Source: an uncultured bacterium
Lineage (GTDB): Bacteria; Patescibacteriota; Minisyncoccia; Phycocordibacterales; GWA1-40-21
Length of the DNA stretch: 64,000 bases
NCBI GenBank assembly: GCA_963804975.1
Contig: CAWDSG010000002.1
Span: 53,554-117,553 of the forward strand
Reading direction: 5' to 3'
The notes below the pieces were generated by a model. That model was not told where the DNA came from. It saw only the letters and a program-made list of their open reading frames with translations, and did no database searches. Within the stretch, counting starts at the first letter, position 1, and the number at the start of each line of letters is the position of its first letter. The translations under genes and the position numbers were made by a program. Shown piece after piece: positions 1 to 64,000 of the stretch.

Positions 1-1
1 C

Positions 2-892
2 ATCAATCCGTTTGACCTTCCGGCCCCGAAAGAAGATGAATCACCGGCAGATGTATTGCGAAGCAACATCATCAATCTTGTCGGACTTTTTAGAATAATG
101 CTCGGCGGGCTTACCGCGGAAGAAGACGCTATTGTGGATCGGGCAATTTCGGAGACCTACGCACTCAAGGATATCACTCCCGATTCCGATTTTTCAAATA
201 TAGAGCCGCCGCTTCTTTCCGATTTTGAACTTGTGCTTTCGGGCATGAAAGGCGCCGAATCAATCGTCCAAAGACTTTCAAAATACACGAGGGGGACTTG
301 GGCTGGATTTTTAAACAGACCGACAAATATAAATATCAATTATAAATTCATTGTCTTTTCACTCCGAGATATGGAGGATGAGCTCAAACCGGTAGCGATG
401 TATCTGATTACCCATTATATTTGGAATGCTGTTAGGCGCGTTTCCAAAAAAAGATTGCTTGTCATTGACGAGGCGTGGTGGATGATGAAATCCGAGGATA
501 CGGCGTCGTTTTTGTTCTCCATGGCGAAAAGAGGCAGAAAATATTATCTGGGCCTTGCCACGATCACACAGGATGTCGAGGATTTCATCAAATCGCCTTA
601 CGGACTGCCCATATTGACAAACTCTTCCATACAAATTCTCTTGAAGCAGTCGCCGACCATAGTGGACAATTTGCAGAAAGTTTTCAATCTGACTGATGAG
701 GAAAAATATCTTCTGCTTGAATCCGATGTCGGTGAAGGAATATTTTTCGTGGGGTTAAAGCATGTCGCCATTAAAATTATCGCTTCATATACCGAAGACC
801 AGATAATAACCTCCGATCCTTCCCAGCTTCTGACTATAAAGCGGGCCAAAGAAGAGCTCTCAATGTCGGCAGGTGATATAATTAAAAATTGA
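2..892 (+). CDS. VirB4/TrbE-like type IV secretion / conjugal transfer ATPase, C-terminal part (5' end outside window)
   Basis: Frame 2 is open from position 2. Walker-B-like LLVIDEAWWMM and RGRKYYLGLATITQ motifs are typical of VirB4/TraC C-terminal ATPase domains. It is followed by secreted and pilin-like genes. Confidence 0.6.
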   Translation: MNPFDLPAPKEDESPADVLRSNIINLVGLFRIMLGGLTAEEDAIVDRAISETYALKDITPDSDFSNIEPPLLSDFELVLSGMKGAESIVQRLSKYTRGTWAGFLNRPTNININYKFIVFSLRDMEDELKPVAMYLITHYIWNAVRRVSKKRLLVIDEAWWMMKSEDTASFLFSMAKRGRKYYLGLATITQDVEDFIKSPYGLPILTNSSIQILLKQSPTIVDNLQKVFNLTDEEKYLLLESDVGEGIFFVGLKHVAIKIIASYTEDQIITSDPSQLLTIKRAKEELSMSAGDIIKN

Positions 893-893
893 A

Positions 894-1652
894 ATGAAAA
901 ATATGTTTCAAAAAACAATCAAAATTCTATTGGTGCTCTGCATCATTTTTTCAGTTCAAAATAAAGTTGCATCGGCTCAAAATACCCAGGCAACATCCGG
1001 CGAAGTTGATCTTATTGTTGAGCCCACATCTTATGTGCCGCCTTTTTATCTTGGCAAGTCTATTTTTACAAATCAAGGAACAGTGCGAGTTGTAGCGATA
1101 CCGAACATTGTGATCGGCGGGGAAAAAATAAATTCAAAAAATTTGATATTCGACTGGCAAAAAGACGGCATTCCTTCGGTTTCCGATTCGGGCATGGGAA
1201 AAGATTCCATTGTGGTAGACGGCAGCGTTCCGATAAGAGATATTGATATTTCCGTAAATGTTTCGGATTCATCCGGGAATACGCTTGCCGGCTCGTCAAA
1301 AACAATATCGGCCGATGATCCAAAAGTGCTTGTATATGAAGATAGCCCGCTCTACGGAATATTATTCAACAAAGCTGTTATCGGAGATTATTATCTCGGG
1401 CAAAAAAATGAATTGGACTTGATCGCGAAGCCATATTTTTTCAATTTATCGAGCGATTCGGGAATAGATTCAACTTATAAATGGGCAGTAAACGGAAATT
1501 ATATAAGCCCTTCGGGAAGAACCAATGAGCTTCTTCTCAAACAAACAACCACCAATCTTTCGGGCACAGCTTCCGTATCGCTTACCGTAAACAATAATGT
1601 CAGAATATTCCAATATGGAAATATGAGTTTTAATGTGAATTTTGGAATTTAA
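894..1652 (+). CDS. secreted hypothetical protein (N-terminal signal peptide)
   Basis: Hydrophobic N-terminus LLVLCIIFSVQNKVASAQ. No recognisable catalytic motif. Starts 1 nt after the VirB4-like gene stop. Confidence 0.45.
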   Translation: MKNMFQKTIKILLVLCIIFSVQNKVASAQNTQATSGEVDLIVEPTSYVPPFYLGKSIFTNQGTVRVVAIPNIVIGGEKINSKNLIFDWQKDGIPSVSDSGMGKDSIVVDGSVPIRDIDISVNVSDSSGNTLAGSSKTISADDPKVLVYEDSPLYGILFNKAVIGDYYLGQKNELDLIAKPYFFNLSSDSGIDSTYKWAVNGNYISPSGRTNELLLKQTTTNLSGTASVSLTVNNNVRIFQYGNMSFNVNFGI

Positions 1653-1664
1653 TTTTAATAAAAT

Positions 1665-2570
1665 ATGAATACAAAAAATACAATGAGATACAAAAAACTA
1701 TTCCTATGGATTTTTTTGATATTTTTAAATTTGCCGGCGCTCAAAGTATTCGCGGCTGCGGCCGTCACACAAACTTATACCCCGCTTGAACCAAACGCTC
1801 TTCCGGGCGTAACGGAAAGTGCGGCAAATTTGGGATCTTTTTTGGGATCAGTATTTAATTTCGGTATCGCTGCCGCCGTCGTTCTCGCGCTTATTATGAT
1901 TATTTGGGGAGGCATTGAATATATGACAACCGATGCATGGATGAAAAAAGGGGAAGGTAAAAAGAGAATTACGGACGCCCTTTTGGGTTTGGGCCTCGCG
2001 CTTGTATCCTGGCTTTTGCTTTACATTATAAATCCGAATCTTGTAACATATAACGGGAATCTCCTCCTTAATCCCGCTACGCCGGCAAAAACATCGCAAA
2101 CGGCTCCGATAACCAATAATGCTGCCGGATCTCAGTCAACCGCGTCGCAAACAAATTCGGCAAATACAAATCCGACCGGATCTTCCGGATGCCCTGGCCC
2201 CGCCTGCATAGATGCAAGCGGTATGCTGGCATGCAAAGACACTTCAAAGTGTTATTTGGACGGTACGTTTGCAAATGAATTGGCGATCTCTCTTGCCGGA
2301 CAAAATGCCCGTGTAACCGAAGCGTATCCTCCGACAACAGAACACGAGTCCGCCTGTCATCAAAACGGAACATGCGCCGATGTCAATTTATTGAACAGCG
2401 ATACAAATGTAAATGATGTTAAACAAGTATATGCCAGCATGGTCAATGCCGGACTTCATCCTTCATATGAAACGAGTAGCGATGCGGCATGTCAGCCGTA
2501 CCTTAACGATAATATACCCTGTATTGTAAGCCCACTGAATACCGCCCCTTCTTTCCATGTAAATATGTAA
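1665..2570 (+). CDS. VirB2/TrbC-like pilin-like membrane protein with Cys-rich C-terminal extension
   Basis: Signal peptide followed by two predicted TM helices (GIAAAVVLALIMIIWGGIEYM and LLGLGLALVSWLLLYII), the topology of T4SS pilins. The C-terminal roughly 130 aa is Cys/Ser/Thr/Asn-rich. Confidence 0.4.
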   Translation: MNTKNTMRYKKLFLWIFLIFLNLPALKVFAAAAVTQTYTPLEPNALPGVTESAANLGSFLGSVFNFGIAAAVVLALIMIIWGGIEYMTTDAWMKKGEGKKRITDALLGLGLALVSWLLLYIINPNLVTYNGNLLLNPATPAKTSQTAPITNNAAGSQSTASQTNSANTNPTGSSGCPGPACIDASGMLACKDTSKCYLDGTFANELAISLAGQNARVTEAYPPTTEHESACHQNGTCADVNLLNSDTNVNDVKQVYASMVNAGLHPSYETSSDAACQPYLNDNIPCIVSPLNTAPSFHVNM

Positions 2571-2581
2571 TGTAAACAAAT

Positions 2582-3838
2582 ATGTCCAGAAGAAATTCAG
2601 TAATTATTATAGTTTCAGTCCTGATCGTAATAATAGCCGTATTGATTTTCTTTTTTTCTCGTTCGTCAAATACAGGAATAGGAAATCAGGCATCTTCTAC
2701 GCAATCGGCGGTGAATCCTTTCGGCAACGAGCCGGGGAACAAAACATCAGGCAATACGAGCAATCCTTTCGGTACAAGCAGTTCTCAGGCAAATCAGACA
2801 AACGCCGCAAACACAAATCTAGCAAAACTTATCCAATTGTATGCAAACCCGACTTCAGGATCAATGTTTTTTACCGACAAAAACAATCAGGATGTGCTTC
2901 AGTTTGTGGAAAGAGCCACAGGCAATGTATACCGATACATCTCAGAATCGCGATCAGGAACGCCGGCACGCCTGACCGATACAACGATACCGAAAATCGA
3001 GGAGGTTGTTTGGTCCCCCGCAGGAAACGGCCTTGTCTATCGATATTTGAACAATGATACCGATATGATAAGCAGTTTTTCCGGCATGATAAGTTCAAGC
3101 ACAAATGGAAATTTGGCTCAAATTACAGGCATTTTTCTCACTCCCAATCTCACAGAAATTGTTTCAAATCCAAAAGGAGATAAAATCTTTGGTGTTATGA
3201 AAAAAAGCGATGGTTCCGGCACATACGGGATCTTGTCCAATCTTGACGGTACAAACAGAAAACAATTGTTTGATTCCCCGGTATCATTCTGGAATATATC
3301 TTGGCCAACAAACACAATAATAACTTTTGCCACAAAACCGACATATAAAGATTACGGATATTTGTATTTCTTCAACACGCAAACTTACTCTTTTGACAGA
3401 ATACTTGGTGATCTTTCCGGATTATCTACACTGACGAATGATGATGCGGGTTTGGTCGCTTATTCGGAAAGCCAGAATAACGCTTTTAATCTGGGAGTAT
3501 ACGATGTAAAAAATAAAACGGACAAAAACATCAACATAGCGACTCTTGCCGACAAATGCGTCTGGAGCACGAACGATGGCAGTGTTTTGTATTGCGCCGT
3601 TCCTCAAACGATTCCGACGGATTCTTATCCGGATGCCTGGTATCAGGGAATTGAATCTTTTTCTGATAATATTTGGAAAATTGATACAAAAACAGGAGCC
3701 ACAACACAAATATATCAAACAGGTGTGAATGAAAATACAAATATTGACGCAATAAATCTCATCATAAGTCCCGATGACAAGTATCTTGCCTTTCAAAACA
3801 AAAATGATTTGAGCGAGTGGATTCTCGCAATACAATAA
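2582..3838 (+). CDS. membrane-anchored hypothetical protein (N-terminal TM, S/N/T-rich linker, C-terminal globular domain)
   Basis: N-terminal TM IIIVSVLIVIIAVLIFFF, a low-complexity SSTQSAVNPFGNEPGNKTSGNTSNPFG linker, then roughly 300 aa with no clear motif. Confidence 0.45.
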   Translation: MSRRNSVIIIVSVLIVIIAVLIFFFSRSSNTGIGNQASSTQSAVNPFGNEPGNKTSGNTSNPFGTSSSQANQTNAANTNLAKLIQLYANPTSGSMFFTDKNNQDVLQFVERATGNVYRYISESRSGTPARLTDTTIPKIEEVVWSPAGNGLVYRYLNNDTDMISSFSGMISSSTNGNLAQITGIFLTPNLTEIVSNPKGDKIFGVMKKSDGSGTYGILSNLDGTNRKQLFDSPVSFWNISWPTNTIITFATKPTYKDYGYLYFFNTQTYSFDRILGDLSGLSTLTNDDAGLVAYSESQNNAFNLGVYDVKNKTDKNINIATLADKCVWSTNDGSVLYCAVPQTIPTDSYPDAWYQGIESFSDNIWKIDTKTGATTQIYQTGVNENTNIDAINLIISPDDKYLAFQNKNDLSEWILAIQ

Positions 3839-3848
3839 TTTTTAAAAA

Positions 3849-3872
3849 AAACTTCGCGCCGCGAAGTTTTTT
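3849..3872. terminator. bidirectional rho-independent terminator between convergent genes
   Basis: acttcgcg..cgcgaagt stem flanked by A-run and T-run (aaaaaaaacttcgcgccgcgaagttttttg). Confidence 0.5.
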
Positions 3873-3874
3873 GT

Positions 3875-4396
3875 TTAAAACAAATCTATATCCACGTATT
3901 TGATGATAACGCGCCTGTCTTTACCTTCGCCTATTGATTCAGTTTTGACATTCGGTTTGCCGCTGAGCGCTCCATGGACTATCAACCTTTCGTAAGAGGA
4001 CATTGGCTCCATTTCCACATTCGATCTCATAAGGCGCGCTTTGTCCGCAAGCGCTTCGGCTTTTGACTTTAATCTTTCGATCATGCTGGATTTATAATCG
4101 TTGATGTCAATGGAAAAATCGCCCGCTTCTTCGGATCCTTTCTGCGCCATTCTTCGCAAAATATGCGTGATGGCATTCAGTGTTTCTCCTCCTTCTCCGA
4201 TCAAAATCCCTGATTCTTTTGTTCTGATTACGAATAAATTGTTTCCTCCTAAAGAATCTTCAACTATTTCAACACTGTCAAATCCTATGTTCATAAGCTC
4301 AAGGAAACCTTCTATCATGGATTTGATAGCTGTTTTTTCGGTTTGGGATAGAGATTTTTTGCTGTGATCTTTTTTTGTAATTGTTTTTTCCTCCAT
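3875..4396 (-). CDS. jag: Jag/KhpB-like R3H-domain RNA-binding protein
   Basis: C-terminal R3H-like ERLIVHGALS...ESIGEGKDRRVIIKY. Located immediately downstream of yidC, the classical position. Confidence 0.7.
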   Translation of the reverse strand: MEEKTITKKDHSKKSLSQTEKTAIKSMIEGFLELMNIGFDSVEIVEDSLGGNNLFVIRTKESGILIGEGGETLNAITHILRRMAQKGSEEAGDFSIDINDYKSSMIERLKSKAEALADKARLMRSNVEMEPMSSYERLIVHGALSGKPNVKTESIGEGKDRRVIIKYVDIDLF

Positions 4397-4400
4397 ATTT

Positions 4401-5150
4401 TTATTTTACCATATTATTTGCTTTATTTTTTCTTTTTACGTATATTTCCTGGCCAATGGCGAATAAACTGCTTGTGATCAAATAGAGTGCCACGACAGCG
4501 GCAAAGTTCCTGGCAATAACGAATATGACTATCGGCATGATATATTTCATTTGCATATTCATGCTTCGCGATAATTCATCTTTGAAATTCGGCCCCGTTT
4601 TGGCGTCTTGATTCTTTTTGGGGACTTTCGGCATAATAATTTGCATTTGCAAAAACTGCGCGACCGCCGCCAGAATGGCAAAAAGTGTGCTCTTGCCGGC
4701 GACATTAATGCCAAAAAATGTCACGTCAATTACACTCGGAATTTTTGTGAAAGAATAAATAATCGTGTGATTCAGGTTCGGCAAACCGCCTCGTAGAAAT
4801 ATGTAATATAAAGCCATCAGTATAGGCAGCTGTATAAGCATCAGAAGAATCCCCGAAAACGGATTGATCCCTCGTTCTTTATATAAACGCATTGTCTCTT
4901 CGGCTTGTTTTTGCTTATTATCCTTGTATTTCAATTTCAATTCATTGAGCTCCGGTTCCAGCCGCTTCATTTCAAACTGGGTTTTGACGGATTTCTGGGA
5001 AAGAGGGAAAAGAATAATTTTAATTATTATGGTAAAAAGAATGACCGCCACTCCGACATTGTGAAACGGAATAATCGCGATAAAAAATATCAGCGCGTTG
5101 TAAAGCGGCGTATAAAAAACAGCTTTTAATAAAGCGTGCATAAAATCCAT
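4401..5150 (-). CDS. yidC: membrane protein insertase YidC (short form)
   Basis: Multi-TM protein with the conserved YidC/Oxa1 core GINPFSGILLMLIQLPILMALYYIF. Sits in the rpmH-rnpA-yidC-jag context. Confidence 0.85.
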   Translation of the reverse strand: MDFMHALLKAVFYTPLYNALIFFIAIIPFHNVGVAVILFTIIIKIILFPLSQKSVKTQFEMKRLEPELNELKLKYKDNKQKQAEETMRLYKERGINPFSGILLMLIQLPILMALYYIFLRGGLPNLNHTIIYSFTKIPSVIDVTFFGINVAGKSTLFAILAAVAQFLQMQIIMPKVPKKNQDAKTGPNFKDELSRSMNMQMKYIMPIVIFVIARNFAAVVALYLITSSLFAIGQEIYVKRKNKANNMVK

Positions 5151-5492
5151 TCTATACGAAAATCGGTGATTTTACAATCTGTTTGACAAAAAATTTATAA
5201 TATGCTAAGCTTTTAATATCTCGCTTGAAGGAGGAGAATGGCAAAGGGAACTCGCAAAGTCTAGCCAGCTTGTAGCAGTTTTTTGTAGAATCTTATTCTG
5301 CTATAGAGATTTCCAAAAAATTTTTATAATTTTCTTTTTTGTTCTTTCTAGAAAAAATAATAATTGTGTAAAACTAGTCAGGGGTCAGGCTTTAAATCCA
5401 CCCTGCTCAATCGTTTGCCAACTTTCCTAAAAAGAAATTAAACACAAACATTGAACTCAGAAATAATTAGGTCTTATCTGGGGACCAGCTCG

Positions 5493-5882
5493 TCATATAT
5501 TTCCTTTACTGGAACTAATGGCGAGCTTATTTTTTATATAAAATCCGACTTTTTTCAGAATTTCATCAATATCTTTTTTTATTTCGGAATAAGAAATTGG
5601 TTTTTCGGTTTTTTTAGGAAAGAAAACGATTGTTTTTTTGAAATTTTCGTTCATTTTTTTTAAATTTTCCTCAATAGCCGCGCTTATTTTTCTTTTTATC
5701 CGGTGCCGGCCGACAGATGTTTTTTCTATTTTTTTTGACACAACGATGGCAAAACCCGGCATATTGGCATTTTTCTTTGAAACTTTTGCATGCAAATAAT
5801 TTTCGGATACTGCCATCCCATTTTTTATTGCATTTTCTATGTCAGCCCTTGCAGCCCTGAATTTTCTTGATAGCATCAACAC
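5493..5882 (-). CDS. rnpA: ribonuclease P protein component
   Basis: Basic protein with GRHRIKRKISAAIEE-type motif. Directly downstream of rpmH. Confidence 0.8.
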   Translation of the reverse strand: MLMLSRKFRAARADIENAIKNGMAVSENYLHAKVSKKNANMPGFAIVVSKKIEKTSVGRHRIKRKISAAIEENLKKMNENFKKTIVFFPKKTEKPISYSEIKKDIDEILKKVGFYIKNKLAISSSKGNI

Positions 5883-5936
5883 ATTATATCCGTAAGATTA
5901 TAAAAACAAAAATCCGCCAGAAGCGGATTTTTGTTT

Positions 5937-6086
5937 TTATCTTCTTTTTTTAGAAACAGAGAGTTTGGCTCTGCCTTTCTGCCTTCTCCTTTTTATAGTG
6001 TTTCTGCCGTATTTGCTCTTGCTTCGCGCGAGAAAACCATGAGTTTTCGCTCTTTTTCTTTTATTTGGCTGATACGTAAACGACAT
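5937..6086 (-). CDS. rpmH: 50S ribosomal protein L34 (below the size cut-off of the six-frame ORF list)
   Basis: Reverse-complement translation of 5937-6086 gives [49 protein letters not shown] (49 aa). This is the canonical L34 pattern, divergent from dnaA. Confidence 0.85.
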
Positions 6087-6297
6087 AAAGAAAGTATAAA
6101 CCAAAAAAGAAAAAATGTAAAGCTTGTTCAGATAAAATTTCAGGTATAATTACAAACCTCCGAACACTCGATGTTTTTTATAAAATTTGAATTTTTTTTA
6201 TTTTTGTTTTTTAATTTTACTAATCCACTTTTTATGAACACTTTGTGAACAAAAATAAATTTTAGAGAAATTCCATATCAACCTATAATTAAACCCT

Positions 6298-7629
6298 ATG
6301 ACAGATAATAAAATCCTTTGGAATAATGTCCTCGCCCAAATAGAACTTGGCATTTCTAAAGCAAATTTCAGCATGTGGTTTAAAGATACATATATCGTAA
6401 AACAGGAGGACGGCATGGTATATTTGGGAGTTCCGAATATTTTTATAAAGGACTGGCTGATGAATAAATACCATAAAGATATTATTAAAAATCTCAGGAC
6501 TTTCGGAGAAAATGTAAGAAATGTGGAATATTTGGTCTCGAAAGAAGAAAATAAAACCCATATCAAAGAATCAACAAATGTAAGCGAGCTTCCCCTCAAT
6601 GATTTTTACATAAATAAAGAAGATAATCTGAATCCTAAATATACTTTCAAAACATTTGTTGTCGGCCCGTTCAACGAACTTGCCTATGCGGCCTCGCAGG
6701 CGATTTTGAAAAGAACAGCTACTTACAATCCTCTTTTTATTTTTGGAAGCACCGGCCACGGTAAAACGCATTTGATTCAGGCGATAGGAAACCAATTTAA
6801 AGAAGACGATCCGAGCAAAAAGATTTTTTATATGACAAGCGAGCGGTTTGTAAACGATTATTTGAATTCCCTTAACAGCGGCGAGATCAATACTTTCAAA
6901 GAGAAATATAAAAAATATGATGTTTTGATTATTGACGATATACAATTTATTTCGTCAAAAACAAAAACTCAGGAAGAATTTTTTCATCTTTTCAACAGTT
7001 TTCACGACAGCGGAAAACAACTGATATTCTCGTCGGATAAGCATCCGAATTTCATAACCGATATAGAAGACCGCATCAAATCAAGATTCAATGCCGGCAT
7101 GATTCTTGAAATTCAGAAACCGGATTTTGAATCAAGGATCCAGATATTCAGGAAAAAAGCGTCTCTGATGAATCTGGCTCTTTCAAACGAAACGGTTGAA
7201 TTTTTGGCTTCATTTGTTGAAGGCAATATACGCGAACTTGAAGGTGTTTTGAATTTGATTCTATGCCAGACCCACTTAAAAAATAAGGAATTGAATATAA
7301 GTGAAATTAAAGATCTGCTTAAAAACACATCCAAACCGAAGAAAAATGTGTCCGCAAAAGATGTAATGAGGGTTGTTTCCGATTTTTACGGGATAGACGA
7401 ATCCAGTGTATCCGAAAAAGGGAGAAAAAAGGAGGTTATCAAGCCAAGGCAGGTAATTATGTATATTCTGAGGGAAGATTTTGATATTTCGTTCCCGTCA
7501 ATAGGCGATAAGGTGGGAAACAGGGACCATTCCACAGTTATCCACTCGTATGAAAAAATCAAAAATGATCTTAAAAACAATCCTGAGCTCGTCCAGGAAA
7601 TAGAGCATATCCGTTCAATGTTGAAATGA
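6298..7629 (+). CDS. dnaA: chromosomal replication initiator DnaA
   Basis: Walker A GSTGHGKTHLIQAIGN, Walker B VLIIDDIQF, and a C-terminal DNA-binding domain. Sits in the canonical rpmH / dnaA-dnaN context. Confidence 0.95.
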   Translation: MTDNKILWNNVLAQIELGISKANFSMWFKDTYIVKQEDGMVYLGVPNIFIKDWLMNKYHKDIIKNLRTFGENVRNVEYLVSKEENKTHIKESTNVSELPLNDFYINKEDNLNPKYTFKTFVVGPFNELAYAASQAILKRTATYNPLFIFGSTGHGKTHLIQAIGNQFKEDDPSKKIFYMTSERFVNDYLNSLNSGEINTFKEKYKKYDVLIIDDIQFISSKTKTQEEFFHLFNSFHDSGKQLIFSSDKHPNFITDIEDRIKSRFNAGMILEIQKPDFESRIQIFRKKASLMNLALSNETVEFLASFVEGNIRELEGVLNLILCQTHLKNKELNISEIKDLLKNTSKPKKNVSAKDVMRVVSDFYGIDESSVSEKGRKKEVIKPRQVIMYILREDFDISFPSIGDKVGNRDHSTVIHSYEKIKNDLKNNPELVQEIEHIRSMLK

Positions 7630-7639
7630 TTGTTTATAA

Positions 7640-7824
7640 TATATGGAGAAGTTATGGAGAGTTTGTTTGAGAAGTTGTTGAGAAAAGTTTGATAAGAAAT
7701 AGATCAAAAAATAAACAACTAATAACAAACATGAGATATTTAAAAAATTAAAAATTAAACACAAAAAACAAAGGTTAAAAAAATATAAACATAAGAACAA
7801 TATTAATAATAAATATATAATAAT
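7640..7824. promoter_or_regulatory. candidate oriC element: short GAGAAGTT-type direct repeats plus a very AT-rich stretch between dnaA and dnaN
   Basis: Motifs ggagaagtt, ggagagttt, gagaagttg and gagaaaagtttga lie within about 60 bp. An AT-rich run of over 100 bp follows, running up to the dnaN start. Confidence 0.35.
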
Positions 7825-8925
7825 ATGAAAATAGAATGTATAAAAGAAAAACTCCATATCTCCGTATCAAAAGCGGAAAAAATTGTCAGTAGAAATCAGA
7901 ATTTACCCATCCTTTCTTGTTTATTATTCCAGACAAAAGGAAATAATCTTATAATAAAATCAACCAATTTGGATTTGGGTTTGGAAATTTCCATTCCGGT
8001 AAAAGTGGAAGAGCAGGGTATTGTGGCTATTCCTGCAGGAATAATAAGCAGTTTTTTAAATAATTTAAACGAAAACAAAAATATTTCACTGGAAACAAAA
8101 GAGGGAGTTTTGAGAGTTTATACAGAAAACAGCGAAGCAAACATAAAAACACTGCCACACGACGATTTTCCTACAATTCCGCTTGTTGATAACGGCAAAA
8201 TATGCAAAATGAACTCAAAAGATCTGGGGAATGGAATCAAATCGGTCATTTACAGCGCGTCCACATCTTCTGTGAAGCCGGAACTTTCAAGTGTTTATGT
8301 ATATTCAATGGAAGATCATCTGGTTTTTGTGGCAACGGACTCATTCCGCCTTGCGGAAAAAACCATAAAAACAAAGAAAAACATGAATCTTCCCGGCATT
8401 CTCATACCGTTTAAAAATGCCTCGGATATTTTAAAAATAATCGACACAACCGACGAAGAAATAGAAATAAATTCAACAAAAAACCAAATATCTTTCACTT
8501 TCGGAGGATTATACCTTGTTTCAAGAGTCATAGACGGGGTATTTCCGGATTACAAACAGATCATACCAAAAGAAGAAAAGACAAAAATCACAGTTTTAAA
8601 GCAAGACCTCATAAATTCATTAAAACTATCAAGCATTTTCTCGGACAATTTCAACCAAATAAACATAAATGTCCAAAAAGGGGCAAAATATGTCCAGATT
8701 AAAACCAAAAATTCAAATATCGGAGAAAACACGAATAAAATAGACGCGACAACGGAAGGCGAGAGTATTGAAGTGAATTTTAATCACCGATATATCGTAG
8801 ATTGCTTGCCGTCAATTTTCTCAGACAGCGTATCTTTGTTTTTTAACGGCATAAACAAACCGCTTATCATAAAAGGGACTTCCGATAAGACATTCATGTA
8901 TTTGGTTATGCCGATGAACAGATAA
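7825..8925 (+). CDS. dnaN: DNA polymerase III beta sliding clamp
   Basis: 366 aa with typical DnaN N-terminus MKIECIKEKLHISVSKAEKIV...LPILSCLLF. Immediately downstream of dnaA. Confidence 0.9.
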   Translation: MKIECIKEKLHISVSKAEKIVSRNQNLPILSCLLFQTKGNNLIIKSTNLDLGLEISIPVKVEEQGIVAIPAGIISSFLNNLNENKNISLETKEGVLRVYTENSEANIKTLPHDDFPTIPLVDNGKICKMNSKDLGNGIKSVIYSASTSSVKPELSSVYVYSMEDHLVFVATDSFRLAEKTIKTKKNMNLPGILIPFKNASDILKIIDTTDEEIEINSTKNQISFTFGGLYLVSRVIDGVFPDYKQIIPKEEKTKITVLKQDLINSLKLSSIFSDNFNQININVQKGAKYVQIKTKNSNIGENTNKIDATTEGESIEVNFNHRYIVDCLPSIFSDSVSLFFNGINKPLIIKGTSDKTFMYLVMPMNR

Positions 8926-8953
8926 TTCTTGTTTGTTTTTTAAAATAAAAAAA

Positions 8954-10372
8954 ATGGAAAAAATTGGCGAAAAATGCGGGATTTTTGGGGTTTATGGAAA
9001 AGGATTGGATGCAAGCCGTCTGACATTTTTTGGCTTGTACGCGCTCCAGCACCGGGGACAGGAAAGTTCCGGAATAGCATCGTCCGATGGCAAAAAAATA
9101 TACTGCTATAAAAATACAGGACTTGTTTCCCAAGTATTTAATGAAAATAAAATAAAAAAATTGCCGGGATTCATAGCAATCGGACACAATCGATATTCCA
9201 CCTCATCCGGCACAGGCAGAAAACATGCTCAGCCGATTGAAGTTTCGGACAAAAGCATAGTTCTGGCTCATAATGGCAACCTTCCGTGTATTTCCAAATT
9301 GACGGATTTTTTAAAAAAGAAAAATATTGTATTGAAAAATGCTTCCGACTCCACAATCATAACCGAAGCGTTGCATTGTCTGGCAAAAGAAGGGATGAAG
9401 CTCGAAAAAGCCGTTGAAAAGATTTTTTCTCTTATCACCGGCTCGTTTTCCATTCTTATAATGAATAAAGAAAAAATAATCGCCATTCGCGATAGTTGTG
9501 GCATACGTCCTTTTTCCATAGCTAAATTGAACGGCGGATATGTTTTTTCTTCGGAAACTTGTGCGTTCCATCCGATTGGCGCGGCTTTCATAAGAGATGT
9601 AAGGCCTGGAGAAATGATCGTTGTTGATAAAAAAGGATTGCGAAGCAGGCAGATTATAAAAGGAAAGCAAAAACTTGATATTTTTGAATTTGTTTATTTT
9701 TCAAGGCCGGACAGTATTCTACTTGGCCAATCTGTTTACGAAGTGAGGAAAAGATTCGGCGAGCGGCTGGCTAAAGAGTACCCGATAAAAGCGGACATAG
9801 TCATTCCCGTGCCCGAAACAGCCATTCCTGTCGCAATCGGCTATTCAAACGCTTCGGGCATTCCGTATGAAGCTGGTCTCGTAAAAAATAGATATATTCA
9901 CAGGACATTTATCGAGCCAGAACAACATATAAGAGAGCAGGGAGTCAAATTGAAACTGGCGCCTCTCAAAGAAATGATTGCCGGCAAGAAAATCGTCATC
10001 GTAGACGATTCTATCGTAAGAGGAACGACTTCAAAACAGATAGTAAAAATGCTTTTTGATACAGGAGTGAAGGAAGTTCATTTTTTAGTCAGCTCTCCGC
10101 CGGTGAAATTTCCTGATTTTTATGGCATTGATATTCCTGATCCAAGAAAACTTCTCGCTTCCGCAAAATGCGTGGAAGAAATGAATAAATTTCTCGGCTC
10201 TACATCATTAAATTTTCTTTCGTATCAAGGAATGATAAAATCCACCCATATTCCGGAATCGTCTTTTTGCACATCCTGCTTTACCGGCATTTACCCGATA
10301 GATATCGGGGAGAGGAAGAAAGTAATATGCGAAAATTATACGAATGATACGAATGAACAACGAAAATTATAA
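8954..10372 (+). CDS. purF: amidophosphoribosyltransferase (glutamine PRPP amidotransferase)
   Basis: N-terminal nucleophile Cys in CGIFGV, PRTase motif IVIVDDSIVRGTT, and a C-terminal Cys cluster CTSCFTGIYP. The ATG at 8954 is preferred over the upstream TTG at 8933. Confidence 0.85.
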   Translation: MEKIGEKCGIFGVYGKGLDASRLTFFGLYALQHRGQESSGIASSDGKKIYCYKNTGLVSQVFNENKIKKLPGFIAIGHNRYSTSSGTGRKHAQPIEVSDKSIVLAHNGNLPCISKLTDFLKKKNIVLKNASDSTIITEALHCLAKEGMKLEKAVEKIFSLITGSFSILIMNKEKIIAIRDSCGIRPFSIAKLNGGYVFSSETCAFHPIGAAFIRDVRPGEMIVVDKKGLRSRQIIKGKQKLDIFEFVYFSRPDSILLGQSVYEVRKRFGERLAKEYPIKADIVIPVPETAIPVAIGYSNASGIPYEAGLVKNRYIHRTFIEPEQHIREQGVKLKLAPLKEMIAGKKIVIVDDSIVRGTTSKQIVKMLFDTGVKEVHFLVSSPPVKFPDFYGIDIPDPRKLLASAKCVEEMNKFLGSTSLNFLSYQGMIKSTHIPESSFCTSCFTGIYPIDIGERKKVICENYTNDTNEQRKL

Positions 10373-10378
10373 AAATAA

Positions 10379-10756
10379 ATGGGAAAAGAACAAAAAGTAA
10401 GCAGTAAAGTATTATATCCGGAATTATCTTATAAAATAAACGGCATTTTATTCTCAATTCATAATGAAATGGGTATTTTTGCGAGAGAAAAACAATACGG
10501 AGATTTGCTTGAAGAAAAATTAAATGAAAACAATATAAAATATGAACGCGAAGTAAGAATATCAGACACCGGCGACATTGCTGATTTTATCGTTGAAGAT
10601 CAGATAGTCTTAGAATTAAAATCAGAAAGATTTATAACAAGAGATAATTACAGGCAGATTCAAAACTATCTGCAACAAACAAGATTAAAATTGGGGATTC
10701 TGGCAAATTTCAGAAGCAAGTTTTTAGTTCCAGTTCGTGTTATCCGCATAGATTAA
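10379..10756 (+). CDS. GxxExxY-family protein (PD-(D/E)xK-like)
   Basis: Family pattern seen: N-terminal HNEMGIFAREKQYGDLLEEKL, IVLELKSE, and C-terminal KLGILANFRSKFLVPVRVI. Confidence 0.7.
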   Translation: MGKEQKVSSKVLYPELSYKINGILFSIHNEMGIFAREKQYGDLLEEKLNENNIKYEREVRISDTGDIADFIVEDQIVLELKSERFITRDNYRQIQNYLQQTRLKLGILANFRSKFLVPVRVIRID

Positions 10757-10814
10757 GAATTAAAAGTTTTCGCAGACATTCGTAATATTCGCATAATTTT
10801 CGTATAATATTAAT

Positions 10815-11069
10815 ATGTTTGATATAGGAAAATATCTGGAAAAATTCAAAAAATTCTCGCAGTCGCGGGATTTTTTGAGAAATTCCGTCGCCGAAGCGAT
10901 AAAAGAAATCTGCAATATTGAAATTGATCCGAAAAAAATTGAAGTGAAAAATGGAATTGTCAGAATCAGCGAAAAACCGGTGATAAAAACAGAAATTTTC
11001 CTGAAAAAATCAAAAATTCTGAATAATTTAAAAGAAAAGAAACACATTGACATTTTTGACATTATCTGA
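10815..11069 (+). CDS. small hypothetical protein (possibly DUF721/DciA-like)
   Basis: 84 aa, basic, near dnaA/dnaN. Only loose resemblance to DciA-type proteins. Confidence 0.3.
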   Translation: MFDIGKYLEKFKKFSQSRDFLRNSVAEAIKEICNIEIDPKKIEVKNGIVRISEKPVIKTEIFLKKSKILNNLKEKKHIDIFDII

Positions 11070-11150
11070 TATCATTTCAATTGGAGTAAACATTCGTGTT
11101 TATCGCTTGCTCTCTTTAAAATAAAATAAGAAAAAGAAAGGGGACTGGTT

Positions 11151-11942
11151 ATGAAAAATAACTCTGCCCAAAAGAAGGAAATCCGTCTGGCGACTGCCGG
11201 ACAGATAAAGGATCTCTGCGCTGTAGCGGTGCAAGGAATCCCGGCAAAAGTTGCTTTTGGAGATGCCGAAGCCGCACTTCTCAAAAAAGAGCGGTTGGTG
11301 AAGCATATTCAAAACTTTTTTCGCCAATTACCAACCGAATTACCTAGGAATCTCGCCGAAGCCCTTGCTGAATCCGAAGCGTTTACCAGGGAGTGTTTCG
11401 GTTTGAAAAACATTCCTTCGCTGTCCAAGCTTTTTGTTTTGCCGGAAAAACTGCCGTACGATGTTTTCGCGGCTTTTGTTCCCGCCGGCGCGGATTACCG
11501 CGATTGCGTAAATGCGATGAAAAAAGCCAGGAAGGGTCTCGCTGTTTACGAAGAGGAGGATGTGAACAAGTACTCCAATTCGCAAGCGGTGGACAAATCA
11601 CGTCTTTATCTCATTGAGCGTTCAGAACGCCCAAATAAAGACACGATGGGTTTGTCTCCGGATAAACTCATTGAAACGGGGAAAACTTTTCTCGGCCTCG
11701 GTCCGTACGCTGTTGTGATGGGACAATACCACATGGCAACGGGGAAATACTTGGATCTGGAAACATGGACTTGGTTTCCAAAAGATCGGCTTCTGGATAA
11801 GAATGGTTGCAAGACTGGCGAGGTCGCGAACGGCGACTGGCGCCCGGACGGCACGAGGGTCGGGTTCGGCTGGAGCATCGCGGCGGGCGAGTACGCCTGC
11901 GCCGGTGCTCGCTTGGCAACCGAGGTTCCCCTTAAATCTTAA
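11151..11942 (+). CDS. DGR target (variable) protein; C-terminal 33 codons form the variable region
   Basis: 263 aa with no signal peptide. GC is clearly elevated versus flanks. The C-terminus GEVANGDWRPDGTRVGFGWSIAAGEYACAGARL is encoded by the VR. Confidence 0.75.
   Translation: MKNNSAQKKEIRLATAGQIKDLCAVAVQGIPAKVAFGDAEAALLKKERLVKHIQNFFRQLPTELPRNLAEALAESEAFTRECFGLKNIPSLSKLFVLPEKLPYDVFAAFVPAGADYRDCVNAMKKARKGLAVYEEEDVNKYSNSQAVDKSRLYLIERSERPNKDTMGLSPDKLIETGKTFLGLGPYAVVMGQYHMATGKYLDLETWTWFPKDRLLDKNGCKTGEVANGDWRPDGTRVGFGWSIAAGEYACAGARLATEVPLKS
11817..11916 (+). repeat. DGR variable repeat (VR)
   Basis: A 100-bp copy of the TR. There are 16 mismatches, all at positions where the TR has A (A to G/C/T). 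A 16-bp GC-rich shared 3' end gccggtgctcgcttgg is IMH-like. Confidence 0.85.
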
Positions 11943-11964
11943 AACTTTTTTTCTTAATCCTTAC

Positions 11965-12006
11965 ACTGCATTGAATGGCCCCCATAGCGTTCAATGCAGT
12001 TTTTTT
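11965..12006 (+). terminator. perfect 11-bp stem hairpin plus T-run immediately downstream of VR (DGR homing hairpin and/or terminator)
   Basis: Stem actgcattgaa ... ttcaatgcagt with a 14-nt loop tggcccccatagcg, then tttttt. Confidence 0.6.
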
Positions 12007-12182
12007 ATATAATAAAAACGGCTGTTAAGCTGGTTTTGCAAAAACAAAACGACAGTTTGCCAAAATATAGAAATTGCTTGCTATTTTTTATACTAAGCTC
12101 GCAAAACCTCGGGAAAAACGCAGAAAATTTTGTAAAAGATTTTCGGTGATATGGACGAAAGATGGCAATAAAGCTTCCCAGT

Positions 12183-12282
12183 GGCAAGGTCGCGAACGGC
12201 AACTGGAACCCGGACAGCACGAAGGTCAGGTTCAACTGGAACAACGCGGCGAACGAGAACGACTACGCCGGTGCTCGCTTGG
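12183..12282 (+). repeat. DGR template repeat (TR), rich in AAC codons
   Basis: About 27 adenines, including roughly nine AAC triplets in the VR reading frame. Lies within a 54-codon micro-ORF (12162-12326). Followed by the hairpin aaaggagc..gctccttt. Confidence 0.85.
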
Positions 12283-12303
12283 AAATTTCTCGCAAAAAGG
12301 AGC

Positions 12304-12609
12304 TTAACTGGCTCCTTTTGTGTTGATATAATTGAGCCATCCATTAGCCATTTTTGAAATTTCTATAATCTGGTTTGAAAGATGAAGATAACAATTTTCC
12401 CCAATAATACAAAGCTCTTTTTCCGTTCTTATGAGATTTTGCAAAATATTGATTTTAATTCTCAATAATTCCAAGGATTCTTTCTTGGCAATTTTTGATT
12501 TTAAAGCTGATTCTATGGCAAGAGACAGTATTTCAATGCAAGTTTTTTCCACAAGAGCGTGTATTCCCAATTTATCTCTTTTGGAAAGTTTTTGGCTCAA
12601 GACATACAA
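12304..12609 (-). CDS. avd: Avd-like four-helix-bundle protein (23S rRNA intervening-sequence protein family) - DGR accessory variability determinant candidate
   Basis: C-terminal ...LELLRIKINILQNLIRTEKELCIIGENCYLHLSNQIIEISKMANGWLNY matches the conserved helix 3-4 pattern of the family (EExxxLxxxLEEIxKMLNGLI). Positioned between the TR and the RT but on the opposite strand. Confidence 0.6.
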   Translation of the reverse strand: MYVLSQKLSKRDKLGIHALVEKTCIEILSLAIESALKSKIAKKESLELLRIKINILQNLIRTEKELCIIGENCYLHLSNQIIEISKMANGWLNYINTKGAS

Positions 12610-12637
12610 ATCTTTATATAGTATTCTTATTTTATGA

Positions 12638-13684
12638 ATGATAGGAATATTGTCTGCGGGGGGGGGGCGTCATAGTTTGAATTTTTATGATGTAATATCT
12701 GTTAAAAATTTATTTGAAGCTTGGCAAAATTTTTCTAAAAACAAAAAATCAAAAACGGAAGTTGCCAAGTTTGAATTGAATCTTGAAGAAAATCTGTTTA
12801 ACTTACATCAAGAATTGATGGCCGAAATCTGGAATCCGAAACCATATATAAAATTTTCTGTTTGCGACCCGAAACTCCGCGAAATACACAAAGCCGATAT
12901 AAGAGATATGATTTTATATCAAGTTGTGTACCAATCATTATACCAGATTTTTGACCTGGTATTTATTTTTGATTCATATTCATCAAGAAAAACAAAAGGA
13001 ACTCATGCGGGAGTTGAAAGATTTGTGGAATTTGCGAGAAAAGTTTCAAAGAATTACAAAACCGGCGGATATGCTTTGAAATGCGACATTAGAAAATTTT
13101 TTGATTCAATAAACCATAAAATATTGATTGGTTTTATAAGAAAGAAAATTACTGACGAAAAACTTATGGCAATTATTGAGAAAATAATATATTCATTTGA
13201 AAAAAGTCCGGGCAATGGTTTGCCGCTCGGCAATGTCACAAGCCAGCTTTTTTCAAATATTTATCTCAATGAACTTGACCAATTTATCAAACACAAACTG
13301 AAAGCGAAATATTACATAAGATATTGCGATGATTTTGTGATTTTAAGCGACACTTTGGAGTTTTTAGATTTTTGCTTATTAAAAATTAAAGATTTTTGTT
13401 CAAAACACCTTTTAATAGAGCTTCATCCAAATAAAATCCATATACAAAAACTTAATTCGGGAACTGATTTTCTAGGATATGTTTGCTTGCCTCACAGAAA
13501 AGTTTTGAGAACAAAGACCAAAAACAGGATTTTGAAGAAAATAAACAAATTAAAAATAGATTTTAATGATAGAAAAATAGATCAAGAAAAATTGGAGCAA
13601 ACTATGCCATCTTATTTGGGAATGTTAAAACATTGCAATGGCGAGAAGATAAAGGAACAAATAGAAAGAATTTTTACTGATTAA
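12638..13684 (+). CDS. DGR-type reverse transcriptase
   Basis: RT motifs are present, with the YxDD box as YIRYCDDFVIL. The DGR-specific LGNVTSQ sits where group II intron RTs have QGxxxSP. A G10 homopolymer runs through codons 7-10, so the exact 5' end is uncertain. Confidence 0.9.
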   Translation: MIGILSAGGGRHSLNFYDVISVKNLFEAWQNFSKNKKSKTEVAKFELNLEENLFNLHQELMAEIWNPKPYIKFSVCDPKLREIHKADIRDMILYQVVYQSLYQIFDLVFIFDSYSSRKTKGTHAGVERFVEFARKVSKNYKTGGYALKCDIRKFFDSINHKILIGFIRKKITDEKLMAIIEKIIYSFEKSPGNGLPLGNVTSQLFSNIYLNELDQFIKHKLKAKYYIRYCDDFVILSDTLEFLDFCLLKIKDFCSKHLLIELHPNKIHIQKLNSGTDFLGYVCLPHRKVLRTKTKNRILKKINKLKIDFNDRKIDQEKLEQTMPSYLGMLKHCNGEKIKEQIERIFTD

Positions 13685-16259
13685 TCGTAATCGGTATCGT
13701 AATATCTCCCTCGTTGTACACACTGTCATACACCACAACTTTCAATTGGTTTGTTCCTATAATGAGCGAATTGACCGAAGATGGCACGAAATTAAGCACA
13801 AACGGCGAAGTATCAGAAGTGCCTATCAATTGGTCGTTTAAGTAGAAATTTGCCCGCGCCGCAGGGTAGTTTGAATTTATGGAGGGCGATACTGTAATCC
13901 TGCTGTTCTGGCTATACTGCGCAGTTGAATTCGGCGATAAAATATTTATTTTCGGTTTGTTTGCCGCGGTATGTACATCATCATAAGTGGTTGGTTTTTG
14001 AACAACGGGCTGTGGATGTGCCGAAATCCATTGTTGCACTCCATATTCCCAAGAATTAAATTGTGCGTCATCGCTCGGATTTGAAGGCGGAGGGCCGTTT
14101 GGATTTGATTTGTCCACCCAATACAAAACAGAATGGATATTCGGCACAGCCACTTCTTCTTTTGTTTCAGGCGGAGTCGTATCGGTCGCGAGCTTGCCTG
14201 AAATTTTGTCTATAAAATACGTATCATCGCCCTGCCAGATTCCGCGGAGCACCGGTTTGAGTGTCTGATCAACCGGCTCTGGTTTTATAAAATCATCCAC
14301 AGATGTGCTTGCAAGCGCGGCGGCCATCAACTGTTGCCAAAGCGGCGCGATAATCAGCCCCGCGACATTTTTTACCATCGGCGTGTTATCATTATTTCCC
14401 GCCCATGCTCCCACAGCGATATCGGGCGTGTAGCCGAATGTCCATACGTCTTTATAATCGTTCGTAGTCCCCGTCTTTGCGGCAACTTGCCTTCCAGAAA
14501 ACATGAAAACGGAGTTTGTCCCGTATTCCGGCGCCTTGGCCGCATTGTCCGACAGAACATCATTCATAATATCCGCAATATTCTGTTGTAAAACTTGCTG
14601 GCTGTTCGATGTGTACTGCTCGACAATATTCCCGTTTGCGCCTTCAACTGAAAGAATGCCCGTGTAAGGATTTCTTACGCCTTCATTTGCAAAAACTCCA
14701 TAAGCGCTTGTCATATCAAGAAGCGAAACCTCTCCTCCGCCGAGAACAAGCGTAAGGCCGTATTGATTCGGATCGTCCGAAAGAGTCGTGATTCCCATTA
14801 CCTTTGCCGTATTGAGCGAATCTTGCTGTCCCGCGAGATAAAAAAGCTTGATGGAGGGAATATTTAAAGACAAATCAATCGCGGTTCGGAGCGTTACAGG
14901 GCCGCGATACAATCCGTCAAAATCCTGAGGCATATAGCATGCCGTGGACGATGATATTACCGTATCGGGATTGATCTGCTGGCCTTCCGGTGTGCATGTG
15001 CTTTGAAATTCCGTCGGGACATCAAAAAGAACGGTGTCCGGAGTATATCCTTTTTCAAAAGCGGTCGCATAGATGAAAGGTTTGAATGTCGAGCCCGGCT
15101 GTCTGTGGGCCAAAGCCACATTAAACTGTCCGTCAGTCGTTGTGGAAAAATAATCGCTTGAACCTATCATGGCGAGAATTTGCCCGGTTTTCGGATCAAT
15201 GGCGACGGCGGCCGTGTTTGACGCGTTGAAATTCTTTTCAAGCGTAGGCATATAATTTTTTATTATCTCTTCCATTTTTGCCTGCAGATTATAATCAAGC
15301 GTTGTGACGACTTTGTACCCGTTTTGCATAACGGCATCTTCGCCATATTTACCCACAAGATATTGTTTGATGAATTGCACGAAATGCGGAGCGAGGATAC
15401 CGGTCGGAGACGGGGGCAGAAACTGCACATTTTCTTTTATCGCTCCATCGTACTCTTCCTGCGTGATAAATTTATTGTCAAGCATTTTTTGCAGGACCAG
15501 ATTTTTTCGCGCATCAAGCTCGTTTTTATTTTGCCCGTATGGAGAATAATATGTCGGAGCGTTTGCTATGGCGGCGATGTACGCGGCCTGCGCAAGCGTG
15601 ACGGATGCCGAACTTGTGCCGAAAAACATCTGGCTTGCTTCCTCAACGCCGTAAATATTTCCGCCGTAAGGATTTTCGTTGAGATAAATCGAAAGTATAT
15701 CGTTCTTACTCATTGTTTTTTCAAGCTCAATCGAAAGCACCCATTCTTTCAATTTTCTTGAAATCGTTTTCTCGTTTGTCAGAAGAGAATTTTTGATGAC
15801 CTGCTGGGTTATTGTCGAGCCACCCTGGCTGAAACTGCCGGAAAGGATATCGGCGAATATTGAGCGTATGATGGAAGTTACTTTTATTCCGCCATGCTGG
15901 TAAAAACCGGGATCTTCTATCGCAATCGTCGCATTTTTCAGGTTCTGGCCGATTTCATCAAAAGGCATTACAGTCCTTTTTTCGCCTTGATGGATATCAT
16001 AAAGCAACACGGTGCCTGTCCTGTCATATATTTTTGTGGACTGGGTTACTTTTATGGCGCTAAATGAAGAAAGGTCCGGCAGTTTGAAAGTGGAGACCCA
16101 AAGGGCAAGCAAACCTGACCCGACCAAAAACAAAAAAATCAAACCCCAGAAAATTTTTTTCCTCGTGCTGATTTTTGTCGAAAGGGCGTCTTTGCGCAAA
16201 GAATGGACGACTCTTTTTGTTTTTGCCTTTATATCCGATATTTCCAACATAGTAGGCAA
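13674..16259 (-). CDS. bifunctional class A penicillin-binding protein (glycosyltransferase + transpeptidase) with C-terminal extension
   Basis: GT motifs EDPGFYQHGGI and GGSTITQQ, TP motif STFKPF, and an N-terminal TM anchor. The roughly 150-aa C-terminal extension is of unknown function. Confidence 0.9.
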   Translation of the reverse strand: MPTMLEISDIKAKTKRVVHSLRKDALSTKISTRKKIFWGLIFLFLVGSGLLALWVSTFKLPDLSSFSAIKVTQSTKIYDRTGTVLLYDIHQGEKRTVMPFDEIGQNLKNATIAIEDPGFYQHGGIKVTSIIRSIFADILSGSFSQGGSTITQQVIKNSLLTNEKTISRKLKEWVLSIELEKTMSKNDILSIYLNENPYGGNIYGVEEASQMFFGTSSASVTLAQAAYIAAIANAPTYYSPYGQNKNELDARKNLVLQKMLDNKFITQEEYDGAIKENVQFLPPSPTGILAPHFVQFIKQYLVGKYGEDAVMQNGYKVVTTLDYNLQAKMEEIIKNYMPTLEKNFNASNTAAVAIDPKTGQILAMIGSSDYFSTTTDGQFNVALAHRQPGSTFKPFIYATAFEKGYTPDTVLFDVPTEFQSTCTPEGQQINPDTVISSSTACYMPQDFDGLYRGPVTLRTAIDLSLNIPSIKLFYLAGQQDSLNTAKVMGITTLSDDPNQYGLTLVLGGGEVSLLDMTSAYGVFANEGVRNPYTGILSVEGANGNIVEQYTSNSQQVLQQNIADIMNDVLSDNAAKAPEYGTNSVFMFSGRQVAAKTGTTNDYKDVWTFGYTPDIAVGAWAGNNDNTPMVKNVAGLIIAPLWQQLMAAALASTSVDDFIKPEPVDQTLKPVLRGIWQGDDTYFIDKISGKLATDTTPPETKEEVAVPNIHSVLYWVDKSNPNGPPPSNPSDDAQFNSWEYGVQQWISAHPQPVVQKPTTYDDVHTAANKPKINILSPNSTAQYSQNSRITVSPSINSNYPAARANFYLNDQLIGTSDTSPFVLNFVPSSVNSLIIGTNQLKVVVYDSVYNEGDITIPITINQ

Positions 16260-16316
16260 ATTATAGCATTTATCGCAAAAGATGAAAAAAATGCCATTTT
16301 ATGGTAGATTTTATGT

Positions 16317-17516
16317 ATGATAAGCACCGATCCAGAAAAAATAGAAGAGTTTTTAACGCGCGGAATTGAAAATATATTTCCCAGTAAAGAATTTGTAAAA
16401 AAACAGCTTCAAAGCGGAAAAAAGCTGAAAATGTATCTTGGAATTGATCCGACCTCTCCAACGCTTCATATAGGCAATGCTGTTCCGCTCAAAAAACTTG
16501 CTGAATTTCAAGCTCTTGGGCATGAAGCGATTTTGCTTATCGGTGATTTTACCGCGACAATAGGCGACCCGACGGATAAAATGGCAGCAAGAAAACAATT
16601 GACAAGGAAACAAGTGCTTAAAAACTGCAGACAATATAAAAAACAGGCGTCGGTGTTTTTAAAATTTGGATTTGGCGGCGCAAAATTGAAATATAATTCC
16701 AAATGGCTTGCAAAACTTTCATTTAAAGAACTGGTTGATCTTGCTTCTAATATGACATACGCCCAGACCATAAAACGCTCAATGTTTCAAGAGCGAATGA
16801 AAGAAGGAAAAGATGTTTATATAAATGAATTTTTGTATCCTCTGATGCAGGGATATGACAGCGTTGTTATGGACGTTGACGGAGAAATCGGCGGAAATGA
16901 CCAGATGTTCAATATGCTTGTTGGGCGCGATCTTTTGAAAAAGATAAAGAATAAGGAAAAATTTGTCATTACCACCAAGCTTTTGACTGATAATTCAGGA
17001 GTTAAAATGGGGAAAACCGAAGGAAATATGATTAATTTGAACGATATTCCGGAAGAAATGTTCGGCAAAGTAATGAGCTGGACTGATGGAATGATTTTGC
17101 CGGCATTCGAGCTTTGCACAGATGTTTCAATGGAAGAAATAGGAAAAATCAAGAAAGATCTTGAAAGCGGAGCAAATCCACGCGACGCAAAGATGCGACT
17201 GGCGAAAGAAATCGTCAAAATTTATCACGGAGCCGAAAAAGCGGATAAAGCCGAGAAGAATTTCATTGAGACCTTTAAAAAAGGCGGATTGCCGGAAAAT
17301 CTTGAGGAAATAAAAGCAGAAAATGTAAAATTACTCTCGGAAGTTCTGGTCGGTGCAAAAATTGTTGATTCAAAAAGCGATTTCAGGCGCCTTGCGGAAG
17401 AAGGAGCAGTTTCCGATGCCGTTTCTGGCGAAAAAATAACCGATCCAAATTATAAAATTGAAAAAAATATTACACTTAAGGTAGGTAAGAAAAGATTTGT
17501 GAAGATAAGTTTATAA
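16317..17516 (+). CDS. tyrS: tyrosyl-tRNA synthetase
   Basis: HIGH-type motif PTLHIGN, AEFQALGHEAILLIGDFTATIGDP, and KMSKS-type KMGKT. A C-terminal S4-like tail is present. Confidence 0.85.
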   Translation: MISTDPEKIEEFLTRGIENIFPSKEFVKKQLQSGKKLKMYLGIDPTSPTLHIGNAVPLKKLAEFQALGHEAILLIGDFTATIGDPTDKMAARKQLTRKQVLKNCRQYKKQASVFLKFGFGGAKLKYNSKWLAKLSFKELVDLASNMTYAQTIKRSMFQERMKEGKDVYINEFLYPLMQGYDSVVMDVDGEIGGNDQMFNMLVGRDLLKKIKNKEKFVITTKLLTDNSGVKMGKTEGNMINLNDIPEEMFGKVMSWTDGMILPAFELCTDVSMEEIGKIKKDLESGANPRDAKMRLAKEIVKIYHGAEKADKAEKNFIETFKKGGLPENLEEIKAENVKLLSEVLVGAKIVDSKSDFRRLAEEGAVSDAVSGEKITDPNYKIEKNITLKVGKKRFVKISL

Positions 17517-17526
17517 ATTTTATTTT

Positions 17527-17973
17527 TTAATGAGGTTTACGTAATTCACTATTTATTTCTTTATTCCAGTTGGTTAATTCATAAAAATCCATTACTTCCC
17601 GCGCTTTTATTTTTTTAATTCGTTCTTCTGGCATTGGTATTTCCAGATCAGTGATTTTATACTGCAGCTTATCTCCCTCAAGCTGCTTTAAATTTTTTCT
17701 AGGTATTGTGTCAGTGTTAATTTCATAAACATAAATATCTTCATCAGGAGAAAAAAGTTCTGGATTTTCAAATTCTATTTTCTTTTTATCCTGATTAATC
17801 TTTGTGATCCCTTCCGGGCTTATTCCCATAGCTATGGCATAGCCATAATCAGAAGAAAAATAAATAGCATTATCCAATTCCTCAGATGGAACACCAGAAA
17901 GGGATTCGCTTTTTTGCGCCTGTTGCGGTTCCAAAGCATCAAGTAATTTTTTTGAAGCATGATAAAGTTTCAT
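17527..17973 (-). CDS. hypothetical protein
   Basis: 148-aa ORF divergent from ruvC. No recognisable motif. Confidence 0.35.
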   Translation of the reverse strand: MKLYHASKKLLDALEPQQAQKSESLSGVPSEELDNAIYFSSDYGYAIAMGISPEGITKINQDKKKIEFENPELFSPDEDIYVYEINTDTIPRKNLKQLEGDKLQYKITDLEIPMPEERIKKIKAREVMDFYELTNWNKEINSELRKPH

Positions 17974-18018
17974 AAGAGTATTATATCAAATAATATTAAA
18001 TTTGGTTATAATTGTCCT

Positions 18019-18522
18019 ATGAAAATAATTTCAATTGATCCGGGATACGAAAGAATGGGCGTGGCAATAATAGAAAAAACTACCCTGGCCGGGCAGGCAG
18101 GAAAAGAAACTTTGGTTTTTTCTGAGTGTTTCAAGACATCGGCAAAAATTCTGCATGAAGAAAGATTAAAACTTATCGGGCAGGAAATAGAAATCCTAAT
18201 AAAAAAATACAAGCCGGAGGCAATGGCGATAGAAACATTATTTTTTACAAACAACCAAAAAACAGTGATGCAGGTTTCAGAAGCAAGGGGAGTGATGCTT
18301 TATGTTGCGGCAATTGCGAAACTGAAAGTTTTTGAATTCTCGCCGATGGCCATAAAAGTCGCAGTGACTGGTTATGGCAAAAGCGAAAAAAACCAAGTGA
18401 CAGAAATGGTGAAAAAACTTATAAAAATAGGCAGAAATATCAAGTATGACGATGAGTACGATGCAATAGCCGTTGGGCTTACTTATTTTGCTTCCCATCC
18501 TTACCATTCAGCCGGATTATAA
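18019..18522 (+). CDS. ruvC: crossover junction endodeoxyribonuclease RuvC
   Basis: MKIISIDPGYERMGVAI N-terminus and C-terminal DAIAVGLTY catalytic region. The ATG at 18019 is preferred over the upstream extension. Confidence 0.85.
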   Translation: MKIISIDPGYERMGVAIIEKTTLAGQAGKETLVFSECFKTSAKILHEERLKLIGQEIEILIKKYKPEAMAIETLFFTNNQKTVMQVSEARGVMLYVAAIAKLKVFEFSPMAIKVAVTGYGKSEKNQVTEMVKKLIKIGRNIKYDDEYDAIAVGLTYFASHPYHSAGL

Positions 18523-18761
18523 TCCAATGCATCTTCATCATCTTCAGCTTCAAGAAGTGCTTCTTCCTCAAGAAGAGGGTCTACCACAAGCGGATCCACA
18601 ACCGGAACAACTGGTTCTTCAAAAGCATCAAGCACGCCATCGGACAGAGTTCCGATATCTTTGATTTCTTCTTCGCTTTTCATTTCTTTTTCTGCAGGTA
18701 CAACTTTCTTTACGTCCTTTGTTTTTTCGGATTTTGTATTTTTTTTATCTTTAGTTTTCAT
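18501..18761 (-). CDS. small highly acidic hypothetical protein
   Basis: 86 aa, Lys-rich N-terminus and Asp/Glu/Pro-rich C-terminus. Could be a spurious ORF. Confidence 0.25.
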   Translation of the reverse strand: MKTKDKKNTKSEKTKDVKKVVPAEKEMKSEEEIKDIGTLSDGVLDAFEEPVVPVVDPLVVDPLLEEEALLEAEDDEDALDYNPAEW

Positions 18762-18865
18762 CCCCGATAAATTTAATCACTCTTTTTGAGCTAATGTTGA
18801 TATTTTCCAAAATTATAGGAAAAAAGCAAATAGGCGGAACTGTGGATAACTAATGGCTAGAATTA

Positions 18866-19396
18866 TTATTCGGCATTAGTATAAATATCCTGCACTTCCT
18901 CGTTGTTTTCCAAATCATCTATGAGTTTTTCAAGTTTTGCCGCATCTTCATCAGACAGCAGAATAGTTGTCTTCGGTACCCAGCCGTCAATTGTTTTCTC
19001 AAATGCCCACGATGCGCTTCCTTGGGCCGCAAGAGAGGCGCCGTTTTCGGACAAAATATGCTTCACTTCCGCAGCAGCTTTATTCCTGTTTGTGGTCAAA
19101 ACATCAATAATAATAGCCGCTCCGCCCGGACCGTATGCTTCATAAACATTTTGCTCCATATCTTCAGCATCAGCACCCATGGCTTTTTTAACAGCCCTTT
19201 CAATGTTGTCGCTGGGCATATTTACCGACTTGGCTTTTTCAATGGCCGCTCGGAGTCCAGGCGAGGAAAGGTCTCCTTTGGCTTTCTTTGCTTCAATCTG
19301 AATTGCTTTTGCCATCTTGCCGAAAAGCGCGCTTTTTTGGGCATCGGTTTTTTCCTTCAATCTTTTTATTTTTGAAAATTTATTGTGTCCGCTCAT
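18866..19396 (-). CDS. yebC: YebC/PmpR-family (DUF28) protein, short form
   Basis: N-terminus MSGHNKFSKIKRLKEKTDAQKS matches YebC MAGHSKWANIKHRK. Adjacent to ruvB. Confidence 0.75.
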   Translation of the reverse strand: MSGHNKFSKIKRLKEKTDAQKSALFGKMAKAIQIEAKKAKGDLSSPGLRAAIEKAKSVNMPSDNIERAVKKAMGADAEDMEQNVYEAYGPGGAAIIIDVLTTNRNKAAAEVKHILSENGASLAAQGSASWAFEKTIDGWVPKTTILLSDEDAAKLEKLIDDLENNEEVQDIYTNAE

Positions 19397-19405
19397 AAAT
19401 TATAA

Positions 19406-20446
19406 TTACAAAAGTTTATTTTTACTTTTTATATTCAAATGTTTTCTCGCTCTGTCTGTAATTACTCGGCCTTTCGGAGTTCTTTCTATAAATCCAAGCT
19501 GCAGTAGATACGGCTCATAAACATCTTCTATGGTAGCCTGCTCTTCCGAGAGCGAAGCGGCTAGGGTATTGAGCCCCACGGGGCCGCCGTTGAATTTTTC
19601 CTCTATGATTTTAAGCACAGCCCTGTCCTCCGGATTAAGTCCGACTTCATCAATTGCAAGCATATCAAGAGCTTCTTTTACCAATTTATTTGTAAGCTTC
19701 TGTTTTCTTATTTGAGCCAGATCGCGTCCTCTTTTAAGCAAGTAATTGGCAGTTCTTGGCGTAGAGCGGCTTCTTTTTGCAATCTCTTTTTTGGCTTCGG
19801 AATCAATTTCAACACCGAGTATCTTTGCCGATCTTTCAATAATTTTTTCTATCTCTTCGGGCGAATAAAATTCAAGCTTATAAACACCGCCGGAAAAACG
19901 GGAACGGAGCGGAGCGGAAAGCATTGCTATTCTTGTCGTGGCCGCGATCAAAGTAAAAGGAGGAAGCTCAAGTTGAATGGTGCGAGCGGACGGGCCTTTG
20001 CCGATAATAATATCAAGCGAGCCGTTTTCCATGGCAGGGTAGAGAACTTCCTCAATAGTTTTGTTTAAGCGATGAATTTCGTCTATAAAAAGAATATCGC
20101 CGGGCGTTAGGTTTGTGAGTATTGCGGCAAGATCACCGACTTTTTCAATCGCCGGACCGGAAGTTGATTTTATTTGGGCGCGGGTTTCTTTTGCAATCAA
20201 GTTTGCCAGAGTTGTTTTCCCGAGACCCGGAGGGCCATAGAAAAGCAAATGTTCCGGCGGATGCTTCCTTTCCGCGGCGGCTTTCAGCAAAATTTGCAGA
20301 TTATCTTTGATGTTTTTCTGCCCGATGTATTCGTTCCAAGTGCTTGGCCTAAGTGTCTGGTCAAGAAACTTAACGTCACTGTTTGCGTGGCTTAAATTAT
20401 TATTATTTTCGGAACTGGGAGTTTTTTTGCCGTTTTTTCTTGACAT
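19406..20446 (-). CDS. ruvB: Holliday junction branch-migration ATPase RuvB
   Basis: Walker A LLFYGPPGLGKTTLA, Walker B ILFIDEIHRL, and a winged-helix C-terminus. Confidence 0.9.
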   Translation of the reverse strand: MSRKNGKKTPSSENNNNLSHANSDVKFLDQTLRPSTWNEYIGQKNIKDNLQILLKAAAERKHPPEHLLFYGPPGLGKTTLANLIAKETRAQIKSTSGPAIEKVGDLAAILTNLTPGDILFIDEIHRLNKTIEEVLYPAMENGSLDIIIGKGPSARTIQLELPPFTLIAATTRIAMLSAPLRSRFSGGVYKLEFYSPEEIEKIIERSAKILGVEIDSEAKKEIAKRSRSTPRTANYLLKRGRDLAQIRKQKLTNKLVKEALDMLAIDEVGLNPEDRAVLKIIEEKFNGGPVGLNTLAASLSEEQATIEDVYEPYLLQLGFIERTPKGRVITDRARKHLNIKSKNKLL

Positions 20447-20781
20447 AATATTTTTTTATGCTATACTTCTACAAGAGCTCATGAACGGGGCTTTTTATTT
20501 TTTCAACGAGTTTTTTAACAGGTTCTGAATATGAATCTCTAAACAATTATTCTCGCAAGAGGTTACGAGTTTTTCTTCAAGGACGTTTTGGTTTATTTCT
20601 TCGGAAATATTGCTGAAGTTATCCTTAAAGGCTAATTTAACTTTTTACCGCCAGGTTTAAAGTATTGTTTAGAGATTTATGTTTTGAACCTTTCCCGATA
20701 ATTTTTTTCGGGCGAATCTCCATATTTTTATACTATATCGTCAAAAAACTTTTGCAAGCCCTGCAAATTCTTAAAACACAC

Positions 20782-22464
20782 TTAATTTTCCGTTTCAAGG
20801 TCTATAACAGAACCAAGTTCTTCCAAAGTGCTTATGCCACGGAGCACTTTGAGCACTCCATCCTGCTTCATATCCAAAATATTCTGAGACCTGGCGGCTT
20901 CTTTTATTTCCCTGTCGCTTGAGTTGGCCATAATAACTTTTTCCATTTCTTTTGTTGAAATTATGGCTTCGACTATGGCTATCCTGCCTTTATAGCCGGT
21001 ATCGTTGCATTTGTCGCAGCCGACAGCCTGCCAGATTTTTTTCGTCTGAACGCCGAGAAGATATGTTTTGTCGCTTATGCTTTCCAATACTTTCTTTATA
21101 ATATTTTTTTCTTTCTCATCTGGACTTTTTTCCTTCCTGCAATAAACGCAAAGCTTCCTCAACAATCTTTGCGCCATGGAAACATTCAAAGCCGAAGGGA
21201 TTGTCTTAGGATTTACTTTCAGATCTATAAGCCGAGGAAAAGCGCCGGCGGCGGAATTCGTATGCAGGGTGGAAAATACCAAATGTCCCGTAAGCGCGGC
21301 TTGAATGGCAGTGCCGGCGGTTTCCGCATCGCGAATTTCTCCGACCATTATCACATCCGGATCTTGTCTCATGGCGGCGCGAAGCCCCGAAAGAAACGTA
21401 TATCCTTTGTCTTCCTCAACCTGGGTTTGGACAATTCCGCCCAAATGATATTCAATTGGATCTTCGATGGTGATGATTTTTATATCAGGACTATAGATTT
21501 TTTTCATAAAAGCATAAAGCGTCGTGGTTTTTCCGCTTCCGGTCGGTCCGGTGATGAGAAGCATTCCGTTCGGCCTGCTTATCTCTCGTATAAGTATATC
21601 CAAAGTTCTCTTTTCTATGCCAAGCTCCTCAAGAGGCACTGCTATGGATTTTGGATTCAGCAATCTCATCACGATTGATTCGTTGTAGGCGCCGGGCAGT
21701 ATGGATGTCCTGATTTCAATCTCGCTGCCTTTGATCTTGATGCTGAAACGGCCGTCCTGCGCTTCGTCTTTGATGTTCAGCTTCATTCCGGAAAGCAACT
21801 TAATCCTTGAAAGCAATAAAGAATATGTAGCGCCGTCAAATTGGTATGTATCTATAAGGACGCCGTCTATCCTGAATCTTACTCTGACAGAATCTTCCTG
21901 AGGTTCTATGTGCACATCGGATGCGCCGAGAGCAAGCGCGCCGGCAAGAATAATTTCCATGATTTTTGAAATGCGGTACGTCTGCTTCACGCCCAAAAGA
22001 TCATCCATCAATTTCTTGATGTCTTTTATATGCGTGACTTTTTCCATAAGCATCACGACTTGGTCGCTTGAAATATCAAAAGTGCCCGCCACGCTTTCCG
22101 ATGAATATGACAGATCTTTGTATCTTTCCCATGCTTTTTCCAAACTTTTTTTGGATGCCATGAAAACATTCGGGAAATAACCCTCATTTGAAAGGCGGTT
22201 CAATATGGAAATCGTTTTTTGGTTGTTAGGGGAAATAATGGCAACCTGAAGTTTTTTTCCGACCATATCAAAGATAGCGATATTTGATTGCCGCGCTTCT
22301 TCTTCGTTTACAAGCCGGAGCGCATCGCTGTTGACGCGGATCGGGCCGAGATCCAGATAATTATAGCCATATCGCGAAGCCAGAATTTTCACGACATCCT
22401 CTTCCTCGTTTTTGCGCATTTCTTCCTCGCGTTTTTTTTCCTTTGTCTCGTCAAAGTCCACCAT
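20782..22464 (-). CDS. pilB: type IV pilus / type II secretion assembly ATPase (PilB/GspE family), copy 1
   Basis: N-terminal GSPII_E_N-like domain, Walker A LITGPTGSGKTTTLY, and IMVGEIRD. Confidence 0.85.
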   Translation of the reverse strand: MVDFDETKEKKREEEMRKNEEEDVVKILASRYGYNYLDLGPIRVNSDALRLVNEEEARQSNIAIFDMVGKKLQVAIISPNNQKTISILNRLSNEGYFPNVFMASKKSLEKAWERYKDLSYSSESVAGTFDISSDQVVMLMEKVTHIKDIKKLMDDLLGVKQTYRISKIMEIILAGALALGASDVHIEPQEDSVRVRFRIDGVLIDTYQFDGATYSLLLSRIKLLSGMKLNIKDEAQDGRFSIKIKGSEIEIRTSILPGAYNESIVMRLLNPKSIAVPLEELGIEKRTLDILIREISRPNGMLLITGPTGSGKTTTLYAFMKKIYSPDIKIITIEDPIEYHLGGIVQTQVEEDKGYTFLSGLRAAMRQDPDVIMVGEIRDAETAGTAIQAALTGHLVFSTLHTNSAAGAFPRLIDLKVNPKTIPSALNVSMAQRLLRKLCVYCRKEKSPDEKEKNIIKKVLESISDKTYLLGVQTKKIWQAVGCDKCNDTGYKGRIAIVEAIISTKEMEKVIMANSSDREIKEAARSQNILDMKQDGVLKVLRGISTLEELGSVIDLETEN

Positions 22465-22605
22465 ATGGCACTATCATACCACAGGAAGCCGAAAAGCCAT
22501 ATTTAAAGCCATAATGAAGGGTGCAATAAGGGCGTATGGAAAAGTACTTGACTTTTTTCCAGTTTAGTATATAATAGCAACGTTAATAAATTTGATATAA
22601 AAAAT

Positions 22606-23724
22606 ATGAAAAACACAAATATTACAAATAAATATCTTTTGGCGATCGGAACTCTTTTGCTTATCGCTGTTTTTGCTGTAGGTTTGCCGATTGCGGTTTC
22701 AGCACAGGAATATACTGATGGAGGCGGCTACTATACCGATGGAGGAGGATATGATTACACTGATGGAGGCGGTTATGGCTATACCGATGGAGGGGGTTAT
22801 TATGAGACATCGCCTTCTGCTTATTATGTTTCAGGCGGAAGTTATTACGGTGGCGGCTATTATGGATATCCTTCTTACTATTCCGGTTCAACGGTCACTT
22901 CAGGAAGTTTTTCCGGAGGCAATACTTACAATGTAACTCCAACATATACTTATCTTACACCAACAGTTTCTTCAGGAAGCTTTAACGGCGGAAACGCATA
23001 CGGATATAATTATGGATATAACTACGGTGCGCTCAACGGTTCTTGCTCGGCCTCATTCAACACAGGCGTAACAAACGGTCCCATGGTTACTTGGACAGCG
23101 TCTGCTTCAGGCGGAAACGGCATATATAATTATTACTGGACGGGCGACGAAGGCCTTGTAGCTTCCGGCCAATATGTTTCAAAAACATATGTGACAAACG
23201 GCGTGAAGAACGCGTATCTTACGATCAGCTCCGGTGACGGACAGACAATCACAAGGACTTGTTCAGCCACTGTCGGGAATCAGGTTTTGGCTTACAGCGC
23301 GACAAACCCGACTTTGCAATCCATTTATTTGAGTGATGTTCCGGCTACCGGTGCGGGCGATGTTGCTAAAGTTATCGGATTTCTCTCAATGCTTTTGCTC
23401 TGGAGCGCTGGACTCTCATACATATTCTTGAAAAGAAAAGAAAAAATGGAAAATCCAATAGTTGCATCTGTTGCAGCATCGGATATGAAAGACAACGCAA
23501 ATTCATTGCAGAATTTCCAAATGGAAATCAGCTCGGACAAACAGGCGATAGAGTCCATAGAGACATACGCGAGAATGAACAAAGTGTTGCTTTCAAGTGA
23601 TGCGGTTATGGAACTTGCCAAGCTTTCAAGATTGAACAAAATCAATCCGAAAAATGCAATAAGGGAAATGAGCCAGAATCAATGGACAGCAGTGGGAGAA
23701 AAGGATTTGGCGAAATATCTCTAA
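22606..23724 (+). CDS. Gly/Tyr-rich repeat surface protein with internal sorting-signal-like segment
   Basis: Signal peptide, then 4x YTDGGGY tandem repeats and GY-rich low complexity. PATG, a hydrophobic stretch and KRKEK follow, then a roughly 90-aa tail. Confidence 0.45.
   Translation: MKNTNITNKYLLAIGTLLLIAVFAVGLPIAVSAQEYTDGGGYYTDGGGYDYTDGGGYGYTDGGGYYETSPSAYYVSGGSYYGGGYYGYPSYYSGSTVTSGSFSGGNTYNVTPTYTYLTPTVSSGSFNGGNAYGYNYGYNYGALNGSCSASFNTGVTNGPMVTWTASASGGNGIYNYYWTGDEGLVASGQYVSKTYVTNGVKNAYLTISSGDGQTITRTCSATVGNQVLAYSATNPTLQSIYLSDVPATGAGDVAKVIGFLSMLLLWSAGLSYIFLKRKEKMENPIVASVAASDMKDNANSLQNFQMEISSDKQAIESIETYARMNKVLLSSDAVMELAKLSRLNKINPKNAIREMSQNQWTAVGEKDLAKYL
22711..22803 (+). repeat. tandem 21-24 bp coding repeats (YTDGGGY units)
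   Basis: tatactgatggaggcggctac, tataccgatggaggaggatat, gattacactgatggaggcggttat and ggctataccgatggagggggttat lie in tandem. Confidence 0.7.
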
Positions 23725-23907
23725 TTACAACTCCAAAAACAACAAAAAATCCCTAAAATAAGGGATTTTTTGTTGCATAAAACCTTTATTTTTAGCCCTT
23801 AATTTTGTATTGACAAAAATCTATTATCGTGTATAATATTCAGCAGCAGTACAGTAAGCGCAGAAGTTCATTGTTGTAAAATCTCATCTACCATAGGAGG
23901 TAGAAAG

Positions 23908-24588
23908 ATGGCAAAACAAACAAACGTTTTCAATTTAAGTGCAGAGCAGAAAAACGTAGTACGGTGGTTTGCTTTGGGGTTAGCTACGGTGTTGTTTTTG
24001 TTTTTGACCGCCGCTATTTTCATTCCTTCCACTGCCGGCATTGTTGCTTTAAAGGGATATTTTTTTCCTACCAAGAGCAATACGTTTTTCGCACCGGCGC
24101 CAGTTACTGGTAGCGGTAAGAATCAGCAAGCATCAAGGAGTATATCTCCGGCTGTTTCTCAACCACCGATCATTAGGCAAACAGGCCTTGTTAATCTTAC
24201 CAAGATTAATATCGGTGGGAAAAAAGAGTCAGTCGTTACTCATCGAAAAGTTTGCGACAAGAAACGCACTGAAACGCCCAAAGCTCAATTTCAACAAAGT
24301 GCTGACGTTGAAGTTCCGCCTCATACCGTTGATGTATATAACGGGAGCGGTGGATATGTGATGGTGTTCCGTTTGAATCCTGATAGGATGGAAATAGCAT
24401 CGTCGGGAGAGGAAGGTCTTGTGACAAAAGTGGCGGCCCGAGATCGTACCCTTGGTATGTGGCTCGAGTTCAAGGTTTCTGGAAAATCAGGTTATTATTC
24501 CAGACCTTACAATTTTGTCCATAACAAAAGCAGGACCCACTATGTTGTGAACGTGGGGACGAGAGATATAGCTGTTTCCGAGGACTAA
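23908..24588 (+). CDS. hypothetical membrane-anchored protein
   Basis: N-terminal TM WFALGLATVLFLFLTAAIFIP. Two tandem hairpins follow the stop. Confidence 0.4.
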   Translation: MAKQTNVFNLSAEQKNVVRWFALGLATVLFLFLTAAIFIPSTAGIVALKGYFFPTKSNTFFAPAPVTGSGKNQQASRSISPAVSQPPIIRQTGLVNLTKINIGGKKESVVTHRKVCDKKRTETPKAQFQQSADVEVPPHTVDVYNGSGGYVMVFRLNPDRMEIASSGEEGLVTKVAARDRTLGMWLEFKVSGKSGYYSRPYNFVHNKSRTHYVVNVGTRDIAVSED

Positions 24589-24695
24589 AAATTCTCGGGA
24601 CAGAGAACGGGGTTTTCGAAAGGGAATCCCGTTTTTTTATTGGTGTGATTTCCGCTTTGCGGAAATCACGCCGATTTTTATGTTAAAATTGAATA

Positions 24696-25133
24696 ATGAT
24701 AATTGTAAGCAAAAGCTTAAAGGAGACCGAGAAAATAGCCGAGGATTTTATGAAAAAACTATCAGTAAGTTTTTTAGGCGAACAGGCGCTTATTGTCGGA
24801 CTTTACGGGGATCTGGGTTCCGGCAAAACAACTTTTACGCAAGCGGTCGGCAAGAATTTTGATGTCAAAGAAGATATAACAAGTCCGACTTTTGTGATTG
24901 AAAAAATTTATGATACGAAAGATAAGAATTTTAAAAAGCTTGTTCATATAGATGCATACCGCCTGGATTCGGGTAAAGAACTTCTGAAGCTTGATTGGCA
25001 GAAAATTGCTTCAGATCCGAAAAATATTATTTTTATAGAATGGCCGGAAAGAGTGAAGGATATTTTGCCGGAGAATCATCTGAAGATTAACTTTAAATTT
25101 TTGAGCGAGTTTGAGAGGGAAATTGAAATATAA
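24696..25133 (+). CDS. tsaE: tRNA threonylcarbamoyladenosine biosynthesis protein TsaE
   Basis: P-loop LYGDLGSGKTTFTQ, SPTFVIE, and HIDAYRL. Confidence 0.8.
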   Translation: MIIVSKSLKETEKIAEDFMKKLSVSFLGEQALIVGLYGDLGSGKTTFTQAVGKNFDVKEDITSPTFVIEKIYDTKDKNFKKLVHIDAYRLDSGKELLKLDWQKIASDPKNIIFIEWPERVKDILPENHLKINFKFLSEFEREIEI

Positions 25134-25224
25134 AATGACAAAATTATATTTATGTGGTATTATGTAAAGCAGTAAGCTCGTTGTTGTTTCAAAAACCAAT
25201 CAATTGAAGTTCTAGGAGGTTAAA

Positions 25225-25716
25225 ATGGAAAGTAAAAGAATTAATTCTTCGGAATCTTCTCTTACTGCGGAACAAAGAGAAAAACAAAGACAAAAGGTAA
25301 TGGAATCTGCAGCACTTATGGCTTTACCTTTTTCGGACTTAGGTCCATCAGCACCGAAAACACCTATGGTGGCTTCGCGCTCACCGAGGAATATCAAAAG
25401 AACCATTGCCATTTTGATAGCAGTTCTAGCTGCTATCGGTGTGCTTGTCGGAATATCTATTCGGCAAGATCATTTTGTCAGAGTGGAGAATGGCTCTCTG
25501 GATAAAAAAATTCAATCTTTTTATTTGAAAAACGGACAAAAAGTTTATTTTTCTAAATCTAAACTTTCGTCCGGAGAGGGAGAGACATATCCCTGTAAAT
25601 CAACGAACGGATTCTTTTGGGTTGAAGTTACAGCAGAAGATGGAACTAAAAAAGATCTTCAGAAGAAATTTGATTTTGGCAAGGGGAATGCCTTCACATG
25701 GACAATCTTCAATTAG
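25225..25716 (+). CDS. hypothetical single-pass membrane protein
   Basis: Charged N-terminus, TM TIAILIAVLAAIGVLVGISI, and a roughly 100-aa C-terminal domain. Has a strong SD, aggaggt. Confidence 0.4.
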   Translation: MESKRINSSESSLTAEQREKQRQKVMESAALMALPFSDLGPSAPKTPMVASRSPRNIKRTIAILIAVLAAIGVLVGISIRQDHFVRVENGSLDKKIQSFYLKNGQKVYFSKSKLSSGEGETYPCKSTNGFFWVEVTAEDGTKKDLQKKFDFGKGNAFTWTIFN

Positions 25717-25838
25717 CGAAAATCCGAAGTTTGCAAAGTAGGCAAGTTTTTAAAAGCTTGCCTATTTTTTATGCTAAAATTCATATGCTATTCAAAGTTT
25801 TACATTTTTTAATTTTAAAGTGCGCTATAATATAATCA

Positions 25839-28331
25839 TTGTTCCAAATGAAAGAAAAAGCAAAACAAACAAAAAAAACCCTAGTTCTCTTAGACGTTCA
25901 CGCGATCATTCATCGCGCCTATCATGCGCTGCCCGAGTTTGCCACAAGCAAGGGAGAGCCGACGGGCGCGCTTTACGGGCTTTCCACGATGCTTCTGAAA
26001 ATCATAAACGATTTGAAACCGGATTATATTATTGCCTGCTACGACCTGCCGAAGCCGACTTTCCGCCACGAAGCTTATAAGGAATACAAAGCCGGTAGGG
26101 CAAAAGCGGATGAGGATCTCGTTTCACAATTAAAAAGATCTTACGATATTTTCAACGCATTCAATATCCCGATTTATTCAAAAGAAGGATATGAGGCGGA
26201 CGATGTTATAGGCACAATAGTAGAGAAAACAAAAAAAGAAAAAGATTTAAATACAGTAATTGCTTCCGGAGATATGGACACTCTTCAGCTTGTGGACGGC
26301 GACAAGGTCAGAGTTTATACCTTGAAAAAAGGAATCAAAGATACGATTATTTATAACGAAAGAGCCGTGATGGAAAGATTCGGTTTTTCTCCTGAACTTT
26401 TGGCGGATTACAAAGGGCTTTGCGGAGACCAATCGGATAATATCATCGGCATAAAAGGCATTGGAGAAAAAACAGCAACCGAGCTTATCCAGAAATTCGG
26501 TTCTATTGAAGATATTTATAAAAAACTGAAAAAAGATCCTAAGCAGTTTGAAAAAGCCGGAATAAAAGAAAGAATTATCGGGCTTTTGAAAGAAGGCGAG
26601 GAAGAGGCGAAATTTTCAAAAATGCTCGGCACTGTAAACAGAAATACGCCGATAGATTTTAGAATTCCGGGAAAAACCTGGAAAGAAAGTGCGGATATTG
26701 AAAAAATCACTTCGGTATGGAGCGATTTGGAATTCAGGACTTTAGGCCAGAGATTGAAAGATACGATAAGCGGAAAACCAAAGCACGAAAATTTGCCCGA
26801 GCATAAAGAAAAAACAGAAAAATCCGGAGCAAAAAGAACAGAAATAAAAACAGGATTATTTGCGAGCGAAGAAGACGGACAAAAATTCAGGGAGCTTGCC
26901 GTGATGCTCTGGCTCATCAATTCGAATATAACGAGCCCGACCGAGGAAGACATATTTAATTTTACGAAAGCCAAAAATTTGGCCGAAGCGGAAAAAATCC
27001 TGCTTGAAGAAATGAAAAAAAGGGAACTTATGAAGGTTTGGCTGACGATAGAAAAGCCGCTTATTCCGGTAATCGAAAAAATGCAAGAATTCGGAGTTAA
27101 AATCGACAAAAAAGAGCTGGCGACTTTGTCAAAAAATTATCATGAAAAATTATCGGCTCTTGAGAAAAAAATATGGAAACTTGCAGGAGGAGAATTTAAT
27201 GTAAACTCTCCAAAACAGCTTGGAGAAATACTTTTTACGCGGCTTGGCCTAAAACCCAAGAATCAAAAGAAAACCGGCTCGGGCGCAATGTCTACAAAAG
27301 AATCGGAGCTTGAAAAAATGCGCGAAATGCATCCGATAATTGATCTTGTAATCGAACACCGGGAATTTCAGAAGCTTCTTTCCACATATATAGATGTCAT
27401 TCCGGATCTGCTTGATAACAATGACAGATTGCACGCGAAATTCTTGCAGGCCGGAACGACCACGGGAAGAATGGCCTCGTCAAATCCGAATCTTCAGAAT
27501 ATTCCGAACGAAAGCGAGCTCGGTAGGAATATAAGAGCGGCTTTTATTGCAGATCCGGGCAAAAAACTTTTGGCGTTTGATTATTCGCAGATAGAACTTC
27601 GAATCGCAGCTTTTCTTTCCGGCGATAAAAAAATGATTGAAATTTTTAAAAATGAAAAAGATATTCACACAGCAGTTGCCGCGGAGGTTTTCAATGTTCC
27701 GCTCGATAGGGTGGACAAGGAAATGAGGCGAAGGGCGAAAGTCATAAATTTCGGAATAATGTATGGAATGGGCGTGAACGCCCTGCGCGTAAATCTAAGT
27801 TCTGTTCCGACTCTGATAACGGAAGCCCGTCCCGGCTATGCCGGAATCGTCAGCAGGGAAGAAGCGCAGAAATATCTGAACGCATATTTTGAAAAATTTT
27901 CCGGTTTGGCAAAGTTCTTGGAGAACGTAAAAATTGAAGCGAAAGAAAAAGGATATACGCAAACTCTTTTCGGCAGAAGAAGGTATTTTGAAGGACTGCG
28001 TTCCAAAGTGCCTTTTATAAAAGCGATGACGGAAAGAATGGCGGTGAATGCGCCGATGCAGGGCACCGAAGCGGATTTCATAAAACTTGCTATGGTAAAA
28101 ATAGACGAATTCTTGGTCAAAGAAAAATTGGATGAAAAAGTCAGATTGATGCTTCAAGTCCACGATGAGCTTGTTTATGAAGCGGACGAAAAACTTGTCC
28201 GCGAGATTGATCCGAAAATAAAAAATATAATGGAAACACTTGTGCCAAAAACCGAGACGAAAGGTATTGTAATGAAAGCCGACGCTTCAGTCGGGGAAAA
28301 TTGGAAGGAGATGAAGAAAATAAATAGCTAG
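25839..28331 (+). CDS. polA: DNA polymerase I (5'-3' exonuclease + polymerase domains)
   Basis: N-terminal 5' nuclease LLDVHAIIHRAYHALP. Polymerase motifs are RRRAKVINFGIMYG and QVHDELVYE. Confidence 0.9.
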   Translation: MFQMKEKAKQTKKTLVLLDVHAIIHRAYHALPEFATSKGEPTGALYGLSTMLLKIINDLKPDYIIACYDLPKPTFRHEAYKEYKAGRAKADEDLVSQLKRSYDIFNAFNIPIYSKEGYEADDVIGTIVEKTKKEKDLNTVIASGDMDTLQLVDGDKVRVYTLKKGIKDTIIYNERAVMERFGFSPELLADYKGLCGDQSDNIIGIKGIGEKTATELIQKFGSIEDIYKKLKKDPKQFEKAGIKERIIGLLKEGEEEAKFSKMLGTVNRNTPIDFRIPGKTWKESADIEKITSVWSDLEFRTLGQRLKDTISGKPKHENLPEHKEKTEKSGAKRTEIKTGLFASEEDGQKFRELAVMLWLINSNITSPTEEDIFNFTKAKNLAEAEKILLEEMKKRELMKVWLTIEKPLIPVIEKMQEFGVKIDKKELATLSKNYHEKLSALEKKIWKLAGGEFNVNSPKQLGEILFTRLGLKPKNQKKTGSGAMSTKESELEKMREMHPIIDLVIEHREFQKLLSTYIDVIPDLLDNNDRLHAKFLQAGTTTGRMASSNPNLQNIPNESELGRNIRAAFIADPGKKLLAFDYSQIELRIAAFLSGDKKMIEIFKNEKDIHTAVAAEVFNVPLDRVDKEMRRRAKVINFGIMYGMGVNALRVNLSSVPTLITEARPGYAGIVSREEAQKYLNAYFEKFSGLAKFLENVKIEAKEKGYTQTLFGRRRYFEGLRSKVPFIKAMTERMAVNAPMQGTEADFIKLAMVKIDEFLVKEKLDEKVRLMLQVHDELVYEADEKLVREIDPKIKNIMETLVPKTETKGIVMKADASVGENWKEMKKINS

Positions 28332-28461
28332 ATTCTATAAATACTAAATTAATTGAACTATTACGTTTGTTTACAAAAAATTATTTAGTGATAGTATCAA
28401 TTCAAACGTTCACTATCATTACAAAAACAAAACCTTAATATCCAAACTATAGGAGGATCAA

Positions 28462-28758
28462 ATGGCAGAAATTGATGATGAACAGGAAGAAGAGACGTCT
28501 GATTACGAAGATGAAATTTATGAAGAAGAAACCGTGTTTATTATGAGGGGATGGACTCCAAAATTAATAAACACTTACTATTGTAAAAGATGTAAGGATG
28601 CCGGAATTGAACATAAAGTTATTGATATTCCAGGACCGATAACTGATGATGAATGTGATTTTGGTCCGGGACTTCCTACTACCATGCGTCACTGCACTGG
28701 ATGTAGCGCAGAAGATGGTCCATGGGTAAGTGCGGAGTTGGTAGGATGTTGGGATTGA
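28462..28758 (+). CDS. small acidic protein with 4-Cys zinc-ribbon-like motif
   Basis: Asp/Glu-rich N-terminus, then CKRC...CTGC. Strong SD aggagga. An imperfect inverted repeat lies upstream. Confidence 0.4.
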   Translation: MAEIDDEQEEETSDYEDEIYEEETVFIMRGWTPKLINTYYCKRCKDAGIEHKVIDIPGPITDDECDFGPGLPTTMRHCTGCSAEDGPWVSAELVGCWD

Positions 28759-28831
28759 TGAGAAATTATTCGCAAAAGTTTTTTGTGAGTGATCGACCAA
28801 CTTTGTGCGAAAGCCAAGGTTGGTCGATTTT

Positions 28832-29917
28832 TTATTTCTGTCCTTCCAAAAACTTAATCACCACTTCATTTGAAAGAATCATTTCAACGTATGCTCTAAT
28901 CCTTTCTGGGTCGGCGTCTTTGTAAAGTTCCGTCAGATGCTTAATTTCTTTTTCCAATCTTTCCTTTTCAGGTTCAATTTTTTCTTCAAGAGAAATTTTC
29001 TGCAGAACTAACTGGGTTTTTGCCCGTTTTTCCGCGTCTGGTCTCCATTCTTTTTTCAAATCATCCCAAGTTTTCTTTATGTGTTTTAAATAATCTTCCG
29101 GCTGAAGCCCCATTTGCGCGATATCGGCTTTGAATTGTCCTTCCATCTTATCAAGCTCGCTTTCAATGAGGATTTTCGGCATCCCAATCTTTGATTCATT
29201 GGTGATTTTTTCAAGCATTTCCATTATTTTCTTGTCTCTCGCTTTCATTTCTTTTTCCCCGGCGATATTTTCTTTCAGCTTGATTTTAAAATCGGCGACA
29301 TCGCTGAATTGTCCCAATTTTTTTACGAATTCATCATTCAATTCCGGCAATTTTGTTTCCTCATGCTTACAATTTTCATCATGAGTATGACTTGCCCCGT
29401 GAAGTTCTGAATTTTTTACTTCACTGGGGTTTTGATGCGCATACATTCTTTTTATTTCTTCTATCGTTTCTTCAACTTGTTTTTCCGTTACTTCTTCCGG
29501 TTTTATTTCTTTTTCGTTTTCTTTCTTGGCGATTTTTTTGTAATCTGCAAGCTTCACTTCCGGCATTACTGTTACTTTTATCTTGAATTCTAAAGGAGCG
29601 CCGAGAGCAATTTTGCTTATGCTGATTTCCGGCCTGCCGAGAAAATTTATTTTTGATTCGGCGATTATTTCAATAGCGCAGTCGTTGATCGCCATTTCTC
29701 CAGCTTCTTCAAGCAAGCCGATATCGCCAATTTTTTCTTTCAGCTTGTTATCTGGCACATGGCCTTTGCGGAAACCCGGTAATTCGGTAACATCTTTTAT
29801 TTTTTTGAAGGCCTTATCTTTGTATGCCTCAAGCGCTTCTTTTGAAATCTCTGCGGTTATTTCCGCAATGCAATCCGGAAGATTTTTGGTTTCTTTTATA
29901 GTGTATATTTTTGTCAT
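28832..29917 (-). CDS. tig: trigger factor (short form)
   Basis: N-terminal ribosome-binding signature LPGFRKGHVP. The acidic C-terminal arm is helical. Confidence 0.7.
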   Translation of the reverse strand: MTKIYTIKETKNLPDCIAEITAEISKEALEAYKDKAFKKIKDVTELPGFRKGHVPDNKLKEKIGDIGLLEEAGEMAINDCAIEIIAESKINFLGRPEISISKIALGAPLEFKIKVTVMPEVKLADYKKIAKKENEKEIKPEEVTEKQVEETIEEIKRMYAHQNPSEVKNSELHGASHTHDENCKHEETKLPELNDEFVKKLGQFSDVADFKIKLKENIAGEKEMKARDKKIMEMLEKITNESKIGMPKILIESELDKMEGQFKADIAQMGLQPEDYLKHIKKTWDDLKKEWRPDAEKRAKTQLVLQKISLEEKIEPEKERLEKEIKHLTELYKDADPERIRAYVEMILSNEVVIKFLEGQK

Positions 29918-29990
29918 TCCAAGAGTGTAACGGAAAACAAGATAAAATGCAAAAGGCGGCTCGCTTCGCGAGCCGCCTTTTGCATTTTAG

Positions 29991-30206
29991 TTATTTTTTA
30001 GGATTTTCCGAATCGAGAGTGGTAGCGGTATTATTTATTTGTTCCGTAGTTGTAGAATTTTGCTGATTTTGCAGGGCCTGAAATTCTTTTTGTTTTTCAA
30101 TTCTTTGCCCGAAAAAGTAAATTCCGCCGAAAACTAGCATCAAAATCACTATTAGAATTCCTGATAAAGTGCCAATTTCATTTTTTTGATTATTTTGCGT
30201 TTGCAT
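29991..30206 (-). CDS. small single-TM membrane protein
   Basis: 71 aa with TM GILIVILMLVFGGIYFF and a Q/N/T-rich tail. Confidence 0.3.
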   Translation of the reverse strand: MQTQNNQKNEIGTLSGILIVILMLVFGGIYFFGQRIEKQKEFQALQNQQNSTTTEQINNTATTLDSENPKK

Positions 30207-30318
30207 TGGAGTGTCTTTATATTTTGAATTCTAAAACAATATCTCAGATATTGCAAGTGTTTTGCTAAAAAGAGCGGTTTTGCTTCGCAAAACCGCTCTT
30301 TTATTTTGGCAAGTTTTT

Positions 30319-31524
30319 TTATTGAGTTTCTTTTTCACCTTCTATCTCGTCTGCCTCCACATATTCTCCTTCCACTGAAATAATATCTATTTTCCATCCG
30401 GTGAGCTTCGCGGCCAATCTGACATTCTGTCCGCCCTTGCCGATAGCGAGCGATTGCTGGTCTCTCGCCACTTCCACAGTCGCTTTCTTTTCCTCATCAT
30501 TCGTTTCTATTGAAAGGATTCTTGCCGGCGAAAGAGCTTCTTCTATGAATTTTTTCGGATCGGCCGACCATTCTATGATGTCTATTTTTTCTCCGCCGAG
30601 CTCGGACATGACGGTCGTGACTCGGACTCCGCGCTGGCCGACAAGCGAGCCGACAGGGTCTATATGGTCGTCTTTTGAAGACACTGCGATTTTTGACCTT
30701 GAGCCGGCTTCCCGCGCGATTGATTTTATCAAGACGGTGCCCGCGCCAAGCTCCGGGGATTCGCTTTTGAACAATTCCTCCAAAAATCTCGGATGGGAAC
30801 GGGAAAGGCGCAAGAAAATTCCTTTCGGAGTTTCTTCCACTCTGTAAAGGTATGCCCTGATTCTTTCTCCCGGCTTGTATCTTTCTCCTGGAATCTGCTC
30901 TTCATAAGGCAAAATAGCGGTAGCTCTGCCCATATCCACAAAAAGATTTCCTCTTTCAAGGCGCTGAACGGTACCGATGACAATAGTGCCTTCCTTTTCT
31001 CCGTATTCGTTGAAGACAGAAACTTTTTCTGCTTCTCTGATTTTTTGGACGATGACCTGTTTTGCGGTCTGGGCTGCAATCCTGCCATAGTCGCTTTTCT
31101 CCTCAAGAGGGAAGACGAGTTCATCTCCGACTTTAGCGTCTTTTTTTATTTTTTTCGCGTCTGCCAGGAAAATATGATGCTCTGGATTGTAATAGACGAT
31201 TTTTTCCCCTTTCTCGTTCAATTCCTCTTTTTCCTCATCAAATCTTCTGGATTTTTTAAACCGCTCTTCCGCTTCTTTGTCTTCCTTTTTTTCTTCACGC
31301 ATGACCACGCTGTCTTTATCCACGACGGTTTTCACCTGGATGAATTCCATTTTTCCGCTTGAAAGATCGATTTTGGCTTTTATGATCTGGCCTCTTTTGC
31401 CGTATTCTTTTTTATATGCGGTAGCGAGGGCCATTTCTATGGCCTCCACCATTTTTTCTTTCGGTATGCCTTTTTCCTGCTCCATCTGCTCTATGACCGA
31501 ATTTATGACTTTTAGATCTATCAT
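30319..31524 (-). CDS. nusA: transcription termination/antitermination factor NusA
   Basis: NusA N-terminal domain MIDLKVINSVIEQMEQEKGIPKEKMVEAIE, S1 domain, and KH domains with VGQRG...VRVTTV. Confidence 0.9.
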   Translation of the reverse strand: MIDLKVINSVIEQMEQEKGIPKEKMVEAIEMALATAYKKEYGKRGQIIKAKIDLSSGKMEFIQVKTVVDKDSVVMREEKKEDKEAEERFKKSRRFDEEKEELNEKGEKIVYYNPEHHIFLADAKKIKKDAKVGDELVFPLEEKSDYGRIAAQTAKQVIVQKIREAEKVSVFNEYGEKEGTIVIGTVQRLERGNLFVDMGRATAILPYEEQIPGERYKPGERIRAYLYRVEETPKGIFLRLSRSHPRFLEELFKSESPELGAGTVLIKSIAREAGSRSKIAVSSKDDHIDPVGSLVGQRGVRVTTVMSELGGEKIDIIEWSADPKKFIEEALSPARILSIETNDEEKKATVEVARDQQSLAIGKGGQNVRLAAKLTGWKIDIISVEGEYVEADEIEGEKETQ

Positions 31525-31627
31525 TTGATTGATTTTTGTTAGTTTTTAAAAAAATGGGTTCGCCATCGGCGAACCTAATACCGCTCTATCATACACAATT
31601 GTCTTTTTTTGTCAATATTTGATATAA

Positions 31628-34315
31628 TTGTATCAGTATTATCAATTTAATCATACAAAATTCACATTTATGAAAAAAATTCTATTGGTTTCATCGGTGC
31701 TTGTTTTTTGCCTCTTTGCCGTTAACTCGGCTTCCGCCCAAGTTGTGGCGCAAAATACATCTTCAGGCGGCGTTGTCGTTGCCACGGTAAATATATATAA
31801 CGCAAAAATCGTATCGCAGGACGGCAGGAATTTTGCATTGTCTTTTGAACTTTCAAATGAATCCGGCGTCCAGCCGCAAGTGGAATATTCCGTCAGATTG
31901 ACAGAAAATTCATCGTCCGGAGAAACTTTGGTGGATGAAAAAGTTTATGATAAAACTATTTCTCTTGATCAGAAAACAACCATCAATCAAACCATAAATT
32001 ACAGCGTGCCGAATGCGCTTCCTGCGGGCACATATGGCATTTGGATTATGAGCAGGAATGAAAGCGGTTTGCCTCTTGCCATTGCCTATGTCGGAGACGT
32101 GAAAATTGCGGCGAGCGTGGCAGGCACCGTTGAAATAATTCCCGATTCCTGTTATCTGACTGCGGGAACAAGTACTCAAAAATATTCTTTGTCTCAAGGT
32201 ATTTTGATTTCAGATTCGGATAAAATAATTGAAACTTGCAAAATTGCGAGCAATTTATCAAAAGGCGCGGTTCTTACTCCGAAATTTGAAACAAGAAGCA
32301 ACAGTGTTTTTGGTACAGATGTGGCGCAGTCCGGCGGAGCAACGGGTACGATAGAAATTAAAAACGGCGCGAATGATATATCTCTTGCATTGCCGAAAGC
32401 AACGGCGCCGGGAAATTATGTTTCTATTTTATCGCTCGCCTCTTCCGTAGGACAAATAACTTCAAATGAAGTTACAGCCAATTACACCATCAAAGGTTTG
32501 AGCGGAACTATACAAAATGTCATTCTTGATAAAACTTTTTACAAAGCAGGCGATATGGCCAATCTCCAGATATTCAGGACATTATCGGGAATTGTTTCAA
32601 CGACAACGATAACCACTTCAATAACGGACGGTCAGGGCAACGCCTGTTCAAATTCCGCGGAAGTGCAAATACCGTCAAATATCTTGATAACGAATATGCA
32701 GATACCGATTGCCAAAGATTGCGCCAATCCAAAAGCGAATATCACTTTATCGGCAAACGGAACAATTCTTGATTCAAAAGATTTTCAAATTACAACTCCT
32801 GCAAATCTTCTGCCTAAACCTGCAATCAATGCAAATAATCTGATTATCATAATAATCATCGTTTTGATTTTACTGATGATTATTTTCAGAAAAAAGAAAC
32901 AGCCGGCAGTCAGCGCACTTATTTTTATTTTTCTGCTTGCATCCGCTCTGTTTGGTTTTTCAAAAAATGTTTCAGCAAATACCGTATCATTCGGCTTTTC
33001 TTCAAATGATCCATCCATAGGTTGTGGAAATTATTGCTATGTCAACATAGTGACAGGTTTGGATAAAAGCTCTTATACTCCAAGTGGAAACATGATTGCT
33101 TCAAATTTTTCCGCATCCAATATACTTGTAAATATTACCGTGCAAGGATATATTGATTCAGGTTCCCATTCCACAATAGCGTCACTTACCTATTTTTCAA
33201 GCGGAGGCCAAACAAGCGTGAAAAATTTTACAGCTCCCGCATCTGCCGGTTCGCATAATTTTAATGTATATAATTATTTTTGTCAGGTAGTTCCAATATT
33301 TGGAAGCTGCATTTCCGGCACCGGTGGCAGCAAAACTCAAGCGATTCCATTTACCGTTTCTGCTCCTCTGACAATCAGCATCTCTGCCAATCCTTCCATC
33401 GTCACTTCCGGCGGCCAGACAACTATTACTTATAGCGGTTCAAATACAAGCGCTTACACACTTTCCTCAAATCCTGATATGGTGGCATTATCAAAAACTG
33501 TAAAAGTTGCCAATACTGATTTAAATAATGTTGCTACGGTTTTACAATCGGCAAATAATTTGAATGGTAATCCTTTTAACTATACGGTGCCTGTCAACAT
33601 TTCTCAAACTACAACTTTCACTCTTTCAGCTACCGGGACGGATGGCGTGACAACTGCATCAACCAGCACGATTGTGAATGTAGCGGGCAAGAGCTGCGCC
33701 GATTGCGCTAATGGTACCGGTTTTCAGGCCCCGGCCAATGTCTATGCGACCACCACCTGCAGCAACATGCAACCGATCATAACGTGGACAAATCTTGACA
33801 GTAACGTTGAAGATTATATATACAGGGGAGCGACGTTGATAGCGACAATAACAGGAAATTCATATCAAGATAATGCGGTTGCATTATCAAACGGCAAGCA
33901 ATATTCATATACAATCCAAGAATATGACGCAGGCGCCGCCAGCACTTCTCCGATGTCTGCAGCCAGTTCATTTACTTATAGTTCTTGTCCTAAAGCGCAG
34001 CAGCCGATAACATCTTCTACTGATTGTTCAGCAAGCCAGGCAGGTTCCCCAATTATTTATGTGAATAAGGCAATGACTTGGACAATGGAAAATCTTGATC
34101 CAAAATTTATCGTGTCCAGCACCATTTGGAGCGGCACCGATTTGCCTTCCGCCGGCATAACCACAAACGGAACGTCATTGAGCAAAATTTACACAACAGT
34201 CGGTTCAAAGACGATAAACGCTACTACGACGGGCACTATAGATGGAAGTTCTACTTACACGGCGACTTGTTCCACAACAGTAAAATTGAAACAGGGGATT
34301 ATTCAGGAAATATAA
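31628..34315 (+). CDS. large predicted surface/cell-wall-associated protein with internal TM-Lys stop-transfer followed by a second signal-peptide-like segment
   Basis: N-terminal signal peptide and roughly 400 aa rich in S/T/N/G. At about aa 405-450 the segment IIIIIIVLILLMIIFRKKKQPAVSALIFIFLLASALFGFSKNVSANT occurs. A roughly 440-aa S/T-rich C-terminal region with several Cys follows. Confidence 0.5.
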   Translation: MYQYYQFNHTKFTFMKKILLVSSVLVFCLFAVNSASAQVVAQNTSSGGVVVATVNIYNAKIVSQDGRNFALSFELSNESGVQPQVEYSVRLTENSSSGETLVDEKVYDKTISLDQKTTINQTINYSVPNALPAGTYGIWIMSRNESGLPLAIAYVGDVKIAASVAGTVEIIPDSCYLTAGTSTQKYSLSQGILISDSDKIIETCKIASNLSKGAVLTPKFETRSNSVFGTDVAQSGGATGTIEIKNGANDISLALPKATAPGNYVSILSLASSVGQITSNEVTANYTIKGLSGTIQNVILDKTFYKAGDMANLQIFRTLSGIVSTTTITTSITDGQGNACSNSAEVQIPSNILITNMQIPIAKDCANPKANITLSANGTILDSKDFQITTPANLLPKPAINANNLIIIIIIVLILLMIIFRKKKQPAVSALIFIFLLASALFGFSKNVSANTVSFGFSSNDPSIGCGNYCYVNIVTGLDKSSYTPSGNMIASNFSASNILVNITVQGYIDSGSHSTIASLTYFSSGGQTSVKNFTAPASAGSHNFNVYNYFCQVVPIFGSCISGTGGSKTQAIPFTVSAPLTISISANPSIVTSGGQTTITYSGSNTSAYTLSSNPDMVALSKTVKVANTDLNNVATVLQSANNLNGNPFNYTVPVNISQTTTFTLSATGTDGVTTASTSTIVNVAGKSCADCANGTGFQAPANVYATTTCSNMQPIITWTNLDSNVEDYIYRGATLIATITGNSYQDNAVALSNGKQYSYTIQEYDAGAASTSPMSAASSFTYSSCPKAQQPITSSTDCSASQAGSPIIYVNKAMTWTMENLDPKFIVSSTIWSGTDLPSAGITTNGTSLSKIYTTVGSKTINATTTGTIDGSSTYTATCSTTVKLKQGIIQEI

Positions 34316-34452
34316 AAAAAGTGCTTGACAAATTGGTGAATATAGTATAACCTACAGGCAGATGTTAGTAAAGGTTTCTCTCTAAATGGGGGGATTCCAA
34401 TACCCCTATAAAATTAATAAGAAATCAAAAATAAACAACCAAGGAGGTTGTC

Positions 34453-34920
34453 ATGAAACATTTATTGATGTTAACGGTTTTGTTGTTAACAAGTTCTTTG
34501 CTTGCGATTGTCGGATGCAGTAATCCGTCTCCGGCAGGGCCAGGTCCTTCGCCGACATTAACGCCGACGGTAACAGCAATCCCGACAAAAACGATTCGGT
34601 GTGATATTAACATCACTGCATCGTCTTCCTCGGATCCAGTAACGATTGATTATTTGGATGCGAGTGTTGTTGGGGGAGGAGTATCGCAGCAGATTATTCT
34701 TCCGGTAGGCATATCATCAAAATCGTTTACTTTCACGGCTGTTGTAGGTGGCGAATTTCAGATAAAAGTAAGATATAAGGCTGTTAGCGTACCATCTACT
34801 ATAACGATTGCAATTTATCAAAATACGATATTGATAGATAATCCTTCCGCAACCGATGGTTCATCAGCTGGACCAGTAACATTTACTTATGGACCGTTTG
34901 CAATTGCATCTTCACCTTAA
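34453..34920 (+). CDS. small lipoprotein (lipobox LAIVGC)
   Basis: Signal peptide plus lipobox, and a P/T-rich linker. Strong SD aaggagg. A terminator hairpin lies downstream (aagggttcg...cgaaccctt plus T-run). Confidence 0.5.
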   Translation: MKHLLMLTVLLLTSSLLAIVGCSNPSPAGPGPSPTLTPTVTAIPTKTIRCDINITASSSSDPVTIDYLDASVVGGGVSQQIILPVGISSKSFTFTAVVGGEFQIKVRYKAVSVPSTITIAIYQNTILIDNPSATDGSSAGPVTFTYGPFAIASSP

Positions 34921-35102
34921 AGAAAAATTTTGGTTTCAAAAAAGGGTTCGTTTGGCATTTGCTTATAGCATTGCCGGGCGAACCCTTATTTTTTAAATTT
35001 TTTATAAATTTGTCAATCCCAAGGTCTCACCTCAGAGTTTTTTAGATGAGAACATATAAAGATTTTCTTTAGGTTGGACCTAAAGAATTTAAAAAAATAG
35101 CC

Positions 35103-35140
35103 CTAGTGAGTTTATATAATTAATTATATAAACTCACTAG
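35103..35140. repeat. perfect 38-bp palindrome between convergent lipoprotein genes (bidirectional terminator or protein-binding site)
   Basis: ctagtgagtttatataatt / aattatataaactcactag. Confidence 0.6.
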
Positions 35141-35174
35141 AGCCGTAAACTAAAAATTATTACATGTGCAACTA

Positions 35175-35651
35175 CTATTTGGTAAGCGCCAACTGCCCAT
35201 TCGTAAATGGTCCTGAACAAGAATTATTGCCTTTGTATGTTCCATTAATTGTGGTGTTCGTTAAAGCAGCGGATCCTGAAAGATTTATTGTACAAGTTGC
35301 ATATATTGGTGATTGAATGCCGCCAACTGGCACAGCCATCGTAAAATTTAAAGTTGTTCCTGAAATTGTTCCTGAAACTGTACCATTGATGACAATACTG
35401 CCTCCACTGCCTGCTCTGGCTAAAAAAGTACCGCTTATACTGTCCCCTGATTGCACAATCTGCCAAGTGCATGGTCCTGGTACTCCCGCTCCTGACGAAT
35501 CCGCCACTGAACCAGACCATGTTCCGGTAAGATTCAACGCAAGCGTTGGCGTTGATGTCGAATTTTGCGGCGATGTTGAAGATTTACCGCACGAGATCAA
35601 AAACATTGAAACAAACACAGCAACTGCCAAAAACAACAATAACTTTTTCAT
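35175..35651 (-). CDS. small lipoprotein (lipobox LISCG)
   Basis: Signal peptide plus lipobox, S/T/G-rich. Divergent from the radical SAM gene. Confidence 0.5.
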   Translation of the reverse strand: MKKLLLFLAVAVFVSMFLISCGKSSTSPQNSTSTPTLALNLTGTWSGSVADSSGAGVPGPCTWQIVQSGDSISGTFLARAGSGGSIVINGTVSGTISGTTLNFTMAVPVGGIQSPIYATCTINLSGSAALTNTTINGTYKGNNSCSGPFTNGQLALTK

Positions 35652-35800
35652 GTCTTCCTCCTAGAAGTATTTCCTTTATTTGATTCTAAAGGGTAAGGGG
35701 TCTCCTTATTGCGAGAACCTTTACTGACACCTGCTTGTATGTCATACTATATACATCAGTTTGTCAAGTACGCATAATAACACGTACATTACTCGTGCTC

Positions 35801-35829
35801 TTGACTTTATATTATTTATTTTGTACAAT
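35801..35829 (+). promoter_or_regulatory. sigma70-like promoter upstream of the radical SAM gene
   Basis: TTGACT, a 17-bp spacer, then TACAAT. Sits about 40 bp upstream of SD aaagaaggtg and the ATG at 35871. Confidence 0.45.
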
Positions 35830-35870
35830 TACAATAAATTTAGTTCATTAAAAAAGAAAGAAGGTGCAGA

Positions 35871-37163
35871 ATGTATAAAACGCTTTCAGGTCCAATTGCT
35901 GTGCAGATTGAGATAACCGAATTGTGCAATAACACATGCATGCATTGTTATAACTTTTTCAGACACAATGGTTATGTTTGTAAAACCATGTCCGAAAAAG
36001 AAGTTTCAATAGTTGTGAATGAATTACGGAAGCATCAAGTTATCAGGGGAACTATTACCGGAGGAGAACCGCTTATGGTCCCCGATATTTTTTTGAAATT
36101 GGTCGATGGAATGGCATCGATGGGAATGAGTATATCGGTGAACACCAACCTCATTTTTTTTAATGAAGCCATCGGAACCGAGCTACTCAAAAAAGGAGTC
36201 AAGGCCATATTGACAAGTATCATCGCTGATACCCCGGAATTACATGATTTTATAACTCAAAACCCGGGAAGTTGGGAAGGAACCATAAACGGAATCAAGC
36301 TTGCTAAAAAGATGGGTTTTCGAGTTTCAGCAAACATGGTTCTAACAAAATGGAATATCCAAAGAGTTCGTGAAGTCGGTAATCTTGCCAGTTCGCTCGG
36401 TGTGAATACATTTGGAGCGACTCGCGCTTGTTCTCCGGGTCCTATTGCGGAAGATTTTCATAAAAATATTATTTCCGTTGAGGAACTCCGAGAGAGCATA
36501 AAAATCCTCTATGAGTTAAAGGACAAGTGGAATTATCAAGTCGATGTTTTTGAACACTATCCTTGGTGTGCAATTAGCGACCTTGAGAAATACTCTCATC
36601 TGGCGAGAAGGACCTGCACAGCCGGAATAACGAGCTGTACAATAGGTACGGATGGCCAACTAAGGCCTTGCGGTCATTCCTCAATGAAGTACGGAAATAT
36701 TTTTTCCGAAGGAATATCAACTCCTTGGTTAAAAATGGCGGATTTGAGGAAACGTTTATATTCCGAATCGTGCAGAAAGTGCAGCTTATTTATGAAATGC
36801 ACTGGTGGTTGTCCGACAGAGATTCAGAATTCCCGGAACAAAAAGGATCCACATTGTATAAGCAAAAAGGACGTGGTTTCCCTTCCGGTAAAAAAAGAGA
36901 ATATCGTTGTATCATCGGATCCAGATTGTATCTACACTCTGAACAGTAAAATAGTTTTGCGCTACGAGAAGTTTGGAGGTACAATAGGATCTAGAGACAG
37001 CGATAAATTGTTATTTGCTGATAAGGAACTTTTTGATATCCTCATGAGTTTGAGGAATCAAAAGTTTTCTATCAGACAAATTTCCATTGAGTTCTCCAAG
37101 GATCTAGATCAAATTCTTCCGATATTTTCTTCTCTATTCTCGAAAGGATTTCTGGTCCAGTAA
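35871..37163 (+). CDS. radical SAM / SPASM-domain peptide-modifying enzyme
   Basis: N-terminal CX3CX2C (ITELCNNTCMHCY) and the GGEPLM motif. The C-terminus is Cys-rich and SPASM-like (CTAGITSCTIG...RPCGHSS...CRKCSLFMKCTGGCPTE). Confidence 0.85.
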   Translation: MYKTLSGPIAVQIEITELCNNTCMHCYNFFRHNGYVCKTMSEKEVSIVVNELRKHQVIRGTITGGEPLMVPDIFLKLVDGMASMGMSISVNTNLIFFNEAIGTELLKKGVKAILTSIIADTPELHDFITQNPGSWEGTINGIKLAKKMGFRVSANMVLTKWNIQRVREVGNLASSLGVNTFGATRACSPGPIAEDFHKNIISVEELRESIKILYELKDKWNYQVDVFEHYPWCAISDLEKYSHLARRTCTAGITSCTIGTDGQLRPCGHSSMKYGNIFSEGISTPWLKMADLRKRLYSESCRKCSLFMKCTGGCPTEIQNSRNKKDPHCISKKDVVSLPVKKENIVVSSDPDCIYTLNSKIVLRYEKFGGTIGSRDSDKLLFADKELFDILMSLRNQKFSIRQISIEFSKDLDQILPIFSSLFSKGFLVQ

Positions 37164-37210
37164 ATTTTGATTTTTGATCCCAAAAAAGGAGGTGATGGGC
37201 ATGAAGTTCC

Positions 37211-37345
37211 TCGGATTGCAAGAAAAAAGCGAGACGAGTCAGGACGCTTCTGTTTTGAGCAATCCTGAAGAGTGCGACAGCGACTGCTACTATGACTGTA
37301 ACACGGAGTCCGATCATGCAGGAGCGAACGGATAAGTTTCTTCCG
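37211..37345 (+). CDS. 44-aa Cys/Asp/Tyr-rich peptide - candidate RiPP precursor (below the size cut-off of the six-frame ORF list)
   Basis: GGAGG lies 8 nt upstream of ATG 37211. Translation is MKFLGLQEKSETSQDASVLSNPEECDSDCYYDCNTESDHAGANG. Sits 48 nt after the rSAM stop and is followed by a strong terminator. Confidence 0.55.
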
Positions 37346-37371
37346 AAGCACTCAATAAGCGAGCGGCAACA

Positions 37372-37401
37372 ATATGTTGCCGCTTTTTTATAGATATAAT
37401 A
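37372..37401 (+). terminator. rho-independent terminator after the peptide gene
   Basis: Stem agcggcaac ... gttgccgct with loop aatat, then ttttttat. Confidence 0.6.
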
Positions 37402-37425
37402 AATTTATTTTGCTATAATTAATAT

Positions 37426-38130
37426 ATGGAAAAACCTTCTCAAGTAGTCAAATTTGTTATTGATAAAGATTTGGATATTAAAAACCATTTCATTGCTTTA
37501 GATGCATATAAAATAAACAAAGAACGTGGAATCTCGCAAATTAAAGAAGAAGGTTCAGAAAATCTTTTGAAACTAAACTCAAATAAAGAGATTCAAGCAG
37601 AAATCGAAAAAACCATAGAACCATATTATAGGCAACAAGAGAAACTTCTTTCCCTTGCTGATGATATAAATAAAGAATGGATAAAAATCGAAAAAGACGT
37701 TATCCATAAACTTGAAACAATCCATAAATTTCCTTTTTCATTTACCTCAATAAAGGGAGTTTTGTCCTCGGCAAATAGATTTGGGTACGATTCAAATGGT
37801 GGATGGTTTGCAACGAATATGCGACAGAATAAATATATTTGCATAGATGTTGCAACTCATGAGCTAATGCATTTTATGTTTCATAAATATTATGATCAGA
37901 TTTGTAAAGAAAAAGGTTTATCCAAAAATCAGATGTGGGATATAAAAGAATCTTTTACTGTGTTGTTAAATATTGAATTTAATCAGTTTAGATTTCAAAG
38001 TGATAATAGCAAAGGATCACCATTACATATGGCATTAAGAGAAATAATAAAAAAATCTTGGGAAAAAAATCATGACTTTGATAAAGCTTTGGAAGAAGCC
38101 ATCAAATATATCAAAAGTATTGATAAGTAA
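37426..38130 (+). CDS. HExxHxxxH-motif protein, putative zinc metallopeptidase (ImmA/IrrE/DUF955-like signature)
   Basis: ATHELMHFMFH motif in a 234-aa soluble protein. No other homology recognised by eye. Confidence 0.4.
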   Translation: MEKPSQVVKFVIDKDLDIKNHFIALDAYKINKERGISQIKEEGSENLLKLNSNKEIQAEIEKTIEPYYRQQEKLLSLADDINKEWIKIEKDVIHKLETIHKFPFSFTSIKGVLSSANRFGYDSNGGWFATNMRQNKYICIDVATHELMHFMFHKYYDQICKEKGLSKNQMWDIKESFTVLLNIEFNQFRFQSDNSKGSPLHMALREIIKKSWEKNHDFDKALEEAIKYIKSIDK

Positions 38131-38140
38131 AAAACCTGAA

Positions 38141-39892
38141 ATGCGCATAGATTCAAAACAACTGAAAGATTTTTTAATAGATTCCGGCCTTATTACCCGG
38201 AGCGAATATGACGATATTGAAAAACAGATTGAAAAGGGCGCTTCAAAAGACGCTATTGAAAAAGTCCTGGTCAGCGAGGGGAAAATCTCCGAGGATGATT
38301 TGCGCCGCGCGCAGGCGTATGTTTTCGGCATACCGTTTGTGGATTTGAAGGATCAGAAAATAGATTTTTCGGTCCTTTCCCTTATTCCGGAGCCGGTGGC
38401 GAGAAAAAATAACATTATCGCTTTCAAAAAAAATCCTGATTCCCTTGAAGTGGCGATGCTTGATACCAACGATCTTTCTTCCATTGAATTCATAAAAAAG
38501 AAAGTCGGTTTGAGGATTCTGCCGCGGCTTACCGATACCGAATCCATCAAAAGCGCAATCTTACAATACCAAAAAAGCTTGAAGGCCGAATTCGGCGACC
38601 TGATACAGAAAGATATCCTTGCCCTGAAAAATGCCGGCGAGCTCGGAGATCTTGGAGAAGGATCTTTAAAAAAAATAGCAGAAGACCTGCCGGTTGTGCG
38701 CATCGTGGAAACGCTCCTGAAACATGCTATTTTACAGAACGCATCCGATATTCACATAGAGTGCATGGAAAACGATTTGCTCATACGTTATCGCATAGAC
38801 GGCATTTTGCACGATGCTATGATTCTGCCTAAAATCGCGGCGACATCCATTACGGCGAGGATCAAAGTGCTTTCAAACCTGAAGCTTGACGAAAAACGCC
38901 TTCCGCAGGACGGGCGATTCAAGATAGAAATAAACGGCGAAAAAGTTTCTTTCAGGGTTTCAATCATTCCGACTTATTTCGGAGAAAAAACCGTCATGAG
39001 ATTGCTCCGGGAAAACGTCGGCAATTATTCTTTGGAATCAATGGGTTTCCACGGCGAGAATCTTGAAAGAATCCACGAGGCAATGAGGCGCGCAAACGGC
39101 ATGATTCTCACGACCGGCCCGACCGGCAGCGGAAAAACCACGACGCTTTACACGATTCTTGAATTGCTCAACACTCCCGATGTGAATATCGCGACCATTG
39201 AAGACCCGATTGAATATCAGGTATCTCGGATAAATCAGACGCAAGTGAAGCCCGATATCGGCTTTTCTTTTTCAAACGGACTTCGCGCTCTTGTGAGGCA
39301 GGATCCGGATATCATAATGGTCGGAGAAATCAGAGACAATGAAACCGCTTCGCTTGCCGTCAATGCCGCGCTCACGGGTCACTTGGTGCTTTCAACGCTT
39401 CACACGAATTCCGCTTCTGGCGCGGTTCCTCGGCTTATTGATATGAAAATAGAGCCATTTCTTTTGGTTTCCACAATTAATATCGTCATGGCGCAAAGAT
39501 TGGTCAGGAAACTTTGCAAAACCAAGAGCAAATATATTCTTTCAAAAATTGAACTTGCTTCGCTTGCAAAAATCGTAGACCTGGACCGCGTGCTCGCTGT
39601 GCTCAAATCGGAAAATATTGTCGGAAAGGATGACGATTGGCCAACGATATATTTTTACAAGGCAACCGAATCGGCGGAATCTAAAGACGGCTACAGCAGC
39701 AGAATCGGCATCCACGAAGTGATGAAAATGTCGCCAACGATACAGAATCTGGTCATGAAAGGCGCGACGTCGCAGGAAATAGAGAACCAATCCAAAAAAG
39801 AAGGCATGATTACTATGGTTGAAGACGGAATTTTCAAATGCGTTCAAGGTTTGACGACGATTGAAGAGGTCTTAAGAGTGGTAACGGAATAA
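38141..39892 (+). CDS. pilB: type IV pilus / type II secretion assembly ATPase (PilB/GspE family), copy 2
   Basis: GSPII_E_N-like N-terminus, Walker A ILTTGPTGSGKTTTLY, and IMVGEIRD. Heads a pilC-pilin operon. Confidence 0.85.
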   Translation: MRIDSKQLKDFLIDSGLITRSEYDDIEKQIEKGASKDAIEKVLVSEGKISEDDLRRAQAYVFGIPFVDLKDQKIDFSVLSLIPEPVARKNNIIAFKKNPDSLEVAMLDTNDLSSIEFIKKKVGLRILPRLTDTESIKSAILQYQKSLKAEFGDLIQKDILALKNAGELGDLGEGSLKKIAEDLPVVRIVETLLKHAILQNASDIHIECMENDLLIRYRIDGILHDAMILPKIAATSITARIKVLSNLKLDEKRLPQDGRFKIEINGEKVSFRVSIIPTYFGEKTVMRLLRENVGNYSLESMGFHGENLERIHEAMRRANGMILTTGPTGSGKTTTLYTILELLNTPDVNIATIEDPIEYQVSRINQTQVKPDIGFSFSNGLRALVRQDPDIIMVGEIRDNETASLAVNAALTGHLVLSTLHTNSASGAVPRLIDMKIEPFLLVSTINIVMAQRLVRKLCKTKSKYILSKIELASLAKIVDLDRVLAVLKSENIVGKDDDWPTIYFYKATESAESKDGYSSRIGIHEVMKMSPTIQNLVMKGATSQEIENQSKKEGMITMVEDGIFKCVQGLTTIEEVLRVVTE

Positions 39893-39934
39893 AAAAATTT
39901 CACTAAGATTTGGTTTGATACACCAATATTTCAT

Positions 39935-40330
39935 ATGATTAAGAAACTTATAAAAATAGTATTTTGGCTCGTTTTTATTTATTCTATAATTTTATTTTTA
40001 TCAACATCAGTTTTTGATAACTATTTAAGAAATAATCTTAATATTGATCCATATTTATATATGAAGAATATTAATATTGTAATGTTATTAGGATTTCTGC
40101 TTATTGCTTTGTTTATCTATATTATTGGACAAATGATTTTTAATCACATAAAGAATAAAAAAACAGGATTACCAGCTGGTCAAATTATTGCAACAAAGTA
40201 TGTCATATTAAGCATGATTTTATTTGTTCTTACATTTTTTAATTGGATATATTTAACTGCAGTATTTCAGCCAATGTGTGGAAATTGCTCAGCATCAACT
40301 CCTAATGTTCAGCAAATTCCAAAAATATAA
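39935..40330 (+). CDS. hypothetical 4-TM membrane protein (very AT-rich)
   Basis: Four hydrophobic helices; the local composition is AT-rich. Confidence 0.35.
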   Translation: MIKKLIKIVFWLVFIYSIILFLSTSVFDNYLRNNLNIDPYLYMKNINIVMLLGFLLIALFIYIIGQMIFNHIKNKKTGLPAGQIIATKYVILSMILFVLTFFNWIYLTAVFQPMCGNCSASTPNVQQIPKI

Positions 40331-40385
40331 TTTCTATTCCGCTGACTGAAGGAAGTTAAAACTTGTTTTGTGATACAATTTAAAC

Positions 40386-40868
40386 ATGAAAAAGACAAAT
40401 ATCTATATTGATGGCAACAATTTATATCGTTCAGCTAAAGAATTAGGTTTTGAGATTGATTATAAAAAGTTAAGAGGTTGGCTTCGGCAGAAATATAATC
40501 CAACTGCTGTTTATCTCTTTATCGGACTCGTGCCGGAAAGGGTGAAGTTTTACGAGCATCTGCAAAGCTGCGGTTATGTTTTGGTATTCAAACAGACCGT
40601 TTCCATCGGAGAAAAAGTGAAGGGAAATTGTGATGCTGAATTAGTATTAAAAACCGCGTCTGATTTTTATGAAAAATCTTTTTCTTCCTGCATTCTTATA
40701 ACAGGGGATGGTGATTTTGGTTGTCTAGTTGAATTTCTGCGGGAAAAGAAAGCGATTGAGCGTGTCATCGCACCAGATGAAAAGAAATGTTCAATTTTAC
40801 TAAAAAACAAAAACATAGAAATCACCTTTTTGAATAATTTGTATCATAAATTTTCAAGTAAGATCTAA
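40386..40868 (+). CDS. NYN-domain (LabA/DUF88-like, PIN-fold) protein
   Basis: IYIDGNNLY N-terminal motif and ITGDGDFGCLVEFL, characteristic of NYN-domain proteins. Confidence 0.65.
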   Translation: MKKTNIYIDGNNLYRSAKELGFEIDYKKLRGWLRQKYNPTAVYLFIGLVPERVKFYEHLQSCGYVLVFKQTVSIGEKVKGNCDAELVLKTASDFYEKSFSSCILITGDGDFGCLVEFLREKKAIERVIAPDEKKCSILLKNKNIEITFLNNLYHKFSSKI

Positions 40869-41113
40869 AAGAAAAAGCCCCCAATGCAGACGGATCTGCA
40901 TCAGGGTCTTTTCCGTAGTGATGCCAATATTATATACCTGCCATATCTTTTATGCAAGTAGCTGTATAGGGAATTGAAAAAGTTCACTTCTGCTCCACTA
41001 GCTAGAGGAAGTAAGAACACATTTTATTTTTGACAACGTACATTCAATATGATATTCTATGCATGAATTAAGTAATAAATAAAGTAATAAATACGATTAA
41101 GGAGAATTTTATA

Positions 41114-41368
41114 ATGTTCTTTCAAAAGCTTGTGATGTGGCTTAAACAACATGTTTTTAAAGTAAAGCGGAAACAGGTTGTTTCTCAGCTAACTCTTCAA
41201 AGAGGAATTGAAAAAATCAACCATATATCTTCCATTAGCATGAAAGAGATGGAGAAATCGGGACTTATTTCTCGTCAGTCTCCAAATCACAACTTTGGAG
41301 GAGTTCATTACGATAAGGACGGTGATTGGAGTCCCAATGACTGCTCGGCAGATTGTGGCGGCCTATGA
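41114..41368 (+). CDS. small hypothetical protein
   Basis: 84-aa ORF with a plausible SD aaggag. The C-terminus is CSADCGG. Confidence 0.3.
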   Translation: MFFQKLVMWLKQHVFKVKRKQVVSQLTLQRGIEKINHISSISMKEMEKSGLISRQSPNHNFGGVHYDKDGDWSPNDCSADCGGL

Positions 41369-41543
41369 TGTTTAAAGGTCTAAGAGGTCATGTGCATAAT
41401 ATGCATCTTGACCTCTTTTTAATAGCTGATTCATTCCAAAACGATCTCAACATCGTTCTAGATAGGGGAGAACGTTTTTGGAGGAAGTCAGAATCTATTT
41501 TTTCAATAAATATGATAAAATATAGCTAGTAAATGTCTGTTAT

Positions 41544-42761
41544 ATGGAAAAATTCAAATTCAAAGCCATAGGGAAGAATAAAGAGATTTACGAGGGGATC
41601 AGGGAATCCGAAGATAAATTTTCCCTGTACAACGAACTCAAAGCGGAAGGCAGCACGCTTGTCATAGCGGAAAAAATCGGCCGCGAAAGACATTGGTTTG
41701 ATCCGATAATCGCTCTTTTCGGCGGAGTTCCGGAATACCAGAAAATAATTTTTACCAAAAATCTCGGTCATATGATTGACGCTGGGCTTCCTATCGCAAA
41801 AAGTTTGTCGGTTTTGGAAAAGCAGATTAAAAACAAACATTTCAAAAACATCATTCTTTCAATTGAAGCGGAAATCAGGAAAGGTCAGACACTCTCTGAT
41901 GCCGCGGCGATGTATCCGCATATATTTTCAAATCTGTTTGTATCCATGGTAAAGGCGGGAGAAGAGTCCGGCAAACTTTCGGAATCTCTTGGGATTGTCG
42001 GCGAGCATATGGACAGCGTGTATAAATTAAAAAAGAAAATCAGAGGAGCAATGATTTATCCGGGCATCATTATCTCTCTTATGATTGTAATCGGAATACT
42101 TATGCTTATTTATGTGGTGCCGTCGATTACGGCAACATTCGAAAGTTTGAACGAAACATTGCCGGTATATACTCAAATTTTGATTTCCTCGAGCAATTTT
42201 TTGAAAAATAATATAGCATTATCTCTTTTTTCAATCATTGCTCTTGTCCTCGTTATTTATTTTTTCTTACTTTCCAAAATCGGCAAGCGATTTTTTGATT
42301 CCGTTTCGTTGAAATTGCCCGTTATCGGAGAAATAATAAAAGAAACAAACTCGGCCAGCATGACGCGGACCATTTCGTCTTTGCTGTCTTCGGGCGTGTC
42401 ATTTGATAAAGCGATTCTTATTACGGGCGATGTGGTGGGCAACGTTTTTTTCAAGGATATTTTGAGCGAAGCAGTTATAAAGGTGGAAAAAGGGGAAACA
42501 ATATCAAGCGTTTTCCTCGCGAATACGCGTTTGGTTCCTGATTTTGTCGGAGAGATGATGGGCGTGGGGGAAGAAACCGGCCGATTGCCGTCAATGCTTA
42601 TGGAAGTCGCCGTTTTTTATGAAAATTCCGTTGATCAGAAGACAAAAGATATGTCCACCATCATTGAGCCGGTGCTTATGATAATCATCGGCATCGCAGT
42701 CGGGTTCTTTGCTCTCGCGGTTATCAAGCCGATTTACTCCGTGATGAACAACATAAGCTGA
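41544..42761 (+). CDS. pilC: type IV pilus assembly platform protein PilC/GspF
   Basis: Two GspF repeats with three TM segments, and MEKFKFKAIGKNKEIYEG N-terminus typical of PilC. Confidence 0.85.
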   Translation: MEKFKFKAIGKNKEIYEGIRESEDKFSLYNELKAEGSTLVIAEKIGRERHWFDPIIALFGGVPEYQKIIFTKNLGHMIDAGLPIAKSLSVLEKQIKNKHFKNIILSIEAEIRKGQTLSDAAAMYPHIFSNLFVSMVKAGEESGKLSESLGIVGEHMDSVYKLKKKIRGAMIYPGIIISLMIVIGILMLIYVVPSITATFESLNETLPVYTQILISSSNFLKNNIALSLFSIIALVLVIYFFLLSKIGKRFFDSVSLKLPVIGEIIKETNSASMTRTISSLLSSGVSFDKAILITGDVVGNVFFKDILSEAVIKVEKGETISSVFLANTRLVPDFVGEMMGVGEETGRLPSMLMEVAVFYENSVDQKTKDMSTIIEPVLMIIIGIAVGFFALAVIKPIYSVMNNIS

Positions 42762-42790
42762 TTTAAAATTCAAAAATAAGTTAAGTAAAA

Positions 42791-43243
42791 ATGCGCAATT
42801 GCAGTAAAAAAAATGGATTTACGATTATTGAGCTTATAATCGTGCTTGCGATTATCGCGCTTTTAGCCGCTGTGGCAAATTTTTCTTTCTCGCAGCTCTC
42901 CGGCAGCCAGTCGGTGGACAAAGCGTCATTATCTGTATATTCAATTTTGACCAAAGCTCATTCATCAGCGGTTTCCGGAATAGACGCTTCGGATTTTGGC
43001 GTGCGGATTTTTAAAAATAAAGTCACATCTTTTGAAGGGACATACGGCAATTCGAATGCCGATTATGTTCTCTCAAATCTTGTCGCCATTGCGACATCAA
43101 GCGGAATCGGCACCGATATTATTTTCAATAATCTTTACGGCAACACAACCGCAAGCGGGACAATCAGCATATATTTGATCGCGAATCCAAAAACGTCGAG
43201 TACAATCCAGATATTTACCACAGGAGCAATCCAGAGAAATTAA
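42791..43243 (+). CDS. type IV pilin / pseudopilin (prepilin N-terminal motif)
   Basis: KNGFTIIELIIVLAIIALLAA is a class III signal with Glu at +5. Confidence 0.75.
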   Translation: MRNCSKKNGFTIIELIIVLAIIALLAAVANFSFSQLSGSQSVDKASLSVYSILTKAHSSAVSGIDASDFGVRIFKNKVTSFEGTYGNSNADYVLSNLVAIATSSGIGTDIIFNNLYGNTTASGTISIYLIANPKTSSTIQIFTTGAIQRN

Positions 43244-43252
43244 AAATAAAAA

Positions 43253-43747
43253 ATGCGAAAAAATAATTTTAAAAAAGGAATAAGTCTTGTTGAAATGCTT
43301 GTGGCAATTTTTATTTTTTCCGTGGTGCTCAGCGCGCTTGTCGTTACAAGCAATATGTACCTTTCCGGAGCCGACGACAGTTTAAAATCGGCCAAAGGGG
43401 CGTATTTTGCCGAAGAGGGAATAGAAGCAATAAAAACGATCAGAGACGCAAGTTGGACGAATATTTCAACTCTTTCCACAAGCACGCTATATTATCTCTC
43501 ATTCAATATTTCTTCTTCAACGAATTATTTATGGACTACGACGACGATAGCCACATCAACCGACGGCTTTATCAGAAAAATCACTTTATCGGCCGTGAAT
43601 CGAGATTTCACGGGGCATATTGTTTCAAGCGGGGGAACAACTGATGCAAACACCAGGCTTATTGCCGTATCGGTTTCATGGCTTTCAAAGTCTGGCACGA
43701 CGACGAAATCGTTATCCACGTATATAACCAATATCATGGGAAATTAA
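43253..43747 (+). CDS. type IV pilin-like protein
   Basis: KKGISLVEMLVAIFIFSVVL prepilin-like N-terminus. Confidence 0.7.
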   Translation: MRKNNFKKGISLVEMLVAIFIFSVVLSALVVTSNMYLSGADDSLKSAKGAYFAEEGIEAIKTIRDASWTNISTLSTSTLYYLSFNISSSTNYLWTTTTIATSTDGFIRKITLSAVNRDFTGHIVSSGGTTDANTRLIAVSVSWLSKSGTTTKSLSTYITNIMGN

Positions 43748-44289
43748 TGAAAATATTTTCTCAAAAAAAATATAAACACGGCGGCTTTACTCTTGTGGAG
43801 ATGCTTATTTATCTTGTCATTATGACGGTAATTATGGTTGCACTCGTGCGGTCGCTCGTCATTGTATTCAGTTCAAACCGGGCCTCGTTTGTCGATTCAA
43901 ATCTCAGAAATTCCGCCTATTCGGCAATGGAAAATATGATACGGGAAATCAGGGGCTCGCAGAGTATTGATGCGGTAAATAGCGTCCTGTATCCTTCTCA
44001 GTCGGGGGTCTTACAGCTTAATCAAGTTGATGCAAGCGGGAATCCGTATATCGTAAGATTTTCCATATCCAGTTCGCTTGCGCTTAATTTGAGCGAAGGT
44101 TCCGCCGCGCCGGCGCTTGTCGGACCGATTACTTCAAATGGCACCAAAGTCATTAATTTAAGCTTTGCCAAGATAAATACCGGCAATTCACAGGCAGTCA
44201 GGATTCAAATAGGCCTTTCGGCGACAGTAAACGGCCAGACAAAAAGCCAGCAGTTTTACGGTACGGTTATTTTGCGTGACTCATATTAA
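43747..44289 (+). CDS. type IV pilin-like protein
   Basis: KHGGFTLVEMLIYLVIMTVIMVAL. The start was chosen at ATG 43747, which overlaps the stop of the previous gene. Confidence 0.7.
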   Translation: MKIFSQKKYKHGGFTLVEMLIYLVIMTVIMVALVRSLVIVFSSNRASFVDSNLRNSAYSAMENMIREIRGSQSIDAVNSVLYPSQSGVLQLNQVDASGNPYIVRFSISSSLALNLSEGSAAPALVGPITSNGTKVINLSFAKINTGNSQAVRIQIGLSATVNGQTKSQQFYGTVILRDSY

Positions 44290-44301
44290 TTTAATATTAG
44301 A

Positions 44302-46113
44302 ATGGCATTTAAAAACCCAAAAAAGAACAAAGGATTCGCAATGCTTGCCACAGCAATTGTATTTGCTCTGGCATCGGTTGTAATCGTGTTTGGGCTTACC
44401 ACGCCGATCATAAAACAAATTCTTCTTTCGCAGGATATTTGGTCGGCAAAGCAAAGTTATTATCTTTCGGAAGCCGGAGCCGAAGATGTTCTCTACCGGC
44501 TCAAAAGCGCTTCATTTACATCTTATGTCGGTTCAATGGAGCCGATAACACTCAACGGTTTTGGAGCTACAACAACACTTTCCGGATCGCTTAGCGGCAT
44601 AGACGGCATGACTCTTACAACACTATCAAATCAAAGCGGATATGATAAAAAAATTCAGACAAAAGTGAAACAAGGTTCCGGTGTTTCTTTCACATACGGC
44701 GTGCAAGTCGGAACAGGCGGAATCACGTTCAACAGCAGCGGAAAAATACTCGGCAATGTTTTTTCGGGAGGGAATATTGTCTCAAATAACTCTGCAGCGG
44801 CTATCACCGGAAGCGCAATTGTGTCGGATAGCCCGAGCATAATTTCAGATCAATCAAACGACGATCCGCCTGCGCCTTCAAATCAGATTATTTTCGGAAA
44901 TGCAGCAGCTACACAGGATATCGCTCAGAGTTTCCAAGTATCCACTTCCTCTCCGATCACGCAGATTTCTTTGTATTTAAAAAAGAACGGAGCTCCTTCA
45001 AATGTAACGGTGAAAATAGTGAAAGACAGCGGCGGATCGCCAAGCGGTAATTCTTCCGATGTTATCGCATCCGGCCCGCTTAATTCCTCGCTTGTCACGG
45101 CAAATTATGACTGGGTTGATGTGGCGCTTTCGCCGAATCCTTCTCTGACTGTCGGCATAAAATATTGGATCGTGCTTGACGGTTCCACTGGTTCGGCATC
45201 AATTGATTATATTATCGGCGCGAATCTTGATACAAGTTATGCTTTAGGAACTTCAAAGACAGGTTCGCTTGGCGGAAGCTGGTCGAATACCGGTTATGAT
45301 GCGTATTTTCGCTTGTATCTCGGCGGGTTTTTTGGACAAATTATCGGCGATGGCCAGTACAATCCTTTGCATATCGGAACGGTCGGCACGGATATGGCGT
45401 GGGCGCATAGTGCAACTTATGTAAGCGTCACAGGACCGCTCAGATGCCAAGATGAACTGTTAAATAACAAAGCATGCGATCAGTCATACGATGATCCGTC
45501 GCCGGCATCGTATCCGGTTTCAAGCGGAAATATTACTGCGTGGGAAGCTGAAGCGGCAGCCGGAGGAACGATAAACGGCACTTATGAATATACCGATTCG
45601 TCAACGCATTCGCTCGGTCCGAAAAAAATCGTCGGCAATCTGCATATCGGCGGGTCCGTTACGCTTAACATCACCGGAACACTTTATGTAACAGGCAGTG
45701 TTACGATTGATGGTTCTGGGAAAGTGCAGCTCGCGTCTTCATACGGAACGAACAGCGGCATTCTTGTCACTGACGGGACAGTTACGATCGGAGGCAGCGG
45801 CAAGGCAGACGGCGACGGACAGACAGGAAGTTATCTTATGATTATCACTACAAGCAATTGCGCCGGCGGTTCCACATGCGGAGGATCGTATGCAGTAAGT
45901 GTGTCCGGCGGCTCCGGAGCAATCGTTTTGAATGCGCAGAATGGCACAATCGACCTTTCCGGCAGCGCAGCCATAAATGAAGCGACCGCAAAGCAGCTTA
46001 TCATAGACGGAAATACGACAATTACATACCAAAACGGCCTTGCAAATCCGAATTTTTCCACAGGGCCGTCCGGAAGCTTCAACATCACGGATTGGAGGGA
46101 GCTCTCCAATTAA
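44302..46113 (+). CDS. large minor-pilin/PilX-like protein with beta-helix-like C-terminal repeats (putative pilus tip/adhesin)
   Basis: KGFAMLATAIVFALASVVIVFGL N-terminus. The C-terminus has 603 aa with repeated GSVTL/GSVTIDGSG motifs. Confidence 0.55.
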   Translation: MAFKNPKKNKGFAMLATAIVFALASVVIVFGLTTPIIKQILLSQDIWSAKQSYYLSEAGAEDVLYRLKSASFTSYVGSMEPITLNGFGATTTLSGSLSGIDGMTLTTLSNQSGYDKKIQTKVKQGSGVSFTYGVQVGTGGITFNSSGKILGNVFSGGNIVSNNSAAAITGSAIVSDSPSIISDQSNDDPPAPSNQIIFGNAAATQDIAQSFQVSTSSPITQISLYLKKNGAPSNVTVKIVKDSGGSPSGNSSDVIASGPLNSSLVTANYDWVDVALSPNPSLTVGIKYWIVLDGSTGSASIDYIIGANLDTSYALGTSKTGSLGGSWSNTGYDAYFRLYLGGFFGQIIGDGQYNPLHIGTVGTDMAWAHSATYVSVTGPLRCQDELLNNKACDQSYDDPSPASYPVSSGNITAWEAEAAAGGTINGTYEYTDSSTHSLGPKKIVGNLHIGGSVTLNITGTLYVTGSVTIDGSGKVQLASSYGTNSGILVTDGTVTIGGSGKADGDGQTGSYLMIITTSNCAGGSTCGGSYAVSVSGGSGAIVLNAQNGTIDLSGSAAINEATAKQLIIDGNTTITYQNGLANPNFSTGPSGSFNITDWRELSN

Positions 46114-46172
46114 ATTTACGGCTAAATTTCCGCTTCTTTTAAAAAGTTTATACACGTGCTATCATTTATTTT

Positions 46173-47336
46173 ATGGATAAAGACAACAAATTTGTCGTAA
46201 ATATAACTCCCGGCTCATTTTTGAAAGGCATTCTGATCATTTTGCTTTTCTGGTTTCTTTTTTATGTAAAAGACGTAGTGCTTGTCGTATTGACCGCGGT
46301 GGTCCTTGCTTCGGGAATCGAGCCCCTCATACAATGGTTCAAGAAATTAAAAGTGAAGAGGCTTCCGGCAGCGATCATTTCTTATGTCTGCTTATTTTTT
46401 ATTTTTGCCGGACTCATGTTTTTTTTCGTTCCGGCAGTTTTGAACGAAACATCTTCTTTTCTGACCGCCTTGCCGAAATACCTTGATTCAACGACTCTTT
46501 GGAATCCTCTCAATATTTCAAGTACTGATGTTTCCGCATCTCAAAAAGTCGTTCAAAGCGTATCGGAAGGAATCAGCAATCCAAGCCAGCTTGTGAAAAA
46601 CATTTCGGGAAACTCTAATGTGAGCGTTGCCAGCTCGAATTTCGGCATCGGAGATCTGATCAAGAGCGTTCAGGATATCACTTCAAATGTCGCCGGCGGA
46701 TTTGTAAAAGTCGTAAGTACTGTGTTCGGCGGACTTCTTTCATTTATTTTGATTATTATCCTGTCTTTTTATCTTGTTGTGCAGGAAGACGGCGTTGCCA
46801 AATTTTTGGGTCTTGTGACACCGATCAAACACGAAAAATATGTGGTTGATCTTTGGAAGCGGTCGCAGAAAAAAATCGGCCAATGGATGCAAGGGCAGCT
46901 TTTGCTCGGCGTGCTTGTCGGCGTGCTGCTTTATCTCGGACTTGTAATTCTCGGAGTCAATAATGCTCTCTTGCTTGCCGTTGTCTCCGGGATGCTTGAA
47001 ATCATACCGGTTTTCGGCCCGATTATCGCTTCCATCCCTTCCATTATCATGGGATTTGTCGGTGGAGGAATAACCGCGGCGCTTCTTGTTGCCGGGCTTT
47101 ATCTTATTGTCCAGCAATTTGAAAGCAACCTTATTTATCCGCTTGTGGTAAGAAAAATCGTCGGTGTTTCACCGATCCTTGTCATTCTCGCCCTTATCAT
47201 CGGCGCAAAACTCGCGGGATTTCTCGGCATTGTTCTTGCTGTGCCGACTGTTTCCACTCTTATGGAATTTCTTGATGATATAGACAGGAGAAAAACGCTA
47301 TTTTGGAAAAAAGCCGAAGAGCTTGAAAAATTATAA
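46173..47336 (+). CDS. AI-2E family transporter (PerM/UPF0118)
   Basis: Eight predicted TM helices. Conserved C-terminal [28 protein letters not shown]. Confidence 0.7.
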
Positions 47337-47341
47337 CTGCC

Positions 47342-48802
47342 GTGATCGAATTAAATTCAAAAAAATTTTATATAACGACAACTTTGGCGTACGTGAATTC
47401 CGATCCTCATGTTGGCTTTGCAATGGAACTTATTAGGGCGGATATAATTGCGCGGTACAAAAAACTGCAAGGATACGAAGTATTTTTCAATACAGGCACG
47501 GATGAGCATGGACAGAAGATTTACAATAAAGCAATTGAAAACGGAAAAACTCCTCAAGAACAGGTCAATGAATATACTGAGAAATTTAAAGCGCTCATTC
47601 CTCTTCTCGACATATCTCCGGACGTTGTTTTTACGAGAACGACGGATAAGCATCATATCAAATCGGCCGAGGATTTCTGGAAGCTTTGCTATAAGAACGG
47701 TTTTATTTACAAAAAGAATTACACAATCAATTATTGCGTCGGATGCGAGCTTGAAAAATCAAATTCAGAGCTTGTCGACGGCAAATGCCCGCTTCATCCG
47801 AATTTGGAAATAGAGCACATTGAGGAAGAAAATTATTTTTTCAAATTCTCGGCATTCCAGCAGAAACTTTTGGATTTGTATAAAAATAATCCTGATTTTG
47901 TAATCCCGGCGCACAGATTGAATGAAATAAAAGCTTTTGTTGAAAGAGGTTTGCAAGATTTCAGCATTTCAAGATTGAAAGAAAAAATGCCGTGGGGCAT
48001 TGAAGTACCGGGCGATAAAGAGCAGGTTATGTATGTCTGGTTTGATGCGCTTGTGAATTATATTTCCGCCATCGGCTGGCCAGATGATATAAAAAAATTC
48101 AATACTTGGCACAATAAAGAAAACGGAATGGTGCAATACTGCGGAAAAGACAATCTCCGCCAGCAATCGGCGATGTGGCAGGCGATGCTTATGGCTGCAG
48201 ATTTACCCGCTTCAAAAACCATTGTTATAGACGGTTTTGTTACAGGCGAAGGCGGAGTGAAAATGTCAAAATCTCTCGGAAATACCATCGATCCAACTGA
48301 TATAGTCAATGAATATGGTGCTGACGTCTTGCGTTTGTATGTTGCAAAAGAAATCGCTCCGTTTGAAGACACTCCATTTACCAAAAAAAGTTTTCATGAC
48401 GCGTATAATGCGAATCTCGCGAATGGGTTGGGGAATTTGGTAAGCAGGATAATGAAGATGGCATCAGTACATCTTGATAAACCAATAGTCGCTAAAAATA
48501 CCAAGGTAGTTTTTCCGCTTTATATTGCAGAGGCTATCAATAAATTTAATTTACAACTTGCCATAAATAGTATTTGGATAAATATTTCCCAGCTTGATGA
48601 AATGATACAAAAAGAACAGCCTTTTAAGGTAATAAAATTAAATAAAGAAAAAGGCATAGAAATTATTGAAAAGATGGTGAAAGAATTGTTTTTGATAGCA
48701 AAACTTCTTGAACCTTTTATGCCACAAACCTCTGAAATAATCAGTAATCTCATTTTATCCAATAAAATGCCGGAAAAACCACTATTTGTTCGAAAAGATT
48801 AA
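47342..48802 (+). CDS. metG: methionyl-tRNA synthetase
   Basis: [30 protein letters not shown] (HIGH region), a Cys knuckle CVGCELE...CPLH, and KMSKS as VKMSKSLGN. Confidence 0.9.
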
Positions 48803-48803
48803 T

Positions 48804-49637
48804 ATGGGAATCAAATACATAGACATTCACTCTCATTTGGATTTTCCTGACCTGTCTACCGGTCAGGCAGGTTATGGAAAAGATTTTTCAGAAGTCATAC
48901 AAAGAATGCGCGATATGGGTGTGGCGACGATTACAGTTGGCACGGATTTAGAAAGTTCAAAAAAAGCGGTGAGAATTGCCGAGGAAAATGAAAATATTTG
49001 GGCTTGTATTGGCGCTCATCCGACAGAGACGAAAGGATTTGTTTTTAAGGAAAAAGATTTCTCTGAACTTGTTAAAAATCCAAAAGTTGTGGCGATAGGC
49101 GAATGCGGGCTGGATTATTTCAAATTGACCGGCCTGCCTGCCGTTCAGGCAGGAGATATTGAATCAGAAAAAAACCGCCAGAAAAAGGAATTCATAAAGC
49201 AGATTGAGTTTTCAATCAAATATGATAAGTCGCTAATGCTTCATATTCGTGATGCACATGATGATGCGTATGAAATTCTAAAAAAGTATCCTAAAGCCAG
49301 GGGAAATCTGCATTTTTTTACGGGAAATTCAGAATTGGCAAAGAAATTTATCGCGCTTGGATTTACAGTATCTTTTCCGGGTGTTATTACTTTTCCTGGC
49401 CGGACAGGCGCAAATGAAACACAAGAAGCTGTGAAAAATATTCCGCTTGATAAAATGCATGCCGAAACAGATTCTCCTTTTGCCACACCCGTTCCATATC
49501 GTGGAAAGAGAAACGAACCGACCTATGTAATAGAAGTTATCAAAAAAATCGCTGAAATTCGGGGCGAAGACCTTGAAAAAGTTAGAACTCAGCTTCTAGA
49601 AAATGCAAAAAATACATTTGGTCTTAATTTTAAATAA
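48804..49637 (+). CDS. tatD: TatD-family metal-dependent hydrolase
   Basis: IDIHSHLDF N-terminal motif and a GECGLDY-type internal motif. Start at ATG 48804, 2 nt after the metG stop. Confidence 0.8.
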   Translation: MGIKYIDIHSHLDFPDLSTGQAGYGKDFSEVIQRMRDMGVATITVGTDLESSKKAVRIAEENENIWACIGAHPTETKGFVFKEKDFSELVKNPKVVAIGECGLDYFKLTGLPAVQAGDIESEKNRQKKEFIKQIEFSIKYDKSLMLHIRDAHDDAYEILKKYPKARGNLHFFTGNSELAKKFIALGFTVSFPGVITFPGRTGANETQEAVKNIPLDKMHAETDSPFATPVPYRGKRNEPTYVIEVIKKIAEIRGEDLEKVRTQLLENAKNTFGLNFK

Positions 49638-49652
49638 TGCTATATTTTTCTT

Positions 49653-50525
49653 ATGTCAGAACCTAAAACTTTAATTACAAAACCAAGCGCAGATTATGAG
49701 CTGATAGACAGCGGAAACGGGGAAAAGCTTGAACGATACGGAAAATATGTTCTGCAAAGACCTGATCCGCAGGCGCTTTGGGATGAAACTTTACCGGAAA
49801 AAGATTGGAAAGTAGCCGACGCAACCTTTGATGGTGACAGAAAAATTTGGAAAAAGAAAAATGACAGTATGCAAAACGAGTGGCAGATTTCTTTTGGTGA
49901 CCTTAAATTCAACATCAAACCAACAGCTTTCAAGCATACCGGAGTTTTTCCTGAGCAGGAATCCAATTGGAAATGGATTGAAGAAAAAATCAAAAAAGCA
50001 AACAAACCGATAAAAATTTTAAATCTTTTTGGATATACTGGAGGGGCAACTTTGGCGGCACTTTCTGCCGGCGCGGAAGTTACGCATGTTGATAGCTCAA
50101 AATCTTCCATTACTTGGGCGAAAGAAAATGCCGAACTTTCTGGACTAGATAAAAAACCTGTCAGATGGATAATTGACGATGCGAAAAAATTCGTAATAAG
50201 AGAAATAAAGCGAGGGAATAAATATGACGGCATAATAATGGACCCGCCATCTTTTGGCAGGGGCGCAAAAGGTGAGATCTGGAAAATTGAAAACGATCTT
50301 TTACCGCTTCTGAAAGAATGTTCAAAAATACTTTCAGACAACCTAGTTTTTTTCTTGATAAACGGCTATGCAGCGGGATATTCTTCAATCGCGTATTACA
50401 ATGCCCTAAAATCCATAATGGGGAAATATGGAGGCAGTTTTGAATTTGGCGAGCTTGCGATACAAGAATTAGAAGCTGGGCGACTTTTACCTTGTGGAAT
50501 TTTTGCAAGATGGTCACGTAAGTAA
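49653..50525 (+). CDS. class I SAM-dependent methyltransferase (RlmI/RlmK-like rRNA methyltransferase core)
   Basis: ILNLFGYTGGATLAALSAGA (motif I) and IIMDPPSF (motif IV). Confidence 0.6.
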   Translation: MSEPKTLITKPSADYELIDSGNGEKLERYGKYVLQRPDPQALWDETLPEKDWKVADATFDGDRKIWKKKNDSMQNEWQISFGDLKFNIKPTAFKHTGVFPEQESNWKWIEEKIKKANKPIKILNLFGYTGGATLAALSAGAEVTHVDSSKSSITWAKENAELSGLDKKPVRWIIDDAKKFVIREIKRGNKYDGIIMDPPSFGRGAKGEIWKIENDLLPLLKECSKILSDNLVFFLINGYAAGYSSIAYYNALKSIMGKYGGSFEFGELAIQELEAGRLLPCGIFARWSRK

Positions 50526-50569
50526 TTTATGATATAATATAGAAAATTATTAATTTAACAAAAAATAAT

Positions 50570-51352
50570 ATGGAAGAAAAAAAAGTTTGCTGTATGGAAT
50601 GGAAAAATCACAAATGCGCACACATTGCGGTAAGTATTCTTGTAATTCTCATTGCTATTTTTTTGGTCAAGGGAATATTTAATTGCGGCGGCAGAGAAAA
50701 TAAAAATACAGACCAGAATACCATTGTTGTTTCTGGAAAAGGCGAGCTTGCCGTAAAGCCGGATATCGCTACAGTTTCTTTTTCTGTAATGGAAGAAAAT
50801 AAGGATGTCTCATATGCCAGCGATGCCGTGAATACGAAAATTGCAAAAATTATGAGCACTTTGAAAGTGGACGGAGTTGATGAAAAAGACATTAAAACAA
50901 CGGATTACAGCATTTATCCGAGGTATAATTATGTAAACGCGCAAATGTATCCTTACAACGGCACACAGGTGCTTGCAGGGTATGATGTGACACAGAGCAT
51001 TGAAGTGAAGATAAAAGATCTTTCAAAAGCCGGGAAAATAATTACGGATCTTGGAACTCTTAATGTTACGAATATGAGCGGTTTGAATTTTACCGAAGAC
51101 AAGTATGATGATCTGGTAAGGCAAGCGAGGGATGAAGCAATCGCCGATGCGAGAAGCCAAGCGCAAAGTTTGGCGAAATCTCTCGGCGTGAAGCTTGGCA
51201 AAATAGTCAGTTATTCAGAAGGAAGCACCCCGATATATTATGGAATGGGCGTTTCAAATGCTGCACCTATGATGACCAAGAGTGAAGCGGTTTTGCCAAC
51301 AGGAGAGAATAAAATCACCTCGAATGTAAGCGTGACTTATGAAATTAAATAA
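50570..51352 (+). CDS. SIMPL-domain (DUF541) protein with N-terminal membrane anchor
   Basis: TM, then VVSGKGELAVKPDIATVSFSV, the typical SIMPL start. A GC hairpin gcggcgcc..ggcgccgc lies downstream. Confidence 0.7.
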   Translation: MEEKKVCCMEWKNHKCAHIAVSILVILIAIFLVKGIFNCGGRENKNTDQNTIVVSGKGELAVKPDIATVSFSVMEENKDVSYASDAVNTKIAKIMSTLKVDGVDEKDIKTTDYSIYPRYNYVNAQMYPYNGTQVLAGYDVTQSIEVKIKDLSKAGKIITDLGTLNVTNMSGLNFTEDKYDDLVRQARDEAIADARSQAQSLAKSLGVKLGKIVSYSEGSTPIYYGMGVSNAAPMMTKSEAVLPTGENKITSNVSVTYEIK

Positions 51353-51480
51353 ACTTTGCGGATAAGCTCAAATGCGAAAGCGGCGCCGCAGGCGCCGCCC
51401 TTGCATTCATTTCTTGTTCTATGGTATCATTCATTTAAGCCCGTTTGGGCGGTTTTTTAAAGAAGGTATAAAAATTCATT

Positions 51481-51663
51481 ATGTCAAAATTATCGGATTA
51501 TATCAGGGATTCAAAAGAAGAAATGAAACACGTGAGTTGGCCGACGCGAAAACAAACATTTATTTTTATGGCGCTTGTCATTATTATTTCAATCGTTGTT
51601 TCTGCATATCTCGGCTTTTTTGATTACATATTCTCTTCAATATTGAAGAGCGTTGTTTTTTAA
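51481..51663 (+). CDS. secE: preprotein translocase subunit SecE
   Basis: 60 aa with a single C-terminal TM. Immediately upstream of nusG. Confidence 0.8.
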   Translation: MSKLSDYIRDSKEEMKHVSWPTRKQTFIFMALVIIISIVVSAYLGFFDYIFSSILKSVVF

Positions 51664-51672
51664 TTAAACGCT

Positions 51673-52221
51673 ATGGCAAAACAAATAATAGAGGAAGGAA
51701 GACATTGGTACGCCATACATACCTACGCCGGCTATGAAAACGCTGTTGCCAGGAATCTGAAGCAAAGGATTGATTCTTTGAATATGAACGACAAGATTTT
51801 CAATGTCGTTGTTCCTGTTGAGAAAAAAATAAAAATAAAGGGAAACAAAAGAGTGGAAGAGGATGAAAAAATATACCCCGGCTATATTTTAGTTGATATG
51901 ATTGTCACCGATGAATCGTGGTTTGTCGTCAGAAATACGCCTCGCGTGACCGGTTTTGTCGGAGCGGGAGTTTATCCGGTTCCTCTTACCCAAAAAGAAG
52001 TGGACTTTTTCCTCGGAAGAATGGAATCCGGCGGATCAGCCAAGCACGTGGTGGATTTTTCTGTGGGCGAATCCGTGAAAATCGTGGACGGCCCGTTCAA
52101 GGATTTGGAAGGCAAGATTTCGGAGATAGACAGCGAAAAAGGCAAGGCAAGAGTCATGGTTTTGATGTTCGGCAGAGAAACATCGGTTGAACTTGATTTG
52201 CTCCAGATTCGCAAGGCATAA
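51673..52221 (+). CDS. nusG: transcription termination/antitermination factor NusG
   Basis: NGN domain WYAIHTYAGYENAV and KOW GESVKIVDGPFKDLEGKI. Confidence 0.9.
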   Translation: MAKQIIEEGRHWYAIHTYAGYENAVARNLKQRIDSLNMNDKIFNVVVPVEKKIKIKGNKRVEEDEKIYPGYILVDMIVTDESWFVVRNTPRVTGFVGAGVYPVPLTQKEVDFFLGRMESGGSAKHVVDFSVGESVKIVDGPFKDLEGKISEIDSEKGKARVMVLMFGRETSVELDLLQIRKA

Positions 52222-52284
52222 CTTTACTTTTTATCGGTTTCCTGATAATTTAACTTGGCCTCTAAATCAAATAATTAAAAAACT

Positions 52285-52707
52285 ATGGCAAAAAAAATAA
52301 TAAAAAAATTGAAACTTCAAATACCTGCTGGCAAAGCCAATCCTGCTCCGCCGGTTGGCCCGGCTCTTGGCCAGGCAGGCATAAATATCGGAGATTTTGT
52401 CAATAAATTCAACTTAGCCACAAAAAACCAGATTGGCGATATTCTTCCTGTGGTTATTACGGTTTATGAAGACAGATCTTATAATTTTGTACTTAAAACT
52501 CCTCCGACAGCCACCCTTATTTTGAAAGCTTTGGGACTGGAAAAAGGTTCCGGCAATCCGAACACGAAAAAAATCGGCACGCTTACAAAAGCCCAGGTCA
52601 AAGAAATTGCAGAGAGGAAGCTCGTGGATATGAACGCAAACGATATCAATGCCGCCATGAAAATGGTGGAAGGCGCAGCAAAATCAATGGGCGTTGAAGT
52701 GCGATGA
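52285..52707 (+). CDS. rplK: 50S ribosomal protein L11
   Basis: [26 protein letters not shown] is a highly conserved L11 N-terminus. Confidence 0.95.
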
Positions 52708-52826
52708 CCCGCACTTCAACGGACCTTTTGAGATATTTTTGGAGTATTATGAACAAAAATATCCAAAAGGTGTACTGCTCCTGTAAGGAGTGGATGTAAA
52801 ATAAAACTGTAAAATATATAAAAAAT

Positions 52827-52860
52827 AAGGGCGGCAACCGAAGGTTGCCGCCCTTATTTT
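52827..52860 (+). terminator. rho-independent terminator after rplK (no rplA follows)
   Basis: aagggcggcaacc gaag gttgccgccctt followed by atttt. Confidence 0.7.
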
Positions 52861-52958
52861 AATTTCTCGGTTGACTTTTAAACTTATTTTTGCCAATATC
52901 TGAAATGGAGTTCGGATAAAAATACTTGAAAAAATAATACAAACGGGGAGGCAGAGAG

Positions 52959-53564
52959 ATGAATTTGCCGAAAGGTGCGTTTAAAATCCATCCTGAAAGC
53001 GTAAAATCTTATCTTTCTAAAATTTCAACCGGAAATTGGGGGTTTGTTGCCGGAACAAAAACTTTAGCTGAACTTATGGCTGAAATAGAAAAAGGTGAAA
53101 GTTTTTTGGCAAATGCCGGCAAGCTCGGCGTTGTTCGTATTGTTTCAGCCGTTCAGGTCACTGTCTGCTATCGGAACCTTATTTTGCTGGAGCTCTACCG
53201 TAAAAAGAACGGCAAATTTTCATATCGGCCACTTTGCGCTTCTCTTTCGGAAAAGATTAATCCCGGGGAGAAACCCAAAGAAGCGGTTTTTCGCAGTATT
53301 CGCGAGGAATTGGGTGTTTCAGCCGAAGGCAATTTGGCATCATTAGCATCTTCCAGAAGAAAGACGGAAGTCAATGATTCGGGAAGTTTCCCGGGGCTTA
53401 AAACAATCTACTATTTTTATCCTTTCAAAGTTCGTTTTCGGTCTCGGATATACAAAGCAAAAGGTTATATTACAGATGAAAAAGGACGCATAACTCGTTT
53501 CATATGGTCAACGAGAGAATCAGGGGAAAGTGTCTTTAAAGAAAATTCCTTAGAATCAGTTTGA
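52959..53564 (+). CDS. Nudix hydrolase
   Basis: Nudix box GEKPKEAVFRSIREELGV (Gx5Ex7REUxEExGU). Confidence 0.6.
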   Translation: MNLPKGAFKIHPESVKSYLSKISTGNWGFVAGTKTLAELMAEIEKGESFLANAGKLGVVRIVSAVQVTVCYRNLILLELYRKKNGKFSYRPLCASLSEKINPGEKPKEAVFRSIREELGVSAEGNLASLASSRRKTEVNDSGSFPGLKTIYYFYPFKVRFRSRIYKAKGYITDEKGRITRFIWSTRESGESVFKENSLESV

Positions 53565-53605
53565 TCGATTTTTAATCAGTGGCGCGCCGAATCGGCCGCC
53601 ACTTT

Positions 53606-54271
53606 TTATATCAAATATTTTTCTATTTCTGCAAACGAAGCCAGCTGCGGGCAATTCGCTTCATCTGTTTTTTCTTTTATATTTACCAAAATGCAATTGA
53701 TGCCAAGATCATTTGGAACGATATAATCACTTGCGATTCTGTCTCCCACATACAAAAATTGCCCAGGTTTGAATTGCGGATATTTTTTCATCCATATTTT
53801 ATAAGATGCGCCATCTGATTTTAACCCATCATTTTTTGTGATGATATTGCTGAATGAATCGGTGCGGAATCCAAGATGTTTCAATTTTAATTTTGTTATT
53901 TTTAAATTTGAACCGGTTACAAGGTCCAGATTATCGTATTTTTCCTTTAATTTCTTAATGATATCCAAGGTTTTTTTGTCAGGGCTGAGAAATTTTGCTA
54001 TATTGGCTTTTTCAAGAGCTGTTTGGACAACTTCTTTAGCGTCTGGGATGCCCAACGCTTCTAAACTTTTTCTTCCGCTAAGCCCAGTGCCGTTTTTATA
54101 CAGATCTTTAAAAAGCTTTTCAGATTCTTTTATGGTTGTTTTTTTGTATTTTGATATTATCTGATATATGTATTTTTGTATGGCAGCATCAATTTCTGGC
54201 GACTTGGGATACAGGGTCTGATCCAAATCAAAGCCGATTACTTTTATATTTTTTTTGTAATCAAATTCCAT
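53606..54271 (-). CDS. HAD-superfamily hydrolase/phosphatase
   Basis: Motif I VIGFDLDQTLY (DxDxT), motif II TGS, and motif IV GDRIASD. Confidence 0.7.
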   Translation of the reverse strand: MEFDYKKNIKVIGFDLDQTLYPKSPEIDAAIQKYIYQIISKYKKTTIKESEKLFKDLYKNGTGLSGRKSLEALGIPDAKEVVQTALEKANIAKFLSPDKKTLDIIKKLKEKYDNLDLVTGSNLKITKLKLKHLGFRTDSFSNIITKNDGLKSDGASYKIWMKKYPQFKPGQFLYVGDRIASDYIVPNDLGINCILVNIKEKTDEANCPQLASFAEIEKYLI

Positions 54272-54272
54272 A

Positions 54273-56696
54273 TCAGTTTATATTACCGACATATATTATC
54301 ACAAATTCGCCCAGATCTTTTTTAAGCTCTTTTTTATATTGCGTTATCAGATAATTCACAAGATTCTTGTCGTCATCCATATTTTTTATCTTATGGTTCA
54401 TAAACACTGCGGAAGCATAAATTTTTCCTCCGCAGACATTTGCCTGGAAAAATGCCAGCATATCGGATTGCGGATCCGTTTTTCCGGGAATATATTCGCT
54501 TATTATCGGATTATTATGCTTATCGCCCTTTTTAACAAGATAATCTATGGCTTTTTTGAGTATATTGACCCCGTTGTAATTTTCCAGATTGTCCATGATT
54601 TTATTTTTTGGCCTATCATTATTTTCTTTCGCCTGTTCGGTAAGCATTGCAACCGCATTTTTTGATTTTATTTGGCCGCTTCCTTTCAGATTGTACGGCC
54701 CGCTGTCGTTGTTCACTTCACCGCAGGGTTTGGACGGTTCGGAAAGGATTTTTTTTGTCCTTTGCTCTTCGGACAATAGCAGAATATTCGCCCTGTTTGA
54801 AAACATAAACATATCGCCGGATTTCAGGCCAAGAGCTTCTCTTAAGGGAACTACATAAGCGTCATGCAATCCAAAAACATTTTCCGGATAAGCGTTCACT
54901 ATATTGTGCGCTCTTGCTATATGGAACGAATGCAATTTCCCGTCTTCAACGAAGAATATATCGTGCGTCAAGCATGGATCATGTGAAAATTTCAGTTTTT
55001 TTGTATCGGGATCAACATAAAAAGACATATCTTTTACAGGATCGAATCTTTGGACTATAGTGGCGGAATTTTTATTTTTCAACAGAGTTTTTTTCGTTGT
55101 TCCCATCTGATCAAAGCCGAAATAAGCCCTTGTCCTTTCGCCATAAGTATATGTGCCGTCATTGTCTTTTCTTAATAATTGCTCTTTATAGGCATTTCTC
55201 ACTTCTTCGCCCGTCTGGTCTCCCTGCTTGTATATTTCGGGAAATATTTTTAATGCAGAATCGGCATTTCTATAAATCGCAAGCACCGAAGCCGATCTTG
55301 CGAGCCCTTTCCATTCATCGCCGTGATTTTCGGTCAGGCCTTCGGTATAAACTTTTCGCAATACAGCTTTATGCGCGTCCAAAAACGAATCGCTTTCAAC
55401 GGTAAGAAAAGGAAACCTCGTCTTGTTCGTCTTGAATATGGGAATAAAATCCTGGATGAACGTGTAGCCGAATTTTGACGCTATTCCAGCCCTGCTTACT
55501 TGGATGCCGATATCCAATCTGTGCAGAAAATCCATTTCGTATTTTTCAAATCTGTCCAATTTGGCGATTTCTTCAAGAATGACAGAAACACTGTTTGATA
55601 AAAGCTCAAAAACTTCTTCGCAAGCGTCAAAAGCCAGGCACATGACACGAATGCCTTTTTCATCGCTGTTTATCTTATAGTAATACTTATTATCCATTTT
55701 CAATTTGATCTGATTTTCTATAGGAACTTCTTTTGTGCCGGTTATTTTATTTTCTTTGACGAAAGATTTAACTTTTATATCATTTGACAATTCTATGTTG
55801 GCCCGCCCGAGTTCCGCGCCCAAAACGACCTGGTCAATCAGAGAAAATGAATCTTTTTCTTCACCTAAAAATTTCAAAAGGGTATATCCTATGAGAAAGG
55901 GAATTTCCGATTTTATAAAAATGATTCCTTTTTTGGTTTTTATATCAAGCCGTATGTATTTTCTTTCAGCAACCGATACTCTGAAAGGGCAGTCAAAAGT
56001 TTTATCTTTGCCGGACAATACAATTTTTGGCGGTTCAAGATACCTATATTCCTTCGGATCTATGAATATATCGCCTTTTTTCTTTGTTTTTGCCGAAGCG
56101 ACGGCGGAAATAAGCTTGTTTAAAGAGTCGTAATATATATTTTCTTTTTTATTGATTTCTTCCAGGAGTGAAAGGATTTTCGGGTCGATTTTCGGCCTCA
56201 GCCAATTCAGATAATTTTCCACTATTTTTTTACTTGCCTCATTTTTGTGCATAAATACCGGCAATACGGTAATTTCTTTTTTGAATAATTCTATTATATT
56301 TTTGCTCAGGTTCGGATAGTGAGGGGAGGCGGCAATGCCGTCTTTTATATAATTTCCTCCTTTGCCTTCCACAAATCCATTCTGCATGGCCTGAAGCAAA
56401 TTTGTGCTCGGAGCGAATGTAACGGTTTCTTCGGAAAAAAGTATGAGATATTTCTGGGTCGGATGGGCAAGGCAGTTCAATATCATTCTCTCAACGCCAT
56501 CGCGGTTTACAATAAGCGAGCCAAGCACTGCCACATTTTTCCTGTTGGAACTTTCTATGCTGTTCAGGACTTCTCCGGGAGATGTCGTGTTTGTGCAGAT
56601 GCCGATCAGGCCGTGGTCGCCTTCTTTGGGTGTTAAAAGTATCGCTTCCACCAGCGGAAATTTTGTTTTTATTTTTTTATTCGTGATTTCAGCCAT
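54273..56696 (-). CDS. 807-aa multidomain protein containing a thymidylate-synthase-fold (ThyA / pyrimidine hydroxymethylase superfamily) segment fused to about 440 aa of unknown N-terminal domains
   Basis: Residues around 480-640 align by eye to ThyA: GERTRAYFGFDQMG, DPCLTHDIFFVEDGKLHSFHIARAHN (the PCH...FQFYV..GKLSCQLYQRSxD region, with the nucleophile Cys) and LKSGDMFMFSNRANI (LKPGDF..TLGDAHIY). The N-terminal part could not be recognised. Confidence 0.45.
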   Translation of the reverse strand: MAEITNKKIKTKFPLVEAILLTPKEGDHGLIGICTNTTSPGEVLNSIESSNRKNVAVLGSLIVNRDGVERMILNCLAHPTQKYLILFSEETVTFAPSTNLLQAMQNGFVEGKGGNYIKDGIAASPHYPNLSKNIIELFKKEITVLPVFMHKNEASKKIVENYLNWLRPKIDPKILSLLEEINKKENIYYDSLNKLISAVASAKTKKKGDIFIDPKEYRYLEPPKIVLSGKDKTFDCPFRVSVAERKYIRLDIKTKKGIIFIKSEIPFLIGYTLLKFLGEEKDSFSLIDQVVLGAELGRANIELSNDIKVKSFVKENKITGTKEVPIENQIKLKMDNKYYYKINSDEKGIRVMCLAFDACEEVFELLSNSVSVILEEIAKLDRFEKYEMDFLHRLDIGIQVSRAGIASKFGYTFIQDFIPIFKTNKTRFPFLTVESDSFLDAHKAVLRKVYTEGLTENHGDEWKGLARSASVLAIYRNADSALKIFPEIYKQGDQTGEEVRNAYKEQLLRKDNDGTYTYGERTRAYFGFDQMGTTKKTLLKNKNSATIVQRFDPVKDMSFYVDPDTKKLKFSHDPCLTHDIFFVEDGKLHSFHIARAHNIVNAYPENVFGLHDAYVVPLREALGLKSGDMFMFSNRANILLLSEEQRTKKILSEPSKPCGEVNNDSGPYNLKGSGQIKSKNAVAMLTEQAKENNDRPKNKIMDNLENYNGVNILKKAIDYLVKKGDKHNNPIISEYIPGKTDPQSDMLAFFQANVCGGKIYASAVFMNHKIKNMDDDKNLVNYLITQYKKELKKDLGEFVIIYVGNIN

Positions 56697-56709
56697 TTTG
56701 CATTTATTT

Positions 56710-57597
56710 TTATTTCCAGTTTTTGCTGTTCCATGAATTTGGAAGATATTCCGGCATCGTATGCTCGTCCGTTTTATCGGAATTCATAGAAAAACAATAT
56801 ATTTTTGGATTCAAATTGAATTTGGCGGATATTTCCGCGATGAATTGCCGGCAGATGCCGCACATATTGCACGGTTCATCCGCGTATTTTGTTGAAATCA
56901 ATCCTATATGGGTTATTTCCGCATTCTTATCCATTATTGCGGAAAGTATTGCGCACATTTCCGAATGCAGCCCCAATCTTTTGTCCGGGCTTGAATATTG
57001 CCCGGCAAAATACAACGTGCTGTTTTTTGTTATGACAGCCGTGCCATAACCCGAGGCCTTATCTGATGTCGGAAAATTCCTGCTTACGCCTTTTATAGCA
57101 TATTCTTTAAGTTTTTTTATTTTATCTTCTTCATTTTTAACTTTAATATCAACTTTATTCGGGGAAATATCCGAATTTTTCGTCATAGAAAGGATATTTG
57201 GTTTCGGATTGTAATATTCGGCCAGTTTTATCGCATTTTCCGCCGATAAAAGCGTTTTTCCTTCGGAATTTATCATTTCGTACGATATCGGAACGCCGGT
57301 TCTTATAGAATGGTCGATTATTATCTCAACAGTTTGCGGTAAAACCAAAACATCGGCATCAAAATTATCCGAAAGCGTGATTATCTTCTTGATTTTATAA
57401 TCTTTTGCCGAGGAAGCCAGCATCAGGGAAATTTGCTCCGAGCTTATATTCAACAGATGTGTGTCAGAATCCACCGAGCCGGCCGCATAAATATTCCCTT
57501 TATCCGATATGGCTACGGACGATGTTCTTTTGCTGTCTTTTTTTTTGCTGACGCACAAATTCAGGGCATCTTTTAATATTTTTGTATAATCGCGCAT
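56710..57597 (-). CDS. cdd: tandem-domain cytidine/deoxycytidine deaminase
   Basis: The C-terminal domain has HSEMCAI and PCNMCGICRQFIAE (the CDA zinc-binding signature). The N-terminal domain is CDA-like but lacks the zinc ligands. Confidence 0.65.
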   Translation of the reverse strand: MRDYTKILKDALNLCVSKKKDSKRTSSVAISDKGNIYAAGSVDSDTHLLNISSEQISLMLASSAKDYKIKKIITLSDNFDADVLVLPQTVEIIIDHSIRTGVPISYEMINSEGKTLLSAENAIKLAEYYNPKPNILSMTKNSDISPNKVDIKVKNEEDKIKKLKEYAIKGVSRNFPTSDKASGYGTAVITKNSTLYFAGQYSSPDKRLGLHSEMCAILSAIMDKNAEITHIGLISTKYADEPCNMCGICRQFIAEISAKFNLNPKIYCFSMNSDKTDEHTMPEYLPNSWNSKNWK

Positions 57598-57600
57598 ATT

Positions 57601-58500
57601 TTAAAATACGTCTATATTGCTTCTCAATCTGCTGATATTCAATTTAGTGTCGCTCCAGTCGTAATGCAGAACTTTCTTTAAAAAGTCATTGAAAAGGTGG
57701 ATCTTGTCCCTTTCGAGCTTAGGATACATTTTTTCCGATCTCTTGCTTGAAAGGCGTATAGTCGGCCTGAAAGGCATTGGGAAAGCGTAATATGGCACGA
57801 GAGAGGTTTCTTTTTGCGGTTCCACAAGGATGACGTTTATCGGTTCGTTGAGATATTCGGTGGCGTAATCTATCCTGTGGCTGCCGTCGCAGACAATGTA
57901 AAAATCAAAAGGACCGGTGTAGGGAACGCCGTAATTTATAATAGGCGCGTTTGAATTGAAAATATCCAAATATTTTATTGCACTTACCTCGTCAATGAAA
58001 AAATTCTGAAGATATCTGTTTGAGATTTTGTGGAGATATTCTTGAGCGTCCTTTACGCAGTATCCGTCAAATTTTTCCACCAGTTTGTCCAAATCCACAT
58101 AGCCGCCTTTCAGATAATAAGTGTGCTTTTCGACGATAGGCGGAATCATATGGTACGAATCTCTTCCTTCCCAGTCATAATTGATTCCCCCTTCCATTTC
58201 ATTGACCCTCATTTTTTCTCCTTTGAGAAATTCATCAACGGTTTTAATTATATCAAGCTGGTTCAAATAGATCGTCGGCTGTGGAGAAAAAAGAATCTCT
58301 CTTTTTTTGCCGTTCTGTATGGTGGGAAAATCGCACATTGATTTCGGCGGATAAACTTTCGTGAGGGAAAATTTTGCATTCGCATACGGCTTTATTTTTT
58401 CTCCTCTTTTGTCGTATATGCCCCGGAACGCCACTTTTCCGAGCACGTTTTTCAGCTCTTCAAAGCTTATTTTATTTTTAAATGTTAATTTGTGTTCCAT
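57601..58500 (-). CDS. hypothetical protein (conserved context with cdd and ThyA-like genes)
   Basis: 299 aa with no P-loop or other motif recognised. The stop is 3 nt from the cdd start, so it is probably co-transcribed. Confidence 0.35.
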   Translation of the reverse strand: MEHKLTFKNKISFEELKNVLGKVAFRGIYDKRGEKIKPYANAKFSLTKVYPPKSMCDFPTIQNGKKREILFSPQPTIYLNQLDIIKTVDEFLKGEKMRVNEMEGGINYDWEGRDSYHMIPPIVEKHTYYLKGGYVDLDKLVEKFDGYCVKDAQEYLHKISNRYLQNFFIDEVSAIKYLDIFNSNAPIINYGVPYTGPFDFYIVCDGSHRIDYATEYLNEPINVILVEPQKETSLVPYYAFPMPFRPTIRLSSKRSEKMYPKLERDKIHLFNDFLKKVLHYDWSDTKLNISRLRSNIDVF

Positions 58501-58627
58501 ATTTATCCGGTATTTATTAATAAAATATGATGAAATTTATACTATAATTATATCACTTATTAAGCAAGGGTGCGGATATCGGTTTTTAATGATATTCTAT
58601 GCTAAAGCGCTGTATTTTAATTTAAAA

Positions 58628-59050
58628 ATGATTCTAAAAATCAAAAAACTTCATAAGGACGCGAAAATACCTAGCTATGCGCATCATGACGATGCGGGAT
58701 TTGATCTGTTTTCAGTCAAAGATTTTAAGGTGAGGAAAGGCGAGCGGATTGGCGTGCCGACGGGAGTCGCAATGGAAATACCGGAAGGATATGTCGGCCT
58801 GGTCTGGGATAAAAGCGGGCTTGCCATAAAGCACGGAATAAAAACCATTGCTGGAGTTGTGGATTCAACATATCGGGGAGAAATATTCGTTGGTGTGATA
58901 AATTTCGGCGAAAGCGATTATATTTTTGAAAAGGGCCACAAAATAGCACAGATGATAATTCAGAAAAAAGAAAAAGTTGATTTTGAAGAAGCAAAGGAAT
59001 TATCCGATACTATACGAGGTGAAAATGGCTTTGGAAGCACAGGGAAATAG
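58628..59050 (+). CDS. dut: dUTP diphosphatase
   Basis: AGFDLF, GLVWDKSGLAIKHGI and GVVDSTYRGEI are the trimeric dUTPase motifs. The start is placed at ATG 58628. Confidence 0.85.
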   Translation: MILKIKKLHKDAKIPSYAHHDDAGFDLFSVKDFKVRKGERIGVPTGVAMEIPEGYVGLVWDKSGLAIKHGIKTIAGVVDSTYRGEIFVGVINFGESDYIFEKGHKIAQMIIQKKEKVDFEEAKELSDTIRGENGFGSTGK

Positions 59051-59145
59051 TTTGACAGAAAAACCGCAAAATGTTAGAGTATTGAAAGAACCTTTGATAT
59101 CAGGTTCTTTTTAATAATTTAGTCCGCTTATGCGGGAGAAAGAGG

Positions 59146-59394
59146 TTGTTTATGGGGGGACAACGACTTTCAACGCCTATTGAAAAAGTTGTAGCAAAGA
59201 ATTTAAAAAAAACAATGGAAAGGAAAAGATTAAGCCAGTTCATTCTGTCGGAAAAAGCGGGAATAAAATATGATACGCTGGAAAACTTTTTGAATGCGGA
59301 TCCTATGCATTTGGCCAATCTGGAGCATTTGGACAAATTGGCCAAAGGGCTAAAGGTTGATGTCAGGGAATTTTTCCGGCCGATTAAAAAATAA
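59146..59394 (+). CDS. XRE-family helix-turn-helix transcriptional regulator
   Basis: LKKTMERKRLSQFILSEKAGIKYDTLENF is an HTH_3 pattern. The stop is followed by a hairpin at 59418-59440 (cccttggtccatagcggaccaaggg) plus a T-run. Confidence 0.6.
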   Translation: MFMGGQRLSTPIEKVVAKNLKKTMERKRLSQFILSEKAGIKYDTLENFLNADPMHLANLEHLDKLAKGLKVDVREFFRPIKK

Positions 59395-59472
59395 AGAAAG
59401 GATAAAAACAAAACCCTTGGTCCATAGCGGACCAAGGGCTTTTTTATAGGAATTTTTAATTGAAACCGGCGG

Positions 59473-60411
59473 CTATTTTTTAGGATTTACGGGATAAAGT
59501 TTTTCGTCTATCACTCGTGTAAAGCAAACATTTCCGATTCCATGCTGCCAATTTTCGTTTGTTGTCGAATTTGTATAAATTGCCGGCATTGCGACATTTG
59601 AATTTGCCGTACTTGTGCTTGCCGCTGTTTTAAATGTGGCACAAAGTTCAAAACTATTTGCCGCAAGTTTTTTGTATTCATAAGGCAATTTTGTTTCCGG
59701 ATCTGTTGGTACTGTATACCCGCTTATCGGATCATTCAAAGCGTTTAAATTTGCCGGAACTGTGCCTTTATTTTGCCATTGCTGATAAACCAACTGGCCT
59801 TGGATGCTTGAAAGATCACTTACTCTTGTTTCATCCATCATTTTTGCTCTTTGCATTGCTGGAGAACCGATGAGAACAATTCCGTAGACAATAGCCGCCG
59901 AAACAACAACCGACACCAAAATTATTTTTATTTTAATTTTTTTGCTGTATTCAAAAACCGTTCTTCTCAAATCATAAAGTGAGGATCTGAACACCACTAT
60001 CGCAACTGCGAGAACAAAGAAAACTTTCAGGAAAAATCTCAAGGTCAGATCTTCTGCGCCGAGAAATCTATATACCAATGTTGCCAAATCAATCGCGATG
60101 GTAAGTCCGGTGACAAAAAGGGTTAGAAAAATCATCCATCTTCTTACCCACATATCTTTTTTCTCCGGATTTATTTTCAAATCTTTATTTACTATTTTTG
60201 ATATGTATAAAAACGCAGGGAAGAAAATGATAAGCGCGGCGATTGCGCCTCTGATCGTGTAATCTGTCTGGCCCAGGTATTCTCCTATGAGCGGAAAAAC
60301 ATTGTCAATTATTTGGAATACCAAAATCAGAAAACTTATCGCGCTTACATAAAGTCCGATAATTATTCCCAATGAAAGAAAAAAATCTTTTGCTGTTGTT
60401 TTTGATTGCAT
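59473..60411 (-). CDS. hypothetical polytopic membrane protein
   Basis: Five or six TM helices in the N-terminal 200 aa, with a C-terminal soluble domain. Confidence 0.4.
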   Translation of the reverse strand: MQSKTTAKDFFLSLGIIIGLYVSAISFLILVFQIIDNVFPLIGEYLGQTDYTIRGAIAALIIFFPAFLYISKIVNKDLKINPEKKDMWVRRWMIFLTLFVTGLTIAIDLATLVYRFLGAEDLTLRFFLKVFFVLAVAIVVFRSSLYDLRRTVFEYSKKIKIKIILVSVVVSAAIVYGIVLIGSPAMQRAKMMDETRVSDLSSIQGQLVYQQWQNKGTVPANLNALNDPISGYTVPTDPETKLPYEYKKLAANSFELCATFKTAASTSTANSNVAMPAIYTNSTTNENWQHGIGNVCFTRVIDEKLYPVNPKK

Positions 60412-60510
60412 AGTTTTAAATTAAATTGATAACATGCTAATTATAGCAGATTAAAGGCAGATTTTCGCAAGGCGAAAATCCGGCCTATAATATGCTATAA
60501 TAACAATATT

Positions 60511-60759
60511 ATGAGTAGACCAATAAAAATTCTTTTATCAATAGTTTCCTTAATTTTATCAATTAATCTCGTAGCGCTTTTTTCTCAATATTTTTTAATT
60601 TTTAATTTAAGTGTTTTGCTAATGTCTTTATTGGTTCTATGGGCATTGGTTTTTTGTATTTTATATTTTAAAACTAATAAAAATTTATTTTTTATTTTAT
60701 CTATAATACCCTTAATAATTTATCTAGTTTTGGTACTCATGAGTGCTCATTCAATATGA
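60511..60759 (+). CDS. small hydrophobic membrane protein
   Basis: 82 aa with three hydrophobic helices. Overlaps the argS start by 4 nt. Confidence 0.3.
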   Translation: MSRPIKILLSIVSLILSINLVALFSQYFLIFNLSVLLMSLLVLWALVFCILYFKTNKNLFFILSIIPLIIYLVLVLMSAHSI

Positions 60760-62477
60760 TTCACGAAATACTCGAAAAACTGATAAAAATTGCGCTTTCA
60801 CAGCTTAAAATAAAAGGCGCGGAAACGGTAAAAATAACCTTGGAACATCCGGAAGATATTTCAAACGGCGATTATTCCACCAATATTGCTATGGTTTTGG
60901 CTAAGCAAATGGCGCAAAACCCGAGGGAACTGGCAGAAAAAATTGTCGCAGAGATTTCAAAAAACAAACCAAAAAAAATTTCAAAAGTGGAAGTTGCAGG
61001 TAATGGGTTCATCAATTTTTATTTATCGGATGATTATTTTATAAAAAGTATTGCCGAAATTTTGAAAGAAAAAGAAAAGTTCGGCAGAAATAAAATTTTT
61101 AAAAAACAAAAATTTTTAATTGACCATACAGACCCGAATCCTTTCAAAGAAGTTCATATTGGACATTTGATGAACAACACAATCGGCGAATCTATTTCGC
61201 GTATAGCCAAGGAAAACGGAGCTGAAGTAAAAGCGGTAACTTATCACGGCGATGTAGGCCTTCATGTGGCAAAAGGAATTTGGGCTTTAAAAAAACATCA
61301 CACAGAGCCGAAAAACATAACAGCAGATATTCTTGGAAATATGTATAAAATCGGGAATACCGCTTATGATGAAGACGAAAAAGCAAAAATAGAAATAGAA
61401 GAAATAAACAAAAAACTTTACGAAAAAGACAAGGAAATTTACAATGGTTATTATTTGCCCGGAAGAAAGGTGAGTTTGGAATATTTTGAATCTCTTTATA
61501 AAAGATTGAACAGCAAATTTGCGCATCATTTTTATGAAAGCGAGGTAAGCGAAATAGGGAAAAAACTTGTTGAAAAAAATATCGGAAAAGTTTTTGAAAA
61601 AAGCGAAGGAGCCATAATTTTTAGAGGAGAAAAATATGGCTTGCATACCAGAGTTTTCATAAATAAACTTGGTTTGCCTATTTATGAAGCGAAGGAGATC
61701 GGGCTGGCAGTACTCAAAAGGAAATTTTTCAAATATGACAAATCCATAACGATAACCGGAAATGAACAGAGCTCGTTTTTCCAGGTTCTTGAAGTTGCGA
61801 TAGGAGAAATTTTTCCGGAATTGAAGGGAAAATTACTGCATGTTTCGCATGGTCTTCTTAAGCTTCCGGAAGGAAAAATGTCCTCCAGAGCGGGACAAAT
61901 TATTACTGTTGAAACGCTAATAAATCAGGTCAAAGAAAAAGTTATGGAAAAAATTTCTAACAGAGATTTTTCCAATAAAGAGAAAGATAAAGTGGCGGAA
62001 GAAGTGGCGATTGGTGCAATCAGGTATTCCATACTGCATCAAACAACAGGAAGAGATATTATTTTTGATTTTGATAAGTCAATTTCTTTTGAAGGAGATT
62101 CTGGACCATATTTGCAATATTCATATGCACGAGCAAAATCAATTTTAAGAAAAGCGAAAGAAGATGGTGTAAGATATAAAGTTAACCCCAGTCAAATAAA
62201 AAACCAATTTGACGGGGCAAGTACTAGCGTACTTGAAAAATTACTTTATAGATTTCCTGAAGTTGTGGAAAGAGCAGGGAATGAATATTCACCGCATTAT
62301 ATTGCTACCTATTTGATTGAACTTGCCTCGGCTTTTAATAATTTTTATGGAAAGGGAAAAATTGTAGATAAAACAGATGTTAATTCACCTTATAAAATTG
62401 CTCTTACAGAAGCATTTTCGATAGTTTTGAAAAACGGGCTCAATTTGCTCGGAATTCAAGCACCGGAAAAAATGTAA
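60756..62477 (+). CDS. argS: arginyl-tRNA synthetase
   Basis: HIGH motif HTDPNPFKEVHIGHLMN and a DALR anticodon-binding C-terminus. Confidence 0.9.
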   Translation: MIHEILEKLIKIALSQLKIKGAETVKITLEHPEDISNGDYSTNIAMVLAKQMAQNPRELAEKIVAEISKNKPKKISKVEVAGNGFINFYLSDDYFIKSIAEILKEKEKFGRNKIFKKQKFLIDHTDPNPFKEVHIGHLMNNTIGESISRIAKENGAEVKAVTYHGDVGLHVAKGIWALKKHHTEPKNITADILGNMYKIGNTAYDEDEKAKIEIEEINKKLYEKDKEIYNGYYLPGRKVSLEYFESLYKRLNSKFAHHFYESEVSEIGKKLVEKNIGKVFEKSEGAIIFRGEKYGLHTRVFINKLGLPIYEAKEIGLAVLKRKFFKYDKSITITGNEQSSFFQVLEVAIGEIFPELKGKLLHVSHGLLKLPEGKMSSRAGQIITVETLINQVKEKVMEKISNRDFSNKEKDKVAEEVAIGAIRYSILHQTTGRDIIFDFDKSISFEGDSGPYLQYSYARAKSILRKAKEDGVRYKVNPSQIKNQFDGASTSVLEKLLYRFPEVVERAGNEYSPHYIATYLIELASAFNNFYGKGKIVDKTDVNSPYKIALTEAFSIVLKNGLNLLGIQAPEKM

Positions 62478-62497
62478 AAATATTATAAAACCAAAAT

Positions 62498-63151
62498 ATG
62501 GATAAAAATATAAACATACCTCCAATAGGAGAAAATAGTCAGGAAAATATAGAAAAAGAAAAGAAACGTCTTGCAGATTTTTTACATGGTTACGATCTTT
62601 CTGAAGAAGAAATTCATTTATTAACTGGTTCTAAAGATGATGTCGAAAGACAGCAAGACATTGATATGTTTAAAAAACATAATATTTCTGAATTCGAAGC
62701 TAATTTATTAATAGATTTGTGTTGGAATAATTTAGAAAATAGAGAATGGATTGAAAAGGAAAAGATTCTTAATTTGCTTAAAGAAAAAGGGTTTAACGAT
62801 GAAACCCGATCTTTTGTAATAAATTGGAAAATGGAACAAAAAATTTTAGTATTTAAAGAAAATACAAGTAAAGCAAGTATTTTACTTTCTCTGGAAATGG
62901 TTGATTTTTATGCCTTTGCAAATAATCTGGAGGAGGTTTTTGCATATCTTAAAGATATTCATAAACAACTAATTTATGATACAAGTCTTACACAAGGAGA
63001 TAAAAAAGAGATTTCTGAAAAACTTTTTGCAAAAATATTTTCTTCCGCGGAAATTGTTCAACAATTGAATATAAAAGAGTTTGACCAAGAAGCCGAAAGA
63101 AGAGATTATACTGAACTTTTTAAAAAAATTGATGGTTTTAAATTAAATTGA
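62498..63151 (+). CDS. hypothetical protein
   Basis: 217 aa, soluble, no motif recognised. Confidence 0.4.
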   Translation: MDKNINIPPIGENSQENIEKEKKRLADFLHGYDLSEEEIHLLTGSKDDVERQQDIDMFKKHNISEFEANLLIDLCWNNLENREWIEKEKILNLLKEKGFNDETRSFVINWKMEQKILVFKENTSKASILLSLEMVDFYAFANNLEEVFAYLKDIHKQLIYDTSLTQGDKKEISEKLFAKIFSSAEIVQQLNIKEFDQEAERRDYTELFKKIDGFKLN

Positions 63152-63160
63152 AAAATAAAA

Positions 63161-63193
63161 AAGAGCGGGACGCAAAGCGTCCCGCTCTTTTTT
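63161..63193 (+). terminator. rho-independent terminator
   Basis: agagcgggacgc aaa gcgtcccgctct followed by ttttttt. Confidence 0.65.
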
Positions 63194-63230
63194 TCCATTA
63201 AAAATCTGATACAATTGAAAAAGCAATAAT

Positions 63231-64000
63231 ATGGCCGAAAAAAACAATCAAAAACAGGAGAAATCGCAAAAAACCGCTGTAAAAAGCAAAATAGCCGAAA
63301 GAGAAGAGGAAATTTTGCAATTCTGGCAGAAAAAGGAAATTTTCAAAAAAACACTTGAAAAGCCGTCAAAAGGCGAATTCATATTTTATGATGGTCCGCC
63401 TTTTGCCTCCGGACTTCCGCACTACGGGCATATTCTTGCCGGCACCATGAAAGATTATATCGGCAGATACGAGACGATGAAGGGTATGTATGTGCCGAGG
63501 CGCTGGGGCTGGGATTGCCATGGCCTTCCCATTGAAAATCTTGTTGAAAAGGATCTGGGTTTGAAATCGAAAAAAGATATAGAAGATTTTGGTTTGGAAA
63601 AATTCAACGATATCGCCCGGACAAAAGTTTTCACTTATGTTGATGACTGGAAAAAAGTTATTCCGAGAATGGGCCGTTTTGTGGATATGGAAAACGATTA
63701 TAGGACGATGAATCCGACATTCACCGAAACTGTCTGGTGGATTTTCAAAGAACTTCATAAGAAAGGTCTGGTTTATGAAGGATTCAAATCAATGCACATT
63801 TGCCCTCATTGCGAGACGACACTTTCCAATTTTGAAGTCGGACAGGGATACAAAGATATCGCCGATATTTCCATAACCGCAAAATTTGAGCTTGCTGACG
63901 AACCGGGAACTTATTTTCTGGCATGGACCACAACTCCGTGGACTTTGCCCGGAAATGTTGCTTTGGCTGTTGGAAATGACATTGATTATGTAAAAATGTC
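63231..64000 (+). CDS. ileS: isoleucyl-tRNA synthetase, N-terminal part (3' end outside window; not in the listed six-frame track, where only a minus-strand shadow ORF 63366-63758 appears)
   Basis: Manual translation gives MAEKNNQ...FIFYDGPPFASGLPHYGHILAGTMKDYIGRY...WDCHGLPIE...LAWTTTPWTLPGN. These are the class I HIGH region and the WTTTPWTLP signature of IleS. Confidence 0.9.
   Translation, partial: MAEKNNQKQEKSQKTAVKSKIAEREEEILQFWQKKEIFKKTLEKPSKGEFIFYDGPPFASGLPHYGHILAGTMKDYIGRYETMKGMYVPRRWGWDCHGLPIENLVEKDLGLKSKKDIEDFGLEKFNDIARTKVFTYVDDWKKVIPRMGRFVDMENDYRTMNPTFTETVWWIFKELHKKGLVYEGFKSMHICPHCETTLSNFEVGQGYKDIADISITAKFELADEPGTYFLAWTTTPWTLPGNVALAVGNDIDYVKM

What the first reader, a model, noticed from the sequence alone, without database searches (positions are those of the whole stretch)
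35801..38130. Putative RiPP biosynthetic locus: radical SAM/SPASM maturase + unannotated 44-aa Cys/Asp/Tyr-rich peptide + HExxHxxxH peptidase-like gene
The rSAM gene (CX3CX2C plus a Cys-rich SPASM tail) has its own sigma70-like promoter. 48 nt after its stop there is an unannotated small gene (37211-37345) with a near-ideal SD (GGAGG, 8-nt spacing). Its translation MKFLGLQEKSETSQDASVLSNPEECDSDCYYDCNTESDHAGANG contains a polar leader-like N-terminal half and a C-terminal core, CDSDCYYDCNTESD, with three Cys interspersed with Asp/Tyr/Asn/Thr. These are the donor and acceptor residues used by sactipeptide/ranthipeptide-type thioether-forming rSAM enzymes. The peptide gene is followed immediately by a strong intrinsic terminator. 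Next is a gene with an HELMHFMFH zinc-peptidase signature that could remove the leader. Two small lipoprotein genes flank the locus and a perfect 38-bp palindrome lies nearby. Such loci are rarely described in reduced CPR-type genomes.
Basis: partly seen in the sequence, partly recalled or inferred. Interest (0 to 1): 0.8.

Follow-up and report, generated by a model that had tools for sequence, protein, structure and literature searches.

The report
Radical-SAM modified-peptide cassette in CPR bacterium
This is a real, conserved three-gene set (a radical-SAM enzyme, a tiny cysteine/aspartate-rich peptide it most likely modifies, and a small zinc-protease-like protein) that recurs across ultra-small CPR bacteria, matches no curated family, and makes an unknown product.

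Summary
The 44-aa gene is at 37201-37335, not 37211-37345, 37 nt after the rSAM stop. The two lipoprotein genes and the palindrome are unrelated neighbours. The third His of 'HExxHxxxH' is not conserved.

The rSAM (35871-37163) has CX3CX2C, seven invariant SPASM cysteines and a predicted C-terminal peptide-recognition (RRE-like) domain. It falls far below the cutoff of every named NCBIfam family.

In 80 related loci, mostly from CPR genomes, a small Cys/Asp-rich ORF follows the rSAM in 54 of 76 evaluable cases. By chance about 0.08 would be expected. It usually has a strong ribosome-binding site (22 of 26) and a terminator (23 of 26). Close relatives share a leader (MKFLGLQE-like) and an invariant core CxxDCxTxxDH.

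Best reading: an uncharacterised RiPP-like system. The enzyme binds the leader and cross-links the Cys/acidic core, probably through thioethers, and the zincin trims the peptide. The chemistry, the product and its role are inferred, not shown. Novelty: a new variant of a known kind.

The parts
35801..35829 (+). Promoter-like site (TTGACT-17-TACAAT) upstream of the rSAM gene
   Evidence: 10 of 12 matches. This is a consensus match only. The region holds no more such sites than shuffled sequence does.
35871..37163 (+). Radical SAM/SPASM enzyme, 430 aa, the predicted peptide maturase
   Evidence: Pfam Radical_SAM, Fer4_12 and SPASM. About 60 full-length homologues, all from CPR-type sources. AF2 model pLDDT 90.6. 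The nearest solved structures are RiPP maturases. It is below the cutoff of every named NCBIfam family.
35925..35948 (+). CX3CX2C motif (C19, C23, C26), which binds the SAM-cleaving 4Fe-4S cluster
   Evidence: Invariant in 27 of 27 aligned homologues. Coordinates.
36567..36854 (+). SPASM region with the auxiliary-cluster cysteines: C233, C249, C267, C301, C304, C310 and C314 are invariant; C329 is variable
   Evidence: The motifs CX12GX4C and CX2CX5CX3C are present.
36924..37160 (+). C-terminal RRE-like domain (beta-sheet followed by a three-helix winged helix), the predicted leader-peptide binding site
   Evidence: The AF2 model has strands 355-384 followed by helices 385-424. Invariant residues are R364, E366, F368 and G369. 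The domain profile hits winged-helix proteins, and residues 23-58 of SuiB (E 0.017), which I place in SuiB's N-terminal RRE from memory. There is no Pfam PqqD hit.
37188..37192 (+). Shine-Dalgarno GGAGG, 8 nt before the peptide ATG
   Evidence: The same AAAGGAGGT element sits before the peptide gene in L083, L084 and L085, and a Shine-Dalgarno match is found in 22 of 26 loci.
37201..37335 (+). Precursor-like peptide gene, 44 aa: leader MKFLGLQEKSETSQ..., core CDSDCYYDCNTESDHAGANG
   Evidence: Called as a gene on an independent contig. Conserved position and type in 54 of 76 loci, against 0.076 expected. Subfamily alignment.
37285..37317 (+). Conserved core motif C29-x-x-D32-C33-x-T35-x-x-D38-H39, the likely site of modification
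   Evidence: C29, D32, C33, D38 and H39 are invariant in the 10-sequence alignment A4; T35 is nearly so (Ser in one sequence). The 12 further database peptides, several of them the same as A4 members, show the same motif by eye.
37361..37391 (+). Intrinsic terminator ending the rSAM-peptide transcription unit
   Evidence: -24.7 kcal/mol, z -6.3. A hairpin plus T-run follows the peptide gene in 23 of 26 related loci. The element is conserved in L083.
37391..37419 (+). Promoter-like site with extended -10 (TGCTATAAT) for the HExxH gene; probably a leaderless transcript
   Evidence: The ATG at 37426 lies 7 nt after the -10 element and has no SD. The same arrangement occurs in L083. Inference only.
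37426..38130 (+). HExxH protein, 234 aa, gluzincin-like fold, predicted cytoplasmic; candidate leader or processing peptidase

Best explanation
This is a two-unit RiPP-type cassette.

Unit 1 is a bicistronic operon of rSAM and peptide that ends in an intrinsic terminator. The 44-aa product is a precursor. Its N-terminal leader (MKFLGLQE...) is bound as a beta-strand by the enzyme's C-terminal RRE-like domain. Its C-terminal Cys/Asp core (CxxDCxTxxDH) is delivered to the active site. There, reductive cleavage of SAM at the CX3CX2C cluster generates a 5'-deoxyadenosyl radical. This radical abstracts a hydrogen from a core residue, and the SPASM auxiliary clusters assist formation of intramolecular cross-links. 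The most likely links are thioethers from Cys sulfur to a carbon of Asp, Glu, Thr or Asn, as in ranthipeptides and sactipeptides.

Unit 2 is the separately transcribed HExxH gene. It encodes a small cytoplasmic gluzincin-type metalloprotein that most likely removes the leader or trims the modified peptide.

Shown: the gene set, its conservation, the motifs and the predicted folds. Inferred: leader binding by the RRE-like domain, the nature of the cross-link, proteolysis by the HExxH protein, and the fate and role of the product.
For: - Enzyme: Radical_SAM, Fer4_12 and SPASM domains. CX3CX2C and seven auxiliary cysteines are invariant in 27 homologues.
- Nearest solved relatives by sequence and by fold are peptide maturases: SkfB, SuiB, CteB, PqqE, TigE and ChlB.
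- C-terminal domain: beta-sheet plus three-helix topology at good confidence. Its profile hits winged-helix proteins, and residues 23-58 of SuiB, which I place in SuiB's RRE from memory.
- Peptide: 54 of 76 evaluable related loci have an ORF with at least 4 Cys in its tail directly downstream on the same strand. The background is 0.076 per 400 nt. Other loci carry one upstream or further away.
- Peptide cores are 25% Cys and 26% Asp.
- In the close subfamily the leader start and the CxxDCxTxxDH core are conserved while the linker varies.
- A Shine-Dalgarno match is present in 22 of 26 loci and a terminator in 23 of 26.
- HExxH gene: the window type lies near the rSAM in 41 loci, a second Peptidase_MA_2-like type in 28, and either type in 64 of 80.
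- The two types align over HExxH and the downstream Glu (hhalign E 8e-5).
- One type-2 member passes Pfam Peptidase_MA_2.
- Chemical precedent: PapB forms Cys-Asp and Cys-Glu thioethers (PMC9413430, PMC10739248).
Against: - No experiment exists, so no mass shift or cross-link has been shown.
- The rSAM is far below cutoff for PapB (59 against 340 bits), SkfB (60 against 300) and every other named maturase. No chemistry can be transferred by homology.
- The core lacks the CX3D repeat I recall for freyrasin (not checked here). It could equally be a metal-binding motif made of Cys, Asp and His.
- There is no Pfam PqqD hit for the C-terminal domain.
- The HExxH protein has no Pfam or NCBIfam match, and Foldseek finds nothing significant.
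- Three close HExxH homologues (53-64% identity) have no rSAM or Cys-rich ORF nearby.
- HExxH proteins in other RiPP clusters are Fe/alpha-ketoglutarate hydroxylases rather than peptidases (PMC12636437).
- No exporter or immunity gene is conserved in the cassette.
Confidence: 0.7

Rival explanations
1. The locus has the same rSAM-peptide pair, but the HExxH protein is not a peptidase. It is a non-hydrolytic tailoring enzyme, for example an Fe(II)/alpha-ketoglutarate-dependent HExxH hydroxylase acting on the many Asp residues of the core, or a metal-handling partner of the peptide.
For: - alpha-KG-HExxH enzymes hydroxylate Asp, His, Gln and Pro in RiPPs, are often fused or adjacent to rSAM enzymes, and have a zincin-like fold (PMC12636437, PMC13060819).
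- The core is 26% Asp.
- Arg205 is invariant and could bind a carboxylate cosubstrate. This is speculation.
Against: - No hit to TIGR04267 (I recall this as the NCBIfam model for the alpha-KG-HExxH domain; the paper names only IPR026337), nor to any other NCBIfam model, even at E up to 10 for ten family members.
- No sequence hit to 8s5f at E up to 10.
- An invariant Glu175 sits where gluzincins place the third zinc ligand, and it aligns with the Glu of the WLxEG-type motif of the type-2 proteins.
- A type-2 member passes Peptidase_MA_2.
- From general knowledge, CPR bacteria are mostly anaerobic fermenters, so an O2- and alpha-KG-dependent step is awkward there.
Confidence: 0.12
2. The rSAM modifies the peptide by chemistry other than thioether formation. 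Candidates are C-C or C-O cross-links involving Tyr, His or Thr; epimerisation; or oxidation of Cys. Alternatively, the pathway converts the peptide into a small redox or metal-binding cofactor, following the logic of PQQ and mycofactocin.
For: - The best NCBIfam scores include MftC, PqqE, ScmE, GeoRSP and ACGX maturases as well as thioether formers, all at similar sub-threshold levels.
- SuiB (a C-C cross-linker) and PqqE match as well as SkfB does.
- The trio of peptide, rSAM/SPASM-with-RRE and peptidase mirrors the PQQ and mycofactocin pathways (established knowledge).
- No exporter is conserved.
- The invariant His39 and Thr35 need an explanation.
Against: - Cys is the dominant and most conserved core residue across all subfamilies, at 25%. 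From my knowledge of characterised systems, Cys-rich cores with SPASM enzymes have so far mostly yielded thioethers.
- The cores differ greatly between subfamilies. This is untypical of a universal cofactor.
- The peptide lacks the C-terminal Val-Tyr of MftA and the Glu-X3-Tyr motif of PqqA (recalled from memory; the absence itself is seen in the sequence).
Confidence: 0.15
3. This is not a RiPP. The small ORF is a metallothionein-like or Fe-S-scaffold peptide, or a chance ORF, that merely sits beside an rSAM with a different substrate.
For: - The Cys-x-Cys and Cys-x-x-Cys spacings and the Cys/Asp/His content resemble metal-binding peptides.
- No modification has been shown.
Against: - A chance ORF is excluded by the conserved position, strand, ribosome-binding site and terminator, and by leader and core conservation across dozens of diverged loci.
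- The strict pairing with an rSAM that carries a peptide-recognition-type domain, together with the conserved leader, is the hallmark of an enzyme-substrate pair.
- There is no sulfatase or other candidate protein substrate in the conserved neighbourhood.
Confidence: 0.03

Closest known systems
Ranthipeptides: freyrasin PapA/PapB and SCIFF CteA/CteB
   Same: An rSAM/SPASM enzyme is encoded beside a short, acidic, Cys-rich precursor with leader and core. PapB links Cys to Asp or Glu side chains (PMC9413430, PMC10739248), the residues that dominate this core. CteB is among the structural matches.
   Different: The rSAM scores 59 bits against the PapB model, whose cutoff is 340, and no SCIFF models are hit. 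The recognition domain is C-terminal, not N-terminal. The core motif is CxxDCxTxxDH rather than repeated CX3D (my recollection of freyrasin). A small gluzincin-like partner is conserved. The host range is CPR and DPANN.
Sactipeptide synthases (SkfB, AlbA and related enzymes)
   Same: SkfB is the best solved-structure match by sequence (E 1e-24) and by fold (E 2e-17). These enzymes form thioethers from Cys.
   Different: The NCBIfam SkfB model scores 60 bits against a cutoff of 300. Identity to SkfB is about 21%. The precursor type is different.
PQQ and mycofactocin pathways (PqqA/D/E/F; MftA/B/C/E)
   Same: They share the logic of a small peptide, an rSAM/SPASM enzyme, an RRE and a peptidase, with no dedicated exporter. 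MftC and PqqE give sub-threshold matches.
   Different: Scores are far below cutoff (84 against 265 bits, and 55 against 381). Here the RRE is fused C-terminally. The peptide has no Val-Tyr or Glu/Tyr motif (motifs recalled from memory). The cores vary between lineages.
Zinc leader peptidases of clan MA used in RiPP maturation, such as the M1-family AplP/EryP of class III lanthipeptides
   Different: This protein has 234 aa and a single domain, against about 850 aa. I saw no GxMEN exopeptidase motif in the sequence. It matches no Pfam or NCBIfam model. Activity is untested.
alpha-KG-dependent HExxH hydroxylases (ChlH, BpmH, PflC, PesO; IPR026337)
   Same: They are HExxH proteins with a zincin-like fold, encoded beside or fused to rSAM RiPP maturases, and some hydroxylate Asp (PMC12636437, PMC13060819).

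Membership tests
Radical SAM/SPASM peptide maturases (general class) | CX3CX2C cluster motif in a radical SAM core | tested here: met
   C19, C23 and C26 are invariant. Pfam Radical_SAM scores 60 bits against a cutoff of 29.5.
Radical SAM/SPASM peptide maturases (general class) | SPASM auxiliary-cluster cysteine motif (CX9-15GX4C ... CX2CX5CX3C) | tested here: met
   The motifs C249-X12-G262-X4-C267 and C301-X2-C304-X5-C310-X3-C314 are present, with seven invariant Cys. The window protein scores 21.0 bits on Pfam SPASM, just under the 21.5 cutoff. 26 of 27 family members match at E up to 1.
Radical SAM/SPASM peptide maturases (general class) | RiPP recognition element (PqqD-like winged helix with beta-sheet) | tested here: inconclusive
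   The AF2 topology of four strands plus three helices at residues 355-424 fits. The profile hits winged-helix proteins, and residues 23-58 of SuiB at E 0.017, a region I take from memory to be SuiB's RRE. There is no Pfam PqqD hit and no fold search of the isolated domain was possible.
Radical SAM/SPASM peptide maturases (general class) | Adjacent, co-conserved short precursor gene with leader and core | tested here: met
Radical SAM/SPASM peptide maturases (general class) | Demonstrated modification of the peptide | not testable with these tools
   This needs co-expression or in vitro reconstitution with MS.
Ranthipeptide maturases (PapB family NF047865; SCIFF maturase) | Score above the curated family cutoff | tested here: not met
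   PapB model: 59.4 bits against a cutoff of 340. No model named as a SCIFF maturase appears among the 25 best of the 83 NCBIfam families that matched.
Ranthipeptide maturases (PapB family NF047865; SCIFF maturase) | Precursor of the freyrasin (repeated CX3D) or SCIFF type | tested here: not met
   No NCBIfam model hits the peptide or ten relatives of it. The core is CxxDCxTxxDH. The CX3D repeat is recalled from memory.
Ranthipeptide maturases (PapB family NF047865; SCIFF maturase) | Non-alpha-carbon thioether cross-links in the product | not testable with these tools
   This needs MS/MS and NMR.
Anaerobic sulfatase-maturating enzymes | Family-level sequence match and a sulfatase substrate with a C/S-x-P-x-R motif nearby | tested here: not met
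   anSME is not among the 25 best NCBIfam matches. In the PDB search only the SPASM part matches, at E 1e-7. There is no sulfatase in the conserved neighbourhood, and the peptide has no CxPxR.
Mycofactocin and PQQ systems | MftC or PqqE equivalog score, and an MftA or PqqA type peptide | tested here: not met
   MftC scores 84 bits against 265 and PqqE 55 against 381. The peptide has no C-terminal Val-Tyr and no E-X3-Y (motifs recalled from memory).
Clan MA(E) gluzincin metallopeptidases | HExxH on a helix plus a Glu ligand on the following helix | tested here: met
   H145, E146, H149 and E175 are invariant in 35 sequences. E175 aligns with the Glu of the WLxEG-like motif of the type-2 family.
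Clan MA(E) gluzincin metallopeptidases | Zincin fold | tested here: met
Clan MA(E) gluzincin metallopeptidases | Match to a curated peptidase family model | tested here: not met
   The window protein has no Pfam or NCBIfam match. Only the type-2 analogue L020:5326-6096 passes Peptidase_MA_2, at 32.8 bits against 32.4.
Clan MA(E) gluzincin metallopeptidases | Zn-dependent peptide-bond hydrolysis | not testable with these tools
   This needs an enzyme assay.
alpha-KG-dependent HExxH hydroxylases (IPR026337; I recall the NCBIfam equivalent as TIGR04267) | Match to the family model or to ChlH | tested here: not met

The most novel reading that the evidence does not exclude
The cassette may not make an exported antibiotic. 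It may instead make an intracellular, peptide-derived metal-binding or redox-active molecule that ultra-small symbionts (CPR bacteria and DPANN archaea) rely on. On this reading the Cys/Asp/His core becomes a constrained chelator or cofactor. The small HExxH protein would be a new non-canonical zincin, either a processing enzyme with unusual chemistry or a metal-transfer partner. The rSAM with its C-terminal RRE would carry out a cross-link type not yet described.
Probability: 0.15. Interest if true: 0.8.

Novelty: new variant of a known kind. Interest (0 to 1): 0.55.

Why it matters
CPR bacteria have tiny genomes and are thought to depend on hosts. [quoted passage not shown]

This cassette is compact, with no conserved exporter. 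I found it in about 60 species-level CPR genomes among the 80 best loci, out of 224 candidate hits in the scan. It also occurs in a few genomes labelled as DPANN archaea or other bacteria.

No curated model covers the enzyme subfamily, the peptides or the HExxH partner. This gives a defined and easily synthesised three-gene target for finding out what chemistry these organisms invest in. It also offers a new rSAM/SPASM architecture with the RRE at the C-terminus, and two interchangeable mini-zincin families whose role in peptide maturation is untested.

If the cross-links are Cys-Asp or Cys-Glu thioethers, the family would greatly widen the ranthipeptide-like sequence space available for peptide engineering.

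Tried and rejected
- The metagenome scan with the single rSAM protein returned only one irrelevant TARA locus, because the patterns were too specific.
- The afdb50 fold library was unavailable.
- The Morishita 2024 Nat Chem paper on ChlH is not held, so the metal ligands of alpha-KG-HExxH enzymes could not be compared residue by residue.
- Pfam PqqD does not detect the C-terminal domain.
- Literature searches for this family in CPR found nothing specific.
- PADLOC gives only generic rSAM-core similarity to viperins over residues 11-164. I rejected a viperin or defence reading because the protein has a SPASM domain and a peptide partner.
- Rfam finds nothing in the window.
- I considered and rejected the lipoprotein genes, the palindrome and the pilus genes as parts of the system, because none is conserved beside rSAM homologues.
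- I rejected the longer 53-aa TTG-start version of the peptide, because the SD lies inside it and the homologues start at MKFLGL.
Full report
**What is in the sequence.** The region holds three forward-strand genes.
- A 430-aa radical SAM protein at 35871-37163.
- A 44-aa ORF at 37201-37335, MKFLGLQEKSETSQDASVLSNPEECDSDCYYDCNTESDHAGANG.
- A 234-aa ORF at 37426-38130 containing HELMHFMFH.

GGAGG lies 8 nt before the peptide ATG. A hairpin plus T-run at 37361-37391 folds at -24.7 kcal/mol, z -6.3. A TTGACT-17-TACAAT site precedes the rSAM, but such sites are as frequent in shuffled sequence. The window is 39% G+C.

The exact rSAM protein is on record from NCBI on a 606-kb contig. The 44-aa peptide exists only in an independent Logan gene call.

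**Features that are not part of the system.** Both lipobox ORFs, 34453-34920 (+) and 35175-35651 (-), lie upstream. Neither has a homologue next to rSAM relatives. The 22+22-nt palindrome at 35100-35143 is followed by a U-run on the minus strand and folds with z -10. It is the terminator of the minus-strand lipoprotein gene. The downstream genes encode type IV pilus parts (PilB, PilC, a pilin) and a NYN-domain protein. Upstream lie trigger factor, NusA and PolA. None of these is conserved with the cassette.

**The enzyme.**
- Pfam finds Radical_SAM, Fer4_12 and, just under threshold, SPASM.
- The best NCBIfam matches are NirJ2, AhbD, ScmE, GeoRSP, ACGX, MftC, WgkB, DynA, SkfB, PapB and PqqE, at 50-108 bits. 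All are far below their cutoffs of 265-650 bits, so the protein belongs to no named family.
- About 60 full-length homologues exist, and where a source names them they are from CPR (Paceibacterota, Parcubacteria, WWE3).
- In an alignment of 27, the invariant residues are C19/C23/C26, seven further cysteines (C233, C249, C267, C301, C304, C310, C314) and an LRxExFGG motif near the C-terminus.
- The AF2 model (pLDDT 90.6) shows a four-strand sheet followed by three helices after the SPASM region, at residues 355-424.
- A profile of that domain hits winged-helix proteins and residues 23-58 of SuiB (E 0.017). I place that stretch in SuiB's N-terminal RRE from memory. Pfam PqqD is not hit.
- Because CX3CX2C starts at residue 19, there is no N-terminal RRE. 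The recognition-type domain is C-terminal.
- The nearest solved structures are peptide maturases: SkfB, SuiB, CteB, PqqE, TigE and ChlB, along with anSME.

**The peptide is real and conserved.**
- A scan of one genome per species returned 224 relatives. I examined the best 80 loci, of which about 60 are from CPR. A few are labelled DPANN archaea, Lachnospiraceae, Omnitrophica and others.
- In 54 of 76 evaluable loci, a same-strand ORF with at least 4 Cys in its last 30 residues follows the rSAM within 350 nt. The background rate is 0.076 per 400 nt.
- Most remaining loci carry such an ORF upstream, further away or with fewer Cys.
- The cores are 25% Cys and 26% Asp, and the residue after Cys is Asp in about half of cases.
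- A leader motif recurs by eye: MKFLGLQE-like in the close subfamily and GFETLLD-like in others.
- The close subfamily has 10 sequences in alignment A4, and a database search found further peptides of the same type, none with a name beyond 'hypothetical protein'. It shares an invariant C-x-x-D-C-x-T-x-x-D-H.
- Against the 84%-identical locus L083, the leader start and the core are conserved and the linker diverges. The SD, the terminator and the next promoter-like element are also conserved.
- A Shine-Dalgarno match precedes the peptide in 22 of 26 loci, and a hairpin plus T-run follows it in 23 of 26.
- No NCBIfam or Pfam model covers these peptides.

**The HExxH gene.**
- It has no Pfam or NCBIfam match and no named homologue among 97.
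- The family has 845 representatives at 50% identity with E up to 1e-3. The 150 best listed are 103-289 aa, mostly about 210-240 aa.
- The invariant residues are H145, E146, H149, E175, R205, W85, E97 and Y121.
- The AF2 model is confident, at pLDDT 95.
- Homologues lie within 4 kb of the rSAM in 41 of the 80 loci.
- A second small HExxH family lies there in 28 loci. One of its members passes Pfam Peptidase_MA_2.
- Together the two families cover 64 of 80 loci. They align over HExxH and the downstream Glu (hhalign E 8e-5).
- Two alternative mini-zincins occupying the same neighbourhood argues for a functional link.
- The link is not exclusive. Three close homologues (53-64% identical) have neither an rSAM nor a Cys-rich ORF nearby.
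- No other gene family, and no transporter, is shared across the loci.

**Mechanism.** The best-supported reading is a RiPP-type pathway.
- The rSAM and the peptide are co-transcribed and the transcript terminates after the peptide.
- The leader is bound by the C-terminal RRE-like domain.
- The SAM-derived radical abstracts a hydrogen in the Cys/acidic core.
- The auxiliary clusters support cross-linking.
- The separately transcribed zincin then trims the product.

Thioether formation is the leading candidate because Cys dominates every core. PapB provides precedent for Cys-Asp and Cys-Glu links (PMC9413430, PMC10739248). This cannot be transferred by homology, because every membership test against named maturases failed.

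Three rivals remain.
- The rSAM may carry out different chemistry, or the pathway may have a cofactor-like outcome in the manner of PQQ or mycofactocin.
- The peptide may be an unmodified metal-binding peptide. This is unlikely given the leader, the RRE-like domain and the strict pairing.

**Comparison and novelty.** The system works like a ranthipeptide or sactipeptide cassette but is not a member of those families by any tested criterion. It differs in four ways:
- the domain order, with the RRE at the C-terminus;
- the core motif;
- the conserved mini-zincin partner;
- the distribution in CPR and DPANN genomes.

My literature searches found no description of it. [quoted passage not shown] Uncharacterised rSAM/SPASM-peptide pairs are common in genome mining, so this is a new variant of a known kind rather than a new category.

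**Verdict.** The chemistry and the biological role remain open. Interest is 0.55.

Noticed in passing
window 37391-37428: The HExxH gene has an extended -10 element (TGCTATAAT, ending at 37419) only 7 nt before its ATG, and no Shine-Dalgarno. This suggests a leaderless mRNA. The same arrangement is seen in the 84%-identical locus L083.
   Followed up: partly
window 38072-38143: The PilB-like ORF as listed starts at 38072 and overlaps the end of the HExxH gene by 59 nt. An in-frame ATG at 38141 (MRIDSKQ...), just after the HExxH stop, is a likelier start.
   Followed up: no
window 35099-35144: The near-perfect palindrome is a hairpin followed by U7 on the minus strand (z -10). It is the intrinsic terminator of the lipoprotein gene 35175-35651 (-), and possibly acts in both directions.
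   Followed up: yes
L084 1437-9280: A JGI contig whose rSAM is 70% identical carries two tandem rSAM / small Cys-rich peptide / HExxH cassettes. It also has a split M16 peptidase, a 54-aa Cys-rich ORF, a third rSAM/SPASM gene and a methyltransferase. Together they form a small island of peptide-modification genes.
   Followed up: partly
L012, L015, L020, L036 (about 5326-6360): In the Levybacteria-type loci no Cys/Asp peptide follows the rSAM. A Peptidase_MA_2-like gene comes first, followed by an ORF of about 90 aa ending in Pro/Cys repeats (CVDRPPPPCVGRPPPPCYG). This is a different core type for the same enzyme family.
   Followed up: partly
L086, L087, L088: Close homologues of the HExxH protein (53-64% identity) stand alone among unrelated genes, with no rSAM or Cys-rich ORF within 4 kb. 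The family is therefore wider than the cassette.
   Followed up: partly
window 31628-34315: An 895-aa ORF has an N-terminal hydrophobic segment, a mid-protein hydrophobic stretch and no Pfam match. It is probably a large surface protein. Its only hit among the related loci is a 27%-identical ORF in L067.
   Followed up: no
window 40386-40868: A NYN-domain (predicted RNase) gene and a 131-aa membrane-like ORF sit between the pilB-like and pilC-like genes.
   Followed up: no
L019 5327-5458, L024 5330-5461: In two loci, one of them from Yonathbacteria, the peptide core is ACYCHCACACH rather than Cys/Asp-rich. It gives a weak match (E 0.012) to the FibroRumin rSAM-target peptide model.
   Followed up: no

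Follow-up and report, generated by a model that had tools for sequence, protein, structure and literature searches.

A conserved gene cassette of CPR bacteria encodes a multidomain ThyA-like protein that probably makes thymidylate by uncharacterised chemistry

The 807-aa ThyA-like protein encoded in the 64-kb stretch of DNA analysed here (the window), hereafter called T800, probably makes thymidylate by uncharacterised chemistry. It belongs to a four-gene cassette on the minus strand, described in an earlier note on this DNA and confirmed here, which encodes a 299-aa protein of ParB/sulfiredoxin (Srx) fold, a Cdd-like deaminase, T800 itself and a HAD phosphatase. As far as sequence can tell, the cassette would be a conserved pyrimidine-conversion module in which T800 acts on C5 of a uracil nucleotide, its most likely reaction being the methylation of dUMP to dTMP; we give this reading about an even chance. 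The pyrimidine-metabolism context proposed in the note also held, since the Cdd-like deaminase, the nucleotidase-like HAD protein and a divergent dut are all present. A literature search on the cassette found nothing.

Genes of the cassette and their neighbours in the window:
57601..58500, minus strand: gene 1, product of 299 aa, beta-rich in its N-terminal part and with a ParB/sulfiredoxin-fold domain in its C-terminal part
57874..57888, minus strand: DGSHR motif of gene 1 (residues 205-209, from the translation), predicted ParB/Srx-type nucleotide-binding site
57148..57597, minus strand: gene 2, pseudo-CDA domain in the N-terminal half, zinc-less (N-half against C-half, hhalign 95.5%, E 1.5e-8)
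56710..57147, minus strand: gene 2, catalytic domain of cytidine-deaminase type in the C-terminal half (H211-x-E213, C246-x-x-C249-R-Q, C-terminal LP motif)
54273..56696, minus strand: gene 3, T800, 807-aa multidomain ThyA-like protein (open reading frame)
53606..54271, minus strand: gene 4, HAD-IA phosphatase, TIGR02253/CTE7-like, resembling pyrimidine 5'-nucleotidases
58589..59050, plus strand: dut (dUTP diphosphatase), divergent neighbour (TIGR00576, 152 bits; likely start 58589 or 58628)
52959..53564, plus strand: Nudix hydrolase, convergent with the HAD gene, recurrent neighbour (PF00293, 26.2 bits)

Synteny of the cassette is kept in 40-44 of 41-45 assessable loci, which come from many lineages of ultra-small CPR bacteria and from a clade of 41-44% identity that includes archaeal contigs, some of them labelled DPANN. 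At least 135 full-length homologues of T800 were found. Their full-length identity across CPR classes is mostly at least 50% (minimum 47% among the matches listed), clustering at 50% leaves only about 8 representatives, and in relatives the cassette adjoins secE-nusG-rplK and argS. Taken together, this high identity, the small number of clusters and these surroundings suggest a housekeeping character. Of 35 loci, 16 have dut and 13 have SHMT within 10 kb upstream of the cassette, and one has Tmk; FolD lies nearby in some. In locus L001, dut is a called gene. About 15 loci have a Nudix homologue next to the HAD gene; in L024, L027 and L028, which are from Peribacteria, both genes point the same way. 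The route from cytosine through uracil to thymine that had been suggested for these genes gains strength from dut, SHMT and, in one locus, Tmk being syntenic with the cassette, and likewise from Deltaproteobacteria, where a non-orthologous dCMP deaminase takes the place of the Cdd-like one. Canonical ThyA, ThyX and FolA were detected neither in any cassette locus nor in the 64-kb window. For ThyX (RHRxxS motif), a phmmer search of the window and loci L001-L054 with a T. maritima query gave no match.

The C-terminal half of the deaminase matches PF00383 (26.8 bits, cutoff 25), TIGR01354 (E 1.6e-8) and CDA entries in the PDB; its scores stay below the NCBIfam equivalog cutoffs. The zinc site (H/C-A-E and C-x-x-C) is present, and 45 sequences all have H211, E213, C246, C249 and Q251. 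In the pseudo-CDA half, Ser53 occupies the position of the zinc His and the CxxC is absent. The gene lies directly upstream of T800 in 40/41 loci and is fused to it in P0246.

The HAD gene matches PF13419 (42.5 bits, cutoff 23.8), TIGR02253 (E 1.6e-14) and TIGR01993 (E 2.7e-11). Its product has the HAD fold, with motif I (DxDxT) present as FDLDQT at residues 13-18. It was observed in 44 of 45 cassette loci and as a fusion with T800 in P0247, and its subfamily also adjoins the Asn-type ThyA of Desulfoglaeba described below. For an enzyme that forms dTMP, a fused or neighbouring phosphatase has no obvious use, which counts against the reading of dUMP methylation, as does the recurrence of ParB-CE and HAD genes with either type of deaminase.

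The 299-aa protein has the ParB/Srx fold with a nucleotide-binding motif of DGxHR type: 30 homologues all keep C204, D205, G206, H208 and R209, and DGSHR aligns with the DGMHR of a ParB-CE protein from Deltaproteobacteria bacterium Smac51. It is a candidate NTP-dependent partner or kinase.

Domains and active-site codons of T800:
56187..56639, minus strand: residues ~20-170, MtrA-like Rossmann/flavodoxin-like domain
55707..56186, minus strand: residues ~171-330, helical and beta region, confidently modelled, aligning with a cousin family of 810-906 aa
55449..55706, minus strand: residues ~331-416, PterinBD-DUF4346-like domain (hhalign 97.3%, E 2.3e-11, against the PF14251 segments of relatives)
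54732..55424, minus strand: residues ~425-655, catalytic ThyA-fold domain, methanogen-type branch
54276..54731, minus strand: residues 656-807, degenerate second ThyA half-domain (hhalign 96.1%, E 3.4e-9, ThyA columns 86-202)
54972..54974, minus strand: Cys575 codon, predicted catalytic nucleophile (E. coli C146), invariant in 47 sequences
54903..54905, minus strand: Asn598 codon (E. coli D169), cofactor-pocket substitution, invariant in 47 sequences

The ThyA alpha/beta fold, proposed by eye in the note, was supported by an hhalign score of 99.6% to methanogen-type ThyA and by the best structural match in the PDB, 9iqc, which is essentially RB69 gp48. The AF2 model of T800 has a pLDDT of 86.8 and a pTM of 0.75. 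The flanks, formerly unrecognised, resolved into the MtrA-like domain, the DUF4346 domain and the second ThyA half-domain; the region ~171-330 gave no family match in the profile search. The Rossmann-like MtrA fold is recognisable in the first domain, where PF04208 scores 24.3 bits, under its gathering cutoff of 25; Glu54 of MtrA is kept as Glu69, and the cobalt-ligand His84 has become an invariant Phe94. PF14251 matches were found in the cousins and in archaeal fusions. The second half-domain has no Cys and carries an invariant H727-N728-N729 at the position of ThyA R126/R127, and the presence of such a Cys-less half-ThyA at the C-terminus suggests an internal pseudo-dimer. The half-domain is thus the presumed intramolecular partner of the catalytic domain, judging from the alignment and the overall pTM of the model.

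In the catalytic domain C575 is retained in 47/47 sequences, as the note had anticipated for the nucleophile, and R595 (R166) and N606 (N177) are invariant in the same set. The pterin-contacting Asp169 is replaced by Asn598, and H207 and Y209, which contact the deoxyribose 3'-OH, by N637 and L639; S167 corresponds to A596. These four residues are invariant in the T800 family; the corresponding residues of 72 Asp-type relatives are D, H, Y and S. The arginines R126'/R127' of the partner subunit are missing from T800, and the live domain has S/A, not conserved, at its own R126/R127 positions, which fits the pseudo-dimer. His572 aligns at L143, a position that is acidic in flavin-dependent 5-hydroxy-dCMP synthases; it is Lys in 3 of 7 archaeal-clade sequences, and an invariant Asp573 follows one residue later. 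N177 versus D177 sets uracil versus cytosine specificity, and D169N is the experimentally diagnostic residue of flavin-dependent 5-hydroxy-dCMP synthases (PMC13326640). The exchange of Asp169 for an invariant Asn, the mark of the flavin-using branch, and the absence of H207 and Y209 make it probable that the cofactor chemistry departs from the canonical conversion of CH2-THF to DHF. With D169, H207, Y209, S167 and R126'/R127' all changed, the sugar-phosphate of the substrate or the product could differ as well.

In the proposed mechanism, the Cdd-like deaminase and dut would supply uracil nucleotides, SHMT would provide the one-carbon unit and T800 would install it. R595 would act as phosphate clamp and N606 as the uracil-specifying residue of the live ThyA domain, while the dead half-domain, as we infer, would replace the second subunit of the ThyA homodimer and bring H727-N728-N729 to the active site of the live domain. 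A plausible relay for hydride or methylene is a bound flavin or some other non-pterin group, which the MtrA-like and DUF4346 domains might recharge. The protein of ParB/Srx fold may serve as an NTP-dependent partner, and a nucleotide or cofactor may be the substrate of the HAD phosphatase. A bolder form of this proposal, which we hold only tentatively, is that T800 and its partners constitute a third mechanistic class of thymidylate synthase, with the D169N pocket serving a flavin or non-pterin relay, a pseudo-heterodimer, a recharging module and a ParB/Srx partner, and that it is the sole source of dTMP in most CPR and some DPANN. Tetrahydrofolate would then be left unoxidised, so that no DHFR would be needed.

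The folate supply bears on a further suggestion of the note, that the extra domains donate the one-carbon unit in an organism lacking folate synthesis. This found no support: SHMT and FolD adjoin the cassette in many relatives, which points to the ordinary CH2-THF pool, and archaea have MtrA-like and DUF4346 domains fused to an ordinary ThyA of Asp type. These fusions favour a rather unlikely alternative, that T800 is an ordinary folate-dependent ThyA (dUMP + CH2-THF to dTMP + DHF) in which Asp-to-Asn and the other changes are tolerated drift and the MtrA-like and DUF4346 domains form a fused dihydropterin reductase (as in DHFR-TS) or a regulatory or scaffold module. P0280, one of the fusions with a canonical-looking Asp-type ThyA of methanogen type, scores 190.8 bits, above the TIGR03283 cutoff; folA is absent from the cassette loci and the window, JGI and PGAP name relatives 'thymidylate synthase', and the context evidence is identical to that for methylation by new chemistry. 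Against drift, N598 is invariant in 47 sequences from two domains of life and co-varies with the loss of H207 and Y209, likewise in a separate Asn-type clade, which indicates that a different pocket was selected. Moreover, D169N accompanies the switch from folate to flavin in validated phage enzymes (PMC13326640).

These phage enzymes lend some weight to the C5-hypermodification pathway that the note had offered as an alternative. D169N and the structural match to 9iqc fit such a pathway; the housekeeping context, the retention of N177 and the occurrence in strict anaerobes do not. In one improbable version, T800 uses flavin and O2 to hydroxylate a uracil nucleotide at C5, as a uracil-specific counterpart of these phage enzymes, the HAD phosphatase releases the 5-hydroxy nucleoside and the product feeds a modified base or metabolite. 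Residue 177 is not Asp in T800, however, no phage match was obtained by tblastn, no glycosyltransferase neighbours were found in the loci, and the setting is one of dut, SHMT, Tmk and translation genes. We know of no core role for 5-hydroxyuracil nucleotides, which are mutagenic. Desulfoglaeba alkanexedens is a strict anaerobe, and the presence of an Asn-type homologue in this sulfate reducer argues against O2-dependent hydroxylation by every Asn-type enzyme. In a second version, which we consider more improbable again, T800 is a dUMP/UMP hydroxymethylase or other hypermodification enzyme and the DNA or RNA contains a non-canonical pyrimidine. The absence of phage homology and the neighbouring dut, SHMT and Tmk argue against it, the hydroxymethylases known to us keep Asp169, and complete long-read-derived CPR genomes speak against wholesale base replacement. 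Very unlikely, finally, is a corrinoid-dependent transfer, in which a methyl-cobamide on the MtrA-like domain is attacked by the Cys-activated C5 of dUMP and the ParB/Srx protein is an NTP-dependent reductive activator: the cobalt ligand His84 is an invariant Phe in T800, the His ligand is also missing from most ThyA-fused MtrA-like domains, and the associated one-carbon gene is SHMT and not a methyl-THF-forming enzyme.

Among known systems, the closest sequence relatives of the catalytic domain are methanogen-type ThyA (TIGR03283; ~200 aa, e.g. M. jannaschii MJ0757) and archaeal MtrA-ThyA-DUF4346 fusions of 460-520 aa. T800 and methanogen-type ThyA share YxYGxR, DQ, PC(L/M), xRxHx, the N177 equivalent and SxxxI, and T800 has both accessory domains in common with the archaeal fusions. 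With 58.5 bits (E 6.3e-16) against a TIGR03283 cutoff of 174.55, T800 is homologous to the equivalog but outside it: R-A-H-N and S-N-R-A-N-I-L stand in place of R-[S/A]-[H/N/Q]-D and S-x-H-x-Y. DUF4346 precedes the ThyA domain in T800 and follows it in the archaeal fusions, which also lack the ~160-residue insert and the dead half-ThyA domain. With canonical ThyA (EC 2.1.1.45, E. coli), T800 has in common the fold, the Cys nucleophile, R166, N177, Y94 and a genomic association with dCMP/dC deamination, dut and SHMT; its accessory fusion echoes bifunctional DHFR-TS, without a DHFR domain. Identity to canonical ThyA is nevertheless ~22%, the pterin Asp, sugar ligands and partner-subunit arginines are replaced, a presumed intramolecular pseudo-dimer stands against a homodimer, and PF00303 and TIGR03284 gave no T800 match in the profile search.

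The phage 5-hydroxy-dCMP synthases (RB69 gp48, PDB 9iqc; DLP3 gp80) share D169N with T800. They are 238 aa long, carry D177 (cytosine), retain H207 as well as R126/R127 and lie in glycosylation clusters (PMC13326640), whereas T800 keeps N177, has lost H207 and Y209, is multidomain and sits in a cellular housekeeping operon, outside any viral context of dNMP kinase and glycosyltransferases. In MtrA, the corrinoid subunit of methyl-H4MPT:CoM methyltransferase, His84 is the lower axial cobalt ligand (PMC4915002); T800 has Phe there and lacks the membrane anchor/C-terminal helix and an mtr operon.

The cousins of 810-906 aa (P0265, P0271, P0274, P0276, P0278, P0293) have the five-part architecture of T800 (hhalign 100%, 701 columns), a ParB-CE gene directly upstream and, like T800, Asn for H207. 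They differ in keeping Asp169, in an Arg at Y209 and in their ~22-29% identity, and neither a deaminase nor a HAD neighbour was observed in the two loci seen. The Asn-type ThyA-DUF4346 proteins of free-living anaerobes (D. alkanexedens WP_246041832.1; Smac51 UQZ90930.1) share with T800 the R-x-H-N motif and the loss of both H207 and Y209. Unlike T800 they are ~500 aa long and lack a second ThyA half-domain, and their DUF4346 is C-terminal. Their operons, like the cassette, combine a C-to-U deaminase with a TIGR02253-type HAD and/or ParB-CE, the deaminase being of the non-orthologous ComEB type (dCMP) in these operons and of the Cdd type in the cassette.

The earlier note had placed four co-oriented genes on the minus strand, divergent from dut, and this arrangement is borne out by the ORF layout, in which the four reading frames of the cassette are separated by gaps of 3, 13 and 1 nt:

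57601-58500, minus strand, 299-aa ORF, ParB/Srx-type protein
56710-57597, minus strand, 295-aa ORF, Cdd-like deaminase
54273-56696, minus strand, 807-aa ORF, the multidomain ThyA-like protein called T800 here
53606-54271, minus strand, 221-aa ORF, HAD-IA phosphatase

Relative to these genes, dut is divergent and the Nudix gene convergent. Pfam and NCBIfam confirmed the HAD phosphatase, dUTPase, Nudix hydrolase and cytidine-deaminase-type zinc domain named from sequence alone. The 295-aa protein indeed has two CDA folds in tandem (95.5% between the N- and C-halves), with a zinc site in the C-terminal half only, where a Cdd-like C-terminal LP motif is also found. A promoter/terminator scan gave no signal better than that of shuffled sequence. 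A small Cro/C1-type HTH gene (PF13443; window 59146-59394) directly follows dut and is a candidate regulator of the divergent promoter region between dut and the cassette; a DUF5671 membrane protein (window 59473-60411) is encoded on the strand opposite to it. Homologues of the Nudix hydrolase (window 52959-53564) adjoin HAD in about 15 of the loci fetched around T800 homologues. They are convergent in most of them but co-directional right after HAD in the Peribacteria loci L024, L027 and L028, so the Nudix hydrolase may be a fifth cassette component, e.g. a pyrimidine dNTP pyrophosphatase.

At least 135 full-length homologues of T800, mostly with at least 50% identity, were found across many CPR lineages, the nearest (81% identity) in a Candidatus Paceibacterota MAG, which places the window in a CPR/Patescibacteria genome. 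When 1.84 billion representatives were searched exhaustively with a profile, only about 8 full-length sequences were recovered at 50% clustering. A one-genome-per-species scan yielded 49 loci, from Paceibacteria, Nomura-, Zambryski-, Vogel-, Kaiser-, Sungii-, Peri- and Gracilibacteria and Saccharimonadales. The 299-aa gene and the deaminase each lie beside T800 in 40 of 41 assessable loci, and HAD does so in 44 of 45. Within 10 kb upstream, argS was present in 23 of 35 assessable loci, dut in 16/35, SHMT in 13/35, FolD in 2/35 and Tmk in 1/35, and secE-nusG-rplK usually flanks the cassette on its opposite side. Searches for ThyA, ThyX and FolA homologues found none in any locus (10 kb each side) or in the 64-kb window. 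Among the relatives recovered in the protein search, P0246 is a fusion of the deaminase and T800 genes and P0247 a fusion of T800 and HAD. The T800 system is very strongly conserved, and the cassette appears to be a regular feature of much of the CPR radiation.

A clade with 41-44% identity is labelled Woesearchaeota, Nanoarchaeia or Nanoarchaeota, the DPANN attribution being that of the record titles. One of its loci, L046, is confirmed as archaeal by Cdc6/Orc1 and LonB; DUF460, which we take to be an archaeal family, was found in L053. A further locus labelled Candidatus Woesearchaeota, L042, has matches to sigma-70 regions 2 and 4 in ORFs (7304-8125 and 4305-6566) adjoining NucS and an AsnC-type regulator, and its taxonomic label or binning is doubtful because of these sigma-70-like ORFs.

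Two CPR genomes carry, beside argS, an isoleucyl-tRNA synthetase with an inserted histidine-phosphatase domain (PF00300, His_Phos_1), a fusion uncommon among aminoacyl-tRNA synthetases. It spans L001:1-3466 (window ~63231-64000 and past the window end; at least 1195 residues, running past the locus end) and L002:14055-17867 (1270 residues). Elsewhere in the window, a radical-SAM/SPASM protein (35871-37163) is followed by type IV pilus/T2SS genes (38072-42761), including a PilB-like ATPase with an MshEN domain and a PilC-like platform protein, a gene set typical of CPR.

The ThyA part of T800 is detectable only by NCBIfam TIGR03283, by profile-profile comparison and by fold; PDB-chain searches with the T800 sequence and the family profile gave weak MtrA matches only. 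The peptide that the earlier note had likened to the thymidylate synthase core corresponds to residues 573-638. The long N-terminal part is present as claimed but not wholly unrecognised: residues ~20-170 are MtrA-like and residues 331-416 match PterinBD-DUF4346 (hhalign 97.3%). Glu54 and the meander-like segment of MtrA are retained, and the MtrA cobalt ligand His84 aligns with the invariant Phe94 of T800. As for the C-terminal tail, also thought unrecognisable, residues 656-807 match columns 86-202 of the ThyA core (96.1% probability, E 3.4e-9); this alignment rules out a novel domain and identifies a degenerate ThyA core. In the tail domain the nucleophile position lacks a cysteine, and the R126/R127 position is occupied by an invariant His-Asn-Asn. 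In the ThyA homodimer, R126/R127 reach into the active site of the partner subunit. The corresponding positions of the live domain of T800 are not conserved. From these alignments we infer that T800 is probably a single-chain pseudo-heterodimer.

To map active-site residues, the family was aligned by hhalign to E. coli ThyA as a single sequence, which gave the right register at a probability of only 13%; this register was used for mapping only and was confirmed with a 144-sequence alignment. C575 (E. coli C146), R595 (R166), N606 (N177) and Y518 (Y94) are invariant in 47 sequences, in agreement with the conserved nucleophile noticed previously. N598 (D169), R635 (D205) and N637 (H207) are also invariant in the 47, and A596 (S167) and L639 (Y209) are kept in at least 95% of them; in T800, His572 and Asp573 occupy the L143/A144 positions. 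Of 96 more distant relatives, 72 have Asp at the D169 position (Asp-type) with the motif R-S-[H/N/Q]-D ... S-S-H-x-Y, among them the short ThyA proteins of methanogens and the majority of MtrA-ThyA fusions, and 23 have Asn (Asn-type) with R-[T/S/A]-H-N and loss of both H207 and Y209. Since the D169-to-Asn change co-varies with the loss of these sugar 3'-OH ligands, it defines a distinct pocket. Mean identity of the ThyA domain is 23-26% whether the comparison is with Asp-type, Asn-type or cousin sequences, and the sister group is not resolved by this measure.

The cousin family (810-906 aa) shares the five-part architecture of T800 over its full length (hhalign 100%) but keeps Asp169 where T800 has Asn. 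A gene of the ParB-like family ParB-CE lies directly upstream of the cousin gene; about 770 nt without a called gene separate it from an 877-aa cousin gene (L056:7228-8001, L055:3323-4096). Ordinary archaeal ThyA of the Asp-type also occurs fused to MtrA-like and DUF4346 domains. One Asp-type MtrA-ThyA fusion, P0288 (L061:8001-9569), a cluster member labelled Thermoprotei archaeon, is flanked by many small hypothetical ORFs, a resolvase and a PD-(D/E)XK protein, and the region resembles viral or mobile-element DNA. Asn-type relatives in free-living anaerobes have about 500 aa, as against 807 in T800. In Desulfoglaeba alkanexedens the operon reads ComEB-type dCMP deaminase, Asn-type ThyA-DUF4346 and TIGR02253-type HAD, and in Deltaproteobacteria bacterium Smac51 ParB-CE, dCMP deaminase and Asn-type ThyA. 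The dCMP deaminase of both operons is non-orthologous to the CPR Cdd-like protein, so a C-to-U deaminase was recruited twice to one neighbourhood. This double recruitment strongly supports a ThyA-like enzyme that uses up a uracil nucleotide derived from a cytosine one. Downstream of the Desulfoglaeba genes (CP040098, L057:12206-16792) are genes for an alpha/beta hydrolase and a CbiA/ParA-like ATPase, as well as a FolE2-type GTP cyclohydrolase I (PF02649) and an AAA_33 kinase-like protein of 557 aa; together they might form a larger cluster related to pterins or nucleotides.

The evidence for T800 as the predicted thymidylate-forming enzyme of cassette carriers comprises its fold and nucleophile, the retained N177, the deaminase, the neighbouring dut, SHMT and Tmk genes and a conservation like that of housekeeping genes. 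The invariant D169N, together with H207N, Y209L, S167A and the HNN replacing R126'/R127', argues that its reaction would differ from the textbook one, in which CH2-THF is both carbon and hydride donor. That T800 is a simple O2-dependent hydroxylase is argued against by the kept N177 and by the presence of Asn-type enzymes in D. alkanexedens, a strict anaerobe. For a thymidylate-forming T800, the MtrA-like and DUF4346 domains may act as a pterin/flavin-recharging module, by a logic analogous to DHFR-TS. A nucleoside detour from dCMP to dC (HAD), dU (Cdd) and dUMP (ParB-like kinase) is compatible with the CPR operon but fits neither the Deltaproteobacterial operons nor the cousin family; it was rejected as a general account because HAD and ParB-CE are each also found with a dCMP-type deaminase, and in the cousin family ParB-CE occurs without any deaminase.

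Thymidylate synthesis is essential and a classic drug target, and is thought to exist in two forms, ThyA and ThyX. CPR and DPANN organisms have minimal genomes, and their nucleotide economy is poorly understood. Literature searches returned no description of the T800 family, DUF4346, ParB-CE or MtrA-ThyA fusions, and public annotations of the family read 'hypothetical protein' or generic 'thymidylate synthase'. The cassette is an uncharacterised ThyA-derived system within the ThyA superfamily; there is a minor but real chance that it represents a thymidylate synthase class with a new mechanism. Its characterisation would reveal the dTMP route of these organisms, tell whether the ThyA fold does further C5 chemistry in cells, beyond phages, assign roles to three widespread orphan modules (the His-less MtrA-like domain, DUF4346 and ParB-CE) and fix automatic annotations.

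The best structural match of T800 is PDB 9iqc, essentially RB69 gp48 (phmmer E 4.5e-162), whose motif is MRSQN. A recent phage origin is rejected on the basis of a single weak TS match in PHROGs and the absence of any tblastn match in 50,697 phage records. In phage ThyA homologues D169N identifies flavin-dependent 5-hydroxy-dCMP synthases, a diagnostic value validated on nine diverse homologues; N177D is the mark of cytosine substrates, and an acidic residue at L143 that of non-methyl products (PMC13326640, 2026). D169N is common to T800 and these synthases, and the phage precedent suggests that a flavin or other non-pterin cofactor might occupy the T800 pocket. Unlike the phage 5-hydroxy-dCMP synthases, T800 retains the uracil-specifying N177; its active site pairs the uracil-specificity residue of thymidylate synthases with the folate-to-flavin switch substitution of the phage enzymes.
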